A DNA stretch of 64,000 nt. It comes from Bacillota bacterium (GTDB taxonomy: Bacteria > Bacillota > Clostridia > Oscillospirales > SIG627). Below, in pieces: positions 1 to 64,000 of the stretch; the first letter of the stretch is position 1, and each line of letters starts with the position of its first letter. The translations under genes and the position numbers were made by a program. The notes beneath the pieces were generated by a model. The model did no database searches and was not told the origin of the DNA. It saw nothing but the letters and a program-made list of their open reading frames with translations. The stretch is from contig JAQXGK010000032.1 of the NCBI GenBank assembly GCA_029006345.1, positions 8,566 to 72,565 of the forward strand. The letters are read 5' to 3'.

Positions 1-410
1 GACGAATTTTGCTGATTTACAGTGTCAATAAAGCTTCCGCTTTCGGCGGGTTGTACGGCAACGATTTTGCAATTGAGCTTCTTCTCCACAAGATAGTTTC
101 TGTATGATATTGCCAGGCTGTATGAGTCGCTCAAAGAATCAGGCAGCACAGTCGAATAGTCGGACGCGGCAATTCTAAGCTCTGCACCGTCGAAATCGAT
201 GTCGGGCAATTGATTCAACAGCGATTCCGCTTCCGTAAAATAGCTCTTTACCGAGGAGTAATTAATGTCAGTGTCATCCTGAGTGCTGTTTATGGTTTTT
301 TTTGCTTGCTCATCCGATTCAGAAGAGCAAGAAACAAGAGACACAATAAATACGATAATCAAAATCAAAGATACAAGCCGCAAAAGCCTGTTTCGGATCA
401 TCCTGTTCAT
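1..410 (-). CDS. lipoprotein, N-terminal part only (gene runs off the left window edge)
   Basis: Not in the ORF track because it is open at the edge. Reverse-strand ATG at 410 with GGAG about 8 nt upstream. Translation MNRMIRNRLLRLVSLILIIVFIVSLVSCSSESDEQ gives a signal peptide plus lipobox (LVSC). The frame stays open to position 1. Confidence 0.5.
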   Translation of the reverse strand, partial: MNRMIRNRLLRLVSLILIIVFIVSLVSCSSESDEQAKKTINSTQDDTDINYSSVKSYFTEAESLLNQLPDIDFDGAELRIAASDYSTVLPDSLSDSYSLAISYRNYLVEKKLNCKIVAVQPAESGSFIDTVNQQNS

Positions 411-545
411 ACCTATTCTCCGAATAATTTTATATTTATATGATACCATTATTCACATTTAATGTCAATCTTCGCGCTACTGTCATATTTTCCCCAAAAT
501 GCTGATGATATATTACTTTTTGCGCTATTTTTAGAGTATATTCTA

Positions 546-574
546 TTGCCTTTTATTTTTGCAGGTGGTATAAT
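546..574 (+). promoter_or_regulatory. sigma-A promoter of the oxidoreductase operon
   Basis: TTGCCT-17 nt-TATAAT with TGg (extended -10). The leader to the first CDS is about 100 nt. Confidence 0.55.
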
Positions 575-678
575 AGTCATTAAATATAGATTCGGCAAAT
601 ACCATATCTATGTACAATTCTTACGGAAGGGTTATTCCCGAAACAGGAGTTATTTCCAAACGGGAAAAAGGTAATTTT

Positions 679-891
679 ATGAACAAAGTAACCTTTAACG
701 TGGACTTATGCAAGGGCTGCGGACTATGCGTTACTGCTTGTCCCAAGAAGATAATATCACTTGACAAGACCACGCTCAACAAAAAGGGATATCATCCCGC
801 CGGCATTACCGACGCTTCTAAGTGCATTGCCTGTGCTTTCTGCGCTACCATGTGCCCGGATGTTGTCATTAAAGTTGAGAAATTAGATTAA
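679..891 (+). CDS. 2-oxoacid:ferredoxin oxidoreductase delta subunit (2x[4Fe-4S] ferredoxin-like)
   Basis: Two CxxCxxCxxxCP motifs (CKGCGLCVTACP, CIACAFCATMCP). It is the first gene of the oxidoreductase operon. ORF 610..891 was trimmed to ATG 679 (MNKVTF). Confidence 0.8.
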   Translation: MNKVTFNVDLCKGCGLCVTACPKKIISLDKTTLNKKGYHPAGITDASKCIACAFCATMCPDVVIKVEKLD

Positions 892-906
892 GTATAGGAG
901 TTCAAA

Positions 907-1974
907 ATGAGTAAAGTACTTATGAAGGGCAACGAGGTAATCGCAGAGGCTGCCATAAAAGCAGGCTGCCGTCTTTACTTCGGATACCCCATCACACCTC
1001 AAACGGAAATTTCCGAAACACTTGCAAAGAGAATGCCTAAAATCGGCGGTCTCTGCCTTCAGGCAGAAAGTGAAATTGCCGCAATCAACATGGTCCTCGG
1101 CGCGGCAAGCACCGGTAACAGAGTTCTGACATCCTCCTCCTCGCCCGGACTCAGCTTGAAGAGCGAGGGCGTTTCCTACATAGTCGGAAGCGATCTTCCC
1201 TGCGTTATCGTCAATGTACAGCGCGGCGGCCCCGGACTCGGCGGTATTCAGCCCAGTCAGGCCGACTATTTTCAGGCTACAAAGGCACTCGGACACGGCG
1301 ATATGCACATAATCGTACTTGCGCCTGCTCATGTTCAGGAAATCGCCGATATTACAATGGAGGCATTCGATCTTGCCGACATCTACCGCACACCAGTTAT
1401 GATTCTTGCCGACGGCGCTCTCGGTCAGATGATGGAGCCGGTTGATTTTGAAAGCCACAAGAGCAGAGAAATTCCCGAAAAAACATGGGCCTGCAACGGA
1501 CATCAGGGCGGCAGAGTACATAATATAGTAAACTCGCTTTACATCCAGCCCGACGAACTCGAAGATATCGTCAACGAGCGTTTCAAGAGATACGAGTATA
1601 TCAAAGAACACGAGGTTAAAAGCGAGGAGTATCTCACCGAAGACGCCGATATAGTAATAGTATCCTTCGGTATAACGTCGCGCATTGCAAAAACCGCTAT
1701 AGACCGGGCAAGAAGCGAAGGCATCAAAGTGGGACTTCTCCGCCCCATTACAGTATGGCCCTTCCCGGAAAAGGCAATTCTCAAGCTTACAGAGACTGCA
1801 AAGGCATTTCTTTCGCTTGAGCTCAACAAGGGTCAGATGGTGGACGATGTTAAGCTCGCTACACAGTTTAAGAGACCGGTTGAGTTCTACGGCCGCACAG
1901 GCGGTATGCTGCCCTCTGTTGATGAGGTATACAACAAAATCGTTGAGATGAACAAGACATACGGGAGGAACTAA
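907..1974 (+). CDS. 2-oxoacid:ferredoxin oxidoreductase alpha subunit
   Basis: 355 aa. N-terminus MKGNEVIAEAAIKAGCRLYFGYPITPQTEI is typical of KorA/VorB-type alpha subunits, and the gene is followed by beta and gamma subunits. Confidence 0.9.
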   Translation: MSKVLMKGNEVIAEAAIKAGCRLYFGYPITPQTEISETLAKRMPKIGGLCLQAESEIAAINMVLGAASTGNRVLTSSSSPGLSLKSEGVSYIVGSDLPCVIVNVQRGGPGLGGIQPSQADYFQATKALGHGDMHIIVLAPAHVQEIADITMEAFDLADIYRTPVMILADGALGQMMEPVDFESHKSREIPEKTWACNGHQGGRVHNIVNSLYIQPDELEDIVNERFKRYEYIKEHEVKSEEYLTEDADIVIVSFGITSRIAKTAIDRARSEGIKVGLLRPITVWPFPEKAILKLTETAKAFLSLELNKGQMVDDVKLATQFKRPVEFYGRTGGMLPSVDEVYNKIVEMNKTYGRN

Positions 1975-1977
1975 AAA

Positions 1978-2727
1978 ATGGTAGTATTTGATAAACCCAA
2001 GGCATTGACCGATACTCCGTTTCATTACTGCCCCGGCTGCACGCACGGTATAGTTCACCGTCTTGTTGCCGAAGCGATAGATGAGCTCGGATGCGAAGGC
2101 AGAACCGTCGGTGTTGCGCCGGTCGGATGCTCGGTTTTTGCATACAATTATTTTAACTGTGATATGATTGAAGCCGCTCACGGAAGGGCTCCTGCAGTTG
2201 CCACAGGCGTTAAGCGTGCCATGCCGGATAATATAGTATTTACTTATCAGGGCGACGGCGACTTAGCGGCAATCGGTACTGCCGAGACAGTACACTCTGC
2301 CGCACGCGGTGAAAATATCACAATCATATTCATAAACAACGCAATTTACGGTATGACCGGCGGTCAGATGGCTCCCACTACACTCCCCGGTCAGGTCTCC
2401 ACTACAAGCCCTTACGGACGCGACCCCAAGATACAGGGCACTCCCCTGAAAATCTGCGAAATGCTGTCCACGCTTGACGGAACAACCTTTGCTCAGCGTG
2501 TTGCCGTTGACTCGGTAGCTCATATCAAGGAAGCAAAGAAAGCAATCAAGAAGGGATTTGAGATCCAGAACAACAAACAGGGCTTCTCTATTATCGAGGT
2601 CCTCTCCTCCTGCCCGACAAACTGGGGCAAAACACCCGAGCAGGCGCTTGAATGGATAAGAACCGATATGATTCCGTACTATCCGCTCGGCGTTTACAAG
2701 GATAAAACCGCAAAGGAGGATAAATAA
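1978..2727 (+). CDS. 2-oxoacid:ferredoxin oxidoreductase beta subunit (TPP-binding)
   Basis: 249 aa. Has CPGCTHG and the TPP motif YQGDGDLAAIG...NNAIYGMTGGQ. Starts 4 nt after the alpha stop. Confidence 0.9.
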   Translation: MVVFDKPKALTDTPFHYCPGCTHGIVHRLVAEAIDELGCEGRTVGVAPVGCSVFAYNYFNCDMIEAAHGRAPAVATGVKRAMPDNIVFTYQGDGDLAAIGTAETVHSAARGENITIIFINNAIYGMTGGQMAPTTLPGQVSTTSPYGRDPKIQGTPLKICEMLSTLDGTTFAQRVAVDSVAHIKEAKKAIKKGFEIQNNKQGFSIIEVLSSCPTNWGKTPEQALEWIRTDMIPYYPLGVYKDKTAKEDK

Positions 2728-2728
2728 T

Positions 2729-3262
2729 ATGTATAAGATTCTTCTCGCCGGTTTCGGCGGTCAGGGCATTCTTTTTGCCGGCAAGCAGCTTGCAACTGCA
2801 GGCATGAAGGCCGATAAGAATGTTACTTGGCTTCCCTCCTACGGCCCGGAAATGCGCGGCGGCACCTGTAACTGCTCTGTCATAGTATCAGATACAGAAA
2901 TAGGGTCTCCCCTTGTTGATAATCCCAATATTTTCCTTTGCTTCAACCTGCCCTCATATTATAAATTCGAAAGCAAGGTTGAAAAGGACGGCATTATGAT
3001 ATGCGACAGTTCGCTTATCAGTGAAAAGTCAAAAAGAACCGATATAAAGGCACTCTACATTCCCGCTACCGAGCTTGCCGACAAGGCAGGACTCTCCGGT
3101 AAAGCAAATGTCGTTATACTCGGTTATCTTATTAAGGCATCCAAGATGTTTGATTACGATTTCTTTAAGCAGCTGATGGTAGACTCCATCAAGGAAAAGA
3201 AACCGGCGCTTGCGGAAGCAAACGAAAAGGCGCTCGTTCTCGGCTACAACTACGAGGGCTAA
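2729..3262 (+). CDS. 2-oxoacid:ferredoxin oxidoreductase gamma subunit
   Basis: 177 aa. AGFGGQGILFAGK motif. Directly abuts the beta subunit gene. Confidence 0.9.
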   Translation: MYKILLAGFGGQGILFAGKQLATAGMKADKNVTWLPSYGPEMRGGTCNCSVIVSDTEIGSPLVDNPNIFLCFNLPSYYKFESKVEKDGIMICDSSLISEKSKRTDIKALYIPATELADKAGLSGKANVVILGYLIKASKMFDYDFFKQLMVDSIKEKKPALAEANEKALVLGYNYEG

Positions 3263-3272
3263 ACACTAACTT

Positions 3273-3300
3273 AAAGCCGAGCCTTGCGCTCGGCTTTAAT
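3273..3300 (+). terminator. terminator after the oxidoreductase operon
   Basis: 10-bp stem AAAGCCGAGC/GCTCGGCTTT with loop CTTGC. The T-tract is short. Confidence 0.6.
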
Positions 3301-3338
3301 TGTATTGCTACCGCAAAAAACTAATAACGGAGGTTTGA

Positions 3339-4115
3339 ATGAACAGCGGTCTTACAAAAGCAACGGTAAATCTAAAAAAATTAATCAGTGCTTTTTCCTA
3401 TGCGGGAAAAGATTTCTTTTGCTCCGCTGTTATAACAGCCGCCGGAAGCAGCACCAGAATGAACACTGACGGCTCAAATATATCAAAGCAACTTTTGGAG
3501 CTTGACGGAAAGCCTGTCCTTTCCTACAGTATAACTGCTTTTAACGACAGTAAATATTGCAAAGAAATAATAGTTGTTGTAAAAGCAAGCGAAAAGGACG
3601 AGATTCAAAAGCTTATCGCAGGCATGAAACTTGATATACCCGTCAAGGTTGCCGTCGGCGCAGGCACGAGAGCACAGTCGGTAAAAAACGGATTTCTAAC
3701 GGTATCGGATAAATGCAAATATGTCGCTATTCATGACGGCGCCCGTCCTCTTATAACGGCACAGGCAATAGACAGGCTGTACGAAGCTGCATTTCGCCAC
3801 GGCGCGGCTTGTGCCGCTACAAAGGTCAGCGACAGTATGAAGCGCGCCGATAAATCGGGCTTTATCAGCGCAACAGTCGACAGAGACGGGCTTTATGCTG
3901 TCCAGACTCCGCAGGTCTTTATGAAGGATATGTACTCCGCCTCCGTCGCCGTGATGGACAAAGCGCGTGAATATACCGACGACTGCGCAATAGTCAGCGA
4001 CGCCGGATTCAGGATTAAGCTTGTAAATATCGGATGTGATAATATCAAGTTGACAGTAAAAGACGACATATCGCTTTCCGAAATGCTGCTGAAAGCAAGA
4101 AAGGAAAACAAGTGA
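3339..4115 (+). CDS. ispD: 2-C-methyl-D-erythritol 4-phosphate cytidylyltransferase
   Basis: AVITAAGSSTRM P-loop-like motif and VAIHDGARPL. GGAGG lies 5 nt upstream of the ATG. The 3' end overlaps the ispF start by 4 nt. Confidence 0.9.
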   Translation: MNSGLTKATVNLKKLISAFSYAGKDFFCSAVITAAGSSTRMNTDGSNISKQLLELDGKPVLSYSITAFNDSKYCKEIIVVVKASEKDEIQKLIAGMKLDIPVKVAVGAGTRAQSVKNGFLTVSDKCKYVAIHDGARPLITAQAIDRLYEAAFRHGAACAATKVSDSMKRADKSGFISATVDRDGLYAVQTPQVFMKDMYSASVAVMDKAREYTDDCAIVSDAGFRIKLVNIGCDNIKLTVKDDISLSEMLLKARKENK

Positions 4116-4591
4116 AGACCAAGATAGGACACGGCTACGATGTGCATAGATTTGCGCCGGAGCGCGAGCTTTGGATAGGATGCGTGAAAATACCGTATGA
4201 AATGGGTTTAATGGGACATTCTGATGCGGATGTGCTGACCCACGCTGTAATCGACGCGCTGTTCGGCGCGGCGGGACTTCCCGATATAGGAGCGCATTTT
4301 CCGGATACCGACGACCGCTATAAAGGCATATCCGGCGAAAAGCTGCTCATGCTGACAAGAGAAATTCTCACCGAGCACGGCATTACGATCGGAAATATTG
4401 ATTGTACAGTTATAGCCGAGCAGCCAAAGCTTAAAAAATACATTTCGGACATGCGCCGTGCAATGTCGCTTGCGCTCGGGATTAATCTCGATGACATAAA
4501 TATAAAAGCCACCACAGAAGAAAAGCTCGGTTTTACCGGACGGCTTGAAGGCATATCAGCTCATGCGGTTTGCCTTATTAATATCAAATAA
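4112..4591 (+). CDS. ispF: 2-C-methyl-D-erythritol 2,4-cyclodiphosphate synthase
   Basis: IGHGYDVHRF...GHSDADVLTHA...PDTD motifs. The GTG start overlaps the ispD TGA. Confidence 0.95.
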   Translation: MKTKIGHGYDVHRFAPERELWIGCVKIPYEMGLMGHSDADVLTHAVIDALFGAAGLPDIGAHFPDTDDRYKGISGEKLLMLTREILTEHGITIGNIDCTVIAEQPKLKKYISDMRRAMSLALGINLDDINIKATTEEKLGFTGRLEGISAHAVCLINIK

Positions 4592-4603
4592 AGGAATTAA
4601 GAA

Positions 4604-6469
4604 ATGAACATTAAACTCACAGGCGATTGTGCCGATCTCAAAGAAGGTCTTGAGATACTCAAGGACGAATACAGATGCTCAAAGGACATAGAAATCAACT
4701 GCGTAAAAACAACCGAATTCATACTTAAAGTCAGCTACGACGGCAATAAAGCCGAAATCACCTTCAGTGAAAAAGCCCATTTCTTCCGCGGGGTCGGACT
4801 GCTGTTTGAAAACATAAGTTACGGAAAGGACAGCTTTACCGTCACCGAGCATCCGAGATTCACCATGTGCGGCTCAATGTACGATATCGCTCAGTCCAAT
4901 GCGGTAATCAATACCGATAATGTTAAAAACCTGCTGAGAAAGTCCGCAGTCATGGGTCTGAATATGTTTATGCTTTACTGCGAGGACAACTACGAGGTAA
5001 AGGAATACCCCTATTTCGGATATATGCGAGGTAGATATACCGGAAAGGAAATGAAAATGCTCGATGACTACGCCTATGCGCTCGGAATTGAGCTTATTCC
5101 CTGCATTCAGACGCTTGCCCACCTCAAGGACGCACTTCGCTGGAACGCATACAACGATATGAAGATGGACGCCGATACTCTGCTTGTAGGAGAAGAAAAG
5201 GTTTATGAATTTATCGACGCGCTCATAAAAAGTGCGAGCGAAAACGTCCGCACAAAGCGTATTCACATTGGTATGGATGAAGCTTTTGCGCTGGGTGAAG
5301 GCAAATACCTCACTAAAAACGGCTACAGAAACAGATTTGACATAATGCTTGAGCATCTCGGCAGAGTTCGCGAAATAGTAAACAAATACGGTCTGAAGCC
5401 GATGATTTGGAGCGACATGTTCTTCTCAAGCGCAATCGGAAACTCTGAGTACTACAGCAAAGACTGCGTGATACCTCCCAAGGTTCTCGAAGCATACCCG
5501 AAAGATGTTACTCTTGTTTACTGGGATTATTACCGCGATGACAAAGAATTTTACCGCGAATATATAGCAAAGCACAGGGCCTTCGGCACCGAACCGGTAT
5601 TCGCCGGCGGTGTTCACACCTGGTACAGCATTGCCCCGTGGGAGCAGCGCTCAATAGATTATACCGATGCCGCTTTGCAGGTTTGCGCTGAAGAAGGAAT
5701 TAAAGAAGTATTCTGCACCATTTGGGGCGACGACAACACCGAGGCTCATATATACACCACCTTACAGGGACTTCAGCTCTTTGCCGAAATCAATTTTAAC
5801 GGTCCGTATAATGAGCAGGAATTTGCAAAGAGATTCAAATACTGCACGGACATTAACCTCGACGATTTCAAGGTTTTGGCCGAAATTGAGTGTCTCCCAG
5901 GACATTCAAACGGTCTCAACCCCGGAAATGTATATTCAAAGGCATTCATGTGGCTTGACGTTTTGCTCGGCTTCGACGACAAATTCTTTGATAACGGCGA
6001 GGGTGAAAAAATCGAAGCTCACTACAGAAGCTGTGCGGATAGAATTTCTTCTGCAAAAACAAGAAACGGCGAATTCAACAATATTTACGAATACTACGAG
6101 CTTGTTTGCCGCGCTCTTGAGTATAAGGCTTCTATCGGCAACAGACTAATAGGCGCATATAAAAAGAGCAAATCGGCGCTTAAACAAGAACTTCCCCGCC
6201 TTGAAGAGCTCAAAAAGCGAATGACAAAGCTTAAGGATTATCACAGAAAAGACTGGTACATGATTAACAAGCCCTTCGGCTGGGAAGTCATGGAACAGCG
6301 GTATGCAACGGTTATTATGCGTACCGACACAGCTATATTTCGTATAAATGAATACTTAAACGGTACTGTTGACAAGTTGGAAGAGCTGGAGGCCGAAAGA
6401 CTCGCGCCGGATCTTTTCATCAACGCTTACTCATATTTGTTCAGCGCAAGCCGCGCAAGCATCATTTAA
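4604..6469 (+). CDS. GH20-family-like beta-N-acetylhexosaminidase (cytoplasmic, no signal peptide)
   Basis: 621 aa. RIHIGMDEA resembles the GH20 H-x-G-x-D-E catalytic motif, and the surrounding sequence looks like a TIM barrel. The family call is from memory of this motif only. Confidence 0.65.
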   Translation: MNIKLTGDCADLKEGLEILKDEYRCSKDIEINCVKTTEFILKVSYDGNKAEITFSEKAHFFRGVGLLFENISYGKDSFTVTEHPRFTMCGSMYDIAQSNAVINTDNVKNLLRKSAVMGLNMFMLYCEDNYEVKEYPYFGYMRGRYTGKEMKMLDDYAYALGIELIPCIQTLAHLKDALRWNAYNDMKMDADTLLVGEEKVYEFIDALIKSASENVRTKRIHIGMDEAFALGEGKYLTKNGYRNRFDIMLEHLGRVREIVNKYGLKPMIWSDMFFSSAIGNSEYYSKDCVIPPKVLEAYPKDVTLVYWDYYRDDKEFYREYIAKHRAFGTEPVFAGGVHTWYSIAPWEQRSIDYTDAALQVCAEEGIKEVFCTIWGDDNTEAHIYTTLQGLQLFAEINFNGPYNEQEFAKRFKYCTDINLDDFKVLAEIECLPGHSNGLNPGNVYSKAFMWLDVLLGFDDKFFDNGEGEKIEAHYRSCADRISSAKTRNGEFNNIYEYYELVCRALEYKASIGNRLIGAYKKSKSALKQELPRLEELKKRMTKLKDYHRKDWYMINKPFGWEVMEQRYATVIMRTDTAIFRINEYLNGTVDKLEELEAERLAPDLFINAYSYLFSASRASII

Positions 6470-6476
6470 TATCAGT

Positions 6477-6516
6477 ACACCCGAAAGGCATTGACCTCTC
6501 GGGTGTCTTAATTTTT
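6477..6516 (+). terminator. terminator after the GH20-like gene
   Basis: Stem ACACCCGA...TCGGGTGT, extended by 3 further pairs, followed by CTTAATTTTT. Confidence 0.7.
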
Positions 6517-6528
6517 GCTGATACATAC

Positions 6529-6560
6529 AAAAAGGATGCGCTCGAAGCGCACCCTTTTTG
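6529..6560. terminator. bidirectional terminator (serves the minus-strand acidic zinc-ribbon gene)
   Basis: A5-GGATGCGC-tcgaa-GCGCACCC-T5. Pairing is best on the reverse strand. Confidence 0.7.
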
Positions 6561-6565
6561 ATTTT

Positions 6566-6985
6566 TTACTTATCTATAATATCGCTGAATTCCGTGCCGC
6601 AGTTGGGACAAATCACTCTTGAGGGATCAATGGAATCGTCAAGTACGACTTTCTCCTGGCAATTCGGGCAGGTAACTTCAAAGAACTGATCGTCATCGAA
6701 GTCGTCGTCATAATCCTCGTCGCAGCAATCACAATCGTCGTCATCACAGCAACAGCAGTCGTCTTCGTCGTATATAAGCTCCTCAAGATCGCCGAGATCC
6801 TCATCAATCTCTTCAATATAATCATTGAGAGTGGAAACCTCCTGATTCATGTCCTCGATATCGACAGACATATCGTCAAGAATCTCGCAAATTGCCTTAA
6901 GAATTTTCCCCTCATTGGTGGTTGTATCGAAATTCATGCCTTCCATAAGGCCCTTGAGATATGCAACCTTTTCAGTAACTGTCAT
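6566..6985 (-). CDS. acidic zinc-ribbon protein with a Cys/Asp-rich tract
   Basis: 139 aa. C-terminal CPNC...CPNC zinc ribbon. Internal DEDDCCCCDDDDCDCCDEDYDDDFDDD tract. Flanked by its own terminator hairpin. Confidence 0.7.
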   Translation of the reverse strand: MTVTEKVAYLKGLMEGMNFDTTTNEGKILKAICEILDDMSVDIEDMNQEVSTLNDYIEEIDEDLGDLEELIYDEDDCCCCDDDDCDCCDEDYDDDFDDDQFFEVTCPNCQEKVVLDDSIDPSRVICPNCGTEFSDIIDK

Positions 6986-7069
6986 ATTTCCCCCTTTTTC
7001 TCCGACGACAAATTATTTTGCCGAAAGCACCCGCAGTCATCGGAAAGCGTGTGCTTCAACCGTCTTCAG

Positions 7070-7627
7070 TTAAACTCTTTCGAGATACTCGCCTGTACGG
7101 GTATCAATCTTAAGAACGTCACCCTCGTTAACAAAAAGCGGAACCTTTATCTCTGCTCCTGTCTCGAGAGTAGCAGGCTTCGTAGTACCGGTCGCGGTAT
7201 CACCCTTTACGCCGGGTTCTGTGTGAGTAACCTCAAGTTCAACAAACATAGGCGGCTCAATACCGAAAACCTTACCCTTATATGAAAGAATACGGCAGGT
7301 ATCGCCTTCCTTGACAAACTTAAAGTTGTCGGGAAGCATATCCTTATTGACAGGGACCTGATCGCCGGTCTCGGCATCCATGAAATAGTAGAGCTCACCG
7401 TCGTCATAAAGATACTGAAGATCCATCTTTTCTATAACAGCAAGCGGGAATTTATCTGTAGGATTGAATGTGCGTTCTACAACCGAGCCGGTAATAACAT
7501 TACGAAGCTTAGTTCTTACGAAAGCCGCGCCCTTTCCGGGCTTAACATGCTGGAACTCGATAATCTGCAACACATTACCGTCGTCCTCGAACGTCACATT
7601 GTTTCTGAAATCTCCTGCCAATATCAT
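7070..7627 (-). CDS. efp: elongation factor P
   Basis: ORF 7070..7720 was trimmed to ATG 7627 ([10 protein letters not shown]...), giving 185 aa. Has the [16 protein letters not shown] motif, GGAGG upstream, and a consensus promoter at 7673..7701. Confidence 0.95.
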
Positions 7628-7672
7628 ATTTATTATTCCTCCATTGAATAAATCATTCCAAAAGTACAAGTA

Positions 7673-7701
7673 ATTATATAATAAAAACCAAAAAAATTCA
7701 A
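7673..7701 (-). promoter_or_regulatory. sigma-A promoter of efp
   Basis: TTGAAT-17 nt-TATAAT on the reverse strand, in the 82-nt gap upstream of efp. Confidence 0.6.
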
Positions 7702-7709
7702 TAGTATAT

Positions 7710-8789
7710 TCAAATTTCAATCAAGTTTTTGGGCGAACGAGTCAGATTTTCAAATCCGTTATCAGTCAATCTGACTATATCCTCGATTCTGACACCAAAG
7801 CGGCCGTTCAGATATATACCCGGCTCAACAGAAACCACCGCACCTGACGGAATGCTCTCGGTATTAACCGCCGAGAATCCCGGAGCTTCATGAATCTCAA
7901 GGCCGAGCGAATGCCCCGTAGAATGACCGAATGTTCCTCTGAAAACAGAGTTGTCTATATAATCGCGCGCCGCTTTATCCACAACATCACCGGAAACACC
8001 GCCGCATATGGCATCAAACGCCGCACTTTGCGCCTTGAGGACGGTTTGATAAACCTCCTTCATTTCATCTGTGGCTCGGCCTAAAACCACCGTACGGGTC
8101 ATATCCGAGCAATAGCCGTCTACCCTGGCTCCGAAATCCATAGTCAAAAATGAATTTTCAGTCAGTTCAACCGCTTCGGGTCTTCCGTGCGGCATTGAAC
8201 TCTTTATTCCGGAAACGGATATCGTTTCAAAGGCAAATCCGTCCGAGCCATGGCAACGCATAAAGTGTTCAAGCTCCCCTGCGACGTCGAGTTCGGTTTT
8301 GCCGACTGCAATAAACCCGAGTATATGCTCAAAGGCTGCGTCTGTAATGCTCTGCGCCGCCTTAATGCATTCTATTTCACGTTTGCTTTTCACTATACGC
8401 ATCTGTTCGATTCTGTTTCCTAATGAATTGAAACGAATCTTAGGAAATTCCTCGCGCAGACACTTAAGCTCGTAGCATGTGGTTCGCCTGTCCTCATATA
8501 GAATGGTTGAAACGCGTTCCGTACGGTTGATTTTATGGATTTCTTCAAATGGGCGGGTATCACTCACAATTATGAAATCCGGAATATCTCCCCTTGCCTT
8601 TGCGGCATAAGCCATTTCCGTATAACGGCTGTCGAGAAAAAGATATGCACGATCGGAAACAATGTAAAGCACTCCGTCGGATGAAGAAAAACCGCTGAGA
8701 TATCTGCGTGAAACTTCATCTGTTATCAGCGCCGCACAGCCCTCATTGATGCCGCTTGCAAACGATTCAATATGATTCAAATCACACAC
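7710..8789 (-). CDS. M24-family Xaa-Pro aminopeptidase
   Basis: 359 aa. Metal ligands of the pita-bread fold are visible ([35 protein letters not shown]...RIED). Confidence 0.85.
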
Positions 8790-9636
8790 CCTCTTCCAAA
8801 TACAGCCTCTTCATATAAAGAGCGTCGCGGTCCATTACCCCGTCGGATTCACAAATAACAGTCGGAGAAACCTTCAGCTGCTTAACTGCTTCGATAAATA
8901 ACTCCGGAGACGGCCCGAATACGGTATCTTCAAAAGTCAGATGCTTCTTCTCGCCGCCTGAGGTGTATTCTATTTTTGAAAAATGACAGTGAAGCTCATT
9001 TGCACAAGCATCGCCAAGCTGTTCTCCGATACGGCAAAATACGCGCTTGAAATCCTCGACCGTTGAAAACAATCCGCATTCTCTGGCATTCAGATGGCCG
9101 AAATCAACGACGGGACGAAGTCTCGGGTCGATGGTGCAAATGTCGATAACCTCTTCAAGCGTGCCGAGCTGATTCACCTTTCCCATTGTTTCTATACCGA
9201 GGAAAACATCATCGATACCCATTTTTTCCACCTCGGCAATGGCATGTGTCAAGGTATCCTTAGCGAGATTAACAGCCTGCTGTCTGGAAATCTTTGAAGC
9301 ACTGCCACAATGAATTACTATAATGCCTGCACCCAGCGCATGCGCCGCGGCAACACTTTCCGTGATATATCGGATACTGCCCATGCGCTTCGCCTCTTCT
9401 ATTCCGGACAGCGAAATAAAGTACGGAGCATGAAGCGAAAGCTTTACACCGTTTTGTTTTGCGGCCTCCCCTATCGCTTTGAATGTATCAAGGGACGCAT
9501 TGACGCCTCTGCTGGCCTCATACTCATATGCATCAAGCCCGTATTGCTTAACCCATGCCGGAGCGAATAATGTTGATTTATAACCCGCAGCGGCAAACTC
9601 GCGGGAGTTGCCGCCCGGTCCGAAATGCGCGCTCAT
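8782..9636 (-). CDS. endonuclease IV-like TIM-barrel protein (AP endonuclease family 2)
   Basis: 284 aa. LHAPYFISL, VIHCGS and GIETMG motifs resemble the Nfo / xylose-isomerase-like fold. The precise function is uncertain. Confidence 0.6.
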   Translation of the reverse strand: MSAHFGPGGNSREFAAAGYKSTLFAPAWVKQYGLDAYEYEASRGVNASLDTFKAIGEAAKQNGVKLSLHAPYFISLSGIEEAKRMGSIRYITESVAAAHALGAGIIVIHCGSASKISRQQAVNLAKDTLTHAIAEVEKMGIDDVFLGIETMGKVNQLGTLEEVIDICTIDPRLRPVVDFGHLNARECGLFSTVEDFKRVFCRIGEQLGDACANELHCHFSKIEYTSGGEKKHLTFEDTVFGPSPELFIEAVKQLKVSPTVICESDGVMDRDALYMKRLYLEEGV

Positions 9637-10145
9637 TGCCTAACCTTCCTTTTTTGTCGGTAGTATTTTCGAATAAAGGGCTTCTCGATAAGTCTCTTTA
9701 TATAGAAAAGGCCGTTTTCATACGGATTTATGGGCTTTACGAGAACCGCGTGTGCTCCGCACCGCTTTGCCATAAGTATATCTGTCAGTATCTGATCTCC
9801 GACCACCGTTATTTCATTGGGCTTTATTCCGAAATATGCGGCTATCTGTATAAGCGAACGCCGTTTCGGCTTGCCGGACTTAAATGTAAAGAATACGTCA
9901 AGCTCGCGGCAAAATCTCTCTGCGCGTTCCTTTGAATTATTGGAAGCAATAGCGACAAAAAAGCCGTTTGCTTTCAAATCATCAACATAGCGCTTAGCTC
10001 TTTCGTCCGGGTCGGAGGTTCCGTCTGACACCAATGTGTTGTCAATATCGAGGATAATGCATTTGGAGCCAAAGTCACGGTAAAACTCAGCATCGGCATT
10101 ATAGACAGAGTCGATTATGATATCCGGGATAAATTGTGAAAACAT
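9633..10145 (-). CDS. YqeG-family HAD-IIIA phosphatase
   Basis: 170 aa. Has LDIDNTLV (DxDxT), ASNNSKERA and GDQILTDI. Confidence 0.8.
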   Translation of the reverse strand: MFSQFIPDIIIDSVYNADAEFYRDFGSKCIILDIDNTLVSDGTSDPDERAKRYVDDLKANGFFVAIASNNSKERAERFCRELDVFFTFKSGKPKRRSLIQIAAYFGIKPNEITVVGDQILTDILMAKRCGAHAVLVKPINPYENGLFYIKRLIEKPFIRKYYRQKRKVRQ

Positions 10146-10213
10146 CTTTGTTCCTTTCGGTTAGTTATAGGAATATTTTATCACATTTTTTTCCGGAAGA
10201 AAAGGTATTTTTC

Positions 10214-10924
10214 TCAAATCAATTTAGCTATCTCCCGCTTCAGCCTTGAGAGTATTCTTTTTTCAAGGCGCGATATGTAGGACTGCGATATACCCATATA
10301 CTCGGCTACAGCCTTTTGAGTCTGTTCCTTACAGCCGTTAAGACCGAAACGCATGGAGACTATCAATCTGTCGCGTTCGGGGAGCTGATTGATTGCGCGG
10401 AGAATTATATTTCTTTCCTCCTCTTTTTCGATACCTTTATTTATCTCCTCGCCGTCGCTGCCCAGCACATCCCCCAAAAGAAGCTCGTTGCCGTCCCAAT
10501 CCACGTTAAGCGGTTCGTCGATTGATATTTCGTTTCGCGACTGAGAGGTTTTTCGTATATACATCAGTATTTCGTTTTCTATACAGCGTGATGCGTAGGT
10601 TGCAAGCTTGATGTTTTTATCCAGCCTGAAACTTTTTACCGCCTTTATAAGGCCTATAGTTCCTATTGATGCCAGATCCTCTGTCCCGATACCTGTATTT
10701 TCAAATTTTTTAGCTATAAATACAACCAGCCTGAGGTTGTGTTCAATAAGCTTATTTCTGTCCTCTACCGTTCCTGAGCCGTCATTTAATCGTGAAAGCA
10801 GCCTGAATTCCTCATCAGCCGGAAGCGGCGGCGGCAACTCCTCACTGCTGTTAATATAAAAGACACTATCGGGTATTTCAAAGAAAAATATCTTTCTGAA
10901 TAGACTTATAATATTCTTGAGCAT
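10214..10924 (-). CDS. sigE: sporulation sigma factor SigE (pro-sigma-E)
   Basis: N-terminal pro-sequence followed by EELPPPLPADEE. Region 2 reads NLRLVVFIAKKFENTGIGTEDLASIGTIGLIKAV. Lies immediately downstream of spoIIGA. Confidence 0.85.
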   Translation of the reverse strand: MLKNIISLFRKIFFFEIPDSVFYINSSEELPPPLPADEEFRLLSRLNDGSGTVEDRNKLIEHNLRLVVFIAKKFENTGIGTEDLASIGTIGLIKAVKSFRLDKNIKLATYASRCIENEILMYIRKTSQSRNEISIDEPLNVDWDGNELLLGDVLGSDGEEINKGIEKEEERNIILRAINQLPERDRLIVSMRFGLNGCKEQTQKAVAEYMGISQSYISRLEKRILSRLKREIAKLI

Positions 10925-10939
10925 AACAAATACCTCACA

Positions 10940-11710
10940 TTAAATAATTGAAAGCGGCACTATGGCGTCAGCGCCGTTGTAATCTGTACTGATGTCATCT
11001 ACGGCAATTACGGCGTCGTTCAACCGCTTTTTACCTGCCGAAAAGCAAACGATTCCGTTCGGTCTAAAGGCCCGAAACAGTCTTTTCTGTTCCATTCCGC
11101 CTGCGGCAACCGAAAGATTAAGCTGTGAGTCCGACAGACTTATAAGCGACTGACGGCTGGCAAATATGACAGGTAATCCGGTAACAGGCTCAGTAGCAAA
11201 ATTTCCGCTGTCAACAATTGCGTTTAACTTAAAGACATTTCCGCAATACTCAAAGGATATGCTGCAGGAAACGCAGGAAAGCTTTTGCCTTATTGATTTA
11301 TTCATTAGCTTTGCAAATAACAGACTTATAAATGCCCCTGCTATAATTAGCAAACCGTTTATTCTGTAAGAATCATCTGCCTGCGAAATCAGATTTACTG
11401 CGGCGCCGACAATTCCGCCGGAAAGTAACGATATACACCAAAACAAAGCGGTCGCTTTGATATATACGCGACATAAGCGGAAGCTGAAGGCGACAAGAAC
11501 AAGCAAAAAAGGCATGGCTACGGTATAAATTATCCAAAAGGGTCTCGAATACAGCACGCTTAACGCTGCATACAAACAGCCCAGAACAGACGAAGCCGAT
11601 ATACGTACGACAGTCGTTGAAAGGCGAAGTATGCGCGACGTCAAAAAAAGCGAAAAATAATCCATTAAAAAATTAAAAATAATAAAAGAATCAATATAAA
11701 TAGACTGCAT
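10940..11710 (-). CDS. spoIIGA: sigma-E processing peptidase SpoIIGA
   Basis: 256 aa. Polytopic N-terminal membrane half (IDSFIIFNFLMDYFSLFL...) and a C-terminal domain with DSGN. Position upstream of sigE supports the call. Confidence 0.8.
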   Translation of the reverse strand: MQSIYIDSFIIFNFLMDYFSLFLTSRILRLSTTVVRISASSVLGCLYAALSVLYSRPFWIIYTVAMPFLLVLVAFSFRLCRVYIKATALFWCISLLSGGIVGAAVNLISQADDSYRINGLLIIAGAFISLLFAKLMNKSIRQKLSCVSCSISFEYCGNVFKLNAIVDSGNFATEPVTGLPVIFASRQSLISLSDSQLNLSVAAGGMEQKRLFRAFRPNGIVCFSAGKKRLNDAVIAVDDISTDYNGADAIVPLSII

Positions 11711-11783
11711 ATCATCCGCCCCCCCGTTTCTTTTATAATGATACCACCCGCAGTCCGCGCAATCCGTCGAAACCGGTTATCAA

Positions 11784-11815
11784 CAAAAAAAGAGTACACA
11801 ATGTGTACTCTTTTT
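11784..11815. terminator. terminator of the amino-acid ABC operon (bidirectional shape)
   Basis: A7-AGAGTACA-caatg-TGTACTCT-T5. Confidence 0.75.
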
Positions 11816-11829
11816 GGTCTTATGTAAGG

Positions 11830-12615
11830 TTAAATATTCTCAAGTGAATTCTGCAGGAACGCACGGGTCTTGGCACTCTTGGGATTATCAAATATATCCT
11901 GCGGCGTTCCCGCCTCCTCGATAACGCCGTCCGCCATGAATATAACCCGGTCTGCAACATTCTTTGCAAAATCCATTTCGTGCGTTACGACAATCATGGT
12001 ACTGTCTTTAGATTTTAGTCCTTTGATTACGCGAAGCACCTCGCCGGTCAGTTCAGGATCAAGCGCGCTTGTCGGCTCGTCAAAGCAAAGGATATCAGGC
12101 TCCAACGCAAGTGCGCGTGCAATCGCCACTCTTTGCTGCTGTCCGCCTGAAAGCTGACAGGGATAAAATGTCGCCTTGTCGGAGAGACCGACCCTTTCGA
12201 GAAGCTTGACGGCATTTAAGTTGATTTCACCGAGCACTTCTGATTTGGACCGCCCGTAATACTTAGCGGTTTTAGCACGAAGCCGCGGAGACAGCGTTAT
12301 GTTGTCAATAACATTATACTGAGGGAAAAGATTAAACTGCTGAAAAACAAGTCCGAAATGAAGCCGCTTTTTACGAATCTGCTTATCGCTGAACTTTTCC
12401 TTTACAGACGAATCAAATAGCTTCTCACCGTTGACTATTATCTGTCCAGAAGTCGGTGTTTCAAGAAAATTCAGACAGCGAAGCAGCGTTGTTTTGCCAC
12501 TGCCGGAGGAGCCTATTATGGCAAGAACTCCGCCCTCCATTTCAAAACTGATACCCTTAAGCACTTCGGTCTTTCCAAAGCTCTTAAAAATATCTTTCAC
12601 TTCAAGCCTAGCCAT
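11830..12615 (-). CDS. amino-acid ABC transporter ATP-binding protein
   Basis: Walker [10 protein letters not shown], signature [14 protein letters not shown], Walker [13 protein letters not shown]. Confidence 0.9.
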
Positions 12616-12627
12616 GACAACACCTCC

Positions 12628-13302
12628 TCACACCGTGAAATAGCTGAGTTTCTTTTCAAGACGAGAGAACAAAAGCGTTAACACAGCACTAAACACCAAA
12701 TAGTATACTCCGGTAAAAAACAAAGGCCAAATCTGACCTGAAATACCTTGCGATCCCTTCAAAAATGCCTTTCCTGCCCAAATAAGCTCCTGCATGGAAA
12801 TAGTGCCGGCAAGCGAAGTATCCTTGACCAATGTAATTATTTCATTAGACATAGGCGGAACTATACGCTTGATCATCTGCAAAAGCGTTACCTTGAAGAA
12901 AATCTGAGTTTTTGAGAGACCGAGAACCTGGCCTGCCTCCTGCTGTCCGACCGGAACTCCCTGTATTCCGCCGCGGTATATCTCGGAGAAATAGCAGGCA
13001 TAATTAATAATAAAAGCAATGCTGGCAGCAATAAAACGGCTCGTGCTACCGCCTCCCCATAAATCAGACGGCAAAAAGAAGACTATCAGCAGCTGGAGCA
13101 TAAGAGGGGTTCCGCGGATCACCCACACAATTAGCTTGGTGACATATGACAACGGCTTAAAACGGGACATTGATCCGAAGGAAATCACGAGGCCGAGCGG
13201 TATGGCGCCGGCAAGTGTTACAAAAAACAACTTGAGTGTCTGTAAAAATCCGACATTCAGCGCCTCGATTACTGTCGGAAACTGTTCAATAAAAGTATTC
13301 AA
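12628..13302 (-). CDS. amino-acid ABC transporter permease
   Basis: 224 aa. Polar amino-acid permease type with an EAGQVLGLSKTQIFFKVTLLQ (EAA loop) motif. Confidence 0.9.
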   Translation of the reverse strand: MNTFIEQFPTVIEALNVGFLQTLKLFFVTLAGAIPLGLVISFGSMSRFKPLSYVTKLIVWVIRGTPLMLQLLIVFFLPSDLWGGGSTSRFIAASIAFIINYACYFSEIYRGGIQGVPVGQQEAGQVLGLSKTQIFFKVTLLQMIKRIVPPMSNEIITLVKDTSLAGTISMQELIWAGKAFLKGSQGISGQIWPLFFTGVYYLVFSAVLTLLFSRLEKKLSYFTV

Positions 13303-13389
13303 AATTAAAACCCTTTACAGTATAGCCTTATACGCTCCGAAAACAGAGAGCAACAAATGCCCTCTGTTTTCGAGTTTTAAGTTATAAAT

Positions 13390-14232
13390 TTACTTAATAA
13401 GCGCTGCCTGAATACCGTATTCCTTAGCAATAGCCTCTACGGTACCATCGGCAATCTTTTCCTTAAGGAAGCTGTTGAACTTCTCGGTAAGGTCTGAGCC
13501 CTTGCGGAAACCTACACCGTACTCCTCGTCGCTGAGACCAACTGTGTAAGTAAGCTCTTCGTAGCTTGTTCCTTCGCCTACCATTGCCGCAGCCATGAGC
13601 GAGTCAATGATTGCAGCGTCGCAGGTGCCTGCCTTAACCTCCATAAGAGCTGTCGCCTGATCCAAAACAGGAGTAATTGTAAAACCATATTGATTTGCAA
13701 CCTTTTCGCCGGCAGAACCGGACTCAACAGCTATATTGAGATGCTTGCAATCGTCAGCAGATGCATATTTCTCGGCATCTTCCTTATTTACGATAAGAAT
13801 CTGCTGATTGTTGCAATAAGGTGTTGAGCAAGACATGGCGGTAGTAACCTCATCAGTCAAGGTCATACCGTTCCATACGCAGTCAATAGTTTTCTTATCA
13901 ATTTCGGTTGTTTTGAAATCCCAGTTGATAACAGAAAATTCACACTCTACGCCGAGGCTATCGGCAAACAGCTTAGCAAGGTCCGCATCAAAGCCTACCC
14001 ATTCGTCGCTACCGGCCTTCTGATAATCCATAGGCTCAAAATCCGTAATGCCGACTACGAGCTTTCCTTTAGACTTAATATATTCAAGATCGGAAACCTC
14101 TTCGGTAGTCTTTTCAGCGGTCTTTTTAGTGGTCTTTGCCTCAGCCGTGTCAGTTTTCTTGTCCTCGGAGCATGCCGAAAGACAGCAAACCATCATAAGC
14201 GCAGCAAGAAGCAATGCTATAATCTTCTTCAT
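13390..14232 (-). CDS. amino-acid ABC transporter substrate-binding lipoprotein
   Basis: Signal peptide plus lipobox (LSAC), a Thr/Lys-rich linker, and a family-3 SBP-like body. Confidence 0.85.
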   Translation of the reverse strand: MKKIIALLLAALMMVCCLSACSEDKKTDTAEAKTTKKTAEKTTEEVSDLEYIKSKGKLVVGITDFEPMDYQKAGSDEWVGFDADLAKLFADSLGVECEFSVINWDFKTTEIDKKTIDCVWNGMTLTDEVTTAMSCSTPYCNNQQILIVNKEDAEKYASADDCKHLNIAVESGSAGEKVANQYGFTITPVLDQATALMEVKAGTCDAAIIDSLMAAAMVGEGTSYEELTYTVGLSDEEYGVGFRKGSDLTEKFNSFLKEKIADGTVEAIAKEYGIQAALIK

Positions 14233-14292
14233 TTTATTGTCCTCCGATAGTTGTTCAAGTGATTTAACGCTTTAACTTAATAAAGCGTTATT

Positions 14293-14321
14293 ATAATAAC
14301 ACATTAATGTAAATTTGTCAA
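14293..14321 (-). promoter_or_regulatory. candidate sigma-A promoter of the amino-acid ABC operon
   Basis: TTGACA-17 nt-TATTAT on the reverse strand. The leader contains a 9-bp hairpin (AACGCTTTA/TAAAGCGTT). Confidence 0.5.
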
Positions 14322-14422
14322 CAGCATTTATATAAAAAGTATCATTAAAGAAACAGACGAGGCATGATGCTTCGTCTGTTTCTGCAATTATTCGATTTCA
14401 GTAACTTATTCTCTTTGTCGTG

Positions 14423-17059
14423 TCACTCTGTTCTGAGCGCAACCACAGGGTCCTTTTTAGCTGCTATACGCGACGGAATAAGTCCTGCGATAAATGTCAT
14501 AAACATACTAACGGCAACGAGAATTACCGCGCCGCCCAACGGCAGTACAGCCACATTCGTGATACCTGTAGCAGCCTCGACCAACGCGTTGACAGGCAAG
14601 GTAAGTAAAAGAGTAATAAGTATTCCGAGCGCACCGGATACAAATCCGACAATCAATGTTTCGGCATTAAATACCATTGAGATATCATGTTTAGAAGCAC
14701 CGAGCGCACGAAGAATACCGATTTCCTTAGTTCGTTCAAGAACGGAAATATATGTTATAACTCCTATCATGATGGAAGAGACGACAAGGCTTATAGCAAC
14801 AAAAGCGATAAGTACATACGCGATAACATCAATTATGGTGCTGACAGACGAAAGAAGAAGGCCGATAAAATCGGTATACTGGATTTCCTTGGCTTCGTTA
14901 CCTTCCGATTTCATACGCTCATTATAGCCGTCAATGATTTCCGAAATCCTATCCTTAGAATCAAAGTCCTTCGGGTAAATACTGATAATACTCGGTATAT
15001 CGAGCTTAACTATACCGAGTTCTTCCTTAGTGCTTTCAAAGCTGTCTTCCCTCGCCTCCGACTTGATTTTTTCCGCAAAAGACGCTATCACCTGCTCCTC
15101 AGGCATAGTTGCTATCATAGCTTCGACCTGATTGCGCTGCTGCTCGGGAAGCTCGGCAAGATATGCTCTGACATCCTCAATGGTGAAAACCGGCTCGGTT
15201 TCGGCATCGTTAATAAACGGAAGTCCGGTTATCACCGAACGGTCGGTTGATGCAAGCTGTTCGCGGGCAATTTCGGTATCGTTGACGGAATTTATATAGT
15301 ACTCGGTGAGAGCCGCCGTATAACCGATGGAACCGGTATTTTCCCGAGTGACAGAATCCGACTTGGGCCGCAGTATGCCGACCACGTTAATGTCAGTCCC
15401 GTTTCTGACGGCATTTGCTACAAAACCATCGTCGTCCGACATATTCTTCCACAGCCCGGTTGATGAATCCTTTGAATAGAAATCGGTCTTCAAAACAAGC
15501 TTAAAATGAAGGTTAAGTATATCCTCATAGCTGTAAGAAGAAATATCCGACTCAACGGTCTCACCGTTCATGATTTTTGACATCATATCTTTATACTCAG
15601 CCTCGGTCTTTAATCCGAGCGAGTACATTGTTATATCGCTGATCTCATTATTATCGTTGACAATGAGCACAACTTCATTATAGCTCTTCGGCCAGTCTCC
15701 TGCTATAACATCATACTGTGAATCGAGAAGCTCCGCATTTCCGATAAGCTCCTTCCAGATTTCTGACGAAGAAGTATCTGCTCCGATTGACGACATCATA
15801 TTGTTGCGCATATCGCCGGAAGTCTGTGAATTCATGCTGTCCATTACAATATTAGGATATACGCGGTTAATGCCGTTCTCAGTATCGGGAGAATATATAT
15901 CAAAAGAAATATTGTAACCGTACTTGATATCACTTACATAATCGGCAATGCCGCTGTCCTTGCTTTCAATGAACTCCTTGAACGACTTCAAATCGTTTTC
16001 CTTTATTTCGTTGAGCATTTTGTTAGACATATCCTGCATGATATTGCTTGTGTAAACACGGTCAAGATCATGCTCGGACTTCGTCTGAACATTCATCATA
16101 GAAGTCATCATACTGGAAACATCGACAGAGGAGCTTGATATCGAAATCGGATAGCTTGAAAGAGTATCCTCCTGAACACGGTCGATATATGCCTGAAAGC
16201 CGCTGGAAATCGACAAAACCAGCGCTATACCGATAATACCGATGCTGCCGGCAAACGAAGTGAGAAAAGTCCGTGCCTTTTTAGTCAGCAGGTTATTCTT
16301 ACTGAGCGATAAAGCAGTAAAAAATGACATGGAAGGCTTTTTGACCTTTTCTTTTTTCTTAGGCTCATTGTTCTCCTGCCCGTTAAAGGGATTTGTATCG
16401 CTGATAATTCTGCCGTCAGAAAGCTGAACTATTCTGTCGGCATATATTTTGGCAAGCTCAGGATTATGCGTAACCATAATAACCAGCTTGTCGCGTGATA
16501 TTTCTTTTAATATTTCCATCACCTGAACGCTGGTCTCGCTGTCCAAGGCGCCTGTCGGTTCGTCGGCAAGCAATATATCGGGGTTATTAATAAGCGCCCG
16601 TGCGATAGCCACACGCTGCATTTGACCGCCCGACATCTGATTTGGCTTCTTTTTTAGCTGGTCGCCGAGCCCGACACGTTCCAGTGCAGCCTTAGCTCTT
16701 GCTCTGCGCTCCGGTTTTGAGACGCCGTTCAGTGTGAGCGCCAACTCGGTATTTGCAAGCACAGTTTGATGAGAGATAAGGTTATAGCTCTGAAATACAA
16801 ATCCTATGGAATGATTTCTGTAGGAATCCCAATCGCGGGACTTGAATTCTTTGGTAGAGCGTCCGTTAATTATAAGGTCGCCGGAGGTATAACTGTCGAG
16901 ACCGCCGATAATATTCAAAAGCGTGGTTTTACCGCAGCCGGACTGACCGAGAACAGCGACAAATTCGTTTTTTCGGAAGCCGAGACTGACACCGCGAAGC
17001 GCCTCCACCGTGGTATCACCCATCTTATAATCCTTTTTTATATCTACTAATTCTAACAT
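14423..17059 (-). CDS. MacB-type ABC transporter, fused ATPase + FtsX permease
   Basis: ORF trimmed to ATG 17059 (MLELVDIKKDY). Has [23 protein letters not shown] and LADEPTGALD. A large extracytoplasmic domain sits between TM1 and the C-terminal FtsX helices. Confidence 0.85.
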   Translation of the reverse strand: MLELVDIKKDYKMGDTTVEALRGVSLGFRKNEFVAVLGQSGCGKTTLLNIIGGLDSYTSGDLIINGRSTKEFKSRDWDSYRNHSIGFVFQSYNLISHQTVLANTELALTLNGVSKPERRARAKAALERVGLGDQLKKKPNQMSGGQMQRVAIARALINNPDILLADEPTGALDSETSVQVMEILKEISRDKLVIMVTHNPELAKIYADRIVQLSDGRIISDTNPFNGQENNEPKKKEKVKKPSMSFFTALSLSKNNLLTKKARTFLTSFAGSIGIIGIALVLSISSGFQAYIDRVQEDTLSSYPISISSSSVDVSSMMTSMMNVQTKSEHDLDRVYTSNIMQDMSNKMLNEIKENDLKSFKEFIESKDSGIADYVSDIKYGYNISFDIYSPDTENGINRVYPNIVMDSMNSQTSGDMRNNMMSSIGADTSSSEIWKELIGNAELLDSQYDVIAGDWPKSYNEVVLIVNDNNEISDITMYSLGLKTEAEYKDMMSKIMNGETVESDISSYSYEDILNLHFKLVLKTDFYSKDSSTGLWKNMSDDDGFVANAVRNGTDINVVGILRPKSDSVTRENTGSIGYTAALTEYYINSVNDTEIAREQLASTDRSVITGLPFINDAETEPVFTIEDVRAYLAELPEQQRNQVEAMIATMPEEQVIASFAEKIKSEAREDSFESTKEELGIVKLDIPSIISIYPKDFDSKDRISEIIDGYNERMKSEGNEAKEIQYTDFIGLLLSSVSTIIDVIAYVLIAFVAISLVVSSIMIGVITYISVLERTKEIGILRALGASKHDISMVFNAETLIVGFVSGALGILITLLLTLPVNALVEAATGITNVAVLPLGGAVILVAVSMFMTFIAGLIPSRIAAKKDPVVALRTE

Positions 17060-17141
17060 TTGCTTGCCTTCCTTATGAAATATGGAGCAAATTCTACCAT
17101 ATGAATATGACAATCAGGTGAACAAAGGCGCTAAATTTAAC

Positions 17142-17170
17142 TTGACACGATATATTAATGCAAGTATAAT
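17142..17170 (+). promoter_or_regulatory. sigma-A promoter of mntP
   Basis: Perfect TTGACA-17 nt-TATAAT, 28 nt upstream of the mntP ATG. Confidence 0.65.
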
Positions 17171-17198
17171 TAGAGAACTAATCATTTGAGGCAAATAT

Positions 17199-17777
17199 AT
17201 GGGAATTACAGAATTACTGTTTTTGTCGGTAGGACTTGCAATGGACGCGTTTGCCGTTTCGGTTTGCAAAGGCCTTGTGCTGACGAAAAACAAAACAAAA
17301 TATGCTTTTATCATAGCCGCCCTCTTCGGCGGATTTCAGGCTTTGATGCCGTTAATCGGATGGCTGCTCGGGAGCAGGTTCAGCGGATATATCACAAAGT
17401 TTGACCACTGGATTGCTTTTGTACTTCTCGCCTTTATCGGCGGGAAGATGATTTATGAGGCAATTTCATCCGGCGGAGAATGCGACGAATGCAAAGCCAT
17501 TAAAGACAGCATCAGTATAAAAGAACTGTTTATGCTTGCAATAGCAACAAGCATAGATGCACTCGCGGTAGGCATCACCTTCGCACTTATGCCCGGGACA
17601 AGCATCTGGCTTTCCGTCTCTGTTATAGGAGTCGTTACCTTTGTCATTTCGCTTGCCGGCGTATTCATAGGAGACAAATGCGGCACACGGTTTAAGTCAA
17701 AGGCAGAGCTGATCGGAGGAATAATACTTGTTGCGATAGGTCTGAAAATACTGCTGGTCGATCTCGGAATATTCTGA
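17199..17777 (+). CDS. mntP: manganese efflux pump MntP
   Basis: 192 aa, six-TM protein. LAMDAFAVS and SIDALAVG repeats are characteristic of MntP/YebN. Confidence 0.85.
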   Translation: MGITELLFLSVGLAMDAFAVSVCKGLVLTKNKTKYAFIIAALFGGFQALMPLIGWLLGSRFSGYITKFDHWIAFVLLAFIGGKMIYEAISSGGECDECKAIKDSISIKELFMLAIATSIDALAVGITFALMPGTSIWLSVSVIGVVTFVISLAGVFIGDKCGTRFKSKAELIGGIILVAIGLKILLVDLGIF

Positions 17778-17790
17778 AATACATAAGTTT

Positions 17791-17826
17791 AAGCGGCTCA
17801 AGCCTAAAGCTTGAGCCGCTTCTTTT
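17791..17826. terminator. bidirectional terminator between mntP and the GH20 gene
   Basis: 13-bp stem AAGCGGCTCAAGC/GCTTGAGCCGCTT followed by a T-run. Confidence 0.8.
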
Positions 17827-19417
17827 ATGAGTCTGACGGTTGTATTTTTGAGAAATTTTTGACCTCATAGTACGGATCCTCCGCCCATAAATCCCAGCCG
17901 ACCGACTGGCGCTCGCGTCCCTCGTCGGAGGAACAGTCGTAGCATTCCTTGGGCGCGTGGTTGATACCCTTAGCGTCGAGCAATTTTACATTTACCGCAA
18001 GACGCTTTTCAAAATCGGCAAAATCCTTTCTATTCTCAGCCGACCAGCAGATCTCTGAAAGCGCCTGAAGTCTTGGGTAAATATTAAATTCAAGCTTAAC
18101 AGTATCGCGTATATATTCCGTCCAGACAGGAGCTTCCATACCGAGCACCTGGGAAAAATACTTATTATCAAGCCCGAGTGTTTCAGGCGAATGCTTATAA
18201 AACAGTGGAAGATCCTTCATACAGTACATATGGTCCATATATACGAACGGCGCATAAGAAATGACTATATTATTTCCTTTTTCAAGCCATTTTTCGACAC
18301 CGTTTTCCTTATATTCGCCGCACCACCACTGAACAACGGTCTCATCTGAAAGCGTTGAAGCGTCGAGTATTTCATTCCACCCGATCATTTTGCGGTTTTT
18401 GCTCTTCAAATAGGCAAGAACAAAATTATTAAAATCGCCCTGAAGCTCATTTTCGTCCTTTAGACCCAGCTTACTAATTTTTGCCTGACAATCCGGGCAA
18501 ATCTTCCACTGATCCTTCGGCACCTCATCGCCGCCTATGTGGATATACTCGTACGGAAAGAGCTCAACCAGTTCGTCAATGACATTCTCGACGAATTTGT
18601 ATATAGCTTGCTTGCCGCAGCAGCCAATCACATCTATAACACCCCAACGGTCGGAAACCTCTATCTGCTTGCCGGTACAGGAAAGCTCCGGGTAGCAGGC
18701 AATAGCCGCCGCAAGATGACCGGGCATATCAATCTCGGGTATAATATTTATATGGCGTTCTGCGGCATATTCTACTACCTCTCGGATATCCTCCTGAGTA
18801 TAAAATTTGCCTTCTCCGTAGGGCTTATTGATTCTTGCTTCCTTATGCTCGCTCCAGCCAACAGAGTTTATTGCGGTACTGCCGCGAGTTGTTCCCTTTT
18901 CGGTCAGGAGAGGATACTTTTTAATCTCTATTCTCCAGCCCTGGTCATCGCTCAAATGCCAGTGAAAAGTATTCAGCTTGAGAATAGACATCATATCCAG
19001 TGTTTTCTTGATATATTCCTTATCAAAGAAATGACGGGCTACGTCAAACATAAAGCCTCTGTGCCTGAATCTGGGCTTGTCATGTATCTCAGTACAAGCT
19101 ATGCTCTTTTTATCAGTATCAAGCTCGGAAGCCAGCCTAAAGGTCTGAGCTCCGTAGAAAGCGCCTGCTTCCGACGAAGCAAATACACTGGCCTTTTCAG
19201 GTGTTACCGTAAGCTTATATTCCTCTTCGCCGAGAGCCGGGTCGCATACAAATACAAAATCCTTGCCTTGGTCCGATTTAATTGAACAGTCAGCTAGAAC
19301 ATCGCAAAAATATCTTTTTGCCCCGCCGAAAGCACCGGATACTTTGATTCCGTCGGCAAATTCAAAATTGCCCTCAAGTTCTTTCACACTCAACGGATTA
19401 GGTATTACTGAAATCAT
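17825..19417 (-). CDS. GH20 beta-N-acetylhexosaminidase
   Basis: ORF trimmed to ATG 19417 (MISVIPNPL). Canonical HIGGDEV catalytic motif and FHWHLSDDQGWR. No signal peptide. Confidence 0.85.
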   Translation of the reverse strand: MISVIPNPLSVKELEGNFEFADGIKVSGAFGGAKRYFCDVLADCSIKSDQGKDFVFVCDPALGEEEYKLTVTPEKASVFASSEAGAFYGAQTFRLASELDTDKKSIACTEIHDKPRFRHRGFMFDVARHFFDKEYIKKTLDMMSILKLNTFHWHLSDDQGWRIEIKKYPLLTEKGTTRGSTAINSVGWSEHKEARINKPYGEGKFYTQEDIREVVEYAAERHINIIPEIDMPGHLAAAIACYPELSCTGKQIEVSDRWGVIDVIGCCGKQAIYKFVENVIDELVELFPYEYIHIGGDEVPKDQWKICPDCQAKISKLGLKDENELQGDFNNFVLAYLKSKNRKMIGWNEILDASTLSDETVVQWWCGEYKENGVEKWLEKGNNIVISYAPFVYMDHMYCMKDLPLFYKHSPETLGLDNKYFSQVLGMEAPVWTEYIRDTVKLEFNIYPRLQALSEICWSAENRKDFADFEKRLAVNVKLLDAKGINHAPKECYDCSSDEGRERQSVGWDLWAEDPYYEVKNFSKIQPSDS

Positions 19418-19505
19418 AACAGCTCCTAAAAATACTTTTATATTTTGATATATATTTACACATCCATTAAAACACAATCAGCAATTGTTTGCAAGTATTT
19501 GCGTT

Positions 19506-19537
19506 AAAAAGCCGCGGCGGAAAATTACCGCCGCGGC
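19506..19537 (-). terminator. terminator of the pot operon
   Basis: GC-rich 10-bp stem GCCGCGGCGG/CCGCCGCGGC with a T5 run on the reverse strand. Confidence 0.75.
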
Positions 19538-19544
19538 TCAGTTA

Positions 19545-20624
19545 TTATTTATTTTCAGACTTAATCTCCGTCCAAAGCTGCTGCATAAGCTCATTAATGT
19601 TATCGGGAAGCAAACGGAAGTGCTCCCAATTTTCCGGCTGCTCAGAGGGATAGGAAATCTCATCGTTCTTTATCTCGTCATCCAGCAGGTCATAAACCGC
19701 CTTATTAGGAGTCGAATATCCGAGATATTCGGTGTTTGCCAGGCCGACGTCAGGCTCAAGCATAAAGTTTATGAAAGCCTCGGCAAGACGCTTGTTTGAA
19801 GCCGTTTTGGGAATGCACATGGCGTCGTTAAAAATATTTGTGCCGCTTTCGGGACGGACAAACTCAAGCGCTTCGTTCTCTTCTGCGACAGCCAAATAAT
19901 CCCCCGCGTAATAAACGCCGATCGCCGCATTACCGGTAGGCATCTTCTGGAAGAAGTCATCCATGACATATACAAACTTCTGTTTCTTAAGCTCTTCGGC
20001 TGCTTTTCGCCATTCATCTTCGTTGGTGGAATTCATGGAGTATCCGAGCTTGTTGAGAGCTATGGCAAATGCATCGCGAGGATTGTCGAACATCAGTATC
20101 TGATTCGGATAATTGTCGCTCCACATATCGTCCCACGACGTAATCTCTCCGTCCACCATGTCGGAGTTATAGATAATACCTACGGTTCCCCAAAAATAAG
20201 GAACGGAATACTCACCCGTAGGGTCATAGTCGGGATTCAGAAAATCAGACATGATATTCTTCATGTTCGGTATATTATCGAAATCAATTTTTGCGAGCAT
20301 ATCTTCCTTGATAAGCTTTTCCACAAGATAATCTGAGGGAAAAATAACATCATAGTCAGCAGCGCCTGATTTAAGCTTGGCATAAAGCGACTCATTCGTA
20401 TCGGCCGTAACATATTCTACCGTTGCGCCGGTGCGCTTTTCAAATTCCGCTACTACATCCATGTAGCCATCTTCGCCATCCGAAATATACTCGCCCCAGT
20501 TGCAGACAACAAGTGTCTGACCGGCAAACTCTTTGTCGGCATCGGTATCAGCGCCGTCAGCAGAGCATGCGACGAGAGACATTATAAGAGTGAATATAAG
20601 TATTGCGGAAAAAAGTTTTTTCAA
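19545..20624 (-). CDS. potD: spermidine/putrescine ABC transporter substrate-binding lipoprotein
   Basis: Lipobox (LVAC) and a PotD-like body. Last gene of the potABCD-type operon. Confidence 0.85.
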   Translation of the reverse strand: MKKLFSAILIFTLIMSLVACSADGADTDADKEFAGQTLVVCNWGEYISDGEDGYMDVVAEFEKRTGATVEYVTADTNESLYAKLKSGAADYDVIFPSDYLVEKLIKEDMLAKIDFDNIPNMKNIMSDFLNPDYDPTGEYSVPYFWGTVGIIYNSDMVDGEITSWDDMWSDNYPNQILMFDNPRDAFAIALNKLGYSMNSTNEDEWRKAAEELKKQKFVYVMDDFFQKMPTGNAAIGVYYAGDYLAVAEENEALEFVRPESGTNIFNDAMCIPKTASNKRLAEAFINFMLEPDVGLANTEYLGYSTPNKAVYDLLDDEIKNDEISYPSEQPENWEHFRLLPDNINELMQQLWTEIKSENK

Positions 20625-20663
20625 TTAAGTATTCTCCTTTGTTTCAATAAAATTTTTCTTGTT

Positions 20664-21467
20664 TTACTTTTCCTTATCGCGTTCGCGAAGGTTTACCACA
20701 ATAAGCATTGTCAGGACTATAATAAACAGTATTCCCGTAAGCGAAAGCATCCATGCCTTCGGGCCCACCTTAAGGCTGTTATTGATATAGACGGAGAGCG
20801 TCTGGAAGTTGCCGCCGGTAAAATAGCTTATGACAAAGTCGTCTATAGAGAAGGTAAATGCCATCAAAAATCCCGCAAAAATGCCGGGAAATATCTCAGG
20901 AAATACTACCTTTCGGAAGGCTACTCCCGGCTTACAGCCCAGGTCGAGCGCCGCCTCGTAGAGAGAGGGATCCATGCGCCTTATTCGCGGCAAAACGTTC
21001 AATATAACATACGGTGTATCAAACAGAATGTGCGACAGCAGAACAGTAACCGCGTTCAGCCTTAGCCCGAGAGCATGCGTCACGGCTACAAACAGCAGCA
21101 TAAGCGAAACGCCCGTGACAATCTCAGGATTGATAATAGGCATATTTGAAATATTGAGTACGATTTTGCGCGAGCGGTTCTTTAAGTTGCTTATACCAAT
21201 AGCCGCGCAGGTACCTAACAGCGACGCGAACAGAGCCGCGAACAGAGCAATAACCAAAGTATTGATAACCACTCCGATAAGCTCGCTGTTGCTCAAGAGA
21301 TTTTTGTAATTTTCAAGCGTAAAGCCGGTAAAGTTAAAATTGACCTTTCCCTTTCTTCCGGGCTCGTTAAACGAGTAAAAAATCATTACGCCTATCGGAA
21401 AATATAAGAAAATGAATATAACGGCGAGGTAAATTTTCGAAATAATTTTTTTCATATTCTTCACCAC
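20664..21467 (-). CDS. potC: spermidine/putrescine ABC transporter permease
   Basis: 267 aa, six TM. EAALDLGCKPGVAFRKVVFP EAA loop. Confidence 0.85.
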   Translation of the reverse strand: MVKNMKKIISKIYLAVIFIFLYFPIGVMIFYSFNEPGRKGKVNFNFTGFTLENYKNLLSNSELIGVVINTLVIALFAALFASLLGTCAAIGISNLKNRSRKIVLNISNMPIINPEIVTGVSLMLLFVAVTHALGLRLNAVTVLLSHILFDTPYVILNVLPRIRRMDPSLYEAALDLGCKPGVAFRKVVFPEIFPGIFAGFLMAFTFSIDDFVISYFTGGNFQTLSVYINNSLKVGPKAWMLSLTGILFIIVLTMLIVVNLRERDKEK

Positions 21468-21471
21468 CGCC

Positions 21472-22275
21472 TTACATTATAACGACGTCTTCGGCGTCGT
21501 CAAAGTGGTTCATGATAGCCATACTTATCAATATAACAATCATCAAAACAAGAGACAGAATTGATCCGGCGTGCATATCAGGCGCAGTACCGACATAATA
21601 CTGCTCAATCGTGTCGCCGATGAGGTTGTAATTACCCAGACGGCGGCTGATGATAAATGTACTTGCCGCCGGGACGAATACCATCGTTATACCTGAAATA
21701 ACCCCCGGTATGCTCAGCGGAAAGATTACACGGCGAAGCATCTGAAAATAATTACAGCCGAGATCGCGGCTTGCCTCAAGCACGGGTTTTGATATTTTGG
21801 ACATTACGGAATAAATGGGCAGAACCATAAACGGTAAAAAGTTATATACAGTTCCTACCACCACGGCCCCGGTTGTATTCAGCATTTGATACGGCCCGAA
21901 GCCGAGGATGCCGAATATCTGATTGAGAATACCGTTGTTTTCCAAAATAATCTGCCAGGAGCAAATGCGCAGAATAAAATTCATCCACATTGGGAGCATA
22001 ATGAGAATGTTCATCATGCGCTGACGCTTGACGCTCAAATTCATCATTATCAATGAGAGCGGATAAGCGAGAACCAGACAAACTGCAGTTGACACAACCG
22101 CTGTTTCGAGAGAGTCAAGAATAGTTGAAAAATTCTGCGAAATAAACCTGAAGTTTGAGAGCGTAAAACTGCCGCTTTCATCAGTAAACGAATAATAAAC
22201 GACCATTCCGAGCGGAATCACGACAAAGAGCGCCATCCATAATATATAAGGAAAAAGCGGCTTTTTACTTTTCAT
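21472..22275 (-). CDS. potB: spermidine/putrescine ABC transporter permease
   Basis: 267 aa. EASRDLGCNYFQMLRRVIFP EAA loop. Confidence 0.85.
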   Translation of the reverse strand: MKSKKPLFPYILWMALFVVIPLGMVVYYSFTDESGSFTLSNFRFISQNFSTILDSLETAVVSTAVCLVLAYPLSLIMMNLSVKRQRMMNILIMLPMWMNFILRICSWQIILENNGILNQIFGILGFGPYQMLNTTGAVVVGTVYNFLPFMVLPIYSVMSKISKPVLEASRDLGCNYFQMLRRVIFPLSIPGVISGITMVFVPAASTFIISRRLGNYNLIGDTIEQYYVGTAPDMHAGSILSLVLMIVILISMAIMNHFDDAEDVVIM

Positions 22276-23701
22276 CCTCTGTTTCCTCCGATGCCCGCGA
22301 TATCAGCGAAATCTCAGCCTTTTCGAGATTGAGACGGATTCCGATATCTGTAGCGACCTGTTCGTCAATGTCGCGCTTGATGAGAAAACGGCGTTCATCG
22401 GTCTCGACTATATATTCGTAGTGATTAGCTTTCCAAATAATACTGTCGAGATATCCCATGAAATCGCACTCGAAGTCCCCGACGACCGATATATCGAACG
22501 GATTTACGGCTATCCTTATCCTGTCGCCCTTATCAAAGCCGCGGCCGGTATTATCAAGTACATATGTCTTCGAATTAATCTCGATCTCAAAGCTGGAATC
22601 GTATGCGTCGGTAACTTCCGTCTCAACGGTATTGATATTGGAAGGATAGAGCTTACGCATAATGTGGATATTATCCGGTGTTACCGAAATCCCAACACGT
22701 TCGCCTACAGTGGCAGGAGAAGTCGAACTGATAACCCATATATATCCGTTGACATTAACGGTAGTATCGTAGTGTACACCCTTGAAAAGACAGGATTCGA
22801 CAACGCCGTCAAGAAATCCGCTGTCAGGCTGAACAAGCGATATGTCTTCGGGGCGGATGACTACGTCCACATGCTTTCTTCCGTTTGGACGCGGGTCAAC
22901 GCACGGGAAAGTATGGTCGCAGACATTTACCTCGTAATCCTTAAACATTTTACCGTCGAGAATATTTGCCTCTCCGATAAAATCCGCAACAAACGCATTG
23001 GCCGGCTCGTTATAAATATCCTGAGGCGTGCCTATCTGCTGAATGGTGCCTGACTTCATGACCACGATAATGTCGCTCATGGTGAGCGCCTCCTCCTGAT
23101 CATGAGTAACATACAAAAAGGTAATATTTGACTGCTTCTGGATGTTTTTAAGCTCAAGCTGCATATCCTTGCGAAGCTTTAAATCCAGTGCGCCGAGCGG
23201 TTCATCAAGCAATAAAAGGCGCGGCATATTTATTAACGCCCGCGCGATAGCCACTCTTTGCTGCTGGCCGCCGGAAAGCTTGGATACCGGACGCTTTTCA
23301 TACCCCTTCAGATCGACAAGAGCAAGCATTTTCCTGACTTTTTCGGCAATTTCCTTTTTGGGGACCTTCTTTAAGCTGAGCCCGAATGCGACATTGTCAA
23401 AAACATTGAGGTGCGGAAAAAGAGCATACTTTTGAAAGACGGTATTGACCGCACGCTCATGAGGCGGAATATCGTCTACTACTTTGTTGTTAAATAAGAC
23501 ATGACCCGATGTAGGCTTTTCAAAGCCGCCGATCAGTCTCAATATGGTTGTCTTACCGCAACCGGATGGGCCGAGCAAGGTGACGAACTGTTTATCCTTA
23601 ATTTCAAGGTTTATATCTTTGAGTATCGGTTCATCATCAAAGGATTTGCAAAGCTTTTCAAGCCTTACCAAGACATCACCACTGCCAAGCGAGTTTTGCA
23701 T
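22265..23701 (-). CDS. potA: spermidine/putrescine ABC transporter ATP-binding protein with an extra C-terminal domain
   Basis: [23 protein letters not shown] and LLLDEPLGALD. 478 aa, about 100 aa longer than the PotA I recall, because of a C-terminal extension (see findings). Confidence 0.85.
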   Translation of the reverse strand: MQNSLGSGDVLVRLEKLCKSFDDEPILKDINLEIKDKQFVTLLGPSGCGKTTILRLIGGFEKPTSGHVLFNNKVVDDIPPHERAVNTVFQKYALFPHLNVFDNVAFGLSLKKVPKKEIAEKVRKMLALVDLKGYEKRPVSKLSGGQQQRVAIARALINMPRLLLLDEPLGALDLKLRKDMQLELKNIQKQSNITFLYVTHDQEEALTMSDIIVVMKSGTIQQIGTPQDIYNEPANAFVADFIGEANILDGKMFKDYEVNVCDHTFPCVDPRPNGRKHVDVVIRPEDISLVQPDSGFLDGVVESCLFKGVHYDTTVNVNGYIWVISSTSPATVGERVGISVTPDNIHIMRKLYPSNINTVETEVTDAYDSSFEIEINSKTYVLDNTGRGFDKGDRIRIAVNPFDISVVGDFECDFMGYLDSIIWKANHYEYIVETDERRFLIKRDIDEQVATDIGIRLNLEKAEISLISRASEETEDEK

Positions 23702-23836
23702 CTATCTACCACCAATCCTAAAAAATCGCTTTTTCTGAAAAAAAGCGTCAAAAAATAATCAAACAATCAATAATATACACTATTTTGGAAAAAAGTCAAT
23801 ATATTTACGGATTTTAACGGAAAAGCGCCGTTGTTT

Positions 23837-25099
23837 TTAAGATAATACTTTAACCCTGCCGCCTAATGCAGTGAAATCTTCAAAGAAATCAGGGTAGGAT
23901 TTATTGATAGCCTCCGCACCGTGTATTACTACTTCCCCACGGCATCCGCACGATGCTATGGCAGCCGCCATAACGATGCGGTGATCGTTGCAGCCGTCAA
24001 CTTCGCCGCCGGCAAGAGAGTCCTTGCCGTTAATATTGAGCCCGTCTTCAGTCTCGGTGATATCGGCGCCGAGGGAGCTGAGAAAAGCTCTTATAGCCGA
24101 GAGTCGGTCGCTTTCCTTTTCACGAAGCCGTCCGGCATTAAATATAACCGTATTACCGTCCGACAGCGCCGCAATAACCGACATTATAGGAACAAGGTCA
24201 GGTATGGAATCCGCGTCGAAGGAATATGCCTTCAGCTCGATCGGCGAAACAGTAAATTTAGCCTTCTTGCTCTTGACCGAAGCGCCGAAAAGGCACAGAA
24301 GATTAAATACATCGCGGTCGGGCTGATATGATTTATCATTCAGGTCTTTCACCGAAACCCTGCCGCCTATCGCACCTGCAGCAAGCCAGAACGCGCTGTT
24401 GGACCAGTCGCCCTCGCAATACAGATTTCCCTTGGTTTTGTATTTTTGTTCACCGGGTATTATGAAGCGATTTCCCTTTTCTATGACCGTAATACCGAAC
24501 TCCTTCAGCACGTCGAGAGTGAGATCGATATATCCGCGGGAAGAAAAGCCGTCTTCGACAACAAGCTCGCTCTGTCCCTTCAAAAGCGGAAGAGCAAACA
24601 GCAACCCGGATATATACTGAGAGCTAACGCTTCCGGGAATGGTATATATACCGCTTCTGAGGTTGCCGGAAACAGTCATGGGAAGCGTGCTTTCCGAAAA
24701 AACCGCGCCGTTTTCCGATAGCGTCCGGCAAAGCTCCTTGATAGGACGCTTTGAAAGCCTTCCGTGTCCCGAAAGCTCGGCGCTTTCGGAGAATATCACC
24801 GCAAGGGGCAAAAGCAGACGGTAGGTAGTGCCGCATTCTCCGAAATCAAGCAGAGCCTTCTGTACCGGCCTTTCTTTAATCGGAGTAACGCTGACCTGAT
24901 GCTCTGTTATATCAAATCGCGCTCCTAATTTGCTAAGACACCGAAGAGTCGCCTTGATATCATCCGACATCTTATTATAAAATATAACGCTCTTCTTATT
25001 TGCAAGAGCGGCGGCTATCAGCAATCTGTGAAAATGTGACTTGGATGAAATAGCGTCTATTTCACCCGTAAGCGCGCTCGGGGTTATTTTAACATCCAT
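23837..25099 (-). CDS. aroA: 3-phosphoshikimate 1-carboxyvinyltransferase (EPSP synthase)
   Basis: 420 aa. SKSHFHRLLIAAAL, GECGTTYRLL and RLREKESDRL motifs. Confidence 0.9.
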   Translation of the reverse strand: MDVKITPSALTGEIDAISSKSHFHRLLIAAALANKKSVIFYNKMSDDIKATLRCLSKLGARFDITEHQVSVTPIKERPVQKALLDFGECGTTYRLLLPLAVIFSESAELSGHGRLSKRPIKELCRTLSENGAVFSESTLPMTVSGNLRSGIYTIPGSVSSQYISGLLFALPLLKGQSELVVEDGFSSRGYIDLTLDVLKEFGITVIEKGNRFIIPGEQKYKTKGNLYCEGDWSNSAFWLAAGAIGGRVSVKDLNDKSYQPDRDVFNLLCLFGASVKSKKAKFTVSPIELKAYSFDADSIPDLVPIMSVIAALSDGNTVIFNAGRLREKESDRLSAIRAFLSSLGADITETEDGLNINGKDSLAGGEVDGCNDHRIVMAAAIASCGCRGEVVIHGAEAINKSYPDFFEDFTALGGRVKVLS

Positions 25100-26166
25100 T
25101 CAAACTCGCCCTCCTCGGCGGCTTTAAGAAATATCTTAAATTCGTCTATACCCATCGACTGAACAAAGCAGTTGCCGATTTGCACGGGTATTACAACTGA
25201 GATTTCATCCGTTCTCAGCATTTTATCGCTAAGCGCCGATTTACATATCTCATCTATCGGAATATCCGTTTCAGTCGGCAGAGAATATTTTCGTAAAAGT
25301 CCGGTAAGCTTGTCAAAGACTGCTTCTGTGCTCAACCCGGCCTTCTCTGAAGCCCGTGACATCATTGCCATACCTATAGAAACAGCGTTTCCGTGACTTA
25401 CCGTGTAATCGGAGAGCTCCTCAATTGCATGACCGATAGTGTGTCCGAAATTAAGCAAAACGCTCAGGCCGTCATTCAGCCCGTCCTTCTCAATCAAAGT
25501 CCTTTTGATATTAACGCATTCGGATATGATTTTTTCTTCATTTCCCTCAAAACCGTTTACCGAAAGCATTTTGAACAACTCTTCTGAACAAACAACGGCG
25601 CACTTTATAACCTCTGCCATTCCGTCGGACATATAATGCGGCGGCAAAGTACAAAGTGTATCCGTATCGCAGACAACTAAAGAAGGCGAATACATACTTC
25701 CGATGAGATTTTTTCCGTTTTCAAGATTAATGCCGGTCTTTCCGCCGACCGACAAATCGACTGCCGACAACAATGTGGTAGGTATATAGATACAGCGAAC
25801 GCCCCGAAGATAAACCGATGCGGCAAAGCCCGCCGTATCTCCGACAACACCGCCGCCCAGCGCAACCACCAGGTCGTTTCTCGAAAGACCTATTTCACAA
25901 AAGTAATCTATAAGCTTTCCGACGGTTGAAAGATTCTTTGATTTTTCGCCGGCAGGAAATACAAATTGTTCACAGGCAGGGCAAATCCTCGAAAGAACTG
26001 CTCTTACCCTGCCGCCGTAGATTGGCGCAACATTTTCGTCGCTTACTATAACGCACTTGGAAAAACCCAACAACTGATCCCGCAGGAGCGAATCAAGCTG
26101 TGTCAGAAGGCCGCTTCCTATGTAGCAATTATAGCCGCGGGATGTATTTACCGATATCTTTTGCAT
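25084..26166 (-). CDS. aroB: 3-dehydroquinate synthase
   Basis: 360 aa. LGGGVVGDTAGFAA and GHTIGHAIE metal/NAD motifs. Overlaps the aroA start. Confidence 0.9.
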   Translation of the reverse strand: MQKISVNTSRGYNCYIGSGLLTQLDSLLRDQLLGFSKCVIVSDENVAPIYGGRVRAVLSRICPACEQFVFPAGEKSKNLSTVGKLIDYFCEIGLSRNDLVVALGGGVVGDTAGFAASVYLRGVRCIYIPTTLLSAVDLSVGGKTGINLENGKNLIGSMYSPSLVVCDTDTLCTLPPHYMSDGMAEVIKCAVVCSEELFKMLSVNGFEGNEEKIISECVNIKRTLIEKDGLNDGLSVLLNFGHTIGHAIEELSDYTVSHGNAVSIGMAMMSRASEKAGLSTEAVFDKLTGLLRKYSLPTETDIPIDEICKSALSDKMLRTDEISVVIPVQIGNCFVQSMGIDEFKIFLKAAEEGEFEWMLK

Positions 26167-26187
26167 ACAGCCTCTCCCTCCGTGCCT

Positions 26188-27423
26188 TCAGCTAATCACG
26201 AAGTGCTTGGGAAGACCGTTTTCAAAAACAGTCTCTACCTCGCCATCTATGAGAGGCTTTATATATTCGAGACACTCCCTTGTTACAAAAGAGCCGTCCT
26301 CGCTTATGTACTCGCGAGGTACATAATGAGAATTATTGGCAACCTCTGCTATGTCGGCCAACACTAAGTCCGAGCAATAATCTCTTGTCTTGCGTCTGAC
26401 AAAGCTCGCCATCTTGCCGCTTTCGCCCGAGAGCGCCGATAGTGCAGCGTAGCGTCCGACGGCAACCGATTCATCAATATCGCATTTTGAAAGAATATGC
26501 GCGGCACAGCGCTGAAGTATATTAATTTCAACCGACCGAACCTTACATCCTATTCGGTTTCTCACCAAATCCTCAAGCACATGTGCAGTGCCGGAAAAAT
26601 AACCGTGTCCGAAAACATCTACCGCTCCGCTCTGAGCCTGTTCTCCTATCAGCTTCCCCCCGGCATCAACAAGTCCCTCTGAAACCGCAACCACAACATA
26701 AGGCTTATGCTTTTGTATTTTAAGTATTTTTTCGACAAAAGAATCCTCATCAAAGCCGACTTCAGGCAGATAACATAGATCGCAGGTCTCGTCGCCGTAC
26801 AAGCTCGGCAGCGCGGCCGCCGCGGTAAGCCAACCGGCGTCACGCCCCATTATTTCAACTATTGTCACGGCCTTCTTTGTATATACCGAGCAATCGCGGC
26901 ATATCTCCTTCATAGCACAAGCGACATACTTGGCCGCACTGCCGTATCCAGGAGTATGGTCAGTCGCGCACAGGTCATTGTCAATGGTTTTTGGAACACC
27001 GATAAATGACACATCTATTCCGCGAATTCGTGCAGCCCTGTCGAGCTTGAGCACGGTATCCATAGAGTCGTTACCGCCGATATACAGAAAATACTTAATG
27101 TTGTTTTGGTGTAAAAAGCCGAAAATCGCATCATATACGACACTGCCCTCATTATCGTCGGGCTCGGGAAGACGCTTGCGGCAGCTGCCGAGGGCGGCTG
27201 CGGGAGTCTGCTCAAGCAGCTTTAAGCTCTCTTCGTCCGGCAAAAGCGAGAACAGATCTACTGTCCTGCCTTCCAGCAGCCCTTCTACTCCGTTTCTCAT
27301 GCCGAAAAGCTTATCGACCCTGCCGGACTCGCGCAGGCCTCTTACCACTCCGGAAAGCGTCGCGTTTATTGCCGCTGTCGGCCCTCCTGACTGACCGACG
27401 ACCGCATTATATTTCTGTATCAT
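26188..27423 (-). CDS. pfp: phosphofructokinase, PPi-dependent type
   Basis: GQSGGPTAAINA. IGGNDSM (Asp in place of the second Gly) and PKTIDND (Lys in place of Gly) are the residues associated with PPi rather than ATP use. Confidence 0.75.
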   Translation of the reverse strand: MIQKYNAVVGQSGGPTAAINATLSGVVRGLRESGRVDKLFGMRNGVEGLLEGRTVDLFSLLPDEESLKLLEQTPAAALGSCRKRLPEPDDNEGSVVYDAIFGFLHQNNIKYFLYIGGNDSMDTVLKLDRAARIRGIDVSFIGVPKTIDNDLCATDHTPGYGSAAKYVACAMKEICRDCSVYTKKAVTIVEIMGRDAGWLTAAAALPSLYGDETCDLCYLPEVGFDEDSFVEKILKIQKHKPYVVVAVSEGLVDAGGKLIGEQAQSGAVDVFGHGYFSGTAHVLEDLVRNRIGCKVRSVEINILQRCAAHILSKCDIDESVAVGRYAALSALSGESGKMASFVRRKTRDYCSDLVLADIAEVANNSHYVPREYISEDGSFVTRECLEYIKPLIDGEVETVFENGLPKHFVIS

Positions 27424-27443
27424 TTATCTGCTCCTCTGTATAG

Positions 27444-28370
27444 TTATCGCTGTGATTTTATCTTGCTGATATCATACGGCGTTTGCTGGTAAACAAAGTA
27501 ATTAAGCCAGTTTGAGAACAGCAGGTGCGCATGAGAGCGCCATCTGTTCACAGGTGTTTTTGAAGGGTCATCATCGGGATAATAATTTTCCGGGATCGCA
27601 ATGTCAAGTCCTTTATCAATATCACGCTTATACTCGCTGTCGAGGGTATTATAATCATACTCAACATGACCGGTTATAAAAATGTTTCGTCTGCTCTTTG
27701 AAACGACAAGGAATACACCGGCGGTTTCACTGTCGGATATAAGCTCCACCTTGTCACATGCGAGTATATCCTCTCTTTTAACCGTGCTGTAGCGGGAATG
27801 CGGCGCCCAAAACTCTTCATCAAAGCCGCGCACAAGCTCGCTCGACGGGTCGAGAACGCGGTGACGGAATATGCCTGAAAGCTTTCTTTCAAGCGGATAT
27901 TTCCGTATGCCGTAATTGTAGTAAAGACCGGCCTGAGCTCCCCAACAAATATATAAGTTTGAGTGGACATTCTTTTTTGACCACTTCATTATATCGCAGA
28001 ATTCCTGCCAATAATCCACTTGCTCAAAGTCGAGATTTTCGACCGGTGCACCCGTGATTATCAAGCCGTCATACTTTTCGCCTCGCACCTCGGAAAAATC
28101 CTTATAAAAGGTGTCGAGATAGCGCTGAGAGGTGTTTTTGGATGTGTGCGATGACATATGAAGCAGCGTAATATCTATCTGAAGAGGAGTGTTTGAAAGC
28201 AGCCTGAGTATCTGTGTTTCGGTAACTTCCTTTGTCGGCATAAGATTAAGCAGCATTATTTTAAGCGGACGTATATCCTGATGACTTGCGCGCAATTCCT
28301 TCATGGTGAAAATATTTTCTTTTTCGAGGGTTTTTGCGGCAGGCAGATTATTAGGTATTTTTATCGGCAT
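27444..28370 (-). CDS. metA: homoserine O-acyltransferase MetA
   Basis: [11 protein letters not shown]...[12 protein letters not shown]...ICWGAQAG, including the catalytic Cys context of the MetA family. Confidence 0.9.
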
Positions 28371-28395
28371 TCAAACTCACCATCCTGTCATTTGG

Positions 28396-29274
28396 TCACT
28401 TAGCGGCGCGCTTGCGAATTTCCTTTAATTCATCCACTGAGAACTCATAGGTATTTGCGCAAAAGCCGCAGTTGGCAGTAATAGACTTGCCGTCGGCAAT
28501 CATTTCATCCAGCTCTTTAACTCCCACGGCGGACAGACTTTCCGCATAACGCTTCTTTGAGCAATTGCAGAGATACTCAACATCAATGGTATCGAAGACC
28601 TCATATTCGATACCTTCGAAAATCATATCGATAATTTGCTCCGGAGTTTTTCCGGAATCCAGAAGTCGCGAAACCGGAGGCAAAAGCGAGCAGTTGTTTT
28701 CGAGCTGAGTTATAGTCTGCTCCTCGGCACCCGGCATAAGCTGTGCCAAATAGCCGCCTGAAGACTGAGGATAACCGTCTCGTCCGACAAGCACGCCGAG
28801 GGAACAAGCAGTAGGAGTTTGTTCACTGGAAAGGAAATAATGAGCAATATCCTCGGCTATTTCGCCGGAGACAAGCTCACAGGTACCGATATAGGGCTCC
28901 TTGAGTCCTATATCCTTAATAACAAAGAGATTTCCCTTGCCAACCGCTCCGCCTACATCAAGCTTTCCCTTTGAATTAAGCGGTAAATCTACCGAATAAT
29001 CTCCGACATATCCCTTTACATTCCCCTTGTAATCGCCTACGCAGACCACAGAGCCCACGGGGCCCTCAGACTTAATTCTGAGGGTAAGCGACGATCCCTC
29101 ATCCTTCAAAAGACAGCTCATAAGAGAGCAAGCGGTGAGGCACCTTCCAAACAGAGCCGTTACCGTCGGAGTCATATCAAAAAGATGCGAAACACGGTCT
29201 ATTATTGACAAACTGTCGCAGAAAATCACCCGAACCGAGCCGTCGTGAGATATTGCTCTGACTATTTTTCCCAT
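28396..29274 (-). CDS. hslO: redox-regulated chaperone Hsp33
   Basis: 292 aa. C-terminal zinc centre CNCS...CGFC. Confidence 0.9.
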   Translation of the reverse strand: MGKIVRAISHDGSVRVIFCDSLSIIDRVSHLFDMTPTVTALFGRCLTACSLMSCLLKDEGSSLTLRIKSEGPVGSVVCVGDYKGNVKGYVGDYSVDLPLNSKGKLDVGGAVGKGNLFVIKDIGLKEPYIGTCELVSGEIAEDIAHYFLSSEQTPTACSLGVLVGRDGYPQSSGGYLAQLMPGAEEQTITQLENNCSLLPPVSRLLDSGKTPEQIIDMIFEGIEYEVFDTIDVEYLCNCSKKRYAESLSAVGVKELDEMIADGKSITANCGFCANTYEFSVDELKEIRKRAAK

Positions 29275-29275
29275 A

Positions 29276-30040
29276 TCAATGCTTTTTCCTAACTATATAA
29301 TAATATTTAAGGCTTTCCTTTTCAATAAAATCGAGGACATCCTCGTCGAGACACTTGCGGACGATATCAAGTCCTGCTTCGGCAAGCTTTCTTTCTATGA
29401 ACTCGCACGACCAACAGCGCTGCTTCTGACTCTCATCAAACCGTCGGATATGACCGTCCTGTCCGGCAAAGAAGGTCAGCTCAAAATAACACATTTTGCT
29501 ACTCTCGTGATAATCGTTCTGCCAAATACAGTAAACATTATCGTGGTCGAGGACAAAGGTATTGTCGCCGTAAACATGCCTGTATTTATACGGTGTGTTG
29601 ATATCAAAGATAAATATACCGTCATCCGAAAGCGCGTCAGCCACCCGCTCAAAGGTATGCAGGACATCATCTGAAACGGTAAGATAATTCACGCAGTCAA
29701 AACAAGAAATAATAACATCCTGTTTAGCACAAACGGAAAAAGAACGCATATCCTGATGCGTAAAAGTGACCGGATTTCCAAGCGTCATACATTTACTGCT
29801 CGCCTCGGTCAGCATTTCCTCGGAAAGATCCGCGGCGCACACACGGTAGCCGGCGCGTGCAAATCTCAGCGAAAGCTCGCCTGTACCGCAGCCGAGGTCA
29901 AACAGCGACAGTGCTTCGCCGCCCTTATGAGGAACAAGCTCTCGTGCGGCCGAATCGATAAAATCAAAATATGAGTCATAATCCGCGCCGTCGTTGAGCA
30001 CGTCATAAAACCTCGCCAGATTTTCATACTGACTTATCAT
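29276..30040 (-). CDS. class I SAM-dependent methyltransferase
   Basis: LFDLGCGTGELS motif I and AADLSEEML motif II. Confidence 0.75.
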   Translation of the reverse strand: MISQYENLARFYDVLNDGADYDSYFDFIDSAARELVPHKGGEALSLFDLGCGTGELSLRFARAGYRVCAADLSEEMLTEASSKCMTLGNPVTFTHQDMRSFSVCAKQDVIISCFDCVNYLTVSDDVLHTFERVADALSDDGIFIFDINTPYKYRHVYGDNTFVLDHDNVYCIWQNDYHESSKMCYFELTFFAGQDGHIRRFDESQKQRCWSCEFIERKLAEAGLDIVRKCLDEDVLDFIEKESLKYYYIVRKKH

Positions 30041-30333
30041 TTTTCATCGTTCTCTATTCGCTTTATTATAGTCGAATAACCGTCGGTGCCGTATTTCAGG
30101 CAGCGGTTGACCCGGCTTATGGTAGCTGTCGAAAGTCCGCTCTGCTCAACTATATCGGTATAAACAACATTTTTCATAAGCATTTGCGCGACATTGAGCC
30201 GCTTGCTCATTTCCTGAATTTCCGATATAGTGCAGAGGTCCTCAAAAAAATCATAGCACTCCTCTACTGTCCTCAAGGACAGTATAGCCTTAAAAAGATA
30301 ATCATTGAGAGGAGATTTTAATTTTTCGTTCAT
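30037..30333 (-). CDS. YerC/YecD-family TrpR-like DNA-binding protein
   Basis: 98 aa. CTISEIQEMSKRLNVAQML...STATISRVNRCLKYG helix-turn-helix typical of this family. Confidence 0.75.
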   Translation of the reverse strand: MNEKLKSPLNDYLFKAILSLRTVEECYDFFEDLCTISEIQEMSKRLNVAQMLMKNVVYTDIVEQSGLSTATISRVNRCLKYGTDGYSTIIKRIENDEK

Positions 30334-30451
30334 AAAAAACTTTCCTTTCGTCCAAGCGGAAAAAGATACCGCCGCAAGCCATATATGATATTTTACTACA
30401 TTCTTTTATATATGTAAAGTAAAATCTTTCACAAACTAAAGCGCTGAAGTG

Positions 30452-30481
30452 AAAAAACCGACGCCACATTGTGACGCCGGT
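30452..30481 (-). terminator. terminator after queT
   Basis: Reverse-strand 11-bp stem (two G-U pairs) ACCGGCGUCAC/GUGGCGUCGGU followed by U6. Confidence 0.7.
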
Positions 30482-30488
30482 GCCGATA

Positions 30489-30983
30489 TTACAAACCGAG
30501 CCTGTTTTTATTTTTTTCAACCGTTACGGCAACAACAATTCCGAGCAATCCGCAGGAAATCACTTCGCCCGCTCCGACAGTCAGCATAAAAAACGGTACT
30601 GTACCCTCCGCCTGATATACATACCGCAAAACCAGCGGAACAACAAGCGTATTTGCGATTATCGGCGGCAAAGGCGATAAATACAGCGCCGCTCTGCTTT
30701 TAATAAATCTGCCGATAAAATATGTTCCTATCGCGCCAGCAAGGGTGGCTAAACTGCCGAATATGACATCCAGAACAACGGCTCCCGTAAGCAAATTAGA
30801 AATTATACAGCCGACGAAAAGTCCCGGAACAGCACTCGCGGTAAACAGCGGCAAAACAGTCAGCGCTTCTGAAAAGCGCACCTGAATGACGCCGTTTGAA
30901 AGCCCGAACAGGTTTGCTATGTATGTCAGAACAACATACATTGCGGCAATTATAACCGCACGCGTAAGATCTTTTGTTTTCAT
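30489..30983 (-). CDS. queT: queuosine-precursor transporter QueT
   Basis: 164 aa membrane protein. IQVRFSEALTVLP motif. Preceded by a preQ1-I riboswitch-like leader. Confidence 0.8.
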   Translation of the reverse strand: MKTKDLTRAVIIAAMYVVLTYIANLFGLSNGVIQVRFSEALTVLPLFTASAVPGLFVGCIISNLLTGAVVLDVIFGSLATLAGAIGTYFIGRFIKSRAALYLSPLPPIIANTLVVPLVLRYVYQAEGTVPFFMLTVGAGEVISCGLLGIVVAVTVEKNKNRLGL

Positions 30984-30990
30984 AGTACAT

Positions 30991-31036
30991 TATCCCCTTA
31001 GTTTTGTTTTAGGTGAGGATGGTTTCGAACTCACCG
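30991..31036 (-). promoter_or_regulatory. preQ1-I riboswitch (queT leader)
   Basis: Reverse-strand RNA GGUGAG-UUCGAAACCAUC-CUCACC-UAAAACAAAACUAAGGGG. It has a 6-bp P1, a loop starting UUC and ending in C, and an A-rich tail ending CUAAGG that includes the SD. Compare B. subtilis AGAGGUUCUAGCUACACCCUCUAUAAAAAACUAA and T. tengcongensis ...CCCAGUUAACAAAACAAGG. Confidence 0.7.
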
Positions 31037-31042
31037 CAGGAT

Positions 31043-31071
31043 AGAATACCACAAAAACCGGTTGTTTGCAA
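31043..31071 (-). promoter_or_regulatory. candidate sigma-A promoter of the queT leader
   Basis: TTGCAA-17 nt-TATTCT with TGg upstream of the -10. The predicted TSS falls at the first nucleotides of riboswitch P1. Confidence 0.45.
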
Positions 31072-31078
31072 CTTCCTT

Positions 31079-31756
31079 TTATTCGGACATATATTGCATT
31101 TCTGTCAGAGTAATCGGAAGGTTTCCGTTCCGAGTTCTCAGGCTGTCAATAAGCTGTTTCTGATTGTTCATATCGCTGAGCTTGACAGTATAATACAGCA
31201 TGTAAACCGTTCCGTATTCCGATGTTTTTATTTTATTGAACTTGTAGCTCTCGGTGTTTTGAGACAGAATATCGTCAAGCACATGACTGTAGTTGAGATT
31301 TTCGGGAATATCAATATTTAACTGCATTAATCTCGTGTGTTTCGGTCGTGACGCTATTACTGAACGCGCGGTAAGTATCAGGCACATCAGCACGGTGAAC
31401 AGGACGGAATATCCTATAAATCCGATTCCGCAGCCGAGACCTATAGCCAAGGAGAAGAAAATATAGGCAATCTCATCCGGATCCCCCGGCATGCTTCTGA
31501 AACGAACTATCGAAAATGCGCCCGCGAGACTGAAGGCGCGCGCGACATTACTGCCAACCATCATGATTATGATTGATATCACAGCCGGCAGCATAAACAA
31601 GGTAAGCGTAAAGCCCGGCTTTGTAACCGCGTCCCTTTTGGTATATTTATATACCAGCGAAACCGCACCTCCCAGCAGTAACGAAAACGCAAGCATAATA
31701 AGCACGTCAACAACCGTTATCTCAGTCTGAAACATCTGATTAAATAATTCCTGCAT
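31079..31756 (-). CDS. DUF4956-family membrane protein (copy 1)
   Basis: 225 aa, 4 TM. SIVRFRS motif followed by the IAYIFFSLAIGLGCG helix. Overlaps the upstream VTC gene by 17 nt. Confidence 0.7.
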   Translation of the reverse strand: MQELFNQMFQTEITVVDVLIMLAFSLLLGGAVSLVYKYTKRDAVTKPGFTLTLFMLPAVISIIIMMVGSNVARAFSLAGAFSIVRFRSMPGDPDEIAYIFFSLAIGLGCGIGFIGYSVLFTVLMCLILTARSVIASRPKHTRLMQLNIDIPENLNYSHVLDDILSQNTESYKFNKIKTSEYGTVYMLYYTVKLSDMNNQKQLIDSLRTRNGNLPITLTEMQYMSE

Positions 31757-32495
31757 TGAATGTATTTCCTTTCATATTTACCGACAGCTTTCTGCCGTAT
31801 TTATCATACGCACTTCCAAATTTGGAAAAACCGCTAAAGCATATATTTTCTTCGCTCATAAGCCGCACTATCCAAAGCGGCAGCGCAGACGAAAACTTGA
31901 TTTCCAGCAAAGCTTTATTCTCCGGCAGCAGCCTCTCGCATTTGCCGCCGTTTGAAAAAGTCACATGGTCATACCTTGACATAATGTCATAATCCAGGGT
32001 GATTCTGAGCGATTTGTCTTGTTTCCCGCACATGGCAATTCTTCGGTACTTGATAAATACCGACGGCGACACGCCCGTTCTGTCGAGATAATACAGCATC
32101 TCCGAAAGAATCTGCTCTGTAAGGGCATCTTTACCTGTCGGCATCCTCCGCTCATTTATAAAAGCCTGAGCTTCACCGTAGCTCAGCAGTACCCTGCGTT
32201 TTGTCCCGACTTTACCTATCTTCTTTTTGATTTCAAGAAAGACCGGAGACCCGTTATCTGTCGGCAGCTCGTAGCAACGCATTCTCAGCTTTTCCTTATA
32301 ATACGGCTTACTAAGCGAGTATCGCGCCACCTTGAAGTCCTCGGTATCGAAATATATGCCGTTTACGCAATAGCCTTCGCTATTACTGCAATAATCGTCC
32401 CTTTCCATATACTCGGAAAAAACCGAAGCGAGCCGATCAGCAGTGCTCAGGTCTATAACGCACTTTTTTTCATTGCGCTCAAATACACTTATCAC
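31740..32495 (-). CDS. VTC-domain (polyphosphate-polymerase-like, CYTH-type tunnel) protein (copy 1)
   Basis: 251 aa. ERNEKKCVI, GIYFDT, KLRMRCY and FLEIKKK strand pattern typical of the VTC/CYTH fold. GTG start. Confidence 0.7.
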   Translation of the reverse strand: MISVFERNEKKCVIDLSTADRLASVFSEYMERDDYCSNSEGYCVNGIYFDTEDFKVARYSLSKPYYKEKLRMRCYELPTDNGSPVFLEIKKKIGKVGTKRRVLLSYGEAQAFINERRMPTGKDALTEQILSEMLYYLDRTGVSPSVFIKYRRIAMCGKQDKSLRITLDYDIMSRYDHVTFSNGGKCERLLPENKALLEIKFSSALPLWIVRLMSEENICFSGFSKFGSAYDKYGRKLSVNMKGNTFNAGII

Positions 32496-32605
32496 CGCAA
32501 GCTTTCACTCCTCCCGCAGTCTTGGCGTGCTTTTCTGTGATTTATTCTGACGGCTGAAAGTGAAACTTAACTGAACAAAATCGTAAAACAAAAAAAGGAA
32601 AAATG

Positions 32606-32633
32606 AAAAAGAGCACGGATTATTTCCGTGCTC
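32606..32633 (-). terminator. terminator after the tyrosine recombinase gene
   Basis: 9-bp stem GAGCACGGA/TCCGTGCTC followed by T5 on the reverse strand. Confidence 0.75.
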
Positions 32634-32666
32634 TGCTATAAGAAAATCAAGTGTATATCAGACAGT

Positions 32667-33692
32667 TTATTGCTTTTTTATTGTGATTTCGGCAAGTGGG
32701 TTTTTATTTACGGCAGACTGCATTTGCTCATCACTGACGTGCGTGTATATCTGAGTGGTATTGAGCTGCTCGTGACCCAATATATCCTTTAACACGCGAA
32801 CATCCACTTTACCGGTGGTGTACATAAGCGTAGCCGCAGTATGACGAAGCTTATGTGTTGAGAAATGACGGCCGCCGAGACCGGCAAGTCTCAGCCACTT
32901 CTTAACGGTATACTGAATGGATTTATCGGTCATACGCTTTCCCTGCCTGCTGACCCAAAGCGCGTTTCGGTCGGAGCAGGACAGCGACGACCTGACCGAC
33001 AAATAGTCTTTCAGTGCCGCCCTGCAGGCGTCGTTTAAGTAAAGCACACGTTCCTTTGAACCCTTACCGAGCACCCTTACACGCGACATATCCTCCGGAA
33101 TATCGGACAGCGACAAGCCGGTAAGCTCAGAAAGACGCATCCCGCAATTCAGAAAAAGGGTCAGAATCGCATAATCCCGGTAGCGGTTGCGGTCGCTTGA
33201 ATTGGCAACTGCAGATAAAAGATCGCGGCTTTCTTCGAGCGTCAGATAGCGCGGCAGAGCCTGCCTGACCTTGGGAGACTCGATATCCTTTGCCGGATCT
33301 GCCTCAAACAGTTTTGCCTTAACCGTGCAATACTTATAAAAAACACGTATAGCGCACAGCTTTCTTGCACGAGACGAAGCACCGTTATTATTATCCGAGG
33401 CAATATGGAGAAGATACTCATATATATCCTCTGTTGTAACTGCTTTGATATCGTCGAGATTCAGCTCTGAAAACACATTGTTCCACCGGCGTTTTTCCGA
33501 AACATAGGTAAAAAATGCGCGCAGGTCGAGCGAGTATTCATAAACCGTCTTGGGCGAGCAATTCTGTATATTGAGCTTGTATGAAAGAAAATTCTTTATG
33601 GGTGCCGGAAAACCCGCATAATCAAGCAAGTCAATTAGCTCCTTTGGCTTTTTTTTAATTATATCAAACTGCACGGATTTGTCAAATGACAA
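32667..33692 (-). CDS. tyrosine recombinase, XerC/XerD family
   Basis: 341 aa. Catalytic residues are visible (GMRLSEL, HKLRHTAAT, LGHEQLNTTQIYTHV). Confidence 0.85.
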   Translation of the reverse strand: MSFDKSVQFDIIKKKPKELIDLLDYAGFPAPIKNFLSYKLNIQNCSPKTVYEYSLDLRAFFTYVSEKRRWNNVFSELNLDDIKAVTTEDIYEYLLHIASDNNNGASSRARKLCAIRVFYKYCTVKAKLFEADPAKDIESPKVRQALPRYLTLEESRDLLSAVANSSDRNRYRDYAILTLFLNCGMRLSELTGLSLSDIPEDMSRVRVLGKGSKERVLYLNDACRAALKDYLSVRSSLSCSDRNALWVSRQGKRMTDKSIQYTVKKWLRLAGLGGRHFSTHKLRHTAATLMYTTGKVDVRVLKDILGHEQLNTTQIYTHVSDEQMQSAVNKNPLAEITIKKQ

Positions 33693-33765
33693 TCTTATAA
33701 TAATGCTTGAAATATTGAGGATTTTGTCTTAAAATAAACACAATGGATATTTTACTTGGAGGCAA

Positions 33766-34353
33766 ATGATGTTTTTAAAAGAAAACGGCGGTAAAATTTT
33801 TAAAACCTTCGGATTCAGTATGGTTCTCAGCATATTCGGCTTTATGCTATTTATGGCAACAATCAAAAATCCAGCGCTCTTGGTCGTCGGCTTCGCCGTT
33901 ATGCTTTGCTGTTACCTATACCTGATGTATGAGCCCATGTGGCAATTAGGAGGCAACGACAAACTGTCTCCCACCGCAAAAGGCTTCAGTGCAAAGGGAC
34001 TTGTCATAATGATTGTTGCGTTTCTGCCTGCCGCGGTCCTCACACTGCTGTGCATAATTATTCCTCCGACGGCAATTACTATCGGCGAGGTTACCGACTA
34101 CAACTGGACCTATGCCCTTTTTCAGATAATCAGACTGCTGTTTCACGGCATCTATGTCGGCATAGTACAGTATTTACTTCCTTTTTCGAGTGATGCCGGC
34201 AACATTTCAAATCTTGCGCTGCAGCCGATATTCTTGTTAATTAGCCTTATCCCCGGAATACTTGCCGGAGCGCTTGGTTACTTTCTGGGTTACCGCGAAA
34301 AGACCCTGCGCGGAATTTTCGGAATCAAAGTCACACCGAAAAAGAACACATAA
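33766..34353 (+). CDS. polytopic membrane protein, unknown function
   Basis: 195 aa with about 5 hydrophobic helices. GGAGG upstream. No motif recognised. Confidence 0.6.
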   Translation: MMFLKENGGKIFKTFGFSMVLSIFGFMLFMATIKNPALLVVGFAVMLCCYLYLMYEPMWQLGGNDKLSPTAKGFSAKGLVIMIVAFLPAAVLTLLCIIIPPTAITIGEVTDYNWTYALFQIIRLLFHGIYVGIVQYLLPFSSDAGNISNLALQPIFLLISLIPGILAGALGYFLGYREKTLRGIFGIKVTPKKNT

Positions 34354-34416
34354 TCATATTAACTTACCGACATATTCAAATCACTTTATAAATATCTATT
34401 TATGAGGTGATTTACC

Positions 34417-35184
34417 ATGACAGAGGAAACAAAAAAGCGCCCTCTCGCAGTTCGTACTGTATGGGCACTTTTGTTTTTAATTATCGTAGCCGCGGTTTTT
34501 GTTGTAATGCTTTATTTTGGCGCAAGGATTACCGGAAATACTTTTAACGCTCCTGCGTCGTTCTACTACAGCCCGGCAAAAAGCGCTTCTACTGCCGTCG
34601 GAAAGCGTCAAATCGTTATTCTCGACGCAGGTCACGGCGGAATTGACAGCGGAGCAAGCGGAGTAGCCGGAACCCGCGAAAAAGACTTGAATCTCAGCTA
34701 TGCGTTCGCTGTTGCCGACAATCTAAGGCTGTTGGGCTTTGATGTGCTTTTCACACGCGACGGGGACTATATGCTGGATACGGACGGCTCAAAAAGCCGC
34801 AAGCTGAGCGATGTTACGCAAAGGGTCAAATTTTCGGCGGAACACCCGGATGCTCTGTTTGTCAGTATACATATGAATACTAATCCGGTAAAGAGCTGTC
34901 AGGGCACCCAGGTGTATTATTCCGTAAATAACACCCTGTCAAAATCTCTCGCTCTGTCTGTTCAGGGTACGGTAAAGGAGCTGATACAGCCGGATAACAA
35001 GCGGGAGGCAAAGGCAGCCGGAAGCAATATTTTCATTCTTGACAGAATCGAGAGCCCCGCGATCCTTGTCGAATGCGGCTTTATATCCAATTACCAAGAG
35101 GAAATACTGCTCAACGACGCTGAATACCGCCGTGAAATGGCGTTTGCTGTAGCAACGGCAATATACAAATATCAAAGCTACTGA
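34417..35184 (+). CDS. cwlD: N-acetylmuramoyl-L-alanine amidase, CwlD-like
   Basis: N-terminal TM helix and Amidase_3 motifs (LDAGHGGIDSGA, SIHMN, VECGF). Confidence 0.8.
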   Translation: MTEETKKRPLAVRTVWALLFLIIVAAVFVVMLYFGARITGNTFNAPASFYYSPAKSASTAVGKRQIVILDAGHGGIDSGASGVAGTREKDLNLSYAFAVADNLRLLGFDVLFTRDGDYMLDTDGSKSRKLSDVTQRVKFSAEHPDALFVSIHMNTNPVKSCQGTQVYYSVNNTLSKSLALSVQGTVKELIQPDNKREAKAAGSNIFILDRIESPAILVECGFISNYQEEILLNDAEYRREMAFAVATAIYKYQSY

Positions 35185-35214
35185 ACATAATATTAGAATT
35201 AAAGGAAGTCAATT

Positions 35215-36594
35215 ATGAAGAAAAGCATTACTTATGTTTGCTCGGAATGCGGTTGCGTTCACGACCGTTGGCAGGGAAAATGCCGCGAATGCGGCTCCTG
35301 GGATTCGCTTGTAGAAACAGTTAACGAACCGGCTCCCGCAAAAAAGACGGCGCAGACAAAGACCTCCGGGGTGCGCCAAAGTGTAGAGCTGAGCAAAATG
35401 AAGTTTGACGCAAATGAAGAGAAGCGCAGTTCAACAGGCATATCCGAGCTTGACCGCGCACTCGGCGGCGGCATTGTCCGCAGCTCGGTGACTCTTTTGA
35501 GCGGAGAGCCCGGCATAGGTAAATCAACGCTTCTTCTTCAAATCTGCTCCTGCATGACCGAGCAAAAAATTCTCTATGTCACCGGCGAGGAATCGGCAGC
35601 ACAGATAAAGCTGCGGGCAAAACGGCTGGGAATTGAAAGAGATAATATCTTTCTTCTCTGCGAAACCGACATCGACAGCATACTGTCGGAAATCAACGAG
35701 CTCTCCCCCGACATACTTATTATTGATTCTGTACAGACAATGGTGGACCGTTCCCTTTCATCGTCCCCCGGAAGCGTTGCACAGGTCAACAGAACGGCCG
35801 CGTCGCTTATATCCGCAAGTAAGCAAAGCAAAATGGCCACCATACTCGTAGGACATGTCAATAAAGACGGCGTAATCGCCGGACCGAAGCTGCTCGAGCA
35901 CATGGTCGATGTGGTACTGTATTTTGAAGGCGAACGGTCACAGTCATGCAGAGTTATAAGGGCGATCAAAAACCGCTACGGCTCAACAAACGAGATTGGA
36001 CTGTTTGAAATGACCGACACGGGACTTGAAGAAGTTCCCGACCCCAGCAAGCGGCTGTGGGAGGACAGTCCGAAAAACGTATCGGGAAGCTGTCCGGTAT
36101 GCCTTATGGAGGGCACGAGACCGATTATCGCCGAGGTGCAGGCGCTTATAACCAAATCGCCTTTTAATACGCCAAAGCGTCTTTCGACCGGAGTTGACTA
36201 CAACAGAATGTCAATTCTGCTTGCGGTACTTGAAAAACGATTGGGTCTGAAGTTCTACGACAAGGATGTATATCTTAATGTCATCGGCGGTCTGCGATTT
36301 GACGAAACAGCGACCGACTTAGGAATAATAACGGCGATTATATCATGTATCAGAGACATAAAGCTTGACGGCGGCACTATAGCAATAGGAGAGGTTGGGC
36401 TGTCCGGCGAATGCCGTGCTATAAACAGTATGGATTTGCGTATAAAAGAAGCAGCAAGGCTCGGATTCGAGCGAATACTCATGCCAAAGCGAGCTATCGA
36501 CAGGCTGAAAATCAAGCCCTCGGGCATAAAGCTTGTACCCATACGGAGCGTTTACGACCTTATAAACGCGATAGATGAAAAAAGAGGAGAATAA
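35215..36594 (+). CDS. radA: DNA repair protein RadA
   Basis: Zinc finger CSECG...CRECG, Walker A GEPGIGKST, KNRYG motif, and a Lon-like C-terminal domain. Confidence 0.95.
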   Translation: MKKSITYVCSECGCVHDRWQGKCRECGSWDSLVETVNEPAPAKKTAQTKTSGVRQSVELSKMKFDANEEKRSSTGISELDRALGGGIVRSSVTLLSGEPGIGKSTLLLQICSCMTEQKILYVTGEESAAQIKLRAKRLGIERDNIFLLCETDIDSILSEINELSPDILIIDSVQTMVDRSLSSSPGSVAQVNRTAASLISASKQSKMATILVGHVNKDGVIAGPKLLEHMVDVVLYFEGERSQSCRVIRAIKNRYGSTNEIGLFEMTDTGLEEVPDPSKRLWEDSPKNVSGSCPVCLMEGTRPIIAEVQALITKSPFNTPKRLSTGVDYNRMSILLAVLEKRLGLKFYDKDVYLNVIGGLRFDETATDLGIITAIISCIRDIKLDGGTIAIGEVGLSGECRAINSMDLRIKEAARLGFERILMPKRAIDRLKIKPSGIKLVPIRSVYDLINAIDEKRGE

Positions 36595-36596
36595 AC

Positions 36597-37241
36597 ATGG
36601 AATTCCAATTCAAAAACGAATATAAATTTGAAGATTTGCTCAACATAATGGAAATACTGCGCGGTAAAAACGGGTGTCCCTGGGATAGAGAGCAAACACA
36701 CTCCTCCATCAGAAACAGTCTTGTCGAGGAGACTTACGAAGCGGTCGAAGCTATTGACCTTAACAATCGCGAAATGCTTTGCGAGGAGCTCGGAGATGTC
36801 CTCCTTCAAGTTGTTTTCCATGCTCAAATTGCAAAAGAGAACGGAGAATTTGACATAAACGCCGTCGCCGACGGTATATGCAAGAAGCTGGTTGTCCGTC
36901 ATCCTCATGTTTTCGGTGATACTTCGGTAAACAATTCTGACGATGTAATAAGGAATTGGGATGCAATCAAGTACCAAACAAAAAAATATGACAGCCTTCG
37001 GGAGCAGTTGGACGGAGTATCAAAAGCGCTTCCCTCTCTCATCCGTGCTCAGAAACTTCAAAAACGCGCCGATAACGCCGGAAAGCTGACCGACGAAATG
37101 TTTTCGCTTGATCTCGGCGACCCGGCATTAACCGCGTATGCGCGGGAGCTGTTTTCCCTTGCAAATAAAGCACGATTGGAAAAAATCGATCTTGAAGAAG
37201 CTCTGAGCAAGTATAATGCACAATTAACCGAGCAGTTTTAG
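36597..37241 (+). CDS. mazG: MazG-family nucleoside triphosphate pyrophosphohydrolase
   Basis: CPWDREQTH...EETYE...EELGDVLLQV...RHPHVF motifs. Confidence 0.8.
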   Translation: MEFQFKNEYKFEDLLNIMEILRGKNGCPWDREQTHSSIRNSLVEETYEAVEAIDLNNREMLCEELGDVLLQVVFHAQIAKENGEFDINAVADGICKKLVVRHPHVFGDTSVNNSDDVIRNWDAIKYQTKKYDSLREQLDGVSKALPSLIRAQKLQKRADNAGKLTDEMFSLDLGDPALTAYARELFSLANKARLEKIDLEEALSKYNAQLTEQF

Positions 37242-37312
37242 CAGTAAATTGCCGTTTTTTCTGTCTAAACTGACAAAATGCTTGATTTAAAGCAGTTTTT
37301 GGATATTATTTC

Positions 37313-37341
37313 TTGCAGAAAACATAAAATAGTGCTATAAT
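37313..37341 (+). promoter_or_regulatory. sigma-A promoter of hup
   Basis: TTGCAG-17 nt-TATAAT with TGc (extended -10), 40 nt upstream of the hup ATG. Confidence 0.6.
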
Positions 37342-37380
37342 AAATGCACCAAATTTAAACAATAAGGAGTTTGAATTATC

Positions 37381-37656
37381 ATGAATAAGACACAGTTAAT
37401 CGAAGCAGTTGTAGCCAAGACAGGCATGAAGAAGAAAGACGCTGATGCAGCTATCGCTGCTACTTTCGCAAGCATAATGGAAGCACTTACAAAGAATGAC
37501 AAGGTTCAGGTTTCCGGTTTCGGCAGCTTTGATACCAAGCAGAGAGCAGCTCGCACAGGAAGAAATCCTCATACCGGTGCTGAAATCAAGATCGCTGCTT
37601 ACAAGTGCGCAAGCTTCTCTCCCAGCAAGGCTCTTAAGGACGCTATCAACAAGTAA
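37381..37656 (+). CDS. hup: HU-family DNA-binding protein
   Basis: 91 aa. MNKTQLIEAV...GFGSF...RAARTGRNPHTG. Confidence 0.95.
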   Translation: MNKTQLIEAVVAKTGMKKKDADAAIAATFASIMEALTKNDKVQVSGFGSFDTKQRAARTGRNPHTGAEIKIAAYKCASFSPSKALKDAINK

Positions 37657-37663
37657 TTTTCTG

Positions 37664-37694
37664 ACAGACCGGCTGACTGCCGGTCTGTTTTTTT
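37664..37694 (+). terminator. rho-independent terminator after hup
   Basis: 9-bp stem ACAGACCGG/CCGGTCTGT followed by T7. Confidence 0.85.
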
Positions 37695-37711
37695 CATCGA
37701 AAGGATAAGAA

Positions 37712-37954
37712 ATGCGTATTGACAAATTTCTCAAGGTTTCGCGCATAATCAAACGCCGCACCGTTGCAAACGACGCGTGCGATAATGGCCGCATCATAGT
37801 AAACGGACGAGTAGTCAAAGCTTCCTTTGACTTAAAGGTAGGCGATATTATAGAGATAACCTTCGGCGAAAAGAAGCTAAAGGCAAGAGTGCGTGAAATA
37901 TCGGAACATGTGCTGAAAAACGACGCCTCTGAGCTTTACGAAATAATAGACTGA
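37712..37954 (+). CDS. S4-domain RNA-binding protein (YabO-like)
   Basis: 80 aa. MRIDKFLKVSRIIKRRT S4 motif, at the position of B. subtilis yabO. Confidence 0.85.
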   Translation: MRIDKFLKVSRIIKRRTVANDACDNGRIIVNGRVVKASFDLKVGDIIEITFGEKKLKARVREISEHVLKNDASELYEIID

Positions 37955-38016
37955 TTTTAATGTTCTAACAACGTTTTCCCTCGCATATATTATTAAAAAA
38001 AGCGAGGGATGCATAT

Positions 38017-38283
38017 ATGGAGAACAAAAGCCACAACGAACTGCATCTTATCGGTAGAAGCGATTTGTCGCTTACCGGTATTGAAGATATTAAAAATTTT
38101 GACGATAACCAGATTGAGCTTGTCATCGGAGATGAGGCTCTAATCATTCAGGGATACGACCTTCACATGAATAACCTGTCGCTGGAAACCGGTAATGTCA
38201 GTATTTCAGGTACTATTCAAACAATCTTTTTTGACGATGGCACCGTTGCACCGAAAAAGGGATTGTTCCGTAAAGGCAGATGA
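38017..38283 (+). CDS. yabP: sporulation protein YabP
   Basis: 88 aa. HELHLIGRSDLSLTGIEDIKNFDD pattern. Precedes a yabQ-like gene with a 4-nt overlap. Confidence 0.8.
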   Translation: MENKSHNELHLIGRSDLSLTGIEDIKNFDDNQIELVIGDEALIIQGYDLHMNNLSLETGNVSISGTIQTIFFDDGTVAPKKGLFRKGR

Positions 38284-38792
38284 GTCTCTATACTCAAGCG
38301 CACGAGCTGACGTTTTACTTATTGTACTCTATCGTGTTCGGCTTTTGCACCGGTATCTTTTACGAGTTTTTCCGGCTTATCAGAATAGCCCTGCCTCACT
38401 CTAAAACAATCATTTTCATTGAAGACTTTATCTACAGTGCAATCGCCGTATTATTGTACGGCGTATTTGTTTTCTGCTCGGCTACTCTGTGCAGTGCCGG
38501 CACAGTGCGCTGGTTTTCGGTATTTGGTTCGGTATTGGGGTTCATTATATATTTTTTAACGCTCGGAAAACTTGTTTTCAAGCTTTCCGACAAGATAATC
38601 GGTCTGATTAAAAAGATATTAAAAACCGTAACAAAAATACTGTTCTACCCCTTGAAAAAAATCGCAAATCGTGTAATACTATTATTGAAGAAGTTAAAAA
38701 ATCGTCACGCAGAATACAGCCGTGCTAAAAAAGAACGAAAAATGCTTGAAGCGGTTGTTAAAAGCGCGGGACGGGGATTTCAGAAAGGATGA
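38280..38792 (+). CDS. yabQ: spore cortex biosynthesis protein YabQ
   Basis: 170 aa, multi-TM. Called from its position between yabP and divIC. Confidence 0.65.
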   Translation: MSLYTQAHELTFYLLYSIVFGFCTGIFYEFFRLIRIALPHSKTIIFIEDFIYSAIAVLLYGVFVFCSATLCSAGTVRWFSVFGSVLGFIIYFLTLGKLVFKLSDKIIGLIKKILKTVTKILFYPLKKIANRVILLLKKLKNRHAEYSRAKKERKMLEAVVKSAGRGFQKG

Positions 38793-38798
38793 TCGGTC

Positions 38799-39077
38799 AT
38801 GGGAAAAAAGCTCGGGCTGTTTTCAAAGATTGCATTTTTGGCAGTCGCGGTGTTTCTCGTCATTTCGATTATTCAGATGAATATTAAAATCAATGCCAAA
38901 AAAGAGGAATATAACAGGCTTCTCACTGAGCTTGCGGCCGCCAAGCTGAATGTTGAAGATTTGACAGAACAGCTTGAAAGCCCGATATGCGAGGAAAGCA
39001 TTAAGCGCATCGCCAAGGAAAAGCTTAATTTGCGCGAGCCCGGCGAGCTTATTTTCGCAAGCGACTACAGAAATTGA
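38799..39077 (+). CDS. divIC: septum formation initiator (DivIC/FtsB family)
   Basis: 92 aa. A single N-terminal TM helix plus coiled coil (EEYNRLLTELAAAKLNVEDL). Confidence 0.7.
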   Translation: MGKKLGLFSKIAFLAVAVFLVISIIQMNIKINAKKEEYNRLLTELAAAKLNVEDLTEQLESPICEESIKRIAKEKLNLREPGELIFASDYRN

Positions 39078-39083
39078 ATTTTC

Positions 39084-39108
39084 AGGGGCTCAATCGAGCC
39101 CCTTTTTT
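39084..39108 (+). terminator. rho-independent terminator after divIC
   Basis: AGGGGCTC-aatc-GAGCCCCT followed by T6. Confidence 0.8.
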
Positions 39109-39123
39109 ATTAAGGAAAAAATT

Positions 39124-40290
39124 ATGAATATTATCTACAATGCAAAGATTCTTACAATGGAAGAAAGCGAAACGGTAGACGGATATCTCTGTTGGGACAA
39201 CGGCACTATTTCGGATATCTGCGCGGGCGAGCCGCAAAAAAGCCTCATTAAGACGGCAGAAAGCGCTATAGACGCCCAGGGCGGCATCCTCATGCCCGGT
39301 CTTATAGACGCTCACACCCACATCGGCGGAATCGGCGATGCATTGGGCTTTGAATCCGATGACATTAACGAAGTCAACGACCCTATATGCCCTCAGCTCT
39401 CTGCTATCGACTGCATTAACCCACTTGACCGGTGCTTTACCGACGCCGTTAGAGCCGGTATAACTACCGTTTCTACCGGACCTGGCAGCGCCAACCCGAT
39501 AGCCGGTCGATTTGTCACCATAAAAACTGCCGGCAAACGAATTGATAATATGGTAATAAAAGCTCCGGGCGCCATGAAAATGGCACTGGGCGAAAATCCT
39601 AAGTCTTGTTACCATACTCATGATCAGTCCCCTGAGACGCGAATGTCGATTGCCGCTTTGATACGCGAGGCACTTTCTAAGGCAAAGCGCTACGGCGAAG
39701 ATATCAAAAGCGCAAAAGAAAATGAAGACGATTTGCCCGATTATGACGCAAAGTGCGAAGCGCTTCTTCCCTGCCTTGAGGGTAAGCTACCGGTGCATTT
39801 TCACGCCCACCGAGCCGATGATATTTTTACGGCGATTCGAATAGCAAATGAGTTTTCCCTCAAATATACCATAGTACATTGCACGGAGGGACACTTAGTC
39901 GCAGACGAACTCAAACAAGAAAATGTAAACGCTCTTGTGGGACCGATTATATGTGACAGAAGCAAGCCTGAGCTTGCCAATCTCAGCGTGCAAAATGCTT
40001 CGATACTTGCGGAAAACGGCATAAAGTTTGCAATTATATCCGACCATCCGGAGGTTCCCTGCTCTTATCTTCTGACAAGTGCGGCAATTGCGGTAAAAGC
40101 AGGCCTCGACAGATACGAAGCACTCAAAGCGCTGACAGTGAATCCTGCCGAAATTCTCGGCATTGACAGCAGAGTCGGTACGCTGCGGGCCGGCAAGGAC
40201 GCCGACATGGTTCTGTTCGACGGCGATCCTCTCGAAACCTTCTCACAAATTAAAGCTGTCTGGATTGACGGAAAAAAGCAGAATATATGA
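39124..40290 (+). CDS. amidohydrolase (metal-dependent, HxH type)
   Basis: ORF 38974..40290 was trimmed to ATG 39124 (MNIIYNAKIL), downstream of the divIC terminator. Has PGLIDAHTHIG and a GKDADMVLFDG C-terminal motif. Confidence 0.8.
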   Translation: MNIIYNAKILTMEESETVDGYLCWDNGTISDICAGEPQKSLIKTAESAIDAQGGILMPGLIDAHTHIGGIGDALGFESDDINEVNDPICPQLSAIDCINPLDRCFTDAVRAGITTVSTGPGSANPIAGRFVTIKTAGKRIDNMVIKAPGAMKMALGENPKSCYHTHDQSPETRMSIAALIREALSKAKRYGEDIKSAKENEDDLPDYDAKCEALLPCLEGKLPVHFHAHRADDIFTAIRIANEFSLKYTIVHCTEGHLVADELKQENVNALVGPIICDRSKPELANLSVQNASILAENGIKFAIISDHPEVPCSYLLTSAAIAVKAGLDRYEALKALTVNPAEILGIDSRVGTLRAGKDADMVLFDGDPLETFSQIKAVWIDGKKQNI

Positions 40291-40299
40291 GGATACATA

Positions 40300-41145
40300 A
40301 TGAGGATAATTAAAGAGAAGCAAATAACAAACGCCGTAAAAGATATGCTGATTACCGCCAACTATTCGCTCACCGACGATGTTAAGCGCTGTCTGCAAAT
40401 GCATGCTGACTCCGAAAGCTGCGGCACTGCAAAAAAAGTTCTTTCTCGTCTGTGTGAAAACCTCGATGTTGCAAAAGAACGCAATGTACCGATTTGTCAG
40501 GACACCGGGATGGCTGTTATATTTGCAGAGGTAGGAATGGATGTGAAAATCGAATCCGACAAATCCTTTGCGGAGATTATAGACCAAGCCGTGGCTGAGG
40601 CATATACCGACGGTTATCTAAGACTGTCTGTAGTGGGAGATCCGTTAAACAGAGTAAATACAAAGACAAATACGCCGGCTGTAGTCTACACCTCGCTGGT
40701 ACCTGGCGACAGTATAAGAATCACCGCCGCGCCCAAGGGCTTCGGCAGTGAAAACATGTCAAAAAGCAAAATGTTTACTCCGACCGCATCGCGCGACGAA
40801 ATAATCGGCTTCATTGTCGATACCGTAAAAACCGCAGGCAGCAATCCCTGCCCTCCCGTTGTGGTGGGTGTCGGTATAGGCGGAACATTCGACTACTCCG
40901 CCGTATTGGCAAAGAAAGCTCTGACAAGAAGTCTAGACAGCAAAAACAAAAACGAGTATTATGCCCAAATGGAAAAAGACGCTCTCGATAGAATAAATAA
41001 ACTCGGCATCGGCCCTCAGGGCTTCGGAGGAGATACAACGGCGCTCAAGGTAAATATTGAGTATTTTGCTACGCATATAGCAGGATTACCTGTGGCCGTC
41101 AATATAAACTGTCATGTTTGCAGACACAGAGAAATAATAATTTAA
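40300..41145 (+). CDS. Fe-S hydro-lyase (class I fumarate/tartrate dehydratase) alpha subunit
   Basis: 281 aa. PICQDTGMAV and VVVGVGIGGT motifs of the two-subunit FumA/TtdA type. Confidence 0.85.
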   Translation: MRIIKEKQITNAVKDMLITANYSLTDDVKRCLQMHADSESCGTAKKVLSRLCENLDVAKERNVPICQDTGMAVIFAEVGMDVKIESDKSFAEIIDQAVAEAYTDGYLRLSVVGDPLNRVNTKTNTPAVVYTSLVPGDSIRITAAPKGFGSENMSKSKMFTPTASRDEIIGFIVDTVKTAGSNPCPPVVVGVGIGGTFDYSAVLAKKALTRSLDSKNKNEYYAQMEKDALDRINKLGIGPQGFGGDTTALKVNIEYFATHIAGLPVAVNINCHVCRHREIII

Positions 41146-41264
41146 CAATATTTTCACATAATTTTCATTCTTATTGTTCCAATTTTCACAAATTCGTGTT
41201 ATCATATAATTGACAGCAAACAAAGTGTTATGTATGCTGTAAGTATTCAAAAGGGGCGAAAGTT

Positions 41265-41786
41265 ATGAACGAAAACTATGTTATCCACAAAATCACACTC
41301 ACCGACGACCTGAGAAACAAGATTTCAAAGAAACTCAAGCGCTTCGACCGTCTGTTTCCGGAGGATACCAAAATCAAAATTAAGCTTGAAAGTGCCGGAA
41401 ACGACGAGATAACCGAGCTGACCATCTTCGACAAAGACACTATATTCCGTGCAGAGGTCAAATCAGATTCGGTACTTACCGCCCTCGACGAGGCTATTGA
41501 TACAATCGAACGACAGATAAGAAAAAACAAAACAAAACTTGAAAAGAGGTTTCGCGGCGAGGGTACTAAGGAATTTTTCGACGAAGACTGCATTGAAGAG
41601 GAAGAATTCAGAATTACAAAGCACAAAAAGTTCGAATTCAACCCTATGACAGCCGAGGAGGCAATCCTTCAGATGAATCTGCTCGGACATCAATTCTATA
41701 TATTCAATGATATAGACACAAACGGTATATGCGTCGTATATAAAAAGAAAAATAATGAATACGGCATTATAGAAGAGGATAAATAA
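41265..41786 (+). CDS. hpf: ribosome hibernation promoting factor, long form
   Basis: 173 aa. N-terminal S30AE domain (ITLTDDLRNKISKKL) and a C-terminal dimerisation domain (KPMTAEEAILQMNLLGHQFYIF). Confidence 0.9.
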   Translation: MNENYVIHKITLTDDLRNKISKKLKRFDRLFPEDTKIKIKLESAGNDEITELTIFDKDTIFRAEVKSDSVLTALDEAIDTIERQIRKNKTKLEKRFRGEGTKEFFDEDCIEEEEFRITKHKKFEFNPMTAEEAILQMNLLGHQFYIFNDIDTNGICVVYKKKNNEYGIIEEDK

Positions 41787-41792
41787 CAACTA

Positions 41793-41832
41793 ACAGAGCT
41801 TCGGTGCTATCAGCACCGAAGCTCTGTCTTTT
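41793..41832. terminator. bidirectional terminator hairpin (hpf / lipid kinase convergent pair)
   Basis: 16-bp perfect stem ACAGAGCTTCGGTGCT/AGCACCGAAGCTCTGT with a 3-nt loop. T-rich on the + side. The stop codon of the minus-strand gene lies in the loop. Confidence 0.75.
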
Positions 41833-42742
41833 CCGGAAGTATTATTTTGAGTGATTTAGGCACAACTCTCATTGAAGGGTTATGCAAAACAAAGGTTTCG
41901 CCGTCAACATTAACTACAAGCGGCTTTTCGGAAAGAAACTGAACCGATTTGCAGCGCGTAAACCTAACTTCATCGAGAGCTATATGTTCGCCGCGTCTGA
42001 ATTTTGCGACAAAACGCGAAAAGAACAGCCGTGATACATGCGGTATTCGCACAAAATCAAGCAATCCGTCGTCATCAACGGCCAAAGGTGTTACCTTAAA
42101 ACCGCCGCCGTAATACTGTTTATTCCCGATTGCGGCAAGTAAATACGGTCCCTCCCCTATTATCGGGTTACCGTCCACAACCGGTATAAAGCTGTGCTTC
42201 ATTTTATCTATTATACTAAGAGCGCAAGACAGCTTGTAGGCATTTCCTCCGCCGACAACCGGCAGTTTCTTAACAGAAGTCATACGACGGTTTACATGGG
42301 CATCGAAGCCGACAGAAGTGACATTGATACTGATATGACCGTTCACATCTATTGTATCAATAGCACGGGCTTCTCCCCTTATCATACGCTGAATATCAAG
42401 AAAATCCGATGCATTATACTCCTCAAAGCCGCGTATAAAATCGTTGCCGGAGCCGATCGGGATTGGTCCGACGCTGCAATGCTTGTATTTGAATACTCCG
42501 TTTACAACCTCGTAAAGCGTACCGTCGCCGCCGCAGGCATAAATTCTCAGCTCCTCCTGCGACCGGCAGGCATAACTCTCGGCGATGCTGCCCGCCTCGC
42601 CCGGCCGAGCGGTAATCTCTACCGCATATCCGCCGGAAAAATTAAGAGAATTGATTTTTTGACAAATCTCTCTTGTTCTGTTGCGATTGCCCGCAGCGGG
42701 ATTTACAATGAATAAATGTTTTACAGCTTTGTTTCGGTTCAT
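41810..42742 (-). CDS. diacylglycerol/lipid kinase family protein (YegS/BmrU type)
   Basis: 310 aa. NPAAGN and CGGDGTLYEV motifs. Confidence 0.85.
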   Translation of the reverse strand: MNRNKAVKHLFIVNPAAGNRNRTREICQKINSLNFSGGYAVEITARPGEAGSIAESYACRSQEELRIYACGGDGTLYEVVNGVFKYKHCSVGPIPIGSGNDFIRGFEEYNASDFLDIQRMIRGEARAIDTIDVNGHISINVTSVGFDAHVNRRMTSVKKLPVVGGGNAYKLSCALSIIDKMKHSFIPVVDGNPIIGEGPYLLAAIGNKQYYGGGFKVTPLAVDDDGLLDFVRIPHVSRLFFSRFVAKFRRGEHIALDEVRFTRCKSVQFLSEKPLVVNVDGETFVLHNPSMRVVPKSLKIILPEKTELRC

Positions 42743-42750
42743 TTGTTCTC

Positions 42751-43983
42751 TTATTTAATAATAAAACTGTCAATCAACTTATATCCGGGATCAATATATA
42801 AACCTGTTGTTTCCGCTGTCTTTTCACAGTAATTTTCAATTCCGGAGTCTAACAGCTCTTGATTATCAAAGATAACGAACGGAACCGGCTCATGCGTGTG
42901 CGTCCTGCGTGAAACCGGAGTAGGATGGTCGGGCATTAAAAGTATTCTGTAATGCTCGCCTGTGGAATCAAGGTAATCCTTGACATGTTTCAAAATCAGC
43001 TTATCAATATTCTGTATAGCCTCAATTTTCTCCTTTAGCTCACCGTGATGTCCGCACTCATCCGGGCCTTCGACATGAACATATACAAAGTCGCTGCCGT
43101 TTTTGAAGGCATCAACCGCCGCCTGCGCCTTTCCGGCATAGTTTGTATTCAGGGTTCCGGTAGCGCCCTCGACGTCTATTGAATTCATACCCGCACAAAT
43201 ACCTATCCCTTTGATCAGGTCGACAGCCGAAATAACAGCAGCGTTCAGACCGAATCGCCGGTTGAAATTGGCTAAAGCGGGCTTTTTGCCGGGGCTCCAC
43301 AGCCACAAAGAATTGGCAGGGTTGAGTCCGCGGCTTCTGCGGCTGATATTGACAGGGTGGTTTTCAAGTATATCATAGCTCTTCTCAAACAGCACACGGT
43401 ACTTATCGCCCACATCACCCGCAGGAAGATAATCTTTGATGCATCTGTTTATAATGTCATGGGGTCGGGAAAAGTCGTATATGCGCTCGTTGACATCGCT
43501 GCCCGGCGCATTTGCCCACAAAAGACAGTGACGGTAGCTTATACCGGTATAAAAATGTCTGAGTTCGTTTCCCAGCTCTTTTTCAAGCGTCTTAATAAGC
43601 TCATCAGCCTCATCAGTGGTAATGTCACCCGAGCTGTGGTCGAGCATTATTCTGTCTTCGTATTTACAGTCTCCTTCGCTCAGGGTGACCAGATTGCATC
43701 TGAAGGCAGTCTGCTCTGGCGTCATTTCAAGGCCGATGCTGACTGCTTCGAGCGGCGAGCGCCCCTTTGAATAAATGAGCGGATCGTAACCCATGACCGC
43801 TAAATTCGCCGTATCGCTCTCCGGCACCATTTCCGGCGGCACTGTAAGGCACTTACCTACTGTGCCGTGGGCAGAAAGATAATTCATTGTAGGCTTATCG
43901 GCAGCTTCGAGCGGAGTTTTGCCGCCGATTTCGTCGCAGGGATAATCAGCCATGCCGTCGCCCAGCATCACGAAATACTTCAT
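42751..43983 (-). CDS. apgM: cofactor-independent phosphoglycerate mutase family, archaeal type (also proposed as an alternative homoserine kinase)
   Basis: 410 aa. MKYFVMLGDGMADYP...GKTPLE...ESDTANL and DHPTP motifs. Confidence 0.8.
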   Translation of the reverse strand: MKYFVMLGDGMADYPCDEIGGKTPLEAADKPTMNYLSAHGTVGKCLTVPPEMVPESDTANLAVMGYDPLIYSKGRSPLEAVSIGLEMTPEQTAFRCNLVTLSEGDCKYEDRIMLDHSSGDITTDEADELIKTLEKELGNELRHFYTGISYRHCLLWANAPGSDVNERIYDFSRPHDIINRCIKDYLPAGDVGDKYRVLFEKSYDILENHPVNISRRSRGLNPANSLWLWSPGKKPALANFNRRFGLNAAVISAVDLIKGIGICAGMNSIDVEGATGTLNTNYAGKAQAAVDAFKNGSDFVYVHVEGPDECGHHGELKEKIEAIQNIDKLILKHVKDYLDSTGEHYRILLMPDHPTPVSRRTHTHEPVPFVIFDNQELLDSGIENYCEKTAETTGLYIDPGYKLIDSFIIK

Positions 43984-43999
43984 AGTTTATTCATCCTTT

Positions 44000-44593
44000 T
44001 TAATTAATATCGACTATATTCAATATTTTCAGTTCTCCTTCCGTCTCTCCGACAAGAAAATGCTGCGGAATTACAGCGTCGCTCGGAAGATCGGCGCGGA
44101 AGGTGCCGTTGTTGTACATTATTTTATATCGTACAATAAAATCCTTAACCTTAATATTCTCGCCTTTATACTCAAGCTCGAGATCCTCGACATAAGAAAC
44201 CTCTATGTCGTAAAGCTTCTGCATGGTGAATTTTTCGGGGGCAGGATTCTTATCGGTGAAATAATCAGACGCAATATAGCTTATATACTGCTGCGCGTCC
44301 CCATGCTTAATGCTGTCAAAAAATCTGTAGAAAAGCTTTCCGTATTCATCGGCGCTATCGTAATTGTTGCTGTCAAGCAATACGGAATATCCGCTTTCTA
44401 TATACTTAACATCGGTCACCTTATCGGTATATGCAGAATTTTCGAATATATCCTCGTCATAATCCGCCGGATACAGAAAGACCTCGCCGTCGTCATTTTC
44501 GCTGTAGCCGTCATTGTCAGAGCAAGCGCAAAACGACAGCATTGTAATCGCCGCGAGAACAAGAATCAACACCGAACACAATAGCTTTTTCAT
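44000..44593 (-). CDS. lipoprotein, unknown function
   Basis: Signal peptide plus lipobox (SFCAC). Begins 7 nt downstream of scfB. The antisense ORF 43952..44584 was rejected. Confidence 0.65.
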   Translation of the reverse strand: MKKLLCSVLILVLAAITMLSFCACSDNDGYSENDDGEVFLYPADYDEDIFENSAYTDKVTDVKYIESGYSVLLDSNNYDSADEYGKLFYRFFDSIKHGDAQQYISYIASDYFTDKNPAPEKFTMQKLYDIEVSYVEDLELEYKGENIKVKDFIVRYKIMYNNGTFRADLPSDAVIPQHFLVGETEGELKILNIVDIN

Positions 44594-44599
44594 AATTAA

Positions 44600-46000
44600 T
44601 CAGTTCCTTGAGAAGCTCTCAGCCGCCTTAACGAGAATAGCGCACTCGACGCGCTTGCGTTCAAGCTGACATCCAATCTCGTACGGCTTCTCAATATCCT
44701 TATTAAACTTATAGTTATTTGCACGGCATCCGCCGCCGCAGAAAAATCTTGCCCAGCACTTACTGCATTCGGGATTTTCAGTAACCGCGCTGTGTGAGAA
44801 CTTTCTTCTTATATTTTCGTCAAGCTTGCCGTCAAAAATATTACCCATCCTAAAATCAGTATCCCCGGCGAACTGATGGCACGGATAAATATCGCCGTTG
44901 GGAGTGATGGAAATATACTCGGTGCCGGAGCCGCAGCCCTTAATTTTCTTATATACGCAGGGTCCCTCATCCAAATCTATCATAAAGTGGAAGAAGGTAA
45001 AAGGATGTGCGTCTATAAGCTTACTGCCGTCGCAGTCACGTTTGATAATCTCCTTGGCAAGGCGCTCGTATTCGAGACATATTTTACGGACGTCCTTCTT
45101 GCGGATAGAATTTTCGTCGTTCTCATCCAGCACAACCGGCTCCACCGAAATTCTGTCGAAGCCTTCTGCCGCAAGACTTAAAACATCCTGTGTAAAATCA
45201 AGATTCTTTCTCGTAAAGGTCCCGCGGACAAAGTAATCCTTGCCTCCGCGCTCCTCAACAAATTTCTTGAAATTCGGCATTATGACGTCATAACTTCCGC
45301 TGCCGTCTTCCATTGGACGCATAGCGTCGTTCACTTCCCGGCGCCCGTCAACAGAAAGAATGACATTGGACATCTCATCGTTGAGAAGCTTTCGCTCCTG
45401 CTCCCCGAGGAGAACACCGTTTGTCGTGGTTGTAAAACGAATATTCTTGCCGTATTTCTTTTCCTCGGTTCTGCCGTATTCCACCAGCTTCTTTACGACA
45501 TCAAAATTCATAAGCGGTTCGCCGCCGAAAAAGTCAATCTCAAGATTTTTAATATTCATCGAGCGTTCGAGCAAAAAGTCTATTGCCTTTTTTCCGACCT
45601 CGAGACTCATAAGACTGCGGTCGCGGTTATAGCTGCCCTTGGAGGCGAAGCAATATTCACAGCGCATATTGCAGTCATGTGCGATATGAAGACACAGGGA
45701 CTTTATCGGCATTCGGTCATAATCGATCTTTGCCTTATCAAGCTCAGGCAGCTCGGAAAACAGCATTTTGTCCTTGTAGAGAGCAAGTATCTCGTTATAT
45801 GCATCGTGGATGAGGTCCTTATTGTAATTGGACAGCTCCTCGCAATTTTCAATTCGCTCCGGCACCTCGTCTTCAAGGGGAAGCGTCAGCATACCTGTCA
45901 TAATATAGACAAGATCGTTCACAATGTGAACGCAATTTGAATTTACATCAAGAATAATATTATAGCCGCACATTTTATAGCGGTGAATGAGTCTGTCCAT
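44600..46000 (-). CDS. scfB: radical SAM/SPASM SCIFF peptide maturase
   Basis: 466 aa. N-terminus HRYKMCGYNIILDVNSNCVHIV, CNMRCEYC cluster, and C-terminal SPASM cysteines (CSKCWARFFCGGGC). Lies directly downstream of a SCIFF precursor. Confidence 0.9.
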   Translation of the reverse strand: MDRLIHRYKMCGYNIILDVNSNCVHIVNDLVYIMTGMLTLPLEDEVPERIENCEELSNYNKDLIHDAYNEILALYKDKMLFSELPELDKAKIDYDRMPIKSLCLHIAHDCNMRCEYCFASKGSYNRDRSLMSLEVGKKAIDFLLERSMNIKNLEIDFFGGEPLMNFDVVKKLVEYGRTEEKKYGKNIRFTTTTNGVLLGEQERKLLNDEMSNVILSVDGRREVNDAMRPMEDGSGSYDVIMPNFKKFVEERGGKDYFVRGTFTRKNLDFTQDVLSLAAEGFDRISVEPVVLDENDENSIRKKDVRKICLEYERLAKEIIKRDCDGSKLIDAHPFTFFHFMIDLDEGPCVYKKIKGCGSGTEYISITPNGDIYPCHQFAGDTDFRMGNIFDGKLDENIRRKFSHSAVTENPECSKCWARFFCGGGCRANNYKFNKDIEKPYEIGCQLERKRVECAILVKAAESFSRN

Positions 46001-46021
46001 TTAATTTAACCGTCCTTACAC

Positions 46022-46057
46022 AAAAAAGTAACGGGGGTATGGTCCGTCCACACCCCC
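46022..46057 (-). terminator. intercistronic attenuator/terminator between scfA and scfB
   Basis: Reverse-strand GGGGGUGUGG-acgga-CCAUACCCCC (10 bp, including one G-U pair) followed by GUUACUUUUUU. Confidence 0.7.
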
Positions 46058-46071
46058 GCCAAAGTAAAACA

Positions 46072-46221
46072 TCAGTTCTTAGAATCTTTTTCGCACTTCT
46101 GATTTGCTACAGTGCAGGAAGTCTTGCAGGCTGACTGGCAGGAAGCCTGGCACTCACCGCATCCGCAGGTCTTAACATTTGCTTCGGATTTCTTAGAGTT
46201 GATTGTAATAATATTCTTCAA
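46072..46221 (-). CDS. scfA: SCIFF (six-cysteines-in-forty-five) ribosomal peptide precursor
   Basis: 49-aa ORF below the track cutoff. TTG start 8 nt after GAAGGGG. Translation: (M)KNIITINSKKSEANVKTCGCGECQASCQSACKTSCTVANQKCEKDSKN. Confidence 0.85.
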   Translation of the reverse strand: MKNIITINSKKSEANVKTCGCGECQASCQSACKTSCTVANQKCEKDSKN

Positions 46222-46249
46222 CGGTATCACCCCTTCTTTTATTAGTCAT

Positions 46250-46278
46250 ATATTATCACATAACAAGACAAAAATCAA
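46250..46278 (-). promoter_or_regulatory. candidate sigma-A promoter of scfA
   Basis: TTGATT-17 nt-TAATAT with TGa upstream of the -10, about 30 nt upstream of the scfA start. Confidence 0.5.
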
Positions 46279-46295
46279 TATGAAAAGAACAAAAA

Positions 46296-46748
46296 CTAAT
46301 ATTTTTTACGGCTTACATTTACTCTGCCCTTGCCCATGCGTTTTTTCTTAACTTTTCCGGCCTTAATCTTTGAAAGCAAAACGCCGATAATACTTGCTGC
46401 GGGAACCAGTGCAAGTCGCAGAATTATTGATTCAACGGCCGCCCGGCTGCCGCATATGAGCGATACCGCCAGCAAAACAAAGTCAAAAAACGTTCCGCAA
46501 ACAACCGCGTCAAAAAAGGGTTTGTCGTTTTTACGAAACATAAAAAACGACACGTCGAGCGCCACAAAGCAAATCGTCAGAGTGGCAATTATGTCAAAAC
46601 TGTTCTCTATCCGCACAAGCTTTACCGCAACGGCTGCAACAATCGCAAAAACTATTATAGAAAACGAAAAACAGAAAAAGGAAAACAGCAGAAGCTTTTT
46701 AACAACTCCGGAAATACCGTTTTCCTCTTTTCTTTTTAATGCTTGCAC
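46296..46748 (-). CDS. small 4-TM membrane protein with a Lys/Arg-rich C-terminus
   Basis: 150 aa. GTG start 7 nt after AAGGAGA. Four hydrophobic helices. Co-directional with its neighbours. The equal-length antisense ORF (46330..46782) was rejected. Confidence 0.6.
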   Translation of the reverse strand: MQALKRKEENGISGVVKKLLLFSFFCFSFSIIVFAIVAAVAVKLVRIENSFDIIATLTICFVALDVSFFMFRKNDKPFFDAVVCGTFFDFVLLAVSLICGSRAAVESIILRLALVPAASIIGVLLSKIKAGKVKKKRMGKGRVNVSRKKY

Positions 46749-46806
46749 CTTAATATCTCCTTTACAAATATTATCTTTGTAAAAAGATATTCGTGCGATA
46801 AATGAA

Positions 46807-49800
46807 TTATTCCTCTTCGGGAAGATGCACCGTCGGCTTGAGCGCCGAATAAACAGCTTCGAGTTGTCTTTCGGGGCTTACAAACCACTCGGTTTCAAAA
46901 ATTCTGACAACCTTCCACGGCTGACCGGCGAGTTTGTCGGCATACTCTATCTCTCTGTCATAAAAGCTCATTCCCGCACAGCCGGCAGAGCTGTCGAGTA
47001 CAACAGCGAGAATATACTCTCCGGGCTTGTCCGGATTCTCTACCGCCACGTCTGCAAAAAGCTTTCCGAAGCCGTATCCGATAACGCAGTTATAACCTTT
47101 TTCCTTCAAGCAATCGGCTATTTTCTCCGCAATCGGATTGCGGGTCTTAGCATTGCAGACCTCCGAAAGCAAATCTGCGCCGTTATACAGCTCAAGAACG
47201 AATTTTTTCATATACCTGTATCCGTCAGAGAAGCAGGATGCCCCAAGCAGAGTCGAAACTCCGAAAGACACGAAGGCGTGAACGCATTCGCGTGACATTG
47301 ACATAAGACTTGCAAAGCTCATGAAGCTGTTGCCCTTCAAAAGTGTGCGAAGCTCTCCGGTCATTTTGTCATAATAACGCGTCTTTTCGGGAAGCGCATA
47401 CGTCATTGATATCAGTATTATATCCCGAGGCTCAGTCGGCATATTTGAAATATCTCTGATAATAAGCGGCTCTGAAGTGTTAACAAACAGTTGGTCTCTC
47501 AAAGAGGCGTCTAAGCTTACGCGCTTTATCACCAAAGCCTCTATCAAATGCTTCTGAGAGGAATTCATCGCATATACGCAAATTGATTTACCCTCCCCGA
47601 GCGAAGCAATACGGGCTATCTCATCAACTACAGCCGCCGCCTCAACAAGGTTGGTTCTCGTACGTTCTACGTCAAAGCTGCCGTTAACGCGCGTAAGCTT
47701 CACGCCGTCGGTGGTTTTTGCCATCGGATATACCCCATACGGCTCGTCGAATCCGCAGGCCTTGAAGTATCGGTTGAGAAAAGCGGCGGAGCACATATTG
47801 CTGCCGCGATATTTTGTAAGTCTCTCCGTAGGCAATCCTATCTCCAAAAGCTCGCTCATAATAGACGTTTTATCAAAGCCTTCGAAATATCTGTTTTCCC
47901 AGTCAATACAAGCGCCTGTAAAGCGGCTGCAATATGCGCTGTTCCCGAGAAATACCAACTTTCTGCCCAGAGCAAACAGCGGTATGGCCTGTTCGCTTTC
48001 AATTTGGTCTGCGTCGTCGAAAACTATGTAATCAAAGGTAATGTCATCTTTTGATACGTAATCGAGCACGGAATCCTTCAGACTTACAAAGACGCTGTAG
48101 TATTCTTTGAGCTCAGGCAGATTATCTCTTACAGCATCTACCGTAACGCTTGTGCCGTCAAGGTCTGCAAGAGCCGCAGACTGCTTTTGCATACTGCTTG
48201 AAACAATGTCTTTTATATTGGAAATCAATATCTCATTTTTCTTATCGTAGTACTCGCGCGCCTTAGAGCAGAGCTCGAGATATTTTTCCTTGCCGAAATC
48301 CGACAGAACCGGCTCGCTTTCGATTAGAGCCTCGCACATAGTGCGGAAGAGCCCTTTCAAAAAGGCAGGCCTTATATTTGCCGAGTTGATTTCACCCGAC
48401 TCGAACATATTGACGGCTGAATCAAACCCGGCGGCAATCGCCTTGTCGCGCACATTCAGCCAGTTGACCCACTGCTTGAGACCGTCGAAGCCGTGCAGCA
48501 TATCTGTCTGCGAGGCAGGAAGATACTCAAACCAATCGGATCTGTGGTATTCCTTCTGCGAATAAATATCAAGTGAGACAGCGGCTACAAAATCACGCTC
48601 GGTTTCCTCGTAGGAGACAAATGCCTTCTTGATTTTATAAAGTTCATCCTTGTAACGGTGAGTGTCGCTGTTTTTCTGCATGAGTATGGAAACTATATTG
48701 TTCTTATCGACAGCCTCATTATGCAGTATGATTCTGAGCAGCTCACAGTAGCGCTCACAGTCGCGTTCGACCGCCTCAAAATTATCCCAAATCTCAGGCG
48801 TATCCCTGTCCGGGGCTGTAATATCGACTCCGAAATAACGTTCTATGAGTGCGGAATTATCCTTGACATAGTTTGTATATTCACGGTATTTCTCGACAGC
48901 GCGCAGTATATCCGACATATCGCCGCGGCTTATGCTCTTGCCCTTTCTGCAATATGAGCAAAGGCTTTGATACACCCTCTTCTGCACCGCTCTGCCCTTA
49001 AAGGTCAATTTGGATTCGCGGCACTCTAAGATGTACTCATGCGCGGGTATCGAAAAAATTTCGTCGGAGAAGGTTTCGGTCAGCTCTGCGCGCATCTTAT
49101 GACAGGACTTGCCGTATTCGATGACGGTTCTCAGCTTAGGTATGCTGGCAACTATATCGTCGTTATCAAAATAACAAAACGGTATTTCATTGTCGTTGCC
49201 TATGAGTTCGAGCAGCTCTATCAGAGCCTTTGTTTCTGCGAGCGTCTTAACTGTACTGTCAGGATAAAACAGCTTGATAATCTCATTCTGCGTAGAAATC
49301 AAATCGCGGGTTGCGCTGGCGTAGCTCTTGAGCATTGTAAGAGCCATGTCCTTTTTCTCATAGGACAGCTCCTTGCATCTGACAAACGACAGAGGATTGT
49401 TATGCACTTCTCCCGCTTCGCTTCCGACAATGGCCATTTCGGATATTAGTGAAAACCATTCGGCGAGTTTGTTCCTGTCAAGCGAAAGGACGCGTTCGCG
49501 ATTGAAATCAATACTTTTTTCGCTGTAGCTGTATTTCTCGTAACTGTGTATGGCGTCGGCGAGTGAAAAGCCGAACGCCCTCTTTTTATTGAGGACTTTA
49601 TAATACTCGCAAGCCGCGCGGGAGGCTTTTTGATAGCCGTCGAGCGCCGCAAACAGGTCGTCTTGTTCAGAGCAAAAATTAAATTCCTGTTTTATGGAAA
49701 ACTTGTTCGAGCGTGCTTTATTCAAATAGAGTACGGTATCTCCGAGACCTATTTTGTCAAGCTTGCGTCGGAAACCGTCGCAAAGCCGTCGGTCGGCCGC

Positions 49801-51771
49801 TACATACAATATGTTTTTTCGGCTCCTGGCGGCAGCACTCGCAAGATATGCCGCAACAGTCGTTCTTCCGCTGCCGGCCGCACCGTCGATTATACTGTAA
49901 TTACAGCTGTCGGCGCAGGCAACTGCCCTCACCTGCTCGTGAGTCAGCGGATACGGCGAATTTGTCTCGTATTTAAAAGCTTTTGACGAATCGAAGGAAT
50001 ATGTTCCCTTGTATTCTCCCCTGCAGATTGAATCGGAAAGCGCGTTTGAACGGAGGGTTTCGGGTGAAATCCTCATAGCCTTTTCATATGCATCCGCCTC
50101 AAAGAAGCCAAGATACATTTTTTCAAAGGAAAGCACTATTGTGTCAGTCATGGATACTGCGTCACGAAGCATATCGACAGAACGCTGAAGATCGCCTATT
50201 TCTCCGAGAGCAAACAGATTTATACCGTAAATATTCTGGATTTTTTCAAAAAGCGTCAGATTGAATACAGGGCTGTCGCTTTCAAACGAAATGCGATGCA
50301 GACCGGATTGATCCTTGGTCAGCCTGCAGGGAAGCAATATAAGCGGGCACTCATTTTCGCTGTCCGGCTCGCCGGTCCTGAGCCGTGCCGTGCCGAAGGT
50401 GATATATATATTACCTCCGCTTCCCGAGCCGTATTTTCGGTTGAGCTTGGATTTAAAATAACCGAGTCTGTTATTAAGTGCTTTTTTATCAAGCTCAGTA
50501 ACGATTGCACCGCCAATATCCACATCGGAATAGTCTTCGCGTTTATCAAGGATAATAAGACTGCTGTTGCTTTCCGCGATTTCCAAAAGACGGCCGTAGT
50601 TCTCCCGGCCTATAAGAAGGCTGTTGTGCTCATTAATATTCAACAGAGGGTTATCAGAGCTCATATCAAGCAGACGGCCGCGGTATTCTTTTGTTTTTTC
50701 AGAATAAACGTCAACTTCAGCGTCCTCGAAGCTATCCTTGACTTCCAATGCATCAAACGGAGATTTTCCGCGTTCAAAGCTGAGACCCTCGTCCGAATAT
50801 ATGCGCGAAGGAAGCGGAAGTATATGCTCTTTTCTCGCACGCTTGATATCTATGGCAATAATAAAATTCTCGTGATGTTCAAAGACTGCAAGCGCCATTT
50901 TACGTGAATTATCAAAAGAGATATTTGTTCCGTTAACAACACTCGACGGCTCAAACAGACAAACATTGCCGTTAGCACAAAGCTCTGTCAGGGTTTTGAA
51001 GCTGTCAATTACCGGTCCGTAAAAAATTTTATCTGTCAAATAGCAGCCGACTATGGCCTTGCCGCCGAAAATGATAAGCAAAGGATTAAAGCCCATCGCC
51101 TCTAAGCAGGAGGCATATAAAAGCGATATTTCAAGAGAATTTGCGCTCTTGTCATGTATCACGGCTTCCGGCAGCTTGAGCCTTTCTCCGACTTTATCGG
51201 TTGAAAAGGGCGTAATAGAATATGTTATTCTGAGTTCACGGACAGCCTCGTACAGTTGCTCAAGTTCAAGCTCGATATCAACAGCCGACTTTCCCTTGTA
51301 GCCGAGAACGGAGTTTTTGGTTCCGACATTCGACAGCACTTCCCTTATCTCGTGCTGAGCGGGTGTGACCAGCGCGGCAAGCAACTCGGGATGATTCTGA
51401 CATCCTCCCCACGCGTCAAATGAAATCAGCTCTATATTTTTTTTTGCCTCATCGATAAGCTCGCCAGCACAGTACACTCCGACATGAATAAAAGCATTGG
51501 TATCGGTGCTTAAATAAGCAAGTTTTGTAGAATCCGTCACAAGCTCCGGCGAAGCAAAGCTTACTACGGAATGAGCAAAGATACCGTTACAGCTCACCGA
51601 GTACGGCTCAAAAAATTCAGGTGTCGATGATACCTCTACGGTTATACCCTCATAAATTTCCGAGGTAAGATTCTTTATATAAATTCCGTCTATCGGAGCA
51701 ATTTTACTGCAATACATGGAATAGTTGAAAATACTTGAAGAATCGATGGTAATTTTCAGTCTGTCGCCCAT
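46807..51771 (-). CDS. giant DUF4011 / SF1 (Upf1-DNA2-like) helicase-like / Vsr-type endonuclease-like fusion protein (Hhe-like architecture)
   Basis: ORF 46807..51822 (GTG). ATG 51771 behind GGAAAGGAA is preferred, giving 1654 aa. DUF4011-like motifs (LLDMSSDNPLLNI, ECPLILLPCRL). P-loop GAAGSGRT at 49861..49884. Walker-B-like IVFDDADQ at 48004..48027. C-terminal REase-like block at 46873..47070. Confidence 0.8.
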   Translation of the reverse strand: MGDRLKITIDSSSIFNYSMYCSKIAPIDGIYIKNLTSEIYEGITVEVSSTPEFFEPYSVSCNGIFAHSVVSFASPELVTDSTKLAYLSTDTNAFIHVGVYCAGELIDEAKKNIELISFDAWGGCQNHPELLAALVTPAQHEIREVLSNVGTKNSVLGYKGKSAVDIELELEQLYEAVRELRITYSITPFSTDKVGERLKLPEAVIHDKSANSLEISLLYASCLEAMGFNPLLIIFGGKAIVGCYLTDKIFYGPVIDSFKTLTELCANGNVCLFEPSSVVNGTNISFDNSRKMALAVFEHHENFIIAIDIKRARKEHILPLPSRIYSDEGLSFERGKSPFDALEVKDSFEDAEVDVYSEKTKEYRGRLLDMSSDNPLLNINEHNSLLIGRENYGRLLEIAESNSSLIILDKREDYSDVDIGGAIVTELDKKALNNRLGYFKSKLNRKYGSGSGGNIYITFGTARLRTGEPDSENECPLILLPCRLTKDQSGLHRISFESDSPVFNLTLFEKIQNIYGINLFALGEIGDLQRSVDMLRDAVSMTDTIVLSFEKMYLGFFEADAYEKAMRISPETLRSNALSDSICRGEYKGTYSFDSSKAFKYETNSPYPLTHEQVRAVACADSCNYSIIDGAAGSGRTTVAAYLASAAARSRKNILYVAADRRLCDGFRRKLDKIGLGDTVLYLNKARSNKFSIKQEFNFCSEQDDLFAALDGYQKASRAACEYYKVLNKKRAFGFSLADAIHSYEKYSYSEKSIDFNRERVLSLDRNKLAEWFSLISEMAIVGSEAGEVHNNPLSFVRCKELSYEKKDMALTMLKSYASATRDLISTQNEIIKLFYPDSTVKTLAETKALIELLELIGNDNEIPFCYFDNDDIVASIPKLRTVIEYGKSCHKMRAELTETFSDEIFSIPAHEYILECRESKLTFKGRAVQKRVYQSLCSYCRKGKSISRGDMSDILRAVEKYREYTNYVKDNSALIERYFGVDITAPDRDTPEIWDNFEAVERDCERYCELLRIILHNEAVDKNNIVSILMQKNSDTHRYKDELYKIKKAFVSYEETERDFVAAVSLDIYSQKEYHRSDWFEYLPASQTDMLHGFDGLKQWVNWLNVRDKAIAAGFDSAVNMFESGEINSANIRPAFLKGLFRTMCEALIESEPVLSDFGKEKYLELCSKAREYYDKKNEILISNIKDIVSSSMQKQSAALADLDGTSVTVDAVRDNLPELKEYYSVFVSLKDSVLDYVSKDDITFDYIVFDDADQIESEQAIPLFALGRKLVFLGNSAYCSRFTGACIDWENRYFEGFDKTSIMSELLEIGLPTERLTKYRGSNMCSAAFLNRYFKACGFDEPYGVYPMAKTTDGVKLTRVNGSFDVERTRTNLVEAAAVVDEIARIASLGEGKSICVYAMNSSQKHLIEALVIKRVSLDASLRDQLFVNTSEPLIIRDISNMPTEPRDIILISMTYALPEKTRYYDKMTGELRTLLKGNSFMSFASLMSMSRECVHAFVSFGVSTLLGASCFSDGYRYMKKFVLELYNGADLLSEVCNAKTRNPIAEKIADCLKEKGYNCVIGYGFGKLFADVAVENPDKPGEYILAVVLDSSAGCAGMSFYDREIEYADKLAGQPWKVVRIFETEWFVSPERQLEAVYSALKPTVHLPEEE

Positions 51772-51805
51772 CTTTTTTGTCCGTTCCTTTCCGCAACGCC
51801 GTCTG

Positions 51806-51830
51806 CATGCGCAAAATGACACATGCGCAA
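51806..51830 (-). repeat. direct repeat TTGCGCATG x2 (16-bp period) in the leader of the giant gene
   Basis: Plus-strand CATGCGCAA at 51806..51814 and 51822..51830. Both copies are identical. Confidence 0.9.
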
Positions 51831-51850
51831 TTTATACGTCATTTTATACG
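51831..51850 (-). repeat. direct repeat CGTATAAA x2 (12-bp period) in the leader of the giant gene
   Basis: Plus-strand TTTATACG at 51831..51838 and 51843..51850. Both copies are identical. Confidence 0.9.
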
Positions 51851-51863
51851 ATTTATTTATATT

Positions 51864-51893
51864 ATTATACGGTCATTCAGTCATATATGTCAA
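51864..51893 (-). promoter_or_regulatory. sigma-A promoter of the giant gene
   Basis: Consensus TTGACA-18 nt-TATAAT on the reverse strand, just downstream of the terminator of the preceding operon. Confidence 0.6.
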
Positions 51894-51904
51894 TCAAAAT
51901 CAGC

Positions 51905-51956
51905 AAAAAACAACTAGAAAGCAGTGAAAAACGGTATTTTTCCGTTCTTCACTGCT
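51905..51956 (-). terminator. terminator of the amidohydrolase-VTC-DUF4956 operon
   Basis: 15-bp stem with 1 mismatch (AGCAGTGAAGAACGG/CCGTTTTTCACTGCT) followed by UUCUAGUUGUUUUUU. Confidence 0.7.
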
Positions 51957-52000
51957 AAAAAAGTCGTATTCATACTATCGCCGAGCATTTAATAATGGCG

Positions 52001-52678
52001 TTAAAGAAGCGTTGTCGCGTTAAAAGCGACTGCACTGACATTTCTTACTCCGTCAATTTCACGAAGACGTTCAATGCTGTTAAAGTCATTTTTAGACAGT
52101 TTGAGCTCTATAGCAAGCTCTACGCAATCGTCAACCGCGGTTTTCGAACGAATCTTGAACTTCGGGAAAGTATTTATGCATGCTTCGACCGCCTCTTTTG
52201 TCGCCGCCTCATAACGCAATACCAAAAGATACGTTGAGCTTCCGGTGCGGCAGTAAATAAAATGAACAAGCATATATAAAACCGATATTGCCACGGTGGA
52301 TAAAATGCTGATAAACACAAGACCCGCTCCGCACATAAGTCCTATAGAGATCGCCCAAAACATAAATATCGTATCGTTGGGCTCTTTGACAGCAGTCCTG
52401 AAGCGAACGATAGAAAGAGCTCCCACCATACCGAGCGAAAGCACAAGATTTGTCGATATGGTCATAATTATGGTAGAAGTAATAAGCGACAGCAGAATAA
52501 GACCTGCGGCAAATCCTTTGTTAAACGACACTCCGGAATATGTCAGTCTGTAAACAAACACCATAGCTAAAGACAGCACGAATGTAAGCAGCACAGCCGT
52601 GGCGATCCGTTCAACAGACAGCGAAGCGGAGAACTCATTTGAAAAATTTTCTTGTATTGTTTCGATAAGTTTCGACAT
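52001..52678 (-). CDS. DUF4956-family membrane protein (copy 2)
   Basis: 225 aa. SIVRFRT motif followed by the IFMFWAISIGLMCG helix. AAAGGAA SD in the 13-nt gap after the VTC gene. Confidence 0.7.
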   Translation of the reverse strand: MSKLIETIQENFSNEFSASLSVERIATAVLLTFVLSLAMVFVYRLTYSGVSFNKGFAAGLILLSLITSTIIMTISTNLVLSLGMVGALSIVRFRTAVKEPNDTIFMFWAISIGLMCGAGLVFISILSTVAISVLYMLVHFIYCRTGSSTYLLVLRYEAATKEAVEACINTFPKFKIRSKTAVDDCVELAIELKLSKNDFNSIERLREIDGVRNVSAVAFNATTLL

Positions 52679-52691
52679 AATATTCCTTTCA

Positions 52692-53390
52692 TTACAGGAG
52701 AAGTGAAAGACTCATGCAGTATTTTGAGCTTGAAGAAAGCGTAAGCGGCAAATCCTCAAACAAGTGGGAAATATGCGGCGGAAGAATACCGTTATATTTG
52801 ACCTCAAACACAGAGAAACCATCATCAAGCACCGGAAACCCGGCAACCTCCCTGCCAAAGAAATCGGTCGAATAGGCGCCGGATGAAATGCCGCTGTCAA
52901 GCGTCAGCCGCACGTCTCCTGTAGGAAATGTAAATGCAATGCGGCTGTAATCGACCAAAACCGAAGGGTGCAGACCTCTGTATCGGGACAAAACATAGAA
53001 TTCGCGAAGGAGAGGTTCGTTTGAACAGTTGAGACAGTCGCAGTCGCCGGACAGCATACCTTCGGCGAGCCGCGCCGAAACGCGCACACCGAGCTTATAC
53101 GATTTGTCCGCGCGCTTTTCCTTTTTCTCGAAAACCATGTAATCCGAATCGAGATTATAGCATCTCAATCGGTATTTAGTCCTGTTTTCGATACCGTTAA
53201 GCTTGCTGCGAAAAGCAGTCATATTTATATCGTCGAAATACAGGCTTCGCACAAGATACGGCTGAGATTTCCCGTAGTGTCCGTCAGAGTCGAGCGCGGC
53301 CGACAGTCTGCTCCTTAATATTTCATATACAGGGCGGCTGATAATAAACTTTTTTTCATCGCGCAAGGTTTCGCGTCTGTCAAGCATCAT
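52692..53390 (-). CDS. VTC-domain (polyphosphate-polymerase-like) protein (copy 2)
   Basis: 232 aa. RDEKKFII, SLYFDD, KYRLRCY and VFEKKEK pattern. The ATG overlaps the upstream stop (ATGA). Confidence 0.7.
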   Translation of the reverse strand: MMLDRRETLRDEKKFIISRPVYEILRSRLSAALDSDGHYGKSQPYLVRSLYFDDINMTAFRSKLNGIENRTKYRLRCYNLDSDYMVFEKKEKRADKSYKLGVRVSARLAEGMLSGDCDCLNCSNEPLLREFYVLSRYRGLHPSVLVDYSRIAFTFPTGDVRLTLDSGISSGAYSTDFFGREVAGFPVLDDGFSVFEVKYNGILPPHISHLFEDLPLTLSSSSKYCMSLSLLL

Positions 53391-54166
53391 TTGTTAAAAA
53401 TCCTGAGTGCGTTTTTGTATGCGACATCCGACACTCCCTCGTCGGACAGCGTCCCGGAGAATAGCTTGATCTGCTGCGGTTCAATCAGCCTGAACGGTGC
53501 GGTACTTGCGTAGCACATGCGCTTTTCGCCGACATACCGTACAGTGTCACTAAGAGTGCCGTTGTTAAAATCATCGAGACATGATATGTCGAAAAGAACA
53601 TTATCGCGGCGCGTAGCCTCCGCCCTCAGAGCGTCACCGAGATCGTAATTATAGTAACCGCATATAACTGTAGAGGTTTTTTCGCTTGACGAAATCAGAT
53701 TGAAGAGCTGTTCCCCCGTCGGCTCATAAAATGTGTCGAAAACATTTCTTCCCCGGATGTTCTCAAAGCCCGCCGCAACCTTAAAGACAAGCCCCAGTTC
53801 GCCGCATAGCCGATAAAGCTCGCGGGCGCTCGGACAGTCGGCGGCATATTTGTGATAGCCCGGAGCTATTTCCACTCCCTTAAAGCCCAGCTCTGCGCAC
53901 TTCTTCAGATCGGTCTTCCATTCGATATATATCGGATTGATCACGGCAAAGGGATAAAACTCAACTCTGCCGACGTACGAGCCCAAGCTTTCTGTCAGCT
54001 CGATATTGCCCTCCATGCAATCGCGGTAAAATACGGAATTCAGATTTGTAACTGCCGCACAATCAGTCAGATTATCACTGAGCTCGCAGGAAAGCTCATC
54101 AAGCGTCGATATTTCGATTTTACGAAAAGGCCAGTGGCCGATGTAAGTAGATAAGTCAAACAGCAT
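53387..54166 (-). CDS. amidohydrolase-fold (TIM-barrel) protein lacking the N-terminal HxH
   Basis: 259 aa. Begins MLFDLSTYIGHWPF. The barrel-like alternation of strands and helices resembles amidohydrolase-2 relatives. Weak call. Confidence 0.6.
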   Translation of the reverse strand: MLFDLSTYIGHWPFRKIEISTLDELSCELSDNLTDCAAVTNLNSVFYRDCMEGNIELTESLGSYVGRVEFYPFAVINPIYIEWKTDLKKCAELGFKGVEIAPGYHKYAADCPSARELYRLCGELGLVFKVAAGFENIRGRNVFDTFYEPTGEQLFNLISSSEKTSTVICGYYNYDLGDALRAEATRRDNVLFDISCLDDFNNGTLSDTVRYVGEKRMCYASTAPFRLIEPQQIKLFSGTLSDEGVSDVAYKNALRIFNK

Positions 54167-54167
54167 T

Positions 54168-54995
54168 TTACCTGTCCCGCCCCCTCGTCAAAAAGCGCAT
54201 ATAGCGTTTTCCGCTCAATATGGTCTTTTTATCTTCGTCAGAGATTTTTGCCGCAAGCAGCTTGCCTACACCCGAGCAAACCGAACCGTCTGTCCCGAAC
54301 AGGATGCGTTCGGCTCCGAGAAGAGACACGGCCTTCTCTATACAATGCGAATCAATTACGCTTCCGCTTATATCTATCATTATATTTTTATAAGGCACGA
54401 TCGGCTTGAGCTGCCAGTCCCAGTCTCCACCGCCCGTAAGATGCGCCATAATGATGTTCAGCTCCGGATAACGGTGCGCTATAGCGGCGAAATGCTCGCC
54501 GGATGAAATTCTGGGCTGACTCTCGGGCTGAAAGGTCAGCTTTCCGGCATGTACCAACACCGGTATGTCGAGCTCAATACACTTTTCCATAACCGGGTAC
54601 TGCACCTCATCGTCGATAAAATACTGATGGTACATCTTTATTCCAACCATACCGAGCCGGCGAATACAGCGTTCGATCTCATCAAGACAGCCGTCAGCTC
54701 CGGGATTGACAAAGCACAAGCCTCGGATTAGCTCAGGGTAACGCTGCATTTCACCGAAAAGTATATCGTTCTTGCGGCGCATAGTCTCTAGCGGGCAATG
54801 CGGGTCGCCGGTCTCCGGCGTGGAGCAAACCAGTATATCCATGCCGTATTTGCGGGCTCCGCGCACAAGCCGGTCAAGGTCGCTTCGGAAGCACTCGCCT
54901 ATGGGGTTTTCCCATACGTGCTCATGCCAATTGACTACGGTATTATTGTAAAACAGCCGCAAATCGCCGTTAATTTTCTCTTTCAACGTGTCCAT
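54168..54995 (-). CDS. amidohydrolase-2 family metal-dependent hydrolase
   Basis: ORF trimmed to ATG 54995 (MDTLKEKI). HEH at the N-terminus (NWHEHVW), VHAG, MAHLTGG and FGTDGS motifs. Confidence 0.7.
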   Translation of the reverse strand: MDTLKEKINGDLRLFYNNTVVNWHEHVWENPIGECFRSDLDRLVRGARKYGMDILVCSTPETGDPHCPLETMRRKNDILFGEMQRYPELIRGLCFVNPGADGCLDEIERCIRRLGMVGIKMYHQYFIDDEVQYPVMEKCIELDIPVLVHAGKLTFQPESQPRISSGEHFAAIAHRYPELNIIMAHLTGGGDWDWQLKPIVPYKNIMIDISGSVIDSHCIEKAVSLLGAERILFGTDGSVCSGVGKLLAAKISDEDKKTILSGKRYMRFLTRGRDR

Positions 54996-55116
54996 ACGAC
55001 AGCCGCTCTCTTTCAAAATAATATATATTGATATTCTACCATTTATCTGCTTTCTTTTCAATAGTAACCTATATTCCGAACAAAATGTTTTTTAGTAAAA
55101 AATATGCGACAACATG

Positions 55117-55145
55117 TTGAATTTATATGCTCGTTGTGATATTAT
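55117..55145 (+). promoter_or_regulatory. candidate sigma-A promoter of the decarboxylase operon
   Basis: TTGAAT-17 nt-TATTAT with TGa (extended -10). The leader is about 100 nt. Confidence 0.5.
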
Positions 55146-55250
55146 AGTTGTAATCGTTAAAATGGGGAGAAAGGGGTGTTTTTATCAAACTTTCCTTTCT
55201 GAATACCCTTGTTTTGATAGTATTTATTTAAGTTGGAGGTAGACAACAGT

Positions 55251-56711
55251 ATGCAAACACAAAAAAAGCAAGCCTCTGTTGACGCGCTATTTGAAGCTGT
55301 TGCTGCGAACGAAAAGAAGATGCGAGCCGAGCTTTCAAAATCAGGCAAGCTGACCGCGAGAGCAAGACTCGAAGCACTTTTCGACGAGCAGTCATTCACG
55401 GAGATAGGAGCATTCAACAGCCGTACAGCCGGCAACCCCGCCGACAGTGATAGAATTGTAGCGGGATACGGCGCCGTAGACGGCAGACTTGTATTTGCAT
55501 TTTCACAGGAATTTTCACAGGAATTGGGTGCCTTTGGAGAGGCGGCGGCAAAAAAGATTTGCTCCCTTTACGAGCTTGCCGTTAAGAAGGGTTCGCCGAT
55601 TATAGCAATGCTGGATTCAAACGGTGCCAAGCTTGAGGAGGATGTCTCCCTGTTTGCAAGCTACGGCAAAGTTATTAAAAAAGCCGCCGAGTCCAGCGGA
55701 GTAATCCCTCAGATTGCCGTTGTTTGCGGCGTATGCAGCGGTGCTCTCGCTCTTTTTGCCGGCAACTGCGACTTTATTATCGCCTGCGAAAATAACTCGA
55801 GCATGTTTCTAAACTCACCCGCTAAAATCAAATCGCTCAATAAAGCAAGAGAAGACTTTTCAACAGCGTACGATACCGCAGCAAACGGAATATCGGCTAT
55901 CACCTGCTCAAACGAAGACCAGGCGATTTTTTCGGCAAAGAAGCTTCTCTCTTTGCTTCCCTCTAATAACGAAGACGGCGCTCCGAACTACGACCAGTCA
56001 GACGATGTAAATCGCAAGACCGCCTGCTTCTCAAGTGCGGACACAAGCATTGCCTTTGACGCGGCAAGCGTGATTGCCGATCTCGCCGATTCCGGCGATG
56101 TCTTTGAGCTTTATTCAGACTTCGCGCCCGAGCTCAAAACCGGCTTTATCACACTCGGCGGCCAGTCCTGCGGATTTATAGCCAACGACCCGACGGTTTC
56201 CGGCGGCAAGCTTACGGCAAATGCCTGCAAGAAGGCTGCCAGAATGGTTGACTTCTGCAATCTGTTCGACATCACGGTAATAAATCTTATAAACACCGAG
56301 GGCTTTGACGCTGAAAACGAAGCAAACGGCAACCTTATAACTCCGGCAAGCGAGCTTGCCCTCGCATATTCGCTCTGCGAAGCACCGGTAATCACTCTTG
56401 TAGTCGGCAAAGCATACGGCAGTGCCTTTACGGCGCTTGCCTCCAAGGAGCTTGGCGCAGATGTCGTTTTTGCCCTTCCCTATGCCGAAATCAGCATTCT
56501 GTCACCGGAAACCGGAGTGTCGTTCCTCTGGAATGATAAGTTCGCGGATGTAAAGGATGCGATAAGCGGAAGAAATGAGCTTATAGCAAAGTGGAGACAA
56601 GACAACACTTCTCCCGTTGCAGCCGCCTCCTGCGGACTTATAGATGATATTATCCGACCGGAGGAAGCGCGTCAGCGTTTGATATCGGCCGTATATATGC
56701 TGAATAAATAA
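55251..56711 (+). CDS. carboxyltransferase-domain protein (acyl-CoA carboxylase beta / methylmalonyl-CoA decarboxylase alpha type, divergent)
   Basis: ORF 55233 (TTG) trimmed to ATG 55251. Two crotonase-like halves are recognisable (FAFSQEF...DSNGAKLEE...; ANDPTVSGGKLTANACKKAARMVDFCNLFDI...VVGKAYGSAF). Confidence 0.8.
   Translation: MQTQKKQASVDALFEAVAANEKKMRAELSKSGKLTARARLEALFDEQSFTEIGAFNSRTAGNPADSDRIVAGYGAVDGRLVFAFSQEFSQELGAFGEAAAKKICSLYELAVKKGSPIIAMLDSNGAKLEEDVSLFASYGKVIKKAAESSGVIPQIAVVCGVCSGALALFAGNCDFIIACENNSSMFLNSPAKIKSLNKAREDFSTAYDTAANGISAITCSNEDQAIFSAKKLLSLLPSNNEDGAPNYDQSDDVNRKTACFSSADTSIAFDAASVIADLADSGDVFELYSDFAPELKTGFITLGGQSCGFIANDPTVSGGKLTANACKKAARMVDFCNLFDITVINLINTEGFDAENEANGNLITPASELALAYSLCEAPVITLVVGKAYGSAFTALASKELGADVVFALPYAEISILSPETGVSFLWNDKFADVKDAISGRNELIAKWRQDNTSPVAAASCGLIDDIIRPEEARQRLISAVYMLNK
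55501..55524 (+). repeat. perfect 12-bp tandem duplication inside the carboxyltransferase CDS
   Basis: TTTCACAGGAAT x2, encoding FSQE-FSQE. Confidence 0.9.
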
Positions 56712-56725
56712 GGAGGAGTCTCATC

Positions 56726-57034
56726 ATGTGGGAAATTGCAGAGAGTGCCTCCTTCCTTGAAAAGCTCGCCTTCGGCGGCAAGGTTACCCTGTTCGGTCTT
56801 GGCACTGTATTTTCTATTCTTTTTATCGTTTTGAAAATACTCGGCTTTATTTTTGACCGTCCGAAAAAGGCAGAGGAACCCAAGGCCGAGCCCAAAGCGA
56901 TAGAGCCTATCAAGGAAAAGGTTGAACTCAAGAGCGACGATTCCGAGCTTGTAGCGGTAATTGCGGCGGCAGTGGCGGCTTATACCGGCGCAAGTTCAGA
57001 TTCCTTCAGAGTGGTTTCATTTAAGAGAAAATAA
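56726..57034 (+). CDS. OadG-family small membrane subunit of a Na+-translocating decarboxylase
   Basis: 102 aa. One TM helix ([15 protein letters not shown]), a Lys/Glu/Pro linker, and a C-terminal [11 protein letters not shown]. Confidence 0.6.
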
Positions 57035-57087
57035 CATTTTCAAAAGAAAGGTATTTTCCGGCTGTAAGCCGGAATCAGGAAAAAACC

Positions 57088-57468
57088 ATGAAAACATATT
57101 CCATAACCGTTAACGGCAAGACATATGAAGTTTCCGTTGAGGAAACAGGTGCTTCGAGCACACCCGCAGCGGCACCCAAGGCCGCTCCGGCAGCAGCTCC
57201 CAAGGCTGCATCCGCGCCTGCTCCCCAGGCAGCGCCCGCAGCTGCTCCTGCCGACGGCACACCGGTCAACTCGCCCATACCCGGCACCATACTCGACATC
57301 AAGGTTGCAAACGGCGCCAGCGTAACCAAGGGCCAGGTTCTTTGCATACTTGAAGCCATGAAAATGGAAAACGAAATCGTTTCTCCGATTGACGGAAAGA
57401 TTGCAAGCATCAATACAACAAAGGGCGCGTCTGTCAACTCCGGCGATCTGCTCTTTGTAGTAGCATAA
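57088..57468 (+). CDS. biotin carboxyl carrier protein (biotinyl domain with Ala/Pro linker)
   Basis: 126 aa. EAMKMENEI biotinylation motif. N-terminal mini-domain plus an (A/P)-rich linker. Confidence 0.85.
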
Positions 57469-57521
57469 TCAATAGTATGTAAAGGATTGTCTCTGTTGTA
57501 CGGAGATAAAAGGTCAAAGAT

Positions 57522-58712
57522 ATGTTAGAACAAATCGAAAGCTTCCTTGCAGGCACGGGTATCGCCAAGCTGTTCGGCTCTCCGGAAGCAGCAATAAAGA
57601 CCTTGATTATGTATGTCATTGTCGCAGTTCTTTTTTATCTTGCTATAGTCAAGAAATTCGAACCGCTGCTTCTTTTACCGATAACCTTCGGCATACTGCT
57701 TGCAAATCTTCCCGGAGCAGGTTTAATTCATATGGACTTCTTCATCCACTCGGACGGCAGCCCGATTGATATAGTGCAGATAGTTCAGGAGGGCAATCTG
57801 CTCGACTTCCTGTATCTGGGCGTCAAGCTCGGTATATATCCGCCGCTCATATTCCTCGGAATAGGCGCGATGACCGACTTCTCTCCCCTGATTTCCAACC
57901 CGAAATCACTCTTCCTCGGCGCTGCAGCCCAATTCGGAGTTTTCGCCGCATTCACAGGCGCTATACTGCTCGGCTTTAACGCGCTTGAGGCTGCTTCCAT
58001 CGGTATCATCGGCGGTGCCGACGGCCCCACGGCGATATTCGTAACAAAAACTCTCGCTCCGGCTCTGCTAGGCCCCATAGCCATCGCGGCTTACTCATAT
58101 ATGGCGCTTGTGCCTTTTATTCAGCCGCCTATCATGAAGCTGTGTACGACAAAGAAAGAGCGAGCTATAGAAATGAAGACTCTCCGCACGGTATCTAAAA
58201 CCGAGCAGATTCTCTTCCCTGTCATAGTAACTCTCGTTGTCTGCCTGCTTATTCCCGACTGTGCGCCGCTCATCGGCATGCTGATGCTCGGAAACCTGTT
58301 CCGTGTCAGCGGTGTTGTCGACAGAATCTCAAAAGCAGCTCAAAACGAGCTTATGAATATTGTAACCATTCTGCTGGGCGTCTCGGTAGGCGCTACTGCA
58401 AATGCAAATACATTCCTGAGCGCCAAGACGCTGTATATCGTCTGCCTCGGTCTCGCTGCGTTTGCGTTTGCCACCCTCGGCGGCGTGCTTTTCGGCAAGC
58501 TTATGTGCTTCCTTACCCACGGTAAGGTCAACCCGCTTATCGGCTCTGCCGGTGTTTCCGCTGTTCCGATGGCGGCCCGTGTAGCGCAAAAGGTCGGCAG
58601 TCAGGAAAATCCGACCAACTTCCTGCTCATGCATGCCATGGGTCCGAATGTTGCGGGTGTTATCGGCTCTGCCGTAGCCGCCGGAGTATTTATTACTCTG
58701 TTCAGTCACTAA
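57522..58712 (+). CDS. Na+-translocating decarboxylase beta subunit (OadB/MmdB/GcdB family)
   Basis: 396 aa polytopic protein. GGADGPTAIF and GSAGVSAVPMAARV motifs. Confidence 0.9.
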   Translation: MLEQIESFLAGTGIAKLFGSPEAAIKTLIMYVIVAVLFYLAIVKKFEPLLLLPITFGILLANLPGAGLIHMDFFIHSDGSPIDIVQIVQEGNLLDFLYLGVKLGIYPPLIFLGIGAMTDFSPLISNPKSLFLGAAAQFGVFAAFTGAILLGFNALEAASIGIIGGADGPTAIFVTKTLAPALLGPIAIAAYSYMALVPFIQPPIMKLCTTKKERAIEMKTLRTVSKTEQILFPVIVTLVVCLLIPDCAPLIGMLMLGNLFRVSGVVDRISKAAQNELMNIVTILLGVSVGATANANTFLSAKTLYIVCLGLAAFAFATLGGVLFGKLMCFLTHGKVNPLIGSAGVSAVPMAARVAQKVGSQENPTNFLLMHAMGPNVAGVIGSAVAAGVFITLFSH

Positions 58713-58769
58713 TGCTTGCACCGGATAAACCGGAAATCTATCTATTATAATTTATTTAAGGAGAACAAA

Positions 58770-60164
58770 ATGGGCGTTAAAATTACAGAAACCGTACTTC
58801 GTGACTCCCATCAGTCGCTCATCGCAACAAGAATGACGACTGAAGAAATGCTTCCCATCCTCCCTGCGCTCGACGAAGTAGGATATAACGCGCTCGAATG
58901 CTGGGGCGGTGCCACATTCGACGCATGCCTGAGATTCTTAAATGAGGATCCCTGGGAGAGACTCCGCAAAATTCGCGATAAGGTTAAAAACACTAAGCTT
59001 CAGATGCTTTTCAGAGGCCAGAACATTCTCGGATACCGTCATTATGCCGATGATGTAGTAGAGTACTTTGTCCAGCGTTCAATAGCAAACGGCATCGACA
59101 TTATCCGTATCTTTGACGCGCTTAACGACAAACGCAATCTCAAGGTTGCAATTGATGCGGCTAAAAAGGAAAAAGGACATGTTCAGGCAGCCTTCAGCTA
59201 TACGACAGGTCCCGTTTATACGCTCGAATACTTCACAAACTTTGCGCGCGAGCTTGAAGAGATGGGTGCGGATTCAATCTGCATCAAAGATATGGCTGGT
59301 CTTCTCAAGCCGTATGACGCATATGATCTCGTAAAGGCGCTCAAGGAAACCGTAAAGGTTCCGATAGAGCTCCATACCCACTATACCTCCGGACTCGCTT
59401 CCATGACGGCGCTCAAGGCTGTTGAAGCAGGCGTCGATATAATCGACTGCGCCATCTCGTCGTTTGCCATGGGTACCAGCCAGCCGCCCACAGAACCGAT
59501 TGTCGCGGCTCTTCAGGGCACTGAATACGACACGGGACTTTCACTTGAAAAGCTCGACGTAATTTCAAAATACTTCACTCCCCTTCGCGAGAAATACATC
59601 GCCTCAGGTCTGCTCGACCCGAATGTGCTCAAGGTCAATGTCAATGCTCTGCTGTATCAGGTTCCCGGCGGAATGCTTTCCAACCTTATTTCACAGCTCA
59701 AGCAGGCAGGCAGCTCAGATAAACTGACAGAAGTTCTTGAGGAAGTACCGAGAGTCCGTGCGGACGCCGGCTATCCTCCGCTTGTAACTCCGAGCTCACA
59801 GATAGTCGGAACACAGGCGGTTCTCAACGTTTTGAACGGTCAGCGTTATAAAATGGTGACAAAGGAATTCAAGGGACTTATCAAGGGCGAATACGGCAAA
59901 GCTCCCATGGATATCAAGCCGGAATTTGTAAAACAAATCATCGGCGACGAGCCCCGGATCACAGGCCGCCCCGCCGATGCTCTCAAGCCCGAGCTTGACA
60001 AGCTCCGCGAGGAATGCAAGCCGTATATCGAGCAGGAAGAGGATGTCCTTTCCTACGCTTTATTCGAGCAGGTTGCCGTTAAATTCTTTGAAGCAAGAAA
60101 AGCGGCAAAATACGGTATTGATATAGACAATGCCGACGCGGACAAGAAGATACACACCGTATAA
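58770..60164 (+). CDS. oxaloacetate decarboxylase alpha / transcarboxylase 5S-type carboxyltransferase, without a biotinyl domain
   Basis: ORF trimmed to ATG 58770 behind AAGGAGAA. ITETVLRDSHQSL...CIKDMAGLL...HTHYTSGLA (HMGL-like TIM barrel). Ends without an AMKM motif. Confidence 0.9.
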   Translation: MGVKITETVLRDSHQSLIATRMTTEEMLPILPALDEVGYNALECWGGATFDACLRFLNEDPWERLRKIRDKVKNTKLQMLFRGQNILGYRHYADDVVEYFVQRSIANGIDIIRIFDALNDKRNLKVAIDAAKKEKGHVQAAFSYTTGPVYTLEYFTNFARELEEMGADSICIKDMAGLLKPYDAYDLVKALKETVKVPIELHTHYTSGLASMTALKAVEAGVDIIDCAISSFAMGTSQPPTEPIVAALQGTEYDTGLSLEKLDVISKYFTPLREKYIASGLLDPNVLKVNVNALLYQVPGGMLSNLISQLKQAGSSDKLTEVLEEVPRVRADAGYPPLVTPSSQIVGTQAVLNVLNGQRYKMVTKEFKGLIKGEYGKAPMDIKPEFVKQIIGDEPRITGRPADALKPELDKLREECKPYIEQEEDVLSYALFEQVAVKFFEARKAAKYGIDIDNADADKKIHTV

Positions 60165-60165
60165 A

Positions 60166-60185
60166 TATTTACAAGTATTTACAAG
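60166..60185 (+). repeat. perfect 10-bp tandem repeat TATTTACAAG x2
   Basis: Begins one nucleotide after the operon stop codon (TAA at 60162..60164) and lies upstream of the terminator. Confidence 0.9.
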
Positions 60186-60190
60186 CAAAA

Positions 60191-60226
60191 GCGGATATGA
60201 ATCTTTTGATTCATATCCGCTTTTTT
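60191..60226 (+). terminator. rho-independent terminator of the decarboxylase operon
   Basis: 13-bp stem GCGGATATGAATC/GATTCATATCCGC, loop TTTT, followed by T6. Confidence 0.85.
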
Positions 60227-60309
60227 ACTGCTGACAACAATAATTTTTTGCGCCGAAACGGCAGGGCCGTTTGCAAACAGGTGCCAATCTCACCGCAGGT
60301 GCGCAATCA

Positions 60310-61686
60310 TTAACCGAGCTTTAATATCTTGTCGCCGATATACAGGCCGTTTGCCGCCGCCTGCGAAAGACTGCGCGTTATTCCGGCGCCGTCGCCGATA
60401 GCGTATATATTTTTACAGCCCTTTATCTCAAAATCTTCATTTTCCGGGCGTGCAGAATAATACTTGCACTCTACGCCGTACAGCAATGTGTCGTAATTTG
60501 CTGTTCCCGGGGCGATTTTGTCGAGAGCATACAGGGTTTCGATGATATTATCAAGCTGACGTTTCGGAAGGCAAAGGCTCAGATCTCCCGGCACCGCATT
60601 GAGCGTAGGACGGGTTGTAGAAGCCAGCATTCGCTTCTCATCGCTTCTTCTGCCGTTAACAAGATCGCCGAATCTTTGAACGAGTATGCTGTCACCGCTC
60701 AAAAGGTTGGCAAGCCCGGCAACTCTGCGGGCATACTCGATGGGATTCTTGAAAGGCTCGGTAAACTTCATAGTCGCAAGCAGAGCGAAGTTTGAGTTCT
60801 GAGTTCTTCTCGCGGGGTCGGCATACGAATGACCGTTTACCGAAAGGATACCGTTAGTATTCTCTGTAACGACATTCCCTCCGACATTAAAGCAGAACAT
60901 ACGGGTAACATCGCCGTACTTTTGCGAGCGATACCATATTTTGGGCTCGTAAACCTGGTTGGAAAAATCCTCCCATATCAAGCGCGGCAGTTCGACTCGA
61001 ACACCGATATCAACCTGATTGTTCTGAAGCTCGATTCCGTTGCGCTCGCACCACTGACTGAACATTCCGCTTCCGACTCTTCCGACAGCAAATATAATAT
61101 ATTTACCCTCGTATTCACCCTCGCCGTCTGCGCTGACAGTCTTTACTATATGCCCTTCCTTATCAACATCTACCACCTTGGTGCCGGTATGAATCTCGAC
61201 GTTATCCGGTAAATTATCGATAAGGTTTTTCATGGTCTTCTGATTGTAATCGGTGCCGAGATGCTTAACCTCCGCCTGGTTCATGTGAAGGTCGTATTTC
61301 AAACATTTGCGCTTGAGCTCATCGCTCGGTTTATACCTCTCCGTCGTGGCTCCCGACTCGACAAGAATCTTATCGGCCTGCTCGATGTAATCTATAACCG
61401 TCTTCTCAGGCAAAAACTCGGTAAGCCATCCGCCGTACTCGGTAGAAATGATGTACTTCCCGTCCGAGAAGGCTCCGGCGCCTGCCATGCCCTCCATTAT
61501 AGCGCACGCATCGCACTTGACGCATTTAGAAGATTTTTTTGCTACTATAGGGCATACGCGCTTTTCGATAGGTTTTCCCTGCTCGAGAATAACCACACTT
61601 GCGCTTTTATCACTGTTTGCAATTCTGTGGGCAGCCATCAGTCCTCCGATGCCGCCGCCGATTATCACAACATCAAATTTTTTCAT
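60310..61686 (-). CDS. FAD-dependent oxidoreductase (uncharacterised dehydrogenase type)
   Basis: ORF trimmed to ATG 61686 (MKKFDVVIIGGGIGGLMAA). C-terminal GDGAG motif. Confidence 0.8.
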   Translation of the reverse strand: MKKFDVVIIGGGIGGLMAAHRIANSDKSASVVILEQGKPIEKRVCPIVAKKSSKCVKCDACAIMEGMAGAGAFSDGKYIISTEYGGWLTEFLPEKTVIDYIEQADKILVESGATTERYKPSDELKRKCLKYDLHMNQAEVKHLGTDYNQKTMKNLIDNLPDNVEIHTGTKVVDVDKEGHIVKTVSADGEGEYEGKYIIFAVGRVGSGMFSQWCERNGIELQNNQVDIGVRVELPRLIWEDFSNQVYEPKIWYRSQKYGDVTRMFCFNVGGNVVTENTNGILSVNGHSYADPARRTQNSNFALLATMKFTEPFKNPIEYARRVAGLANLLSGDSILVQRFGDLVNGRRSDEKRMLASTTRPTLNAVPGDLSLCLPKRQLDNIIETLYALDKIAPGTANYDTLLYGVECKYYSARPENEDFEIKGCKNIYAIGDGAGITRSLSQAAANGLYIGDKILKLG

Positions 61687-61842
61687 ATATGCACTGTACC
61701 TCCCTGTGAGACACACAAGTCCACATATATAATTCTATATCAAAATCAATTCATTGTCAATTGAAGCTTAACCCGAACTCATATGATAATATCAACAAAA
61801 ATCAACCCTATATTTGTATATTGTATTTTTATGGTGTTTTTA

Positions 61843-61871
61843 TTGCCTTTTTCTGATTTATGTGTCATAAT
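61843..61871 (+). promoter_or_regulatory. candidate sigma-A promoter of the DUF1700/DUF4097 pair
   Basis: TTGCCT-17 nt-CATAAT with TGt (extended -10). Confidence 0.45.
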
Positions 61872-61915
61872 TAAATTAGTATCCATATTAACAACTGACT
61901 TATGAGGTGAATAAT

Positions 61916-62911
61916 TTGACCGGAAATATGTTTCTGGACGAACTGAAGCGCAGACTCGACTTTTTGCCAACAAGCGAAAAACAAAGTATTCTGTCTTCAT
62001 ATGAGGAGCAATTATTCAATGCGCGGTCCGCAGCCGAGGAGGAAAAACTGCTTGAAAGCTTCGGCTCAATCGACAGCATTGTGCAAAAATACGAGCGCGA
62101 GCACGAAATTACCGAGATAGCCGGTACCTCCCAGAGCGAGCTTCCCTCGCTTAACGCAACAGCAGATTTGAAAGCTATTCTTTCGGAGGAAGGCTTCGTC
62201 GGCAGTGCAAAAGAATATATAAACGAAAAAGATATTATCATCGAGGACAACTCGTCTGATATCAAAACAAAAACTTTTTCCGATAAGTCACGTCCGCGCG
62301 CCGGCGGCGGACCGATAGTGCTTGATGACTTAACACCGACTAATCCTGTCGAGACTCCGTCGGAGGAGTTTGTTCCGTCGCCGGAGGCCGAACAAACAGG
62401 ATGTAATCCGTACATTGAAGAGGATGACTACGAGGAGTATGACGGACAGCAGGTAATTAATATTGAAGAAAACGAAAGCATTTTTGCAATAATAATCAAA
62501 CGTCTTAATGTCAGCCGAGGCGCAGCTCCCTTTATATTTATACTTCTTCTGCTTGTTTCTTTGCCGATTGTACTGATAATGCTGAGTGTCGCGCTCATTA
62601 TATATGCAGCCGCATATGCCGTTCTCGGCGCCGTAATACTTGCCGTCGTGCTTATAGCTGTCGCTTTTATTGCTTTGGGCGTTGTGGGACTGGTTAACGC
62701 CATAGTAACGCTGTTTAAGCAGATACCGCTCGGCATACTTGAAATAGGCCTTTCAACCATCGCATTTGCGGCAGCCATTGCGGTACTCGCCATAAGCTAT
62801 CAGCTGATCTTCGGTGTGGTTGCATCGGTTTCCCGCTTCATCACAGTTAAATTCAAATCTGTCCTTAGAAAAATCAAAAGCTTTATTCTCGGTTCAAATA
62901 AGCAAAAATAA
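61916..62911 (+). CDS. DUF1700-like membrane protein
   Basis: ORF 61907 (GTG). TTG 61916, 6 nt after GAGGTG, is preferred. N-terminus FLDELKRRLDFLPTSEKQSILSSYEEQL is typical of DUF1700. Has an acidic linker and a C-terminal cluster of TM helices. Confidence 0.6.
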   Translation: MTGNMFLDELKRRLDFLPTSEKQSILSSYEEQLFNARSAAEEEKLLESFGSIDSIVQKYEREHEITEIAGTSQSELPSLNATADLKAILSEEGFVGSAKEYINEKDIIIEDNSSDIKTKTFSDKSRPRAGGGPIVLDDLTPTNPVETPSEEFVPSPEAEQTGCNPYIEEDDYEEYDGQQVINIEENESIFAIIIKRLNVSRGAAPFIFILLLLVSLPIVLIMLSVALIIYAAAYAVLGAVILAVVLIAVAFIALGVVGLVNAIVTLFKQIPLGILEIGLSTIAFAAAIAVLAISYQLIFGVVASVSRFITVKFKSVLRKIKSFILGSNKQK

Positions 62912-62962
62912 ATTAAATTGATAATTCAAAGGAAGGAACGGCGCTAATCGCCGCATATCATA

Positions 62963-64000
62963 ATGAAAAGAAACCATAATAATAACGATCCGTCGTCTAT
63001 AGAAACAGACGAAAAAGCTGTCGGCAAGCTCAAGCCTACTGCAAAATCCATGCTTAAGTCAGCACTGGTTATATTTATACTCGGCTTGGTTGTAACCGTG
63101 GTAAGCTGGATAGTCTGCGCCGCACAGGATATTAACCTGTATTCAAGCTCTCTGACTGAAAATGACTACAGGACTTTCACTCAAACGATAACCGAAATTC
63201 TTGATAACAGCGAAAACGCCACAAAGAATCACTTGTCCGACGACAGCTACCCGATATTTACGGCGATAGATATTTCTTCACTGGTCGGAAGCATTGAAAT
63301 AGTATCTACCGATACAGACTCATTTATCGAATTCAATAATGTCGATATTAATAACCTTAACTGCTGTATTGACGGCGATATTCTTGTAATAAGTGAGAAA
63401 TACCCCGTCTCATTTATGGGCTTCGAGGTTAATTCGGAAAATCTCGGCTTCGCCGGCCTCAGACAAATATTTCTTCTTAATACTGCAAAATCAAGCCGCA
63501 GCATCATTCTGCACTTAAATCCGGAGCAAATCCCGGATTTGGTCTCGGCGAACATATCTTCTATCATCGGTACCGTCAGCATAGACGGTCTTACCGCCGG
63601 CAAAATCCAAATCAGCGATAAATACGGCAAGGTTACGGTAACCGACTCTTCGGCTAATTCCGAAATCAGAATCGACGGCAATAAGCTGAATGTGGATTTT
63701 ACCAACAACAAATATCAAAAATGCAATATTAAAACCATTCTCGGAGATATTAAAGCCGATGTAAACTGCGGCGTGGCCATACTGAAAACAGACATAGGCT
63801 CGGTCGATCTCACTGTTTCCGGCTCACTCGACGAATACGGCATAATGCTCGAGCCCGGCAGAGGCAGTATTACCGCAAACGGCGTCACATTAAGTGAAAA
63901 GAGTATCAAGCACCTAAGATCGACAACCGATACGGTAAAGGTGAATACAACGCTCGGTTCGATTTCCGTCACTTACGATCCGCAATATACGTTAAATGCA
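62963..64000 (+). CDS. DUF4097-like (putative adhesin/beta-helix repeat) membrane-anchored protein, 3' end outside the window
   Basis: Not in the ORF track because it is open at the right edge. ATG 62963 and no stop through 64000. One TM helix, then repeated G-x-I/V-x-V/I strand motifs (GSIEIVS, GTVSIDG, GKVTVTD, GDIKADV, GSVDLTV, GSISVTY). Confidence 0.6.
   Translation, partial: MKRNHNNNDPSSIETDEKAVGKLKPTAKSMLKSALVIFILGLVVTVVSWIVCAAQDINLYSSSLTENDYRTFTQTITEILDNSENATKNHLSDDSYPIFTAIDISSLVGSIEIVSTDTDSFIEFNNVDINNLNCCIDGDILVISEKYPVSFMGFEVNSENLGFAGLRQIFLLNTAKSSRSIILHLNPEQIPDLVSANISSIIGTVSIDGLTAGKIQISDKYGKVTVTDSSANSEIRIDGNKLNVDFTNNKYQKCNIKTILGDIKADVNCGVAILKTDIGSVDLTVSGSLDEYGIMLEPGRGSITANGVTLSEKSIKHLRSTTDTVKVNTTLGSISVTYDPQYTLNA

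Follow-up and report, generated by a model that had tools for sequence, protein, structure and literature searches.

A four-gene unit of paired amidohydrolase barrels and a Vtc4-like VTC–DUF4956 pair: a probable lineage-specific operon fusion

Within the window, the whole 64-kb stretch of DNA that was analysed, four minus-strand genes occupy positions 52001..54995 and are bounded by one promoter-like and one terminator-like site:

55033..55061, minus strand: promoter-like site, TTGAAA-17 nt-TG-TAGAAT, a consensus match only
54168..54995, minus strand: AH1, 275 aa, Amidohydro_2 protein
53387..54166, minus strand: AH2, 259 aa, diverged Amidohydro_2 protein without HxH
52692..53390, minus strand: VTC, 232 aa, soluble Vtc4-like triphosphate-tunnel domain
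52001..52678, minus strand: DUF4956, 225 aa, MgtC-like membrane protein
51920..51956, minus strand: terminator-like hairpin, 15 pairs (7 G-C) followed by a T-rich tail

The tight packing of four minus-strand genes described in an earlier note on this DNA was borne out by the open reading frame list and the sequence. The AH1/AH2 junction reads TAA-A-ATG with a 1-nt gap at 54167, the AH2 stop codon overlaps the VTC start codon in an ATGA at 53387..53390, and a 13-nt spacer carrying AAAGGAA separates VTC from DUF4956 ahead of 52678. Close gene spacing is usual in bacterial operons and is not remarkable alone. The gene callers on same-species contigs start AH1 at the ATG that gives 275 aa, and a TTG at 55061 is a possible alternative. 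By consensus match, the promoter-like site, 38 nt 5' of the AH1 start codon, is the sole minus-strand site positioned to drive the four-gene unit; between the four genes and inside AH2, the minus strand showed no promoter-like site and no convincing terminator-like one. The hairpin lies 45 nt past the DUF4956 stop codon, where the same note had placed a single terminator. A search for riboswitches or leader RNAs gave no Rfam match at E<=1 across 51700..55400. The unit is flanked by a carboxyltransferase operon and a helicase-nuclease gene, with no pel or glycosyltransferase genes at its flanks, and does not lie in an exopolysaccharide locus. A role of the four genes as a defence system was considered and rejected, with zero PADLOC matches among them; the sole PADLOC match was to a downstream 1671-aa gene.

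Pfam profiles assigned the four products to Amidohydro_2, Amidohydro_2, VTC and DUF4956, the families that had been proposed from motifs, and the motifs themselves (NWHEHVW; RDEKKF, YFD, KYRLRCY and FEKKEK; SIVRFRT) were all found in the sequence. None of AH1, AH2 and VTC received a specific name from NCBIfam. AH1 matched Amidohydro_2 (PF04909) at E=2e-22 (80.7 bits) and carries the complete set of metal ligands of the HxH/H/H/D type (H24, H26, H149, H185 and D236), which are conserved in 96% or more of 56 AH1 relatives. Its sequence matches in the PDB were weak, namely LigJ hydratase and gamma-resorcylate decarboxylase at E=1e-7 over about 95 residues. AH2 matched the same profile at E=7e-8 (33 bits vs a cut-off of 26.4), lacks the HxH, and had zero matches in a PDB sequence search. 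Its family, comprising about 1000 clusters at E<=1e-10, conserves a different set of residues: D4, Y8, G10-H11-W12-P13-F14, N77-P78, Y104-H105, R138 and D144.

The surroundings of this second barrel were surveyed in metagenomes, using neighbours within 7 kb at the best 80 of 326 AH2 matches. AH1 lay directly upstream of AH2 in 74 of these 80 loci; in the remaining six, either a contig end lay no more than a few hundred bases from AH2 or AH1 was displaced. Natural fusions occur in both orders, AH1-AH2 (P0277 and P0321) and AH2-AH1 (P0283). The fusions and the frequent adjacency therefore indicate that the AH pair is independent, and AH1 plus AH2 is a separate, widely conserved gene pair. Its neighbours elsewhere are varied and mostly sugar- or glycan-related. 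Three loci (L009, L011 and L096) share the gene order rSAM, 197-aa gene, PhosphMutase, AH1, AH2, with identities to the window of 60% for rSAM, 61-63% for PhosphMutase, about 50% for AH1 and 44-48% for AH2; in the window, the orthologues of the first three genes occupy 42751..46000, at a distance of 8 kb from the AH pair. AH1 and AH2 may act as one complex, a two-barrel amidohydrolase-fold enzyme in which AH1 would supply the canonical metal site and AH2 would be an HxH-less partner with conserved polar residues of its own. The literature searched did not describe a two-barrel arrangement of this kind, and the AH1–AH2 module, as a widespread and apparently uncharacterised two-barrel amidohydrolase, is the most promising by-product of this analysis.

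The third gene product matched the VTC profile (PF09359) over nearly its whole length (positions 2-234 of 235) at E=1e-31, with 110.7 bits vs a cut-off of 23, and a profile comparison with the catalytic domain of yeast Vtc4 (3g3q) gave E=3e-12. Its predicted structure (pLDDT 92.5) is a closed beta-barrel tunnel fold nearest to Vtc4. The 13 top PDB matches of the model were all tunnel-domain chains of the yeast VTC complex, 10 of them Vtc4 and the rest Vtc2 or Vtc3, with the best fold matches to 3g3r and 3g3q (E about 1e-13, TM up to 0.73). The next-best matches were other CYTH/TTM proteins, including ygiF, SaTTM, AtTTM3 and CyaB-like proteins. Residues K14, R74, R76, K90, Y148, R150, R161, E196 and K198 are invariant in 27 homologues, and S222 and K223 are kept in at least 90% of them. 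Vtc4 residues K200, R264, R266, K281 and Y359 correspond to VTC K14, R74, R76, K90 and Y148, and Vtc4 R361, R373, E426, S457 and K458 to VTC R150, R161, E196, S222 and K223. Vtc4 K200, R264, R266, K281, E426 and K458, with their neighbours, are basic and acidic tunnel residues needed for activity. The soluble VTC protein is a Vtc4-type triphosphate-tunnel enzyme that would transfer the gamma-phosphate of an NTP to a growing phosphate chain inside a basic tunnel. VTC-type polyphosphate polymerases are regarded in reviews as eukaryotic enzymes, and the literature searched contained neither an experiment in which a bacterial VTC protein makes polyphosphate nor a functional study of such a protein, in agreement with the earlier statement that their function had yet to be demonstrated.

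The fourth gene product matched the DUF4956 profile (PF16316) at E=8e-11 (42.5 bits vs a cut-off of 30.6), and 7995 of the 8000 candidates scored in a homologue search fell at E<=1e-5. The motif SIVRFR (residues 89-94) is invariant, as are the further motifs FMFWA and GAG. Rather than the four transmembrane helices proposed from the sequence, the AlphaFold model shows one N-terminal helix, then about five helices of membrane length (helices at 22-144), and a C-terminal ACT-like domain of beta-alpha-beta-beta-alpha-beta order at about 148-218. The best fold match of this C-terminal domain was the MgtC C-domain of M. tuberculosis (2lqj). Sequence comparisons with MgtC families gave scores below the cut-offs, both for MgtC/SapB NF007431 (E=1.7e-6, 27.8 vs 214 bits, residues 74-215) and for PF02308 in Pfam (16.4 vs 31.4 bits). 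On these grounds DUF4956 is judged to be MgtC-like, with a distant relationship to MgtC/SapB; SIR_1592 of S. intermedius has likewise been judged MgtC-like (bioRxiv 10.1101/2024.04.20.589940). DUF4956 was also considered as a homologue of a Vtc1-type channel and rejected: only its C-terminal domain was matched and the 50 fold matches listed included no chain of the VTC complex, a weak negative because the membrane part may have no solved structure. With its cytoplasmic ACT-like domain and the Arg-rich SIVRFR motif, DUF4956 could anchor or regulate VTC at the membrane, and it may pass the VTC product across it, as in the tunnel-plus-channel arrangement that the earlier note had put forward.

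A second survey covered the best 80 of at least 596 VTC matches in species-representative genomes. VTC and DUF4956 were adjacent on the same strand in 75 of these 80 loci, and at least three of the five exceptions were loci cut by contig ends, which upholds the earlier description of bacterial VTC proteins as soluble and commonly placed beside DUF4956. A CotH kinase gene, whose co-occurrence the same description had proposed for checking, was present in 67 of the 80 closest VTC loci; about seven of the 13 loci lacking it had ample flanking sequence. VTC–DUF4956 pairs are very common in Bacillota and are also present in Bacteroidota. RefSeq labels such loci CotH kinase family protein, polyphosphate polymerase domain-containing protein and DUF4956 domain-containing protein. 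Searches with 9 CotH seeds found no CotH-like sequence within the 64-kb window, and the window holds a second copy of the pair:

31740..32495, minus strand: second VTC (VTC2), 251 aa, Pfam VTC E=1e-38
31079..31756, minus strand: second DUF4956, 225 aa, Pfam E=5e-18, SIVRFR kept

VTC2 is 29% identical to the first VTC and keeps the tunnel residues, and its partner overlaps it by 17 nt. Neither CotH nor AH genes lie beside this second pair (31079..32495), showing that the VTC–DUF4956 pair stands alone. VTC plus DUF4956 is a conserved pair, the core of a widespread bacterial CotH–VTC–DUF4956 cluster. This cluster has already been described beside pel loci and in NELoc-2 of C. perfringens (PMC7112168; bioRxiv 10.1101/2024.04.20.589940; PMC2879425). 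In S. intermedius the trio is SIR_1594/1593/1592, in the order CotH–VTC ('polyphosphate polymerase')–DUF4956 within Gram-positive pel/EPS loci, and deletions of the homologues gave no clear phenotype (bioRxiv 10.1101/2024.04.20.589940). The earlier statement that no described system has this composition therefore holds for all four genes together and fails for VTC plus DUF4956, with or without CotH.

The two surveys also bear on whether the pairs belong together. Seven AH seeds and a Pfam scan of 101 neighbouring proteins revealed no Amidohydro_2 neighbour at any of the 80 closest VTC loci, and at the 80 AH2 metagenome loci VTC, DUF4956 and CotH genes were all absent within 7 kb; as each survey took only the best 80 loci, rarer and more distant co-occurrences may have been missed. 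The four-gene arrangement is present in every same-species contig (L176-L179), and these are not independent observations. Among the loci surveyed, linkage of the AH pair to the VTC pair is thus restricted to one species, an outcome of the kind that the note itself had named as refuting its module, which leaves the earlier proposal of a dedicated four-gene pathway unsupported. A lineage-specific fusion of operons is the likeliest account of the locus. At a probability of roughly 0.6, one transcript joins two independent, separately conserved modules: an AH1 plus AH2 enzyme, and a Vtc4-type VTC with an MgtC-like DUF4956. In this species, the AH pair would have been placed ahead of VTC, with the usual upstream CotH gene absent. 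The four genes are thus probably co-expressed from a predicted common transcript, without forming a conserved pathway. Against this reading, the ATGA junction between AH2 and VTC is precise and looks selected. Operon-mates are usually related in function, so a lineage-specific functional link may exist between the AH pair and the VTC pair.

A stronger form of such a link is a dedicated four-gene pathway, in which VTC would make a phosphate polymer or phosphorylated product, DUF4956 would export it, and AH1 and AH2, replacing CotH, would prepare the substrate or trim the product. The single promoter-like site, the single terminator and the 4-nt start/stop overlap of AH2 and VTC are consistent with this, as is the shared layout of the same-species contigs, although these do not count separately. 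Other metal-dependent hydrolases also occur beside VTC modules, namely Lactamase_B after CotH in L006 and L008 and purple-acid-phosphatase-like genes in seven Paenibacillaceae loci, six of them from Paenibacillus. However, the reciprocal absence in both sets of best 80 loci speaks against the pathway, and the close relatives of each pair keep other company. In L180, which is nearly related to the VTC pair (VTC 46%, DUF4956 57%), CotH lies upstream of VTC, and in its close relatives the AH pair comes directly after PhosphMutase. For the closest relative by DUF4956 (L175/P0062, 61% identity), the contig spans 2.5 kb and breaks off within VTC, which hides the gene upstream and limits this comparison. 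The autonomy of the AH pair, which has fusions of its own and a variety of sugar-related neighbours, counts further against a joint pathway, and none of the Amidohydro_2 members matched is a phosphoesterase. We regard the dedicated pathway as quite unlikely, and the amidohydrolase-coupled pathway, as the specific new claim, is not supported. Longer odds still attach to the particular version in which AH1–AH2 took over the function of CotH beside a minimal bacterial module of polyphosphate synthase and membrane protein, making and trimming or remodelling a membrane-delivered phosphate polymer; if true, it would be a system without a described counterpart.

Chance adjacency, with the two pairs abutting and transcribed separately, would fit their unrelated evolutionary histories. 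The VTC start codon lies within the AH2 stop codon, leaving no intergenic room for a promoter, and the lack of any minus-strand candidate promoter or convincing terminator inside AH2 points the same way, making separate transcription very improbable. A different objection concerns the activity of the VTC–DUF4956 pair, which may be no polymerase-exporter: the tunnel could be a triphosphate or polyphosphate hydrolase, another TTM-type enzyme or a polyphosphate sensor, and DUF4956 an MgtC-like membrane regulator that acts, for instance, on ATP or phosphate homeostasis. The TTM/CYTH superfamily consists mostly of hydrolases and cyclases, to which the next-best fold matches of VTC also belong; no SPX domain and no Vtc1-type membrane subunits go with the bacterial protein; and MgtC, to which DUF4956 is related, has been described as a regulator rather than a transporter (bioRxiv 10.1101/2024.04.20.589940). 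Against this, each of the ten Vtc4 residues checked has an invariant or almost invariant counterpart, and the 13 best fold matches are all tunnel domains of the yeast VTC complex, ahead of the hydrolase-type TTMs. A non-polymerase role is accordingly rated as rather unlikely, and the fusion of two separately conserved modules is retained as the preferred reading. If bacterial VTC proteins do make polyphosphate, they would add a third route to the PPK1 and PPK2 routes of bacteria, one linked to loci for surface polysaccharides and to a pathogenicity locus. The contribution of the window is two CotH-free VTC–DUF4956 copies, which present the pair as an autonomous core; it adds little otherwise.

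Compared with the yeast VTC complex and Vtc4 (3g3q/3g3r, 7ytj, 8i6v), the bacterial VTC shares the tunnel fold (TM 0.73) and all ten residues checked, whereas it is a single 232-aa domain without an SPX domain or a fused transmembrane domain, has no Vtc1/2/3-type subunits, and adjoins a membrane protein from a different, MgtC-like family. That membrane protein is built like MgtC/SapB/YhiD, with a membrane domain of helices ahead of a cytoplasmic ACT-like domain, and it differs in scoring far under the family cut-offs, in its own SIVRFR, FMFWA and GAG motifs and in its obligate VTC neighbour. With the pel/EPS and NELoc-2 clusters, the unit in the window shares an adjacent, same-strand VTC with catalytic residues and an ACT-like-tailed membrane protein, but it has no CotH and carries the AH pair in the usual CotH place. 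Finally, AH1 shares the Amidohydro_2 family and the HxH, H, H and D ligands with LigJ 4-oxalomesaconate hydratase and gamma-resorcylate decarboxylase, and it differs from them in its low, partial identity to any solved member and in being accompanied by AH2, an HxH-less second barrel that is in some cases fused to it.

The four genes of the unit lie closely packed on the minus strand, as the earlier note had claimed. Both the ORF list and the reverse-strand sequence bore out this packing and its junctions: a 1-nt gap between AH1 and AH2 (two Amidohydro_2-fold genes, AH1 with an HxH metal site), an ATGA stop/start overlap between AH2 and VTC (a soluble Vtc4-like tunnel-domain gene), and a 13-nt spacer with AAAGGAA between VTC and DUF4956, its membrane partner gene. 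The families named in that note were likewise recovered by Pfam, as Amidohydro_2, Amidohydro_2, VTC, and DUF4956. The features of the unit are as follows.

55061..55033, minus strand: promoter-like site (consensus scan)
54168..54995, minus strand: AH1, from the ORF list and reverse-strand sequence; Pfam Amidohydro_2, E=2e-22
53387..54166, minus strand: AH2, from the ORF list and sequence; Pfam Amidohydro_2, E=7e-8, slightly over the cut-off
52692..53390, minus strand: VTC, from the ORF list and sequence; Pfam VTC, E=1e-31
52001..52678, minus strand: DUF4956, from the ORF list and sequence; Pfam DUF4956, E=8e-11
51956..51920, minus strand: 15-bp hairpin terminator (consensus scan)

Between the promoter-like site and the terminator, the consensus scan detected no further minus-strand promoter-like site. 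One weak terminator-like match was found inside DUF4956 (52442..52419), and the frequency of such matches here is not above that in shuffled sequence; no Rfam leader RNA match was found at the unit. Spacing this tight is ordinary for an operon, and the four genes are likely co-transcribed.

Just past the terminator, a perfect TTGACA-18-TATAAT promoter-like site (51893..51864) precedes a 1671-aa DUF4011/MTES_1575 helicase-nuclease gene (46807..51822, minus strand), for which PADLOC gave hits to two candidate defence families, PDC-S37 (E=2e-85) and Hhe (E=1e-35). A homologue of this gene (52% identity) comes after DUF4956 in the nearest relative, contig L175, and TerB_N, BrxC/BrxD, and a DEAD helicase come after DUF4956 in L001. 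Divergent from the unit, 55233..60164 on the plus strand encodes a carboxyltransferase (Pfam), then a small ORF (OAD_gamma-like in contigs of the same species), a biotin-lipoyl protein, a membrane protein, and another large subunit; the ORF translations suggest an operon for a Na+-pumping decarboxylase.

The neighbourhood of VTC was surveyed by scanning one genome per species with a VTC alignment and keeping the 80 closest loci from at least 596 VTC matches. VTC and DUF4956 were same-strand neighbours in 75 of these 80 loci; of the five exceptions, at least three are interrupted by contig ends. The earlier note had raised both CotH kinases and amidohydrolases as possible companions of the pair; a CotH-family gene adjoined in 67 of the 80 closest loci, while an Amidohydro_2 neighbour was present in none. 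The CotH–VTC–DUF4956 trio in those 67 loci spans Paenibacillus, Clostridia, Erysipelotrichaceae, Bacteroidota (Alloprevotella, Muribaculaceae), and others. The closest VTC homologues found in the protein database share this arrangement, and in L180, the second-closest relative of the window pair (VTC 46%, DUF4956 57%), a CotH C-terminus immediately precedes the pair. RefSeq-annotated plasmids also carry the trio, one within an exopolysaccharide cluster, and few glycosyltransferases were seen among the 101 annotated neighbour proteins of the genome survey.

Seven Paenibacillaceae loci, six of them from Paenibacillus, have a purple-acid-phosphatase-like gene (Metallophos + Pur_ac_phosph_N) near VTC (L017, L023, L024, L029, L039, and L048 among them; about 6.5-7.8 kb), apparently the ORF that lies upstream of VTC–DUF4956–CotH and is divergent from it. 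This neighbour is a hint that the VTC module has a phosphate-ester or polyphosphate theme.

Elsewhere in the window is another VTC–DUF4956 pair, which shares about 30% identity with the first and lies directly downstream of a recombinase gene, with QueT after it.

32667..33692, minus strand: tyrosine recombinase gene
31740..32495, minus strand: second VTC-domain gene, about 30% identical to the first, catalytic residues intact
31079..31756, minus strand: second DUF4956, partner of the second VTC

No CotH and no amidohydrolase genes accompany this second pair, which shows VTC–DUF4956 to be the self-sufficient core. In the genome survey, L080 likewise has two VTC–DUF4956 pairs.

For the amidohydrolases, metagenomes were scanned with an AH2 alignment, and the best 80 of 326 matching loci were considered. 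AH1 lay directly upstream of AH2 in 74/80; in the remaining six, AH1 is displaced or a contig end falls within at most a few hundred bases. VTC, DUF4956, and CotH were found in none of these 80 loci. The genes next to the pair differed between loci, and most were sugar-related (DegT aminotransferases, GH9, esterases, SusD, GFO_IDH_MocA). The pair is widespread (window 53387..54995; L095-L174), in metagenomes from marine, sediment, soil, and fermentation samples. When 1.84 billion representatives (clusters at 50% identity) were searched by profile, 1006 clusters were matched at E<=1e-10. Fusion proteins were found both ways round (AH1–AH2 in P0277 and P0321, AH2–AH1 in P0283), which supports AH1 and AH2 being one physical unit.

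Close homologues of AH2 are few. The nearest (46-48% identity) keep AH1–AH2 with the identical 1-nt junction; there the pair comes after PhosphMutase in a block that also contains radical SAM, polysaccharide deacetylase, AP_endonuc_2, and an unknown gene, and from which VTC and DUF4956 are absent. Orthologues of the radical SAM (60%), 197-aa (37%), and PhosphMutase (61-63%) genes lie at 42751..46000 of the window, on the same strand as the AH pair and 8 kb away; therefore, the AH pair parted from its usual neighbours in the window's lineage. The minus-strand genes at 42751..46748 (DUF3792-like, radical SAM/SPASM, 197-aa, PhosphMutase-family) share synteny with L009, L011, and L096; in those loci, the AH pair comes straight after the PhosphMutase block, and in the window its place is taken by a diacylglycerol-kinase-like gene (41810..42742). 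In L011 (5460..8783), AH1 is present as three paralogues in tandem, each with about 50% identity to the window AH1, and a single AH2 comes after them.

AH1 retains H24, H26, H149, H185, and D236, and AH2, without HxH, retains D4, H11, H105, R138, and D144. No characterised AH1–AH2 member was found in the searches made. The pair may form a metal-dependent hydrolase, hydratase, or decarboxylase complex, whose substrate would be a small molecule, probably sugar-derived.

Combined, AH1–AH2 and VTC–DUF4956 are two autonomous modules with separate conserved histories. They are joined in the window species and in none of the 160 surveyed loci; the identical four-gene arrangement in L176-L179 comes from the same species and hence is not independent. 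The most economical reading is that the four-gene unit is a lineage-specific operon fusion. The dedicated four-gene pathway that the earlier note proposed was not borne out by the zero counts in both surveys, and a pathway shared by the two pairs is not supported. Because the linkage is, among the loci surveyed, unique to the window's species, an outcome that the note had itself listed as refuting, the module of four genes is refuted in the sense of a conserved system. A functional link between the pairs that is private to the window lineage is quite improbable.

A VTC profile built on 27 homologues matched the yeast Vtc4 catalytic domain (3g3q) with E=3e-12, and the 13 best PDB fold matches of the VTC AlphaFold model (pLDDT 92.5) were all tunnel-domain chains of the yeast VTC complex (10 from Vtc4), with TM up to 0.73. 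Vtc4 residues K200, R264, R266, K281, Y359, R361, R373, E426, S457, and K458, which we take to be needed for Vtc4 activity, align with window VTC K14, R74, R76, K90, Y148, R150, R161, E196, S222, and K223, respectively, and all ten counterparts are invariant or nearly so in the 27-homologue alignment. This identity of fold and residues with Vtc4 suggests that VTC would catalyse NTP-dependent lengthening of a phosphate chain within the tunnel.

In the DUF4956 model (pLDDT 79), a helix at the N-terminus is followed by about five helices of membrane length and then by a beta-alpha-beta-beta-alpha-beta domain at the C-terminus. The closest structural match to this last domain is the MgtC C-terminal domain from M. 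tuberculosis; together with an NCBIfam MgtC/SapB match below threshold (E=1.7e-6), this marks DUF4956 as MgtC-like. It has no detectable resemblance to Vtc1-type channel subunits. The SIVRFR motif, invariant in the family, lies where the third membrane helix ends, and the Arg-rich motif probably faces the cytoplasm. Obligate adjacency to VTC, this motif, and the ACT-like domain point to membrane anchoring, regulation, and possibly product hand-over. The main rival to chain extension holds that VTC is a TTM hydrolase or sensor and DUF4956 an MgtC-like regulator; yeast VTC-complex chains ranked ahead of every other triphosphate-tunnel enzyme in the fold search, and we consider this rival unlikely.

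VTC is still regarded as a eukaryotic enzyme in reviews, and our literature search found no paper demonstrating activity for the bacterial trio proteins. The trio is already on record among the accessory genes that accompany pel loci in Gram-positive bacteria (PMC7112168). In S. intermedius, it consists of a secreted CotH-like kinase (SIR_1594), a VTC-like polymerase with catalytic residues (SIR_1593), and an MgtC-like membrane protein with an ACT domain (SIR_1592); deletions of SIR_1592-1594 gave no clear phenotype, and the combination was reported not to be found outside pel operons (bioRxiv 10.1101/2024.04.20.589940). The trio also lies within C. perfringens NELoc-2 (PMC2879425; PMC11677781), which has two VTC pairs with a recombinase between them (PMC2879425). 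The VTC–DUF4956(–CotH) module is already catalogued yet uncharacterised, and the window locus is a further member of it in an unusual arrangement.
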